DNA of 30,624 bases from Folioceros fuciformis (taxonomy: Eukaryota). The stretch lies in assembly GCA_049999805.1 (NCBI GenBank), contig JBNGIO010006139.1:113034-143657 (forward strand), read 5' to 3'. Every line of letters starts with the position of its first letter. Position 1 is the first letter of the stretch. The translations under genes were made by a program, and so were the position numbers. Below, piece after piece: positions 1-30,624 of this stretch. The notes below the pieces were generated by a model. The model ran no database searches. It saw only the letters and a list, made by a program, of their open reading frames with translations, and was not told where the DNA came from.

Positions 1-1749
1 GTCGAACACAGTCTGGGCATCCTGTACACTGCCACACTTCCCATACATGTTGACCAAACTGCAGCCTACAACCACGTCGACCTGGATTCCTTGTTCTCCA
101 ATCTGTGCATGAAGCCGCTTCCCCATCTCCAAAGCAGGAGTCCCGACAGCTGCACATGCTTGCAGGAGACATACAAACGTTACAGAATCCGGTGCAGCAA
201 TACCTTCGTCTTGCATAGAAAAGTACACATGAAGGGCTTCCTCACCCATACCCTGCTGCGCATACCCTGCTATCATGGCCGTCCATGTCACTACATTTCT
301 TCCTCTGAGTTCATCAAACACGCTCTGAGCATCCTTTAAGCTGCCGCACTTTGAGTACATGTTTATAAGATTGTTGCCTACATTCATCTCAGCTTGAAGT
401 CCACGTTCCTCGATCTCATGGTGAAGCTCCTTTCCCTTCTCCAATGCTGCCGTACCGACACTTGCACAGGCCTGCAAGAGACACACAAATGTCACGGTAT
501 CGGGTGCAGCAATGCCTTCTAGCTGCATGATACCGTACAGTTCAAGTGCCTTGCCACCCATACCCTGCTGGCAATATCCTGCTATCAAAGCCGTCCATGC
601 CACCACAGGCTTCTGAGCAAGTTCGTCAAAAACACTATGCGCATCCTCTAGACTGCCACACTTTGCATACATGTTCACGAGGCTACACCCCACAACCACA
701 TCAGCCTGAAGTCCTCGTTCCCTAATCTGTACGTGAAGTTGTTTCCCTTTCTCCAAACCTTTGGTACCAACACTTGCGCAAGCCTGCAGAAGGCACACAA
801 ATGTCACAGAGTTGGCTGCCACAACACCTTCTTCCAACATAGCACCGTAGAAACGAAAGGCCTCCTGGTCCATGCCCTGCTGTGAGTATCCGCAAATCAT
901 TGCAGTCCAAGTCACCACATCTTTCCGACGTAGTCCATCAAACACTCTCTGAGCATCTCCCAAGCTGCCGCACTTCGCGTACATATCCACCAGGCCATTG
1001 CAAAGATAAGACCCCGGCTCAACTCCACTGGCCAACAAATCAGCATGCACCTGCTGCCCACTCTTCAAGTCCGCCGCCCTTGCACAAGCCTGCAGGGCTG
1101 CCACAAAAACATGCTCATCTGGCTTCACACTCGACCCCCGCATCTGATGGTACAGGTCTATAGCCTGCTTAGCTTCTCCATGTTTCACATAAGCAGAAAT
1201 CATAGCAGACCACGTGAACCGGTCTGGGTCAGTAACCACCGAGAAGACCACCGTGGCTTCTTCTAACCTGCCATGAGAAGCATACATTCTCAGGAGATGA
1301 TTGCACAAGAACGTGTCCGACTCGTACCCAAACTCCACCATCAGAGCATGAAGACGCCGACCCAGACTCAGATCCTTCTTTCCCACACATTTCCTCAGAA
1401 GACTATACAACACAGGTTTCACACCATGGCACCCTGTCTGTGCCAGAACTCCCAGAGCCTCAAAGGCCTCATTCAGCTGACCGTGCTCACATAATCTGCT
1501 TACAGTGTCAACCCTAACAGTCGTTTCCAATCCTTCAGAAGTAGGGGTAAGCCGACCCATCTGCATGACCAGGGCAGCCTGCTGGACCCGGCTGTAATGT
1601 TTCCCAAGCGCAAACAAGCCTCCGTCATGTTGCCTGCTACCGCAACTAGGTGGTTGCTCCTGAAAATAAAGTCCCCATAGTAGCTCTGCTCTGCCAGAGC
1701 TGTGATTAGCCACACACTTTCCTGTCCAACCGAAGGTCATGGCACTCAT
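1..1749 (-). CDS. PLS-class pentatricopeptide repeat protein (organellar RNA-editing factor type), 3' end outside the window
   Basis: Manually translated minus frame has no stop from ATG 1749 (alternative ATGs 1740, 1566, 1560) to base 1. It contains repeated P-L-S motifs (VVTWTAMI.GY.QQG, SVTFVCLLQACA, SLVNMYAKCGS). Missing from the ORF track because it runs off the edge. Confidence 0.93.
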   Translation of the reverse strand, partial: MSAMTFGWTGKCVANHSSGRAELLWGLYFQEQPPSCGSRQHDGGLFALGKHYSRVQQAALVMQMGRLTPTSEGLETTVRVDTVSRLCEHGQLNEAFEALGVLAQTGCHGVKPVLYSLLRKCVGKKDLSLGRRLHALMVEFGYESDTFLCNHLLRMYASHGRLEEATVVFSVVTDPDRFTWSAMISAYVKHGEAKQAIDLYHQMRGSSVKPDEHVFVAALQACARAADLKSGQQVHADLLASGVEPGSYLCNGLVDMYAKCGSLGDAQRVFDGLRRKDVVTWTAMICGYSQQGMDQEAFRFYGAMLEEGVVAANSVTFVCLLQACASVGTKGLEKGKQLHVQIRERGLQADVVVGCSLVNMYAKCGSLEDAHSVFDELAQKPVVAWTALIAGYCQQGMGGKALELYGIMQLEGIAAPDTVTFVCLLQACASVGTAALEKGKELHHEIEERGLQAEMNVGNNLINMYSKCGSLKDAQSVFDELRGRNVVTWTAMIAGYAQQGMGEEALHVYFSMQDEGIAAPDSVTFVCLLQACAAVGTPALEMGKRLHAQIGEQGIQVDVVVGCSLVNMYGKCGSVQDAQTVFD

Positions 1750-2232
1750 GTTGCATCTCGCGGCTCTAGTTTGGAAACGTCTGGAAAATCACATTCAGGT
1801 GGGCGGACGCTGTTCTTGCAACATCGCCAATCCGTTGAGTCCGCCAAACTTGTTCCCCAAACAGATACTGTGGCCCTGGGGACCCCAGACTCCCAAAAGC
1901 CAAGACCCGGGTGGGCACACAGCGCATCCCACCAATGCATCTGGCTACGGGACGCAATGTGCGAGTTCATGGGATTCTTCGACCCATTCGGGAAGGATCA
2001 TGTGAGGGCTGCCAACCCCCGCCTCAGGAGAGCGGGGGGCGGAAGAGTGATGTGGGCGTTTACGGACATTCCGATTTCAAAAACGTATCTCTTATTTCCA
2101 GACAGGAATTAAAGTAAGAAGAAACATCGATCTAGGGCCAATGATACGCCATGGTCTAACTAAGATTACAATGCCTGGGCTGCATACCGCCTGGTCGTGC
2201 TCTGTGACCACTGTACTCCTCCTTCATGGAAA

Positions 2233-4726
2233 CTACTCTATGTAAGGAGTCATGCGGGCGAGGCGGATGTCACGTAACAGCAGCCTTGTGAAAAAAGCCG
2301 TCTCCTCTGGATTAGCCACCCACCTGTGGAAAAGAAAGTAATTAGATAGACATATCGAATGGAGGTAGTGACCTACCTTTCGCCGCAAGTGAAAACTACT
2401 TACAGGATGGAGCATTTGGAACGTGTAGCAGAATCGTTGCCACTGAGCGTGAATCGGTCGCCGACATGCAATGTTTCATAAGGCTTCTTCCCGAGGTATT
2501 GCATTAGCGCACCGAGACCCAGGGACTTGTTGCCTGCCGAACCACAATCAACCACTCAGAAGAAGCAGGGAAATTGAGGAGGTATCGTACCTGAGACGAC
2601 TGTGGCTGCGTAATGCATGCCCAAAACGCAGTGCACCTGGTGGGCGTAGTGAACTTACCCACATCGACGAAAACATCTGCATCAAAAATTCCAAAGCCGG
2701 ACAGGGTTACTAGAGCACGACAAGGACGCGGCCCAGAATTGCAGCATTTACGGTTTCACAGCTCACCATTGCCCCCGTTGAAAGCACAAAAGGTCAACTT
2801 GGAATCCACGAGCTGGACTTGCACAGTCAAGGCTAACTCCTCAAGCACCTGTTGCAAGTAGCACAGGCAAACAAACGAAAGCCCAGAGGGTCAGACACAG
2901 GAACTGCTGCTACAACTCTAAATCGCAGAGAGACAATCTAGCATTTCTAAACTTTGATCGGAGTCCACCTCGTAGATCGTGGGTTCCTTCGGGACCGCTC
3001 CTACAGCCTTTGGTTTTCTAACGATCTCTACGGGTAACCGCAAACGAGCCGCAGCCGATCTCAGTGCACCTTCCGCATCATCCAGCAATGCCTGCACATC
3101 TTCCTCCACCCACGCCAGCATGTCTTTGGATTTCCACAGTTCATCCGGTACGAATTCAAGCCGGTAGTCGTCGTTTACTCGCAGAAGATAGTTACATTCT
3201 CCACCCATGACATGAAAAAGGCTTGTTATGCTGGGAGATAAGTCGAGATCTTTGAAAGCAGCCAGCAAACCAGCCAGACGGTCTTCAAACCGTGCTGCAT
3301 CTCCTGGGTACCCTGCCAGCAAAGTCAGATTCAAATTAGGAACCTTTTGAGGGGGGCAGAGGTCGTCTTAGCCCCTGCCGACCAATGAGAGTATCGTTTT
3401 CAAGCTATCGTATACAGAAGAGAGACTGCGGCCATCAGTGTAACTATGACAAGAAATCCGTCATGAGGAAGGGCTCCTGAAGACCAGAAGCCTCTTCTCC
3501 GGATACACATTGTGTCATCATCTGGCTCCTAGTCTACGCACCTACGATTTCCTCGCGAGGCACACACCAATTCAGAAACGGATGAAAAAAAAATCACCGG
3601 CAGCAGTCACAATTGCCACGTGAGACCCGTGCTGCATAAGCTTGATAATGTGGCCGATCATTTTACTGTCCCTTCGGATATGGTGACCATCTGCATACAC
3701 AGTACCATCTGCATCAAAAGTAATCAAAGACAACTTCTCTGCAATGGCATGGACCTGCATCCAAAGGATTACAGGTTAAAAACAATCTGCATTGACTCAA
3801 AGACCACCTACCCAGACTAAACAGCCAAGCGTCTCGCTCACCTGTGCTATATTGAGCACATGCCGGATCTCTGCAAAATTAGGCGGCACGAACTTCCGCC
3901 GTGACAGCGAGGCGAATTCATCGTACTCCTGCAATGCTTGCACCAAGGGCAGGGTAGTGTAGAATCGGCCCACAGACGGCACAAGTCTGCCAAGAGTGCT
4001 TCGTTTCGGGTCCTCAAGGTGCTCCCGTATCCACCGTTCCATCTTCTCCATCACCTTCAACATATTTCCAAGCCACACGCTCCCGTCAAGATCCAGAAAA
4101 GCGTTACCGACCACGTACTAAAATTCCGCACACTATCAACATACCTGGAACGGAGAATGAGTGGTGTGCATTGAGATGAGGAACTCGATAAGGCCATCCT
4201 GCTCCTTCAGCCGCCCCTTCCGCCGCAACACATGTGCGTCAGCCACGCTGCTGGCTCTCGAGAGGTGTGCATCTTCCAAAGCCTCCTTACTCAGGAGCAT
4301 GTTCCACCGCACCCGGGAGTACTGGTCGCTCCTGCTCCCGCTGGTACTCGCCATACCCGTGCCGTCGACATCAGTCTCTCGCTCGCTGTCCTCGTCAGTA
4401 CCGGGTCCACCTCTCTGAGCTGCATCCTCAACCCCGCTTTCGTGAGCCGTGTCCTCTTTCACTCCTCCGCCGCCCTTGCTCCTGCTTCTGCCCCGTTTGG
4501 GGGCAGCTCGTCCGGCTTCCAGCTCGCCATCCGGCCTCTGCGCCGCAACCTCCTGCTGAGCTGACAGGTTGCATCTCCAGGTGCGGCCCAGCCACCCGGG
4601 CCTGGCACCCGCGTCGCTCACGAGCTCCGCTCTGCAGATCACCGGGCTACAGGAGACTGTGGGCAGGGCTGCGGCGGGGAGAACCACAGGCGCTGCGTGA
4701 CAACAGGCCACCATTCTCAAATCCAT
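2233..4726 (-). CDS. ISN1: ISN1-family IMP-specific 5'-nucleotidase (HAD superfamily), 8 exons, with probable plastid transit peptide
   Basis: Phase-consistent GT-AG exons: 4726-4145, 4054-3842, 3754-3598, 3312-2969, 2848-2767, 2676-2659, 2533-2404, 2323-2233. Motifs: LITFDADGTVY (HAD I), IVTAAGYPG (II), VMGGECNYL, CAFNGGNDVFVDVGNKSLG, LHVGDRF..SGND, LWVANPEET, plus RRKFVPPNFAEIRHVLN, all typical of ISN1. Confidence 0.88.
3431..3526 (-). ncRNA. snoU40: Intronic box C/D snoRNA, U40/SNORD46/snR63 family (LSU rRNA helix 69 Am guide)
   Basis: Minus strand reads GCCA-g-ATGATGA (box C 3521-3515) ... CGGA (D') ... ATGACGG (C') ... GTCATAGTTAC-A-CTGA (box D 3438-3435)-TGGC, with a 4-bp terminal stem. 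The guide is complementary to conserved LSU GUAACUAUGAC. It lies in the sense orientation of ISN1 intron 3. Confidence 0.9.
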
Positions 4727-4911
4727 CGTCCAAACTCAGGGCTGATCGTCGTAGGCTGATAATGTAGCCTATGCCAGACTTCCCGCCGGGCTTTGCGTTC
4801 TTGATAGTAGGTTTCCATCATTAAACCTGCCAACAACCCTAAACCCCAGACAGATTCGCGAGGGACAAGAACCACCCTTACTATTGGACTCCCATTAGGG
4901 AGCTCATTCAA

Positions 4912-5017
4912 CTACTAAGCTAAGCGCCTACTTATGCGGAACCTCTTTCACACGGTAAGAAGTCCTACTAAGCTAAGCGCCTACTTATGCGGAACCTCTT
5001 TCACACGGTAAGAAGTC
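4912..5017. repeat. Perfect 53-bp tandem duplication
   Basis: ctactaagctaagcgcctacttatgcggaacctctttcacacggtaagaagtc occurs at 4912-4964 and 4965-5017. Confidence 0.95.
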
Positions 5018-5083
5018 CAGACGATATTAGTTTGTCCATCAGCGGGAGAGACGGGGACGCCGATAGAGCGAGGGTTTGCTACA

Positions 5084-5224
5084 ATGGGAAACCCGCTTCT
5101 CCGAAAGCTTGCGAGTGTGGCGGAGTGGGTAATCTTGCCTGGCGCGATGGTGGCGGCGTGCATTTCGGCCAGCGGGTATCCACCGGAGCAGGATCGAGCC
5201 TCCAAGAAGTCGCAAAAACGCTAG
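5084..5224 (+). CDS. Candidate 46-aa single-pass membrane microprotein (MGNPLLRKLASVAEWVILPGAMVAACISASGYPPEQDRASKKSQKR)
   Basis: ATG in strong plant context (ACAATGG), preceded by a GA-rich leader and AGGGTTT. The peptide has an amphipathic basic N-terminus, a hydrophobic core and a basic tail. It is below the ORF-track length cutoff. Confidence 0.5.
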   Translation: MGNPLLRKLASVAEWVILPGAMVAACISASGYPPEQDRASKKSQKR

Positions 5225-6242
5225 TGCGTCTTCTAATGGAGCGGGCTAGGGTTCGGCCCGGATTTCTGCCGTTCCTCTCGGCGCGGATTCTTTGTCGAGG
5301 GAGAACCGGCACAGGTCATCTCGAAACCTATTGGCCCCAGATTCAATCGACTGAGCAGTGAATGAGTCTTGCACATGTTTAGCACGGCATCTGACCTTAC
5401 GAGGGTTGCGCGGCTCCAAACAGGATGAGATCTTTTGGAGTAGTGCACACTTTGAAGATGGAATTGAATCCTAAGGCTTTCTGGACAGTTTGAGGAAGGA
5501 ATTAGATCGTATGGATTCTTGTATGGATTAAGCACGGCTCTGCTGCTCGAAGACTGCTCTTTCTTTCTACAGGAATCCTGGTTTCCAGAAACAACTTCAA
5601 ACGGGACTGTGGTTTGCAGATGAATTCAATCAACCCTGGTTGCTCCCAACCATCGGGGTTACACCTGACTTCAATGACACCGGTGTCCACCACTTCCGAC
5701 TCTATTCCGCTGAAAGGATGTTGAACAGATGCCTTGTAACGACGGAACACTGTAGGTCTGGGCCAGGCAATTTTTGACCTCTGCACTCAGAAATGTGCCC
5801 GGCAGACTACTGGTCAGTTTGTCTGCATCTCTCCTTTGCACGTTAGCCCTCGTGAGCGGGAACGATAAAATTTGTTTTTCGTAGCGAATGTAAAAAATGC
5901 TTCTTCCTAACACCGGCAACTATGAAGTTCATCTCTCAAGAGAGACTTACTTGATGCAGATATAATATTGTCTTTTTCAATGTACATTGCGCTATCTTTT
6001 CTCTGTATAAGGCCAAAAATAAACCCAAAGCCCTAACTGGACATGAACATGTCGTACATGCACGTGTTTAGCTTGGGTTGGAACTCCGACGCGCAGTAGC
6101 CTTGGTTCGTTGCCGCCAGAAGTTGGAAGTCACAAGTAGCAACGTTCCTTTCGACCTGCGAGCAGCAGGAACCAGACCGGAATGATCTCAGTAGGCGCCG
6201 TTCAGGCTCTTGAGACCAGCTTCGCAAGATGCACAGGCGGCT

Positions 6243-6250
6243 TAGGGTTT
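6243..6250 (+). promoter_or_regulatory. Telo-box (TAGGGTTT) upstream of the snoRNA array
   Basis: Exact TAGGGTTT at 6243-6250 and TTTAGGG near 6414-6420. Telo-boxes are common in plant snoRNA and ribosome-biogenesis promoters. Confidence 0.35.
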
Positions 6251-6518
6251 TGCATGGAATCTGGATCAATCAGAAGATCACCGAACGTAGATGCGCGCCA
6301 TTTTTCGAGCATCAGGCAAATGGTGTTAGAGTGGCGTTGGGAATGTGGTGACGGTCTTTCGTATTGAGGAGAGTTTGATCTTCAAAGGGTCCATTATGCT
6401 TGCCAAGTCTAGGTTTAGGGAAGTGCGCCTGCGGCATGTAGATCTCGCGTTCACTGTCTACACGGAGCTGTCTTTGCTGTCGTGCCTCATTTGTGGTAGG
6501 CTGTCTCATGCTTGACAA

Positions 6519-6616
6519 GGAACCAGTTGATGACATCCTGTGGATCGGAGAAGTCTCTTGTGGTTTTCAGGAGCATTTTCTTAGGATGGCTTTGCCATAG
6601 TCACACCGATACTTCC
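6519..6616 (+). pseudogene. Degenerate U40/SNORD46 snoRNA copy 1
   Basis: GGAACCA-g-TTGATGA box C and the conserved interior are present. The guide is mutated to GCCATAGTCAC and box D to CCGA. Confidence 0.7.
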
Positions 6617-6667
6617 AGCATTTCCATTCCTTAAGTCACACATCTTGTCTTTAGAGTCTTGCCCGAG

Positions 6668-6767
6668 GGAACCAACTGATGATATCCAGTGAATCGGAGA
6701 AGGCTCATCTGGTTTTCAGGAGCACTTCCTTGTGATGGATCTATGTCATAGTTACACTGATGGTTCC
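6668..6767 (+). ncRNA. snoU40: Box C/D snoRNA U40/SNORD46 family, copy 2 (apparently intact)
   Basis: 7-bp terminal stem GGAACCA/TGGTTCC, box C CTGATGA (6676-6682), D' CGGA, C' GTGATGG, guide GTCATAGTTAC, box D CTGA (6757-6760). Confidence 0.88.
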
Positions 6768-6815
6768 AACCTTTCTATTGCGGAAATCATGCATCTTGTC
6801 GCTTGGAGTTGAGAA

Positions 6816-6915
6816 GGGATGAAGTGAACAAAGTTCACGAATCGGAGAAGGCTCGTCTGGTTTTCAGCAGCACTTCTTTATGATGGATGTACGTCATAGT
6901 TACACTGATGGTCCC
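6816..6915 (+). ncRNA. U40/SNORD46 snoRNA copy 3, box C degenerate
   Basis: Intact guide GTCATAGTTAC plus CTGA (6905-6908) and GGGA/TCCC ends, but the box C position reads GTGAACA. Confidence 0.6.
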
Positions 6916-7544
6916 AGCCTTTTCATCTGAAAAGCTAAGCAAACGTCTTTTGGAGTCCTCCGAAAGGGCAGACAATGGCGGTTCTGCGTTGAGGGAGACC
7001 ATCGACCTTAGGGCAGAACCAAGTGGTTGTCTTGTGTGGTTCTGTGCTAACTCAGAGTTCCGTTGTCAGCTAACAGTAAGCATCCGGATTGCATGCGCAT
7101 GGCGTCTGGTTCATCAGCGCGCAACATTTTCTGGACCTTCCCGTATTCCAAAGTGCAGCGGCTGATCACAGAGTTCGACGTGCTCCGGTCATCAGTGGAA
7201 CAGACCAAAAAATTCCTTGGTGGAAAATGGTTGTTATTTTCTGAACAGTGCGGACGTGGTAGAAGCATGGAACAAGCCCCTTGCACTTGAGGTGGCGAAT
7301 GGTCCGAAGCTTCTGGGCGAGTGGTTCAAAGGCGCAAGCTTAAATAACAGGCAACATATCTCGCCTGTCTTTCAGCCACAGATCGGGCACCACTTGGCCT
7401 CACCGTGTTCTTCTGTGACCCCCTCCTCTGTTGCGTGCCTTTTCTGCTGCTTGCCCTGCGCGGTCGAAACCTCGGTTTGCGGTCTCTGTGTGTCCTGAGC
7501 TAATTGTGTTGTGCAGCTGCGGAGCGGAAGCTGTCGTTGTTTCA

Positions 7545-8954
7545 ATGGCGTCTCAGGTGCATATGGCGGCTCGCTCGGCTGGGGCCTTGGTCAGTGCTCC
7601 CCGAGATGGCGTGTACCGTGCCTTCTCCGGCTTAAGGTCGGTGGTGGGTTTGAGCCGGCGGGCTTTCCAGCCGGCGGTGCTTCTGCGAGCACATGAAGCT
7701 GGGGAGTCCCGGGTGCGCATGCAGGCCGTGGCCTCCGAGACTTCTCGCTTCGCCGGTGTGCCCCAGGCCCCCCCGGATCCTATCCTGGGTGTGTCGGAGG
7801 CCTTCAAGGCAGACACCCACCCTGCCAAGCTCAACCTGGGCGTGGGAGCTTACAGGACGGAGGAGCTGCAGCCGTACGTGCTCAAGGTGGTGCGGGATGC
7901 GGAGAGGAAGATGGTGGAGAGCGGGCTGTTCAAGGAGTACCTCCCGATCGAGGGCTTGGCTGCCTTTAACAAGGCGACGGCTGAGTTGCTGCTGGGAGCT
8001 GACAATGCTGCTATCAAGGAGAACCGGGTGGCGACAGTGCAGGGGCTGTCCGGAACCGGATCCCTGCGTCTCGGTGCCGCTTTTATCCAGCGTTACCTGG
8101 GGGGAGCCAAGGTGCTCATCTCGTCGCCCACCTGGGGGAACCACAAGAACATCTTCACGGATGCTGGGGTTCCGTGGTCCGAGTACCGTTACTACGACCC
8201 GAAGACGGTGGGACTGGACTTCCGGGGGATGATTGACGACATCGCTGCGGCTCCTGCTGGATCCGTCATTCTGTTGCACGGCTGTGCCCACAATCCCACC
8301 GGCATCGACCCGACACCGGAGCAGTGGGAGAAGATTGCCGATCTGATCGAAGAGAAGGGGCATCTTCCCTTCTTCGATGTAGCGTATCAGGGGTTTGCTA
8401 GCGGGAGCTTGGACGAGGACGCGAACTCTGTGAGGTTGTTTGTGGAGAGGGGGATTGAGCTCCTGGTGGCGCAGTCTTACAGCAAGAATCTGGGGCTGTA
8501 CGCTGAGAGGATCGGGGCCATCAACGCTGTAGTGTCGTCCCCTGATGTGGCTGTGAAGGTGAAGAGCCAGCTGAAGCGGCTTGCCCGACCTATGTACTCT
8601 AACCCCCCTGTGCACGGAGCGCAGATCGTGGCAAGCATTGTCGGCGACCCTGCTCTGTTTGATGAGTGGAGAGGTGAGATGGAGGTGATGGCAGGGAGGA
8701 TCAAGACCGTGCGCCAGAAGCTGTATGACTACTTGTCTGAGAAGGACAAGAGTGGGAAGGACTGGTCGTTCGTGCTGAAGCAGATCGGCATGTTCTCCTT
8801 CACCGGCCTGAATAAGGCTCAGAGTGATAACATGACTGACAAGTGGCACGTCTACATGACCAAGGATGGCCGAATTTCCCTGGCAGGTCTGAACTTGGCC
8901 AAGTGCGAGTACTTGGCCGACGCCATCATCGACTCCTACCATAACGTGAAGTGA
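7545..8954 (+). CDS. ASP5: Plastid aspartate aminotransferase (469 aa, intronless CDS)
   Basis: Motifs APPDPILG, KLNLGVGAYRTEE, LHGCAHNPTG, FFDVAYQGFASG, PLP lysine SYSKNLGLY and DGRISLAG. Transit-peptide-like N-terminus from ATG 7545. A 5'UTR intron acceptor (ctaat...gtgcag) ends at 7516. Confidence 0.95.
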   Translation: MASQVHMAARSAGALVSAPRDGVYRAFSGLRSVVGLSRRAFQPAVLLRAHEAGESRVRMQAVASETSRFAGVPQAPPDPILGVSEAFKADTHPAKLNLGVGAYRTEELQPYVLKVVRDAERKMVESGLFKEYLPIEGLAAFNKATAELLLGADNAAIKENRVATVQGLSGTGSLRLGAAFIQRYLGGAKVLISSPTWGNHKNIFTDAGVPWSEYRYYDPKTVGLDFRGMIDDIAAAPAGSVILLHGCAHNPTGIDPTPEQWEKIADLIEEKGHLPFFDVAYQGFASGSLDEDANSVRLFVERGIELLVAQSYSKNLGLYAERIGAINAVVSSPDVAVKVKSQLKRLARPMYSNPPVHGAQIVASIVGDPALFDEWRGEMEVMAGRIKTVRQKLYDYLSEKDKSGKDWSFVLKQIGMFSFTGLNKAQSDNMTDKWHVYMTKDGRISLAGLNLAKCEYLADAIIDSYHNVK

Positions 8955-9241
8955 GCATGCAAGCCTTGGGCTTCCGTGAACAGTCGGGGCTGGAGGAGGA
9001 GAGTTTTGTGCACCTGGATTCCAGCTCTGTGCGGATTATCTTTCTTGGTAGTCTTATCTTTAATTTTTGTTAGCGGTATAGCCCTCTCCAAGGTCTTCCA
9101 TACGTGATATGCTGTTTGCTAGTGCACCTTTTGCTTTTGCGTCTGGCTCTCAGGTTCGTAGGAACCTCATTCAGTGACGCAGATACTTGGGAAGTGTTCC
9201 TCCCTGCTGCATCGCGCAAACGTGAGTTGTCACTGTGGAGT

Positions 9242-9341
9242 NNNNNNNNNNNNNNNNNNNNNNNNNNNNNNNNNNNNNNNNNNNNNNNNNNNNNNNNNNN
9301 NNNNNNNNNNNNNNNNNNNNNNNNNNNNNNNNNNNNNNNNN
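9242..9341. other. Assembly gap (100 N)
   Basis: Run of N bases. Confidence 1.
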
Positions 9342-9790
9342 TTGTGGAGGACGGCATTCCTGGACATTTTGCGAACATCGCTGGTTTTAGAAATAAAGAG
9401 GTCCTAAACAGCTTGCTTCCGGCCTTTCTCGACCCCAAGACTTACCCTTCTGCTTGACGAAAGCATGCACTGAAGGCGAACGACAACAATGAATGAAAGC
9501 ACTTCACTGTACCTCAACCGCAAGCATCGAATAAGAACGTTCGCACTCGCAAGTATGGGATAAGAACATCCTTCGGACTGAAGGGAAACAGCAGGTGGAG
9601 TGACGGGAGGTGGAGGTAGAACGTGAACGTCAGAGTCACCGAATAAGATCATCGGAAGCTGAAGGTTCACACTTCCAGGAGATGCCACGTAGAAATGCGT
9701 ACTTGGCAAGCTCCGAGCGATCAAACCTAGCTATGTTCTTGGCAAGGCTTGTCTTTTCTCCTGTTGGATTCTGAACATGAGGGAAATCCG

Positions 9791-12700
9791 ATGGCTGGAC
9801 GCCGGGCTCTAAAGGCCTTGCCTTGCCGCGGGAAGTCTTTGTGCGCATCGATGGGTTGTTTGCGGAGTAAAATGTTGGTGGTAGCTGGAGTGCTGGGTGT
9901 GTTAGTCGTGCTCGCCGGATGGGCTCCTGTGGCAGGCGGGTCATCCAATTACCTGATAGGTGTGGGAAGCTTCGACGTAACGGGCCCTGCTGCCGATGTC
10001 AACATGATGGGCTACGCGAATCCCACGCAAAATGCAGCTGGGATTCACTTCAGGCTGCGGTCGCGGGCTTTCATCGTTGCCGAGCCTGGCACCAATTCCT
10101 CGGATGGAAAGAGGGTTGTCTTTGTGAATGTCGATGCTTGTATGGGTGCCCAAGTTGTAGCTCTGCATGTCTTTGAACGGCTCAAGGCGAGGTGATTGCT
10201 CCCCTGCCTTGTTTAGTATTGTAGGCTACGGTACTGTGCTGGGTGGGTGTTGATGGACTGGATGTCGACTGATTGGCAGGTATGGCGATATGTACTCGGA
10301 GAAAAATGTGGCCATCAGTGGGATCCACACTCATTCAGGGCCCGGCGGGTATCTTCAGTATGTTCTCTACATCGTGACGTCTCTGGGCTTTGTCCGCCAG
10401 TCATTTGATGCCCTTGTGGATGGCATTGAGAACAGTATTGTACAAGCCCATGAAAATCTGAGGCCGGGATCCTTGTTCATCAACAAGGGTGAGTCCACTG
10501 CTTGTTCGTGTACATGTTGGCTATCCATCAGGAGGAGGAGGAGGTGCGGATGAGCATCGAGCTAATGGCTTTCTTTGGCTGGCAGCGTTGGCTTTGACTG
10601 TTGGACTTGTTCGATTGCTTTTCTTGTGAGAGTTGAGCTACCCATCTGTCCCTCATGTCATGTGGAACCTCAGTGGTGTTCTTGTATGAGGTCTTCTCTG
10701 TACTCAAAGAAGCTTGTTGTCTGCTAGAAAGTCACATTCCTTACTGAACGAAGGCTGGGGTTGGCAATAGATTGGTCATGAGCAAAGGGTGACGTACATG
10801 ATGACCAACCCCCTGGGCTGCGTTGCAGGGGAGCTGCTTGAGGCGAACATCAACCGTAGCCCGAGTGCGTATTTAAATAACCCAGCCGAGGAACGAGCGA
10901 AGTACGATCATGATGTTGACAAGGAGATGACCCTGGTGAAGTTTGTCGATGAGGAATGGGGTGAAGTTGGGGCCTTGAGCTGGTTTCCAGTTCATTGTAC
11001 TTCGATGAACAGGACGAATGTACTCATCAGTGGCGACAACAAAGGGGCTGCCTCACGGTTCATGGAAGACTGGTTCAAGCAGAAGACGGCTAGTCATCCA
11101 TTTGCAGAAGAAGCCACAATCGACAAGAGTTCTCAGAATGGCTTTCTGTTTGATGTTGCAAGAACGCGTTCCCGGCGGGTTTCGAAGGCTACACCAAGAT
11201 GGTTTCACTTACATGGTACGTCACACTGACTGATTCAGAGCAAAATATTTCAGGCGGTCAACAAGAAGGTGGGAATCTTGAACAAGCTACATGTCCATGA
11301 CGTTACAGAAAGCAAGAGGCCGATGGAGATGGCACTAAGCATGCCAAGCCCCGGTGGTAAACCCAGCACGAAGCTGTCCAACTTGCTACATCGAGTGAGG
11401 AGCAGCTACAAGGATTCCTTGAGGCCACCTTTTGTGGCAGCGTTTGCTCAGAGTAATGTTGGGGATACAAGTCCCAACGTGTTGGGGGCTTTCTGTGATG
11501 ATACCGGTCTACCTTGTGATTTCAATACAAGTACCTGCAGTGGACAGAACGAGCTGTGCAACGGACGTGGTCCAGGGTATCTTTTGCAAAGCCTCATCTC
11601 CTCTTGACGGAAAGTCGTGTTTTTTGTATCCTTATTGCTGCCTATGCTTAGGTCTGTCAGCCAACAAAATGCTCGTCATGGATTGTCCTGGTTGGCCTTA
11701 TTTGCCTTGCCAGCTATCCAGGGGATCATTTTCTGAGCACCAAAATCATCGGTGAGCGGCAAGCTCAACGAGCATTGCAGCTGTTCAAGGACGCGAAAGA
11801 GCAGCTACTTGGAGGTGTTGACTATAGGCAGACGTACTTGGACATGACTGGAGTTCAAGTGACACTGCCTTCAGGAGAGGTAGTAAGAACGTGCCCCGCT
11901 GCTGTGGGGTTTAGTTTTGCTGCTGGCACAACAGATGGTCCTGGAGCATTCGATTTCAAGCAGGGTGATGCACAGGTACCTAATCTCCCTTATCATAAGT
12001 CTGTCAACCACAAAGTTCTGGATGTTGAGTATTGCTGGTCTCCTGTCGTGGACTTGCCGTTGATTGCTGGGCAATGGCCACATGCAGGGAAATCCCTTTT
12101 GGAAGCTTGTGGGTGGAGCATTGAAAACCCCAACAAGTAAGCAAGTGGAGTGCCAGAAGCCCAAACCAATCCTGATCGATACAGGAGAAATGACAACCCC
12201 TTACGATTGGGCGGTATGGCCGGCCCTTAACAACCATTCCACTGCCCTTCGAATCTCGATTTTGCTTAAATGAACTGCGGTTTAGCAATAGTGGCTTGTG
12301 GGCTGCAGACAGTCTGAATGAAGTGTTTGATGCCCTGACAGTCTCTGGTTGTCGCGTTGTGTGCCAGCCATCGGTTCTTCCCATTCAGATACTCAGAGTT
12401 GGACAACTGATTATTCTATCCGTGCCAGGAGGTGAGTTACAGCACACAGTTCCCCAATCCATGAAGCTCACTTTGTTCAGCTGTACAAATGGTGCAGATG
12501 ATGTGCAGAGTTTACAACCATGGCTGGGCGTCGTTTGCGAGATGCTGTGAAGAATGTATTGATCCAGAACTCAGGAGCAGAATTCAAAAATGCACATGTT
12601 GTGATTGCGGGGCTTACCAATGGCTATTCTCAGTATGTCACCACATTTGAAGAATACCAAATTCAGCGATACGAGGTGAGGACTCGAAGGCTCCTTCCGC

Positions 12701-13315
12701 TTTGTTGCAGAAAAAGTTTACTGGAGAACGAATTTGGCTGAAACCAGTGTTACTGGCAAACAGGGAGCATCAACATTGTTTGGTCCTCATACTTTGAGTG
12801 CCTACATACAAGAGTTCGAGAAGCTGGCCTCAGCTTTGGTGAAGGACACCACTGTTCCCAACGGGCCTGCACCTCCTGATTTGCTCAGTAAGCAGATATC
12901 ACTTCTTCCGGGTGTCCTGACCGATGCCACCCCCAGTGGAGTGAACTTCGGGGACGTGAAGCAGGACGTCGTCAGAGGTTCAACCTTCTTTCCTGGGGAC
13001 ACAGTGGAAGTAGTTTTCTACACCGGATGTCCCCGAAATGATCTCTATACAGAGGGCACGTATGCTTTGGTACAGTCATTTGATGCCACCAAGGGTTTGT
13101 GGTATGATATGTATGATGACGATGACTGGTGTGTCCAGTTCCTCTGGAATAGGCCGTCACAGCTGAGTCCTCAGAGCTTTGCCACCATCAGGTGGGAGAT
13201 TCCAGACACAGCTCTTCCAGGTGTCTACCGAATCCGACATTTTGGAGCTTACAAGTACATATGGACATCGGTGAAGCATTTCAGTGGCACATCCAGCTCG
13301 TTCGTAGTCTCTTGA
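9791..13315 (+). CDS. NCER: Neutral ceramidase, about 9 exons, N-terminal signal/anchor
   Basis: Exons 9791-10191, 10280-10488, 10829-~11180, ~11240/11254-11576, 11714-11975, 12088-12213, 12368-12431, 12509-12675, 12764-13315 (the exon 3/4 junction is uncertain). Motifs GSFDVTGPAADVNMMGYA, HTHSGPGG, VHCTSM, catalytic GDTSPN, GTTDGPG, PGEFTTMAGRR, YEGASTLFGP. Confidence 0.93.
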
Positions 13316-13793
13316 ATGCTTGCGCCTGGCAGCTAATTGCACAGCAGGCCCTGACGTCATCTTTTGTTTTGGGCTTCTAGGCTGGGCTTATTTCATGTAA
13401 ATTGTAAGTTTATCTCTTGGTTCTCTGTAACATGGAAACCTTTGTGGAAGGCTAGATTGCTAGCAACTGCATTTTAGCAAACCTCTTCTGTGAATGGAAT
13501 GCTACGGATCCGAGTGTGTAGAAATGTCGCAATTCTTTCAGTGGACTTCAATCCTGGCTCTCCCACGCTGCATTCCCTTTCTCTTACCATCAAAGGAGAA
13601 GAAGAAAGAGTAGACCCATTCCTTTCCTCATACCATCAAAGGAGATTCTTGAAGAAAGAGTGGATACGAACTGGATAGAGCAGGGAAGAAAACGAATTTG
13701 CACGGCAGTCCAAGTCCATGAGGAGGGTGAGGTGAGGAGCACGTTCGCCCTAGGCCACGGCCGCCGTAGCATTACCTTGGCTACTTTGAGTCC

Positions 13794-16328
13794 ATGATGA
13801 GCAAGGCCCTGCTTGGAATTGCTACCGTGTTGCAACCAGGCCTGCCCGTTCAAGGGAGTGTCGGGCATGGCAAAGACTGTGTAGGAAGGATCTTTTCTAG
13901 GATCTCTCGTGGAAACAGTTCGTCCTTGGGGATGTACTCTGGTGGCATAGTAGATCACTCTCTCAGGGCAAACGGCTTATACAGGCCAGATTGGTTGACT
14001 TTGCAGCTAGCTGCGGTGGGTGCGGTTGTCTCTGGACGGGAAATGGGTGTGATGGATGAAACCGTGGGCAAACTGTGTAAGTTGGGGCACCTGGATGAGG
14101 CCGTTGAGGCTTTGGAAGTTTTGGTGCTGACAAAAGATCGTGATTTTGAAACTCTCATGTACACTTTGATCAAGCTATGTGTGGCTAAGAGGAATCTGGT
14201 TGTGGGTCGGCGAGTACACGCTCTTTCCGTGAAAATGGGGTATGAATCGGCCACGTTCTTGTGCAACCACATCCTGCGGATGTATGCATCGCATGCCAGG
14301 TTGCAGGAAGCGATGGATGTGTTCAGCCTGGTTGCTAATCCAGATGCATTTACATGGTCTGCCATAATTTCTGCGCATGCCCAAGGTGGAGAAGTTCGGC
14401 TCGCCATAGAGCTATATCATCGGATGCGTAGGACAAGTGTGAATCCCGATAGCCATGTGTTTGTAGCAGCCCTGCAGGCTTGTGCGAGAGGAAAGGACTT
14501 GAAGCACGGGCAGCAGGTGCATGCTGATGTTTTGGCCAGTGGGTTTGAGGCGGGTTTGTCTGTGTGTAATGCGTTGGTGGACATGTATGCAAAGTGCGGC
14601 TCGCTGGAAGAAGCACAGAGAGTGTTTGATGGAGTCAATCAGAAGGATGTTGTGACGTGGACTGCTCTCATGTCTGGATATTCCCAGCAATGTATGGGTC
14701 AAGAAGCCCTTCATCTCTACAGTGCCATGCAAGAGGAAGGCATCGCTGAACCCAATTCTGTGACTTTTGTGTGCCTCCTGCAGGCATGTGCGAGCCTGGG
14801 CGTCCCGGCTTTGGAGAAGGGTAGGCAACTTCATGCTCAGATTGGGGAACAAGGACTGCACACTGATGTGCTTGTAGGTTGCAGCCTGGTAAATATGTAT
14901 GCAAAATGTGGCAGTCTACAGGACGCTCGGCTAGTGTTTGAAAAGCTTCCCCATAAAGACGTGGTGACATGGACTGCTCTGATTGCAGGATATTCTCAAC
15001 AGGGCATGGGTCAGGAGGCCATTCAACTTCACAATGCAATGCAGCGAGAAGGCAACGGTGCGCCGGATTCTGTGACATTTGTGTGCCTGTTGCAAGCATG
15101 TGCGAGTGTGGGTATCCTAGCTTTAGGGAAGGGAAAGGAACTTCACATAGAGATAAACCAACGAGGACTTCAAGCTGATGTTAGTGTAGGTAACAATTTG
15201 GTAAACATGTATGCAAAGTGTGGCAGCCTGCAGGATGCTCAGGCCGTGTTTGACAGCATGGGGCAGAAAAATGCGGTTACCTGGAATGCCATGATAGCAG
15301 GATACTCCCAGCAGGGCATGGCGTTGGAAGCTCTTCGTCTGTACAGTGCCATGCGGCAGGAAGGTGCCGCCGCCCCTGACTCGGTGACATTCTTGTGCCT
15401 CCTGGATGCATGTGCGAGTGTTGCTGCCATACACGCAGGAAGGCAGCTTCACGCTGAGATTGTGGAACAAGGACTTCACACAGATGCGTTCGTAGCCATC
15501 AGTGTGATGAAAATGTATGCCAGGTCTGGTAGCATGGCTGATGCACAGCAGGTGTTCGATGCACTGCTCGAACGAGACATTGTTGCCTGGAGTGCGCTGA
15601 TCGCAGGATACACTTGTCAAGCAGACAGTAAAGCGGCCTTCGACTTGTTCCACAGAATGAGAGAAGACGGCGTACAGCCAGACGGCGTCACGTTCACTAG
15701 TCTTCTCACAGCATGCAGTCATGCTGGTCTAGTACACCAGGGTCAGGAGTACTTCGAGTCTATGCACAGAGACTATGGCATCCGCCCCACCGTGGAACAC
15801 TACTCCTGCATGGTGGATCTCCTGGGTCGAGCAGGCCAACTCGAGGATGCTCTAGCGCTGGTGCTGACTATGCCAGTGCAGGCTGACATTGCCATTTGGC
15901 ACACTCTGTTGGGTGCCTGCCAAAAGTGGTGCAACGTGGAGGTGGGAAGCCATGCCTTTCGTGCAGCAGTGAGGTTAGACGAAAAGGATGCAACACCCTT
16001 TGTGATCATGTCCAACATATATTCCGATGCTGGAATGTGGGAAGAGGCTCAGGAGTTGCAGGCTATGAGAACAGGAATTTGGGCATGGAAGGAGGCTGGG
16101 CAGAGCTGGTGGACAGACACAGACGGGCTTGTTCACATTTTCGTGGCTGACGATAGAACACATCCAGAAAGTGGAGCTTTGTATCAGAGGATCCATCAGC
16201 TTCTTTCCCAAATAAAGGACGGAGGGGACACGTGGATTGCTAACGTCCGACATATAGGACGCAGATCAAATGAACGCTGTAAGATGAGTCGTCGTACATC
16301 CAATGCAGCTAAGTTTGTGGCCACCTAA
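13794..16328 (+). CDS. PLS-class PPR protein with E1/E2 and truncated WW-type (E+) C-terminus
   Basis: 844-aa intronless ORF with a P-L-S array, P2-L2-S2 (HYSCMVDLLGRAG) and E1/E2, followed by KEAGQSWWTDTDGLVHIFVADDRTHP. No in-frame HxE/CxxC or terminal DYW. Confidence 0.95.
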   Translation: MMSKALLGIATVLQPGLPVQGSVGHGKDCVGRIFSRISRGNSSSLGMYSGGIVDHSLRANGLYRPDWLTLQLAAVGAVVSGREMGVMDETVGKLCKLGHLDEAVEALEVLVLTKDRDFETLMYTLIKLCVAKRNLVVGRRVHALSVKMGYESATFLCNHILRMYASHARLQEAMDVFSLVANPDAFTWSAIISAHAQGGEVRLAIELYHRMRRTSVNPDSHVFVAALQACARGKDLKHGQQVHADVLASGFEAGLSVCNALVDMYAKCGSLEEAQRVFDGVNQKDVVTWTALMSGYSQQCMGQEALHLYSAMQEEGIAEPNSVTFVCLLQACASLGVPALEKGRQLHAQIGEQGLHTDVLVGCSLVNMYAKCGSLQDARLVFEKLPHKDVVTWTALIAGYSQQGMGQEAIQLHNAMQREGNGAPDSVTFVCLLQACASVGILALGKGKELHIEINQRGLQADVSVGNNLVNMYAKCGSLQDAQAVFDSMGQKNAVTWNAMIAGYSQQGMALEALRLYSAMRQEGAAAPDSVTFLCLLDACASVAAIHAGRQLHAEIVEQGLHTDAFVAISVMKMYARSGSMADAQQVFDALLERDIVAWSALIAGYTCQADSKAAFDLFHRMREDGVQPDGVTFTSLLTACSHAGLVHQGQEYFESMHRDYGIRPTVEHYSCMVDLLGRAGQLEDALALVLTMPVQADIAIWHTLLGACQKWCNVEVGSHAFRAAVRLDEKDATPFVIMSNIYSDAGMWEEAQELQAMRTGIWAWKEAGQSWWTDTDGLVHIFVADDRTHPESGALYQRIHQLLSQIKDGGDTWIANVRHIGRRSNERCKMSRRTSNAAKFVAT

Positions 16329-16491
16329 TGTCAGCAGTTTGTCGTGGTCACACTCATGTGGTCCATCAACAGCTGCCTGCCACCTAATGGCTGTCTATGA
16401 CATCGAGCCCTACGACTTGGGCACCACCACTCAGTCCAAATCGCCCGCCACACTTCACTGCACGCAGAAGAGTCGAGGTCCTGCAGAATAG

Positions 16492-17288
16492 ATGGCACCA
16501 ATACCCGGACTGCACATGCACCATGTGGCTCGGGAGACGGAGGATGTAGAGCGGCTTGTGAAATTCTACACAGAGGTTGTGCGCAACAAACCGGGGTAGG
16601 TGGGCAGAAGCGGGTCTGTGAAGATGACTGAATGTTGTGAACGATGCAGGTCTTGGGTTTTCAGAAAATCGAAACTCCAGATTTCGGATCGCTCAACGTG
16701 GTGTGGTTAGAATTGCCCCCATCCTACTCGCTACACATCATTGAGCGCAACCCCAAGACCTGCTTGCCAGAGGGCCCGTTCTCTGCTGTCAAGGAAGCAA
16801 GGCACGATGGAGTCAGCGTCACTCAGCACATTCAGTCGCCTTCAGTCTCAAGAAGTTGCTGACAGTGCTCTGCATTGGGTGGTGGCAGGAAGGAGGAGAG
16901 TGCCTTGCCCTACGGCCACCACTTGTGCTTCAGCATTTCAGACTACTCTAAAGCTATCGCGATCCTCAAGGTAGGTGTGGTAGGATGTCTGCCACCAGCT
17001 CACGCACCCACTGGTGCACTACAGGCTAACATCGTCCCCTGATCTCTGGCAGGAGAAGCAGGTCCCCTACTTTGAGAAGGTTCTACTGGGAGGCAAGGTC
17101 AAGCAAGTCTTCTTCTTCGACCCCGATGGTATGTGCTGGAAGATCCATCATCTTGAACTCCGATGTAGATCTGAATTCAAGATAAGTCACATTTGCACAA
17201 GGAGCATTCATCTATGTTCCTTGACACAGGTAATGGCTTGGAATTAGCCGACTGGCCTCCAGAGGTACACTCTCTGCAATGTTGTTGA
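16492..17288 (+). CDS. Glyoxalase I-like / VOC-family protein, 5 exons
   Basis: Exons 16492-16575, 16650-~16810, ~16889-16970, 17053-17128, 17230-17288 (the exon 2/3 junction is uncertain). Motifs HHVARETEDVERLVKFYTEVLGF, LHIIER, GHHLCF, QVFFFDPDGNGLEL. Confidence 0.88.
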
Positions 17289-17830
17289 GCTTCTGCCCAG
17301 AGCTGTCCCAGCTCGGTGATGTACCACGTTCTGCTGAGATCTTGCCAACTGATGAGAAAGTAGTACAATGTTTCTAGCTGAAGGGGATTTTAGCCTGACT
17401 TTACTTTAAGGCAGCATTAGTAAGCATAACAAAGTCAGAAATAAAGTTCCTGTGGTATTTATGTATCAAATGGGTGGAATTATTGTAGCAAAAATTGTTG
17501 CAGGCAAACATATCACTGCGTCGACAAGTCTGTCTCAATCGTCTATGAGGAGCAAGACACATCTCTGAGCAGGAAGGGATGTCTATGAGCAGGAAGTCAT
17601 GCAATAAAGTTATCAAACTGCACAAGGAAGGACAACATGTTGTAGCAAACACTGTCGCAGACAAGTGTGCGTTTCACTGCATCCATCAATCTGTCGCAAG
17701 CATGTTTCGTATTTACAGAGCACAATCTCTTCTACGCTATTCTACACCACTCAAAGAACTCCTCCCTCACACGAGGTCACGTATCAACACCAGCATAGAG
17801 GCATTACCAAACCCCGCGGATCCCAGCTCG

Positions 17831-18457
17831 CTACTCCGCGGCAGTGGCATCACCTCCCTGCTCTCCGCCCCGGTTCTTGAGCCAGATATCCAAAGTAAGG
17901 GCCGAAGCGAATGCGACCCAGGCCAGGTACGGCTTGAGCAGATTGGCAGCGACGTGGTTAGCAGGCTTGAAGGCAGCAATCGTAGCTGCCAACACCACAA
18001 CCAGAGCCACAATATCCACCACGGCCAGAGTGATATTCCGAACACCGAAGAAGAGAGCCGGCCAGAGCAGATTAAGCACGAGCTGCAGCGCGTAGAGAGA
18101 CAGCGGCTGGCTCTGCCGCTTCCACCCGCCTTCCACCCAAACCAGCCAGGACGCCAGCCCCATGAGCGGGTACAAGATGCTCCAGGCGGCCCCGAACAGC
18201 CAGCCCGGGGGATTCCACCACGGCTTCTTGAGATCCGTGTACCACTGCGAGGTAGGACTGTTGATGACCGAGTCCACTATCCCAGCCACCAGGGGGATGG
18301 CAACCGCTACGGCCAGGGTTCGGAGACCTCCTTTCGTAGCAGCTGCGGTCCCCGCCGCCCTAGCCCGGGCCTCCTTCACATCGCCACGCTCCTTCACTTG
18401 CTCCTCTCCGGCTGCAACATCCTGCCGCACCCGCTGCACCAGGCCCTCAGCGTTCAT
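17831..18457 (-). CDS. TSPO: TspO/MBR translocator protein (an in-frame upstream ATG at 18631 could add 58 aa)
   Basis: Signature segments WYTDLKKPWWNPPGWLFGAAWSILYPLMGLASWLVW, QLVLNLLWPALFFG and LLKPYLAWVAFA. A TATAAA at ~18658-18653 sits so close to ATG 18631 that the second ATG is favoured. Confidence 0.92.
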   Translation of the reverse strand: MNAEGLVQRVRQDVAAGEEQVKERGDVKEARARAAGTAAATKGGLRTLAVAVAIPLVAGIVDSVINSPTSQWYTDLKKPWWNPPGWLFGAAWSILYPLMGLASWLVWVEGGWKRQSQPLSLYALQLVLNLLWPALFFGVRNITLAVVDIVALVVVLAATIAAFKPANHVAANLLKPYLAWVAFASALTLDIWLKNRGGEQGGDATAAE

Positions 18458-19813
18458 CTTCGGAGTCCTGAGCTGTTCAAACTGCGAGCTCCGTCGGACG
18501 TGGACAGGAGGACGCCGATCCCGGTGCGTGCCAAGACAAGTGGACGATCTGCAGCTTCGCCTGGAGATGGCCAATGCAGGAATCGGATGCGAGACAGCGC
18601 TCAATTCCCTGGTCAAGATCGAGACTGCCATGTCGCTGCGATCGTGTCCAACATTTATACAGCGGATGCGTCGAAGAATTCACCATGGCGACAACAGCGA
18701 TCCCAGGTGTCGCGTCCAACTGGCGAGCTCCTCCTTGTCCCCCGCGTGGCAGCTCTGGGAACATGCGCTGGTGGAGACACATAGGCCAAACCTGGCCGCC
18801 ATCTATTGGCTAACTACCCTTCCAATGCGTCTATGAAACTAAACTAACTTCGACCTAACAGTTAACTAAACTAACTAGTTATCCTGGTGTGAATTATAGT
18901 CATCCGAAATTGATTTGACAATTCAGTTCAGGGGAACTAAATGATTCTCTGTGTGACTCTGATTCGCGTGCTTCTGTTGGACCCCCAGTTATCCCCTTGC
19001 TGTCCCGCCGTATGCGGCCCGACAGCTGGCATCTCTACGTACATTACGTTTGGGTACTAACTATGTAGTTGCGTATATGTGCAGTCCTCAAGACGGGTAT
19101 GCAAACTTGTTAATGTATTCTTGTGCTTCGGCTGTGGCCACAGACTTGTTGGACAGCCTTTGGCTTTTGCCGTCCCGGGAATGCGCCTCCTCCGTCAGCT
19201 AGGGAATCTGCGGTTTCGTGGAGACACACCGGAATTGGGGATTGTCTCGGTCTGAGGTACCTAAGCGTGGCTTCGGTGAGTGCGTGTGTGATTCAGGTTA
19301 CTTGCTGCAGATCCCTTCATGGATTGCTTGTGGATGTGGAGTCATGTGGTTTGAAGCTGCACAGCGGACGACTGGAGCAATCGGGGTGTTGTCGAAAGCT
19401 GTAATGTATTCTTTTGCTTAGGTTTGTGAAAGAAGGATTGGTGGATGATCCTGACGTTCAGGAGGAGAGTGGAGTGGAGTTAGGATAGCAGAGCAAAAGC
19501 GGCTGATTTAGCTGAGGATGTGTGCGTTTCGGTGCTGTTTCATAGATGAGGTGCGACCGGATTCTGATGGTCGGAGTTCCCTTGCCATAGAAGGAATCTT
19601 CACATCGGGAGTCCAATTTTTTAGCGAGGGCCAAATCGCTCAGGTGAAGGAGGGAATCGGGAGGCCGGGTGCAGTCAGAGGGAACGCAGGTGTAGCGGCG
19701 GGGTCGGGAGAGTGTACTGGAGCAGCAGGCGAGGGGGGTGGTGAGGGATCGGGAACAAGTGTTTTGGGACTACCCCTGTGGCCAAGACGGGGAACTCACA
19801 GAATCGCGTCCTA

Positions 19814-21313
19814 ATGCGTCCTGGCTCTAGTCAGAGTAGTGATGAATGTGACGATGACTTGCGAATCTGCATCCTGAAATGGTATAGCAGGGACGAGGAC
19901 GAGGAGGCTGTGGAGACGGCAAGTCCGCCTCCACAGCCTGAATCGTTTCTTGGCCATGACCTTGCGCATGAGACAAGGGTTCACACGGCTGCCGACTCCA
20001 AGGTCGCAAGATTTGGAGGAGTGCAGGCGAATGATAGGGTCAACGTGTTTTCCATGTTGTCTGCGAGGCAGTCCAACATCTCCGGGAGGGGAATGTTCTC
20101 GCGCTCTGAGCGCTGCCATGTAGGGTCGCGGTTTTTGCCGGCTGATGTGCCCGAGGTGATAGAACAGATCGGTAGTCGGGCATACATCGGACAGTTCTCT
20201 GGAGATGGGACTCTGTTCGTTGCTGGTTTCCAGGACAAACGAATAAGGATATATGATGTGGAAAACGGGTGGTCTCTCAAGAAGAACGTTGTAGCAAGGA
20301 ATTTGCGGTGGACAGTAACTGATACTGATTTGTCCCCTGACCAGCGCTTTTTGGTTTATGCCTCCATAACGCCCATGGTGCACCTTGTCAATGTGAGCAG
20401 CGAAAGTGGTGGGATCACTTCTCTTGCAAACGTTACTGACATACATGAGGGCTTGAATTTTGCCCTAGATTCTGATGCCGAGGGGGTGTTCGGCATATGG
20501 TCTGTCCAGTTTTCAGCAGATGGGCGAGAGCTTGTCGCTGGTAGCAGTGATGCATATATATATGTATATGACCTGGAGACCAATAGGCCAGTTTCATCCA
20601 TACCTGCTCACAGGGATGATGTGAACACAGTGGTGTTTGCAGATAATGGTCCCAACATCCTCTTTTCTGGAAGCGACGACAAACAGTGCAAGGTTTGGGA
20701 CAGACGAACCTTTGGATCTACGACTTCCAATTGTGGGACATTGGATGGTCATTTGGAGGGGATCACATTTATTGACAGTCGAGGAGATGGAAGGTACTTC
20801 ATTTCTAATGGTAAGGATCAGACGACGAAGCTCTGGGATATTAGGAAGCTGTCATCTAGGGTATCACAATCAGTGAAGAAGCAGAAACTTCCAGTGTTTA
20901 GGTGGGATTATCGATGGATGGAATACCCAGGGAAAGACGTGAAGCACCCAATGGATCAGTCCATCATGACTTACAGAGGACATCAGGTTCTTAGAACGCT
21001 TGTCCGTTGTTATTTCTCACCTGCATTCACCACGGGGCAAAAGTATGTATATACTGGGTCGCATGATGGGTGTGTATATGTCTATGATTTGATCACAGGA
21101 GAAATTGTTTCAAAATTGAAGTATCATAAATCGACGGTAAGGGATTGCAGCTGGCATCCATTTGAGCCCACGCTTGTGAGTTCGTCATGGGATGGAAAAG
21201 TTGTCAGGTGGCAACATCATCATGGAGAAGGCACCTTGGAAGGTGGATCGTGTCATTCTTTGGAATCAAGCTCAAGGAATACGACCCACGAAGAATTTTA
21301 TGACAGTGATTGA
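19814..21313 (+). CDS. LEC14B: WD40 protein LEC14B / DCAF11(WDR23)-like, intronless CDS
   Basis: Motifs RAYIGQFS.DG, WTVTDTDLSPD, AHRDDVNTV, DWD boxes VWDRR and LWDIRK, WDYRW, YRGHQVLRTLVRCYFSP, VRDCSWHP. The first in-frame ATG is 19814; the track's start is a GTG. Confidence 0.9.
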   Translation: MRPGSSQSSDECDDDLRICILKWYSRDEDEEAVETASPPPQPESFLGHDLAHETRVHTAADSKVARFGGVQANDRVNVFSMLSARQSNISGRGMFSRSERCHVGSRFLPADVPEVIEQIGSRAYIGQFSGDGTLFVAGFQDKRIRIYDVENGWSLKKNVVARNLRWTVTDTDLSPDQRFLVYASITPMVHLVNVSSESGGITSLANVTDIHEGLNFALDSDAEGVFGIWSVQFSADGRELVAGSSDAYIYVYDLETNRPVSSIPAHRDDVNTVVFADNGPNILFSGSDDKQCKVWDRRTFGSTTSNCGTLDGHLEGITFIDSRGDGRYFISNGKDQTTKLWDIRKLSSRVSQSVKKQKLPVFRWDYRWMEYPGKDVKHPMDQSIMTYRGHQVLRTLVRCYFSPAFTTGQKYVYTGSHDGCVYVYDLITGEIVSKLKYHKSTVRDCSWHPFEPTLVSSSWDGKVVRWQHHHGEGTLEGGSCHSLESSSRNTTHEEFYDSD

Positions 21314-22049
21314 GTCTTGGAACAGTGTCTCGCTGAGCCCTCGAATCTGAACCAGGCGACGTTTTGGCGTTTGCCGGCCTGGTATGTGTTTTTGGATGAC
21401 TCCACAAATGTGTCCTGCTGCAGCCCCACAGATGTTTGGGCAGGATTGTTACGGCACTCCCGAGCATGTGGATACGTGTAAATAAAATCATTAATCTTAG
21501 GCTGTAGCGCGAAAATGGTGAGCATCATTTAGAAGATAGGTTGCGGTGTCGCGAGTTGCCAGTTGATAGTAGCAGTTCTTTGGGATATTGTGGACACCGT
21601 ACATAGCTGAAGGTATATATATGAAGTACAAGGCAAATTATGCCGTCTACAGATGACTAGGGAACATGGAGAAAAGTGATGATCCACCGCAGGAAAGTGG
21701 ATCTCTATGCTCACCTGATCGACAGGGCGGTTTTGAATCTGGCAAGGCTGATTGACAAAGTGCAACGAAACCTTATGGGCAACAAGAGCCAACAGCCTGC
21801 CACGTGACGCCTCGCTTGGTAGGCTCGTGCTGTCTTCTTCTTGGTGAGCATCGAATTTATGTGCCTGATTGACATGTGTTGGGTTTTATAAATTGTGAAA
21901 ATAATAAATAAGGAGAAACCTATTCCGGCGTTGACGAACTTCGAGTTGCCGCAAGCCATTGGCGAGTGCTCTGAAAGGCGGATTCCCTGTAGGTATTGTA
22001 AAGCAATGGTACAGCCGGCTCGCTACCACCTATGGCGGGGCGGGCATGC

Positions 22050-22228
22050 AAGCACGGTCAAACCAAATGCCTTCATGTGGGGGCCCCATAATCTCGGCAC
22101 ATGCTGGGCATGGGAAATCTAATGAAGCTTCACAATCGTACCATGAGATGCGCAGCTCAGGTGTGAAAGCGGGTGCTCACGTTTTTGTAGCTGCCCGTCA
22201 AGCTTCTTATGTGGACTTGAAACATGGC
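22050..22228 (+). pseudogene. Frameshifted PPR gene fragment
   Basis: VKPNAFMWG / PIISAHAGHGKSNEASQSYHEMRSSGVKAGAHVFVAARQAS..DLKHG aligns with VANPDAFTWSAIISAHAQGG...DSHVFVAALQACARGKDLKHG of the 13794 PPR. The frameshift falls in the G-run near 22080. Confidence 0.75.
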
Positions 22229-24729
22229 GGAAACAATTTCGTCGTGACGTGTTACACAGCTGCATTCCTCCTCACACAGCGAGTTGCACTTTTACTTGCT
22301 TCGTACCTGGAAGGTGAGCACCAGGAAGGGTGTTACCCGATTTCTCGATTCGTCTCGCTGAGACTGTTCGGCAACAGAAGATTCGAGTGCGTCATGATCT
22401 CAAGTATTGAACTACAGCCTCCTTGCATCCGCTCTCACACTGTTGAAATGCAGCTGCACAAACTGCTCAACAGAATGATTTCCAGTTCGTGTATCCCAAG
22501 GGCAGGCGCAGGCGCAGTGTCTTTCCCTTCCCCCGTGAAGCAAAGCGTCTTGTTCTGCTTCTTCTGTGCCTGTGGCATAGCAGTGATGTGAACAACCTTT
22601 GGGAAGGGAAGGGAAGGCAAGGCATCCAGAGGAACCGCCAGAACACATCCGTTCTCTGGCAATCCGTTCTCTAGCCATTTGGTAGACGCGAGTGTGTTGC
22701 ACGATCGATCTCCTGTCACTCGCCCAAGCGAAGGGAATCCGACAACTCTTATCCGCTCGAGCGCAAAAGACGTCAGTGCGCGAGAATCGAGAGCAGAGCA
22801 TTGCTGCAGGTTGGTGCCTTCTTTAAGCGCGCTTAATCGTCTAGACCCCCGAGGGATGGATGACGTAGCGAGTCGGCAAACGGAACCGCCATGGGCCGAG
22901 GCAGCTCCGTGAACCCCCGGAGTGAACGGGGGGTACTGTATCCCGGTTCGTGGCCCCACGTAGGTCACCCCGTGTCCGTTTTGAGCAGGGATCCATGGTC
23001 TTCAGCGTGCATTTGCGTCTATGGCTTTCTGTTACCTACTGCCCTGTGCACAACATACACACGGTAGGTAGTGTAGGGTTCTACGAAATTTCTCGGAACT
23101 CACAGCTAGTGTGGCTTAATAGGATTATAGTAGGACACCCTCAGGATCTTTGTCAAACTTCTATGTGGACGTTGTCTTCCAACCACACAATTATAACTTA
23201 CAGGTCACCTGACAAGGAGATGTATCTCAACTTTTTCTCCTTGGAGACATACATATCTTGAAAAATAAGTCCATACATAATATTTGTTATTTTTTTCACT
23301 TTTGGGCGGGGAATAAAACGGCTGAAAATTTAAGATCCTAGGAGATGAATAATCCAAAATAATAAGAACACTAACTAGTCTAGAGAGGACAACGAGGAAT
23401 TGGTAGCAATCACACTAAGAAAGGAAGCATTATTCTTAGATTAAGAACAAAGAGTATTAATTAATCCCTAGTATTAATTAACCTTAGAGCGTTACTTGAT
23501 TGGATTGCAATAAAATAAATAAAGACATTCCAAGAATGATAATCAAAATCATGACACCAATCTAGCATTTACGAGCTGTGCTTAACTCTCAAGCTCGCTC
23601 CCGATCCCTCGGACTCCAAAGCACACATGATGTACAAGGAGCTAGCTACCTACCCGCACAGCTTACAAGTCGATGATAAAATTGTAAGGCCCAACCAAAG
23701 GCTTTGTCAAATAGACTACCGGTATGGTGCAAACAAAAGGCTAGAAGTGGGATGGCCCGCCGTTAATGGTCGACCAGCCAGCCACAACCCGAGATTGTAG
23801 ACCCTAACAAGATGGAAGAATCCTGTAAGTGGGTTTGCACGCAAAGCAAGAACATTAAAAACCTGGCAACCGGCGCGCGCTCTCACCATGATACCATCAA
23901 CCCAAAACCTAGAATCCAAACTTGAGCGGGGCCACCGGGGTGACCTCAGGTGGGGACCAGCTTGCCCAGGCCCGTAGCGCCTCCGTTCCCCGGAGTCGGT
24001 AGGCCACCCCCCAACCCAACCTCCCCCTGCAGGACCAAAGAAAGTGCAAGAGTCGCAGGTACGCAAAACCTCCTCGTCCAGGCGTGGGACAGCGCGACGA
24101 GAAGTTTGTTTTGTCTTACGCCTGATCAAAGACGGAACAAGAGCCACGCGGCGAGTCTGGAGGGAGGCCAACTGGAGGGGAACAGTCAAGGCCAGGCACC
24201 TAGTCCCCGAATTCCAACCGCATGCCGGCCAGGCCCTGAAGAGCAGAGCAGGTCAAAAATAGCCTCAGGAATTGAATTTCAGAGCAGGAGGTATCTACGA
24301 TGCCGAAATCAGAGTTGATGACAGATCATGAGTTTGAAAAGATCTGTCTTCAACACCTCTCGGAAGCAGCGAGTCTCATAGTTTTTAGAAGGTCAACAGA
24401 CAAGGCCATCTGAGGGCACAAAGAAGATGCTCGCTTCTACAATGCTGCTACGTCTTTCGCCATAACCGGCCGACCAACTCGATTTCAAAAATTGTTGGAA
24501 GCCGGAACAAATCTTCACGACAGACCTTCAAGATGCATGCAGATGGAGCCTCCCCAGGACAGCCTTCCAGTGATGTTCGTCCGCTGTGCCAGTAGAAGCA
24601 TACCAAACCTGCTCTACACCTCACCTATGACGACGTCTGCGCCTGGAAACACTTTGGGGCAGGCGGAGACGGTCGAACCCGTAAAGGCCGCACTCTTGCT
24701 GTCTCTCTTCCAAGATACCGGATAGTGTC

Positions 24730-27609
24730 TCAACGAAAGACGTACTTTGGGAGAGTCTTCTTAGCTTTGAGTCTAGAGACGCACAGATACTCTGGAGTCC
24801 CATATATTTCCGTAAAGACTGACAGCTTACAAGCTGAGCCTTCAATGGAGACCTCTCTGTGCAACCAATGCAATCTCTGTGCCACAAACAGAAACCTCTA
24901 TAAACATTAGAAAGGCGCACAGGCACTGCATTCACATCACTTACTGTACCCGATTTCCTGAAGACTAACAACGTTGCAGGGCAACGACAAGGGACAAATC
25001 TGCTGCAACCCAGACATCGTATTAGGGCGGGCTCACCTCAACGCAGTTTCTCATATCTCTGGAAGCATACCCTGTCCCCTTCTGGACAGTTGTACAACAG
25101 GGACGAAATCAGAAAGTAGTCGTCAGCACAGGTTGATGCTAATGTAGTTTCACACGCAAAACACGAGAGGCAAGAACACAGAGCTGAACACATTCATCTA
25201 ACGCTCTCGTAGCACGCTGTAAGACTGTCTCTCACAGGTTCATAGAGCAATCGTCACCAGCGTGCTACACCTCCCATGAGCAAACACTGCAACAAGCTAT
25301 TACTTGGACGCTTCTGGCAACCCAGGATCCTCCAGTTGCAGCCGGTGGCTTGAGAGATGCCTCCCACAGAGCCCTCAAGTGGAGAGCAGCAAAAAAACCA
25401 GCAGGAGCAGGGTCAAGCAAGGGAGGAGAGGTGGAGACAGTAGAGAAACGAAGTCCAGCCAGAGATACCAGATTCAAGTGCAATCAGGACAGAAAAAAGT
25501 CCCGGTATTATCAAAGCAGTGGTGGCCAATGTGGAGAATGGCACCTGCACAATGTTTCTCCATGCAGGCTTCCAATTCAGAGAGCAGCAAGCAAGGAAGA
25601 CAGCTGAGGCAGCCACTTCAGATGGCCGGTACTTGAGACACTCATAGTCTAGGAGAGACAAACAAAGAAAGAATTCTGCCAACTTCGCCAGCTTCTTATT
25701 GCCGTTGAGCACCTTCACATAGCGCCTGTGGAAGACCTCAGACAGGGACGAGGTCAGCACGGAATGTGATGGTCGACCTTGGACACTTCGTGCGGTAAAA
25801 GATGGCATTTGGACGAAAGGGACCTCACCAGAAAAACGTTGCAGCGGTTGGCGTGGAGCACTGGTACTGAAGGCTCTTGAGCACATAAGCCTCCATCTTG
25901 ATAGCATGCTCTTCGGTGAAGCTGTCGGCAGCCATGTCGACCAGGTACTTAATCATGCTGCGCAAACAAAGAGGGCACCGCGTCAAGAAACCATGCAGGG
26001 AAGCGGGGGCGCAACACAACAGGGTGGGCCCAATCGGATTGAAGAGGGCACATACCTCGGCCCTGAAGCTGTCTCTTCCACTTTGATGGCAATCAGCAGA
26101 CATGCCGAGCCAAGTAGCTGAAGCATCTTGCACTGCATGGGAGTATTCTTGAGGCACCGATCCATGAACATCACCGCGCGGAGAGTTGTATCCAATTCCA
26201 AACTGCAGTCCAGCGCAATCTGGAGACCAAGCAGCACAAACATGAGCGAGCGCGAGGCAGGCGACAGACGAACTGCAGGGAATCCAGGCGGTGAAAGACT
26301 GAGCAGCAGGAGACACGGTACCTCATACAGCCAGTTGATCACGCGCTGGCGATGCTCCTCCGCAATGTCCGATCCCGGTGCGCCGATGGCGCCATACAGC
26401 ACCGGCTGGTCCTTCTCCCTGGCCCGCAAATTCTCGAAAATTTCATCCTCATAGACATCAGAGTCCTGCGAGGCGGCAGACACGCGAGCCGGCAACATGA
26501 AGCGCAAGAGCAGCGACATGCAGCACAGCACGCAAGGAACTCCTACTCTCCGTCCAAAGAGCCGGTTCCCCCTACCGCTCTCACGCCGAAAATTGAAGGC
26601 GCGCGCACAGTCACAAACAAGAAGCAGTATGCGGCGGCAAATGCGGGAGGAGGCGCAGGGACGACGGCAGCAGCGAGAAGCTCACCTGCGCAGCAGAATT
26701 GTTGCCCGGAAGGCCGGAATTCGGCACCTGACGCGCCGGCTGCGACACTGCGCACTGCGTATCGCGCGCCACAATTGCGAGCGGCGGGCCGTGGGAATTG
26801 CGTCGCGGCTGCACGACTCCTTCTTGATTGCCGCCGACAGGCGGAATTGCGGCCCTGTCCCCCGCGCTGGAGCAATCCCTGTCACGGCCAGCAGCAGCCG
26901 CCAGGTGCGTCAAGGACGGACTGGACGCGAACACTCTGGTGCGCTCCCGAGTCCTCCCGCATAGCGCAATAGGAGATTCCTCCCAATCCTCCACCACTTC
27001 CGACGACAGCAGACTCTCCTCCCCTTGCGAGCACGTGACAGCGAGGCGAGCACACGGCAGGATGGATCTTGACCAATCCAGAAGTCCGCAGTGCACGCTC
27101 TGCCACTGCCAAGCCTCTCCCTCCGCGTCTTCCGAACAAACCGAGTCCGGTGCTTCCCGGCAGTACATCTCCTCGTCCTCCTCCTCCTCTTCCTCCTCCT
27201 CCTCCTCGTCCTCGTCCTCCTCCTCCTGCGGGACTGCATCATCTTCATACTCCACAACCACTCCATCCTCTCCCTCTTCCTCTTCTTCATCCTCCACTTC
27301 TTCCTCTTCTCCGGCCTCTTCCTCTTCCTCTTCTTCTTCCTCCCCGTCCCCGTCCCCGTCCTCCTCCCCTTCCACTCCCTCCTGCCCCGGCTCCTCCTCC
27401 ACTCCATCTCCGGCTTCAAGGCGCCTGCGCTTCCCGGCGGAGCGGCGGGGGCGCGGCGGCTGCGCGGGAGGCATCACCGGGGGGGCCTGCCCAGGTCGGC
27501 TCTCCAGCGCCATCGCCAGTGCCATGGAGAGCGAGACGGGCAAGGCGCGGCTGACGCGGCCGCGGCGCCTGCCATACACCACCACAGCCTTGCGGCGCTC
27601 CTGCTTCAT
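24730..27609 (-). CDS. Cyclin, SOLO DANCERS (SDS)-like / divergent A-type, 7 exons, with acidic N-terminal tract
   Basis: Phase-consistent exons 27609-26686, 26465-26322, 26219-26056, 25957-25829, 25725-25545, 25081-25037, 24876-24730. Cyclin box RQRVINWLYE, MDRCL, LQLLGSACLLIAIKVEE, MEAYVLKSLQYQCSTPTAATFFWRY, LLDYECLKYRPSEVAASAV, TGYASRDMRNCVERL. Confidence 0.82.
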
Positions 27610-27829
27610 GGAGCTCGGCGATGGCGGCAATGGCAGGATGGCAGCAAGCGGCAACAATGGCGCGCCTGCTGCCTCGCCCGGGACAAGGAGGCGAGAGCGA
27701 GGGCTTGCTCTTGCTCTCGGGCTGTCTCGCTCCGTTTCCCCCCTTCCCCTGCCCCCTCGTCCCCCCGTCCGCGCATTTGCTCACTTCCCTCCTTGCTCCT
27801 CTCCCTCGCCCTTCAGACACGAGTCCCTG

Positions 27830-27927
27830 GGGCGGGCCGGGGCAGGGCAGGGCAGGGCGGGTGACCCGGCCCGGCCCGGCCCAGCCCGGCTCGGCCAGGC
27901 CAGCCCAGGCCAAGCCCAGGGGCCCGC
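27830..27927. repeat. GC-rich pentamer repeats (GGGCA)n/(GCCCG/GCCCA)n upstream of the cyclin
   Basis: gggcagggcagggcagggc followed by cccggcccggcccggcccagcccggc... Confidence 0.75.
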
Positions 27928-28547
27928 CCAACTGGCGCAACCTGCCCCAACCTCACCCACTTCCTCCGGCGAAACGTTCCGCCAGAGCGGCCGCAGCAGG
28001 CGGCGCGGCTTGCGCGCTGCGTTCCGTCCTCGTGACCCGTCATTTTCTTACCCCGTCCCAGACCGGGATCCTCCGCCCCGCTCTACTTCCAAATCAATGC
28101 CTGCCCCCACCACCTTGCCGCTAATTCATTACCATGTTTCCTGCTGGCCCTCCAACATCAATCAACAAGCATTGCATTACCTCCTACACTCCACATTTAG
28201 CTCCCCACATTCATTCCCTTCACTCCATCGCCTCTTTAACACCCATCCCGTCCGTCTCGCGGCACTCGCATTCGGATTCCAATTTCTATGTTAAATATAT
28301 GCATACACAAGCTATAATCCCACAACAGACTCCCTTGTCACTCATAACAAGATTAAGAAGATAACACACAACAACTCTAAGACAAGACAAGCTTGCAAGA
28401 TTGTAGGCTAATCAGTGCATGTGGGTCTCACTCCGAATCCTTATTCCATCCAGGAGACAAGTATCTCTTCGTATCTCCAGTAGCTATCATAGCTCCACGG
28501 CCTTACTATGACCTCTCACATTCAAGTTGGATATCATAGCTTTAGGA

Positions 28548-28748
28548 GTATCTTCTCCCGTCGTCACAACTTTTCCAGGACCGATCCATAGCTCCAGTAG
28601 TACCTTCTCCCATTGCCATAGCTTGTGGAGTATCTTCTCCTGTTGCCATTGCTTTACTAGGACCCTAGGTATCTTCTCTTGTTGTCATAGCTTTACTAGG
28701 ACCTATCCACATCTCTAGGAGTATGTACCTTCTCCCATTGCCACATCT
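28548..28748. repeat. Five degenerate copies of a ~24-bp motif
   Basis: GTA(T/C)CTTCTC(C/T)(C/T)(A/G)TTG(C/T)CA(T/C)AGCT-like units start at 28548, 28600, 28630, 28669 and 28725. Confidence 0.75.
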
Positions 28749-29818
28749 GTCCTTCCCTTTCCTTTCTTTCCTGAGACCTCGAAGGTTCTAGTATTTCTCA
28801 GTAGTGTTGTTTCTGACCCCACACGTCTGAACTTTCCCTCCCATCCTCCCCCCCTCCCGCGTGCTTCATCCTCACCAGGCATGCATACGGATTCAACTAT
28901 TTCTCACAAGTCCCCATCGCATCACTCAATGCACTAGTTGAGTTCATTTCAAGTGAGGTCTGGTCAGTTAAGTTATGCAAAGACTGGAAAAGGTTATATT
29001 TGAAATATTGGGCGCCCACAAATCAAGGTGGATCGTCCCTATGAGTGGCGGCTATGTGACCCCTTAATGGTCGACCCCACACCCTAACCCTATTCTACTC
29101 CAGGCAAGTTGAGGTGTCGTTGCTAATAAATGCATGTGTGTGACGAACGGTCAGTGCGAAACGGTTTCTGCCAGCCCTTGTCAGATTAAGTAAAGCGAAC
29201 TTATGACTTTGCACATAGTCAAGCTAGAGCTTCGAAGGTGGGCGATACGAACATTGTAGAAGAAGCCCGCAAGAGCTATGTACGAACGAACGATGTAGAC
29301 GATGCAAATGACGATAGACACACACAGACACAGACGATGGGCAGACTGCACACCAGTCCTTTCAGTCGTCCTCATCTTAAAAACTGTTCTAAGTCAGGAA
29401 GGTGGTGGGCGATACGAATCTGAATCATTCAAAGCAGCCCAGCTGTTGAGGAGAAGTTCAAACTTCTGTCACATTTCATAGAGCTGTTATGTACTCTACT
29501 TCCCATTAACTAACCAACATTGGGTCGTGACGGTGATGGTACCACGAATAACAGTGAGCCACACATTTTACGCTTGAAACAGTTAGTTTACGCTTCAAAG
29601 AGTCAGAGTCAGAGTCAGTTCTTCTACTCGACTCATTCTTAAGCATAGTAAGTTGAATGTCCATAAACCAAAGTTGTATTCTTAGTATGAGATAACCAGC
29701 AGCCAACATAAGCACTTACACCTATGACCAGCAGCACGGACTTGACAATCTTATCTTGATTCCTAACACTCCTAAGAATAATAATCCATATACCAAGAAC
29801 TTGGGATTCCTTGGAACT

Positions 29819-29857
29819 GCATTCCATTCCATTCCTTTCCTTCCCATTCCTTTCCCT
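29819..29857. repeat. (CATTC/CTTTC)n microsatellite
   Basis: cattccattccattcctttccttcccattcctttccc. Confidence 0.7.
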
Positions 29858-30558
29858 TAGAATAATCACACATGTTCCAAGAACTTCCTTCATAAGGGGG
29901 GGAGGGAGATACAAGTATTTGGCAGTTGAGATGAAGAAGGAGTGCCCTCCGTGTTATGTTTGGACCACATAATCCAGGCCACGAAGTTCAGAGCAGATTT
30001 TTATGCTTTTAATCCTGAATTAAATTAATAAAAGTAATTCCCGGTCAGATCCTGCTTATTATTCTGCATGTGTGCGGTGTGGCCCTTGCTGGCTTTGTCA
30101 ACCAGGGGAAGTGGGTCGGGGAGTGATGAGCCCAAGTGTGCATGCCATGTACTGTAGAGTACGTCGCAGCAGGGAAAGGCAGGCCAGGCTCGATGAGCGA
30201 GTCGCTGGCCACGCAGAGCAGAGCAGAGGAAGAGGAAGAGAAGGAGAAGAGGAGAGCGGATGATGAGGCGTGATGATGTCAGTCCCGGCATATAATATGC
30301 ATTTACTTGGTGTGACTGAAAATGTGATTAGGGTGCAGCTGAGGTGAGGTGAGGTTGCAAAGGTACCGTTTTTGTCCTACCCGGGTGCATGATTGTTTAT
30401 GGCGGTTAATTTGAGTGTAGAGTGGCAGCAAGGCTGCCAATGGGATGCTCCGACTCACACGACTTGCCAGAAACACACAGGCCGCGGCCTTCTCTTGCTG
30501 CCCGGCTGCCCGGCTGCCCCGCTCTCTCTCGTCTCGAGCACCTGCCCACGGGTCTACT

Positions 30559-30624
30559 ACTCCCGACCCTCGACTCCCGACTCCCGACTCCCGACTCCCG
30601 CGTCCCGCGTCCCGACTCCCGGCT
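30559..30624. repeat. (GACTCCC/GCGTCCC)n heptamer repeat to the window end
   Basis: ctcccgaccctcgactcccgactcccgactcccgactcccgcgtcccgcgtcccgactccc. Confidence 0.85.

Follow-up and report, generated by a model that had tools for sequence, protein, structure and literature searches.

The window analysed here, i.e. the whole stretch of 30,624 nucleotides from Folioceros fuciformis, contains four related box C/D snoRNA units. One of them (c0) lies in an intron of the ISN1 gene, and the other three (c1, c2 and c3) form a tandem array on the opposite strand. The relevant features are as follows.

2227..4726, minus strand: coding region of ISN1 (IMP-specific 5'-nucleotidase), 8 exons and 538 codons, host of c0
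3313..3597, minus strand: ISN1 intron 3, 285 nt, containing c0 (the other ISN1 introns measure 80-125 nt)
3431..3526, minus strand: c0, predicted intact U46-family box C/D snoRNA in ISN1 intron 3 (C 3521-3515; D' 3501-3498; loop 3484-3480; C' 3463-3458; guide 3450-3440; D 3438-3435)
6243..6250, minus strand: telo-box, 276 nt upstream of c1, candidate array promoter element
6519..6616, plus strand: c1, degenerate copy with two guide mismatches, box D CCGA and a broken terminal stem
6619..6667, plus strand: spacer 1, homologous to the spacers behind c2 and c3
6668..6767, plus strand: c2, intact and nearest to the consensus (C 6677-6682; guide 6745-6755; D 6757-6760; 7-bp terminal stem)
6816..6915, plus strand: c3, guide and box D intact (6893-6908), box C GTGAACA
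7545..8954, plus strand: intronless aspartate aminotransferase gene downstream of the array (Pfam PF00155, E 1.5e-94)

The four homologous units that a sequence-only reading had placed at these positions and strands are all present, and their number is far above chance. The 16-nt word composed of the guide and box D has three exact occurrences and a fourth with 3 mismatches, the chance expectation being 0.14, and none of 100 shuffled sequences reached four. Pairwise identity among the copies is 67-82% (69-74% between c0 and the array copies), and boxes C, D' (CGGA), C' and D are collinear in all four, as that reading had it. Within the array the copies start at spacings of 149 and 148 nt. The spacers are also homologous (0, 1 and 5 of 500 shuffles scored equally high in the spacer comparisons), which argues for tandem duplication of a unit of ~149 nt. 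Two further matches were discarded, i.e. SNORD69 at 3483-3533, which is a box-C stem match within c0 and not a separate snoRNA, and SNORD46 at 15497-15543, which lies inside a PPR ORF and lacks the guide word. The window contains no tRNA and hence no tRNA-snoRNA dicistron.

The four copies are almost certainly paralogs of the U46/SNORD46-snR63 box C/D guide, in terms of both family and target. The alias U40 used in the sequence-only reading was not encountered in the analysis. The assignment is based on the guide, the target and the homology of the body and does not imply Rfam-level membership. No Rfam family reached its gathering score in the window, but sub-threshold SNORD46 and snR63 scores of 16-21 bits were obtained (in E-value mode, SNORD46 20.9 and 19.4 bits on c2 and c3, GA 40; snR63 16.3 bits on c0, GA 50). 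The miss is uninformative for the window copies, since none of 20 homolog loci reaches a gathering score either; where other homologs score, they likewise do so at 17-22.5 bits (6 of 12 loci), compared to gathering scores of 40 and 50. With a profile built from 68 homologs outside the window the four copies rank first in the window, at 36.7 (c2), 32.6 (c0), 24.2 (c3, spanning model positions 35-100 only) and 9.2 bits (c1), with the next best match at 4.5 bits; for c0 and c2 this test is partly circular, because the training set was chosen by box C, guide and box D.

The consensus of boxes C and D is found in c0 and c2. Box D of c1 is CCGA and box C of c3 is GTGAACA in place of RTGATGA, two details that the sequence-only reading did not contain. 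The terminal stem comprises 7 bp in c2 and 4-5 bp in c0, and is interrupted in c1 and c3. The internal pair consists of variant motifs, D' being CGGA, aligned with CAGA of the homologs L050 and L037, and C' being TGATGG or TGACGG. The internal stem proposed earlier corresponds to a D'-C' hairpin. In an 8-row alignment (the four window copies and the four closest homologs) both sides have changed in 7 of its 10 pairs. None of 500 shuffles and none of the slid controls reached this level of covariation, in a test that leans to the favourable side because the structure was derived from the same 8 rows. The whole intron 3 and the whole array showed no excess structure upon folding (z -0.12 and 0.45).

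The guides of c0, c2 and c3 form 11 of 11 Watson-Crick pairs with the LSU rRNA of locus L147 (LSU_rRNA_eukarya, 798 bits), while c1 forms 9 of 11 at a duplex energy of -6.7 versus -15.1 kcal/mol. On this pairing the D+5 position is the second A. The target and site named in the sequence-only reading are in accordance with Table 2 of PMC2685112, and the comparison supports reading the site as the probable counterpart of Arabidopsis Am2246, yeast Am2256 and human Am3739. The D' guides are not conserved among the four copies and have no consistent target. A viral scan for the rRNA target gave 3 loci, all of them chance matches without rRNA. Human U46 is listed with an extra pairing (PMC3116282), and a figure of that paper, machine-read and garbled, suggests a site downstream of the guide duplex; a clear equivalent was not found in the window copies. 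For a possible additional pairing of the loop with rRNA, the segment that directly precedes the guide duplex was selected as the best of ~11 windows and has ranks of 38 and 53 of 1189.

Private changes in box C, guide and box D number 0 of 12 in c0 (P=0.037), 0 of 1 in c2, 3 of 10 in c1 and 2 of 10 in c3, where ~2.3 would be expected under neutrality. Judged by their sequences, c0 and c2 are very likely the working copies, and c3 is probably impaired. The claim of an intact guide in three copies stands as regards pairing, yet c3 had been treated as an intact copy and its box C is damaged. It seems highly improbable that all four copies are active, with c1 directed to a new RNA target (neofunctionalisation) and c3 working via its variant box C. 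The CCGA of c1 and its broken terminal stem speak against this, even if c1 retains box C and c3 retains the guide, box D and hairpin (fold z -3.06; c1 -0.37). Unusual C' and D' motifs can function, according to the available text of PMC5389607, but the changes in c1 and c3 strike functional columns at the neutral rate. Moreover, the longest contiguous pairing of c1 among 15 eukaryote-like rDNA-bearing loci (a set holding neither full rRNA sets nor snRNAs) is 9, including wobble, and falls in unidentified flanks. Rescue of the three T>C changes of c1 by C-to-U editing was considered and rejected, since among the private changes as a whole T>C is the most frequent (11 of 33, 6 of them in c0), and the contig over c1 from RNA run X1 has 0 other letters, bearing in mind that contigs drop rare variants.

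In the ISN1 model every intron is GT-AG, exons 2, 3 and 4 match Pfam PF06437 (E 1.6e-16, 3.4e-12 and 2.3e-24), and among named relatives the best are proteins from mosses and liverworts, with 77-80% identity. Splice joints in RNA contigs of the one run X1 cover introns 1, 2, 3, 4 and 7. The contigs skip 3313-3597, with a joint at 3311|3597 and CT..AC ends, i.e. intron 3 is spliced. Runs X2 and X3 matched short exon pieces of relatives only and carry no information on the snoRNAs. Since c0 is on the minus strand, it has the same sense as ISN1, and 122 nt separate the end of its box D from the 3' splice site; the intronic location of c0, as proposed earlier, is confirmed by the spliced X1 contigs. 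The accompanying view of a nucleotidase as an unusual host is not supported. Homologs occupy introns in genes for methionine synthase (L022) and ubiquitin hydrolases (UCH; L017, L061 and L063), with NLE/WD40 as a further host (L055), and there is thus nothing odd in an enzyme host. ISN1 itself has 0 matches in 122 homolog loci. In a literature search covering few subscription papers we found neither ISN1 or a nucleotidase as a snoRNA host nor a paper on snoRNA organisation in hornworts, mosses or Marchantia. Most likely, ISN1 is a passenger host, chosen only for being expressed.

It has also been considered whether assembly of the c0 snoRNP modulates ISN1 splicing. Retention of intron 3 gives an in-frame stop, which would then couple IMP turnover to ribosome production, and control of host splicing by intronic snoRNAs is reported for mammals in the available part of PMC10324135. 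Among the ISN1 introns, unexplained contig depth is confined to intron 3 (residuals of 10.5 and 11.0, of which ~3 each is junction contig by a by-hand estimate, and at most 0.2 elsewhere). However, the depth of contigs is no basis for ranking the parts of a gene. Assemblies lose short retained introns more easily, and excised intron or snoRNA precursor could account for the cover. With ISN1 at none of the 122 homolog loci, no conservation is shown, and we give this regulatory role very little credence compared to that of a passenger host.

The array is spanned by an X1 contig (6176-6909; the contigs are strandless), and the aminotransferase contig starts at 6882, inside c3. The two contigs overlap at 6882-6909, which weakens the case for an independent array transcript. 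The telo-box is the sole exact one in the window; as 1 match against 0.56 expected is not above chance, only its position is suggestive. Of 40 non-intronic snoRNA loci in Arabidopsis, 37 have a telo-box, according to the available text of PMC3022908. The nearest site II is at 5759. There is no X1 contig cover at 6008-6175, an assembly hole to which we attach no evidential weight. On the whole, it is rather likely that c1-c3 have their own promoter. Of the two genomic modes proposed earlier, the intronic one is thus established for c0 by spliced contigs, but the separate transcription of the trio is only likely, given the overlapping contigs.

The trio could instead be hosted by the aspartate aminotransferase transcript, within its long 5' leader or an intron of that leader, which we regard as unlikely. 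The contig overlap would fit such an arrangement, but a contig across two genes does not demonstrate one transcript. A donor-like site lies at 6495, directly before c1, yet X1 has no joint across the array, and the contig of 6882-9200 is without gaps. At L037, the closest homolog locus, a U46 pair behind telo-boxes and a donor site is, by eye, apparently intronic in a short-exon host; in the window the position of the telo-box matches the pattern of non-intronic plant snoRNA loci.

In the tree the trio is grouped apart from c0 at 89/93, and the four window copies apart from L050 and L037 at 85/87, both values being based on ~100 columns and below the starred support level. The grouping of the trio suggests that c0 split from the array ancestor before the array was amplified. 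Between the flanks of c0 and the array spacers there is no homology (shuffles scored as high in 184-267 of 500 cases; the upstream flank, at 14 of 500, is marginal). The proposal of a local duplication with inversion draws on the 3-kb proximity and not on the flanks, and we lean towards local inverted copying, with the proximity of ~3 kb as the one observation behind it. Alternatively, c0 may have arisen by RNA-mediated or long-range copying, or it may be the older copy and the array derived, with the proximity being incidental. The flanks, the identity of merely 69-74% to the array copies and the unstable location of snoRNAs across eukaryotes (available text of PMC3511168) are consistent with this, but a chance landing within 3 kb in a plant genome would be improbable, and the four window copies group together, if weakly, against L050/L037. 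We consider such a non-local origin possible, though rather doubtful. The proposed history is one of ordinary snoRNA mobility and birth-and-death.

Overall, the locus is in all likelihood best explained by ancient U46 guide paralogs, one intronic (c0) and the others in a separate array, of which c1 and c3 are decaying. According to the known mode of action of box C/D snoRNAs, a kink-turn formed by boxes C and D would bind Snu13, Nop58, Nop56 and fibrillarin, the D guide would pair with helix 69 of the 25S pre-rRNA, and fibrillarin would 2'-O-methylate the A five pairs from box D, equivalent to Arabidopsis Am2246. c0 is probably freed from ISN1 intron 3 by splicing and subsequent exonucleolytic trimming, and a separate Pol II precursor starting near 6176, with the telo-box at 6243, is the probable source of c1-c3. 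One duplication in the lineage would have separated c0 from the array ancestor, either copying the snoRNA body only or followed by loss of flank similarity. The array would then have been amplified in tandem, with c1 and c3 decaying and c0 and c2 presumably remaining under constraint.

The locus thus adds an annotated helix-69 guide, lying below Rfam thresholds, in a non-flowering land plant, and a compact case of snoRNA birth, decay and host change within 3.5 kb. The sequence differences between copies make expressed copies easy to tell apart. Knowledge of the U46 family and of snoRNA genomic modes is unchanged, and the locus would gain in importance only with proof that c0 controls the splicing of ISN1. 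A far-reaching reading, to which we assign a very low probability, would see a mode change in progress, a local inverted copy in ISN1 intron 3 replacing a decaying array and the stop-bearing intron tying IMP dephosphorylation (purine supply) to ribosome production. Separately, in the same reading, the G-U-U loop kept from yeast to plants might provide a second contact, hitherto undescribed, with rRNA or protein.

Within Rfam, clan CL00061 unites SNORD46 (RF00218) and snR63 (RF01259), and the 16-mer of guide and box D in c0, c2 and c3 is identical to both consensuses; snoR442 (RF01232) is also among the related entries. The length of SNORD46 is similar to that of the window copies, whereas snR63 has 255 nt. 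A D'-C' hairpin with a G-U-Y-Y-Y loop is also present in the SNORD46 consensus and the yeast snR63 rows. The closest homologs (L037, L050 and L082) are collinear in the body through D', hairpin and C' (c0 versus L050: 81% over 62 nt, E 7e-10) and carry tandem U46 pairs, that of L037 apparently in an intron of a short-exon host without Pfam match. They differ in having no ISN1 nearby and no opposite-strand copy. More than one guide copy is found in 25 of 122 homolog loci.

A conserved guide that shifts among hosts and modes is likewise described under constrained-drift mobility (PMC3511168) and passenger hosts (PMC13736004), in the available text of these mostly vertebrate studies. Among human expressed hosted snoRNAs 10.1% have ribosomal-protein hosts, 33.9% lncRNA hosts and 3.4-8.9% each of the other classes; rRNA guides are concentrated in ribosome-related hosts, and other-coding hosts are depleted 0.42-fold (PMC13736004), which makes an enzyme host a minority case, though not a unique one.

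The two-mode arrangement, which the sequence-only reading had presented as a surprise, has a direct counterpart in Arabidopsis. The host concerned there is At3g51800, which we take to be EBP1. U46-1 is intronic in this gene and U46-2 is part of an intergenic cluster, both directing Am2246 of 25S rRNA (PMC2685112). The claimed novelty fails, i.e. the mixed intronic and clustered layout of U46 is already known. Common to both species are the 11-nt D guide (supplement rows), the Am2246/25S target and the intronic/intergenic split. The Arabidopsis copies have 79-83 nt, lie on different chromosomes and carry a T directly before box D, in contrast to an A here; the window copies have ~96-100 nt and lie 3 kb apart on opposite strands, with a homologous array and ISN1 as the host.

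Four units of a U46/SNORD46-snR63-type box C/D snoRNA lie in the window, at exactly the coordinates assigned to them by the sequence-only reading:

3526-3431, minus strand: c0, U46-family box C/D unit within intron 3 of ISN1
from 6519, plus strand: c1, array unit
from 6668, plus strand: c2, array unit
from 6816, plus strand: c3, array unit
3484-3480 (c0), 6563-6567 (c1), 6712-6716 (c2) and 6860-6864 (c3): apical loop of the D'-C' hairpin, G-U-U-Y-Y type

The start-to-start spacing within the array is 149 (c1-c2) and 148 (c2-c3) nt, and the pairwise identity among the four copies is 67-82%. Exact matches to the 16-mer of guide plus box D number three, and a fourth site differs from it at three positions (0.14 matches expected; four or more in 0 of 100 shuffles). 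Three copies do have the intact guide, as had been claimed.

In Rfam no family was reached at the gathering score; in E-value mode the matches were SNORD46 (20.9 and 19.4 bits, GA 40), snR63 (16.3 bits, GA 50) and snoR442, and over their final 16 letters they agree fully with the consensus of both SNORD46 and snR63. The alias U40 of the sequence-only reading came up nowhere in the analysis. We note that sub-threshold scores are normal for this family, since none of 20 U46 homolog loci reached the gathering score; with the same models, 17-22.5 bits were obtained for 6 of 12 loci. A metagenome pattern scan for box C followed after 45-75 nt by the guide and box D gave at least 123 stretches in at least 122 loci; among the matches listed there were 109 distinct units, 87 after 85% de-duplication. 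A sequence-only profile was built from 68 of these 87 (19 mostly short, AT-rich or repeated units were omitted by eye). It scored c2 at 36.7, c0 at 32.6, c3 at 24.2 (without the box C part) and c1 at 9.2 bits, the next site in the window reaching 4.5. Circularity affects this test in part for c0 and c2, but not for c1 and c3, which fail the scan pattern.

Of the 10 pairs of the D'-C' hairpin, 7 have changed on both sides in an 8-row alignment, a result above shuffled and slid controls; the test leans favourable, as the structure was derived from the same rows. The apical loop reads GTTTT in c1, c2 and c3 and GTCTT in c0, and among the matches listed GTT is found in the loop of 43 of 87 homologs, as against 10-24 in 30 shuffles. 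The G-U-U-Y-Y loop is thus conserved across the U46 family, and the yeast snR63 alignment rows carry a similar motif. Pairing of the loop with the rRNA segment that immediately precedes the target was indistinguishable from chance.

The guide was tested on L147, a locus that is eukaryotic LSU rRNA (798 bits). On this target, which is not the Folioceros rRNA, c0, c2 and c3 form 11 Watson-Crick pairs (-15.1 kcal/mol) with D+5 at the second A, in agreement with the earlier prediction; c1 has two mismatches (-6.7 kcal/mol). According to Table 2 of PMC2685112 the site is Am2246 of Arabidopsis 25S, human Am3739 (U46) and yeast Am2256 (snR63), and PMC8351944 gives one mapped 2'-O-methyl site for helix 69 of Arabidopsis. 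Eukaryote-like LSU rRNA is found on contigs of many bacterial assemblies (L126-L157; confirmed for L147), probably as contamination.

The copies are not equal. Private changes were counted in columns where the other three copies agree, box C, guide and box D making up 22 of 97 columns. In these elements c0 has 0 of its 12 private changes (P 0.037) and c2 0 of 1; c1 has 3 of 10 and c3 2 of 10, where neutrality predicts about 2.3. Moreover, in c1 box D reads CCGA, the guide is mismatched, the stem is broken and folding is not in excess (z -0.37); in c3 box C reads GTGAACA. From constraint and box damage together, one copy per mode, intronic and array, seems to be functional, and decay seems to be under way in two array copies.

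The ISN1 gene model has 8 exons, 538 codons and GT-AG introns of 80-125 nt, except for intron 3 with 285 nt. The Pfam ISN1 domain falls on exons 2-4. The named relatives that rank best come from moss and liverwort (77-80% identity); the named land-plant relatives among the best 120 matches are from bryophytes, lycophytes, ferns and gymnosperms, none being from a flowering plant, where ISN1 may be absent or divergent. Among the contig pieces listed, assembled contigs of sequencing run X1 skip introns 1, 2, 3, 4 and 7, which indicates that X1 is RNA and that c0 is truly intronic, as proposed. Contig depth beyond the exon pieces is 10.5 and 11.0 in the intron 3 bins (the junction contig accounts for about 3 in each, by a hand estimate) and 0.2 or less in the other introns; such depth is weak evidence, and short introns are lost more easily in assembly. 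Retention of intron 3 gives an in-frame stop.

Several other features were seen around ISN1 and the array, those marked "presumably" being assigned from ORFs by eye:

1-1800, minus strand, and 13770-16328, plus strand: presumably PPR genes
4145-4726, minus strand: ISN1 exon 1, coding for a long extension at the N-terminus that lacks a Pfam match, by eye plastid transit peptide-like and then acidic
4912-5017: two identical 53-nt copies in tandem, located between ISN1 and the divergent transcript; a recent duplication or an assembly artefact
5084-6007, plus strand: transcript running divergently from ISN1, with an intron spliced out at 5315-5423
5084-5221, plus strand: 46-codon ORF preceding that intron, without Pfam match; Atlas gives only leads below 0.9, which point to mitochondrial proteins that are small and single-membrane (recognition 3117)
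7419-8954, plus strand: intronless aspartate aminotransferase ORF with N-terminal extension, possibly a retrocopy; neighbouring genes have many short introns
near 9240-9340: N run
9700-13315, plus strand: presumably neutral ceramidase
17831-18679, minus strand: presumably a TspO/MBR protein
19745-21313, plus strand: presumably a WD40 (LEC14B-like) protein
25400-27800, minus strand: presumably a cyclin-like gene with a low-complexity acidic region

The array is spanned by a single X1 contig (6176-6909), the contigs giving neither strand nor ends. The gapless aminotransferase contig starts at 6882, within c3, and none of the X1 contig pieces listed has a joint across the array. An exact telo-box occurs just once in the window, at 6243; with 0.56 expected, its position alone counts. 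In Arabidopsis, 37 of 40 snoRNA loci outside introns carry a telo-box (PMC3022908). An independent precursor of c1-c3 is likely.

The three array spacers are homologous (equal scores in 0, 1 and 5 of 500 shuffles), which shows tandem duplication of a unit of about 149 nt. Local duplication with inversion had been suggested to link array and intron. The downstream flank of c0 has no homology to the spacers (184-267 of 500 shuffles as high); for the upstream flank the result is borderline (14 of 500). In the tree c1-c3 group apart from c0 (89/93, unstarred), and the four copies apart from homologs L050/L037 (85/87, unstarred). What speaks for local inverted copying, in either direction, is therefore the proximity on a 3-kb scale.

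The purine nucleotidase host had been considered unusual. According to PMC13736004, human hosts fall in 11 classes; rRNA guides cluster in those related to the ribosome, and other-coding hosts are depleted (0.42-fold). ISN1 is thus a minority-type host, which counts against an unsurprising arrangement. In addition, tblastn gave no ISN1 match at E<1 in the 122 listed homolog loci (61 of at least 2 kb, 41 below 1 kb), and our literature search found no ISN1 snoRNA host, so that this host and the near-by inverted pair appear unreported and unconserved within the tested loci. Nevertheless, the arrangement as such is not surprising and has parallels. In 16 of the 122 loci listed, the 9 longest ORFs that surround the snoRNA on its own strand (144 ORFs in all) were scanned with Pfam; 7 loci gave matches and 9 gave none. 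The guide lies between cobalamin-dependent methionine synthase domains in L022 (4001-4086), and between ubiquitin C-terminal hydrolase domains in L061, L063 and L017, the last having three tandem copies in a single gap (4001-4468). NLE/WD40 domains stand on either side in L055, and one-sided domains are Peptidase_M24 (L033) and LSM (L024). In other words, a metabolic-enzyme host has a parallel within the U46 family. More than one guide copy is present in 25 of the 122 loci among the matches listed, some being redundant; 24 have the copies on one strand, and L023, with two mismatches, is the single opposite-strand case. Movement of snoRNAs among broadly expressed hosts is the expectation given in PMC3511168. 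Finally, PMC2685112 describes Arabidopsis U46 itself in both modes: an intron of At3g51800 hosts U46-1, and U46-2 belongs to an intergenic cluster. The guide snoRNA family in the window is real and was correctly identified, and its arrangement is of a known kind.
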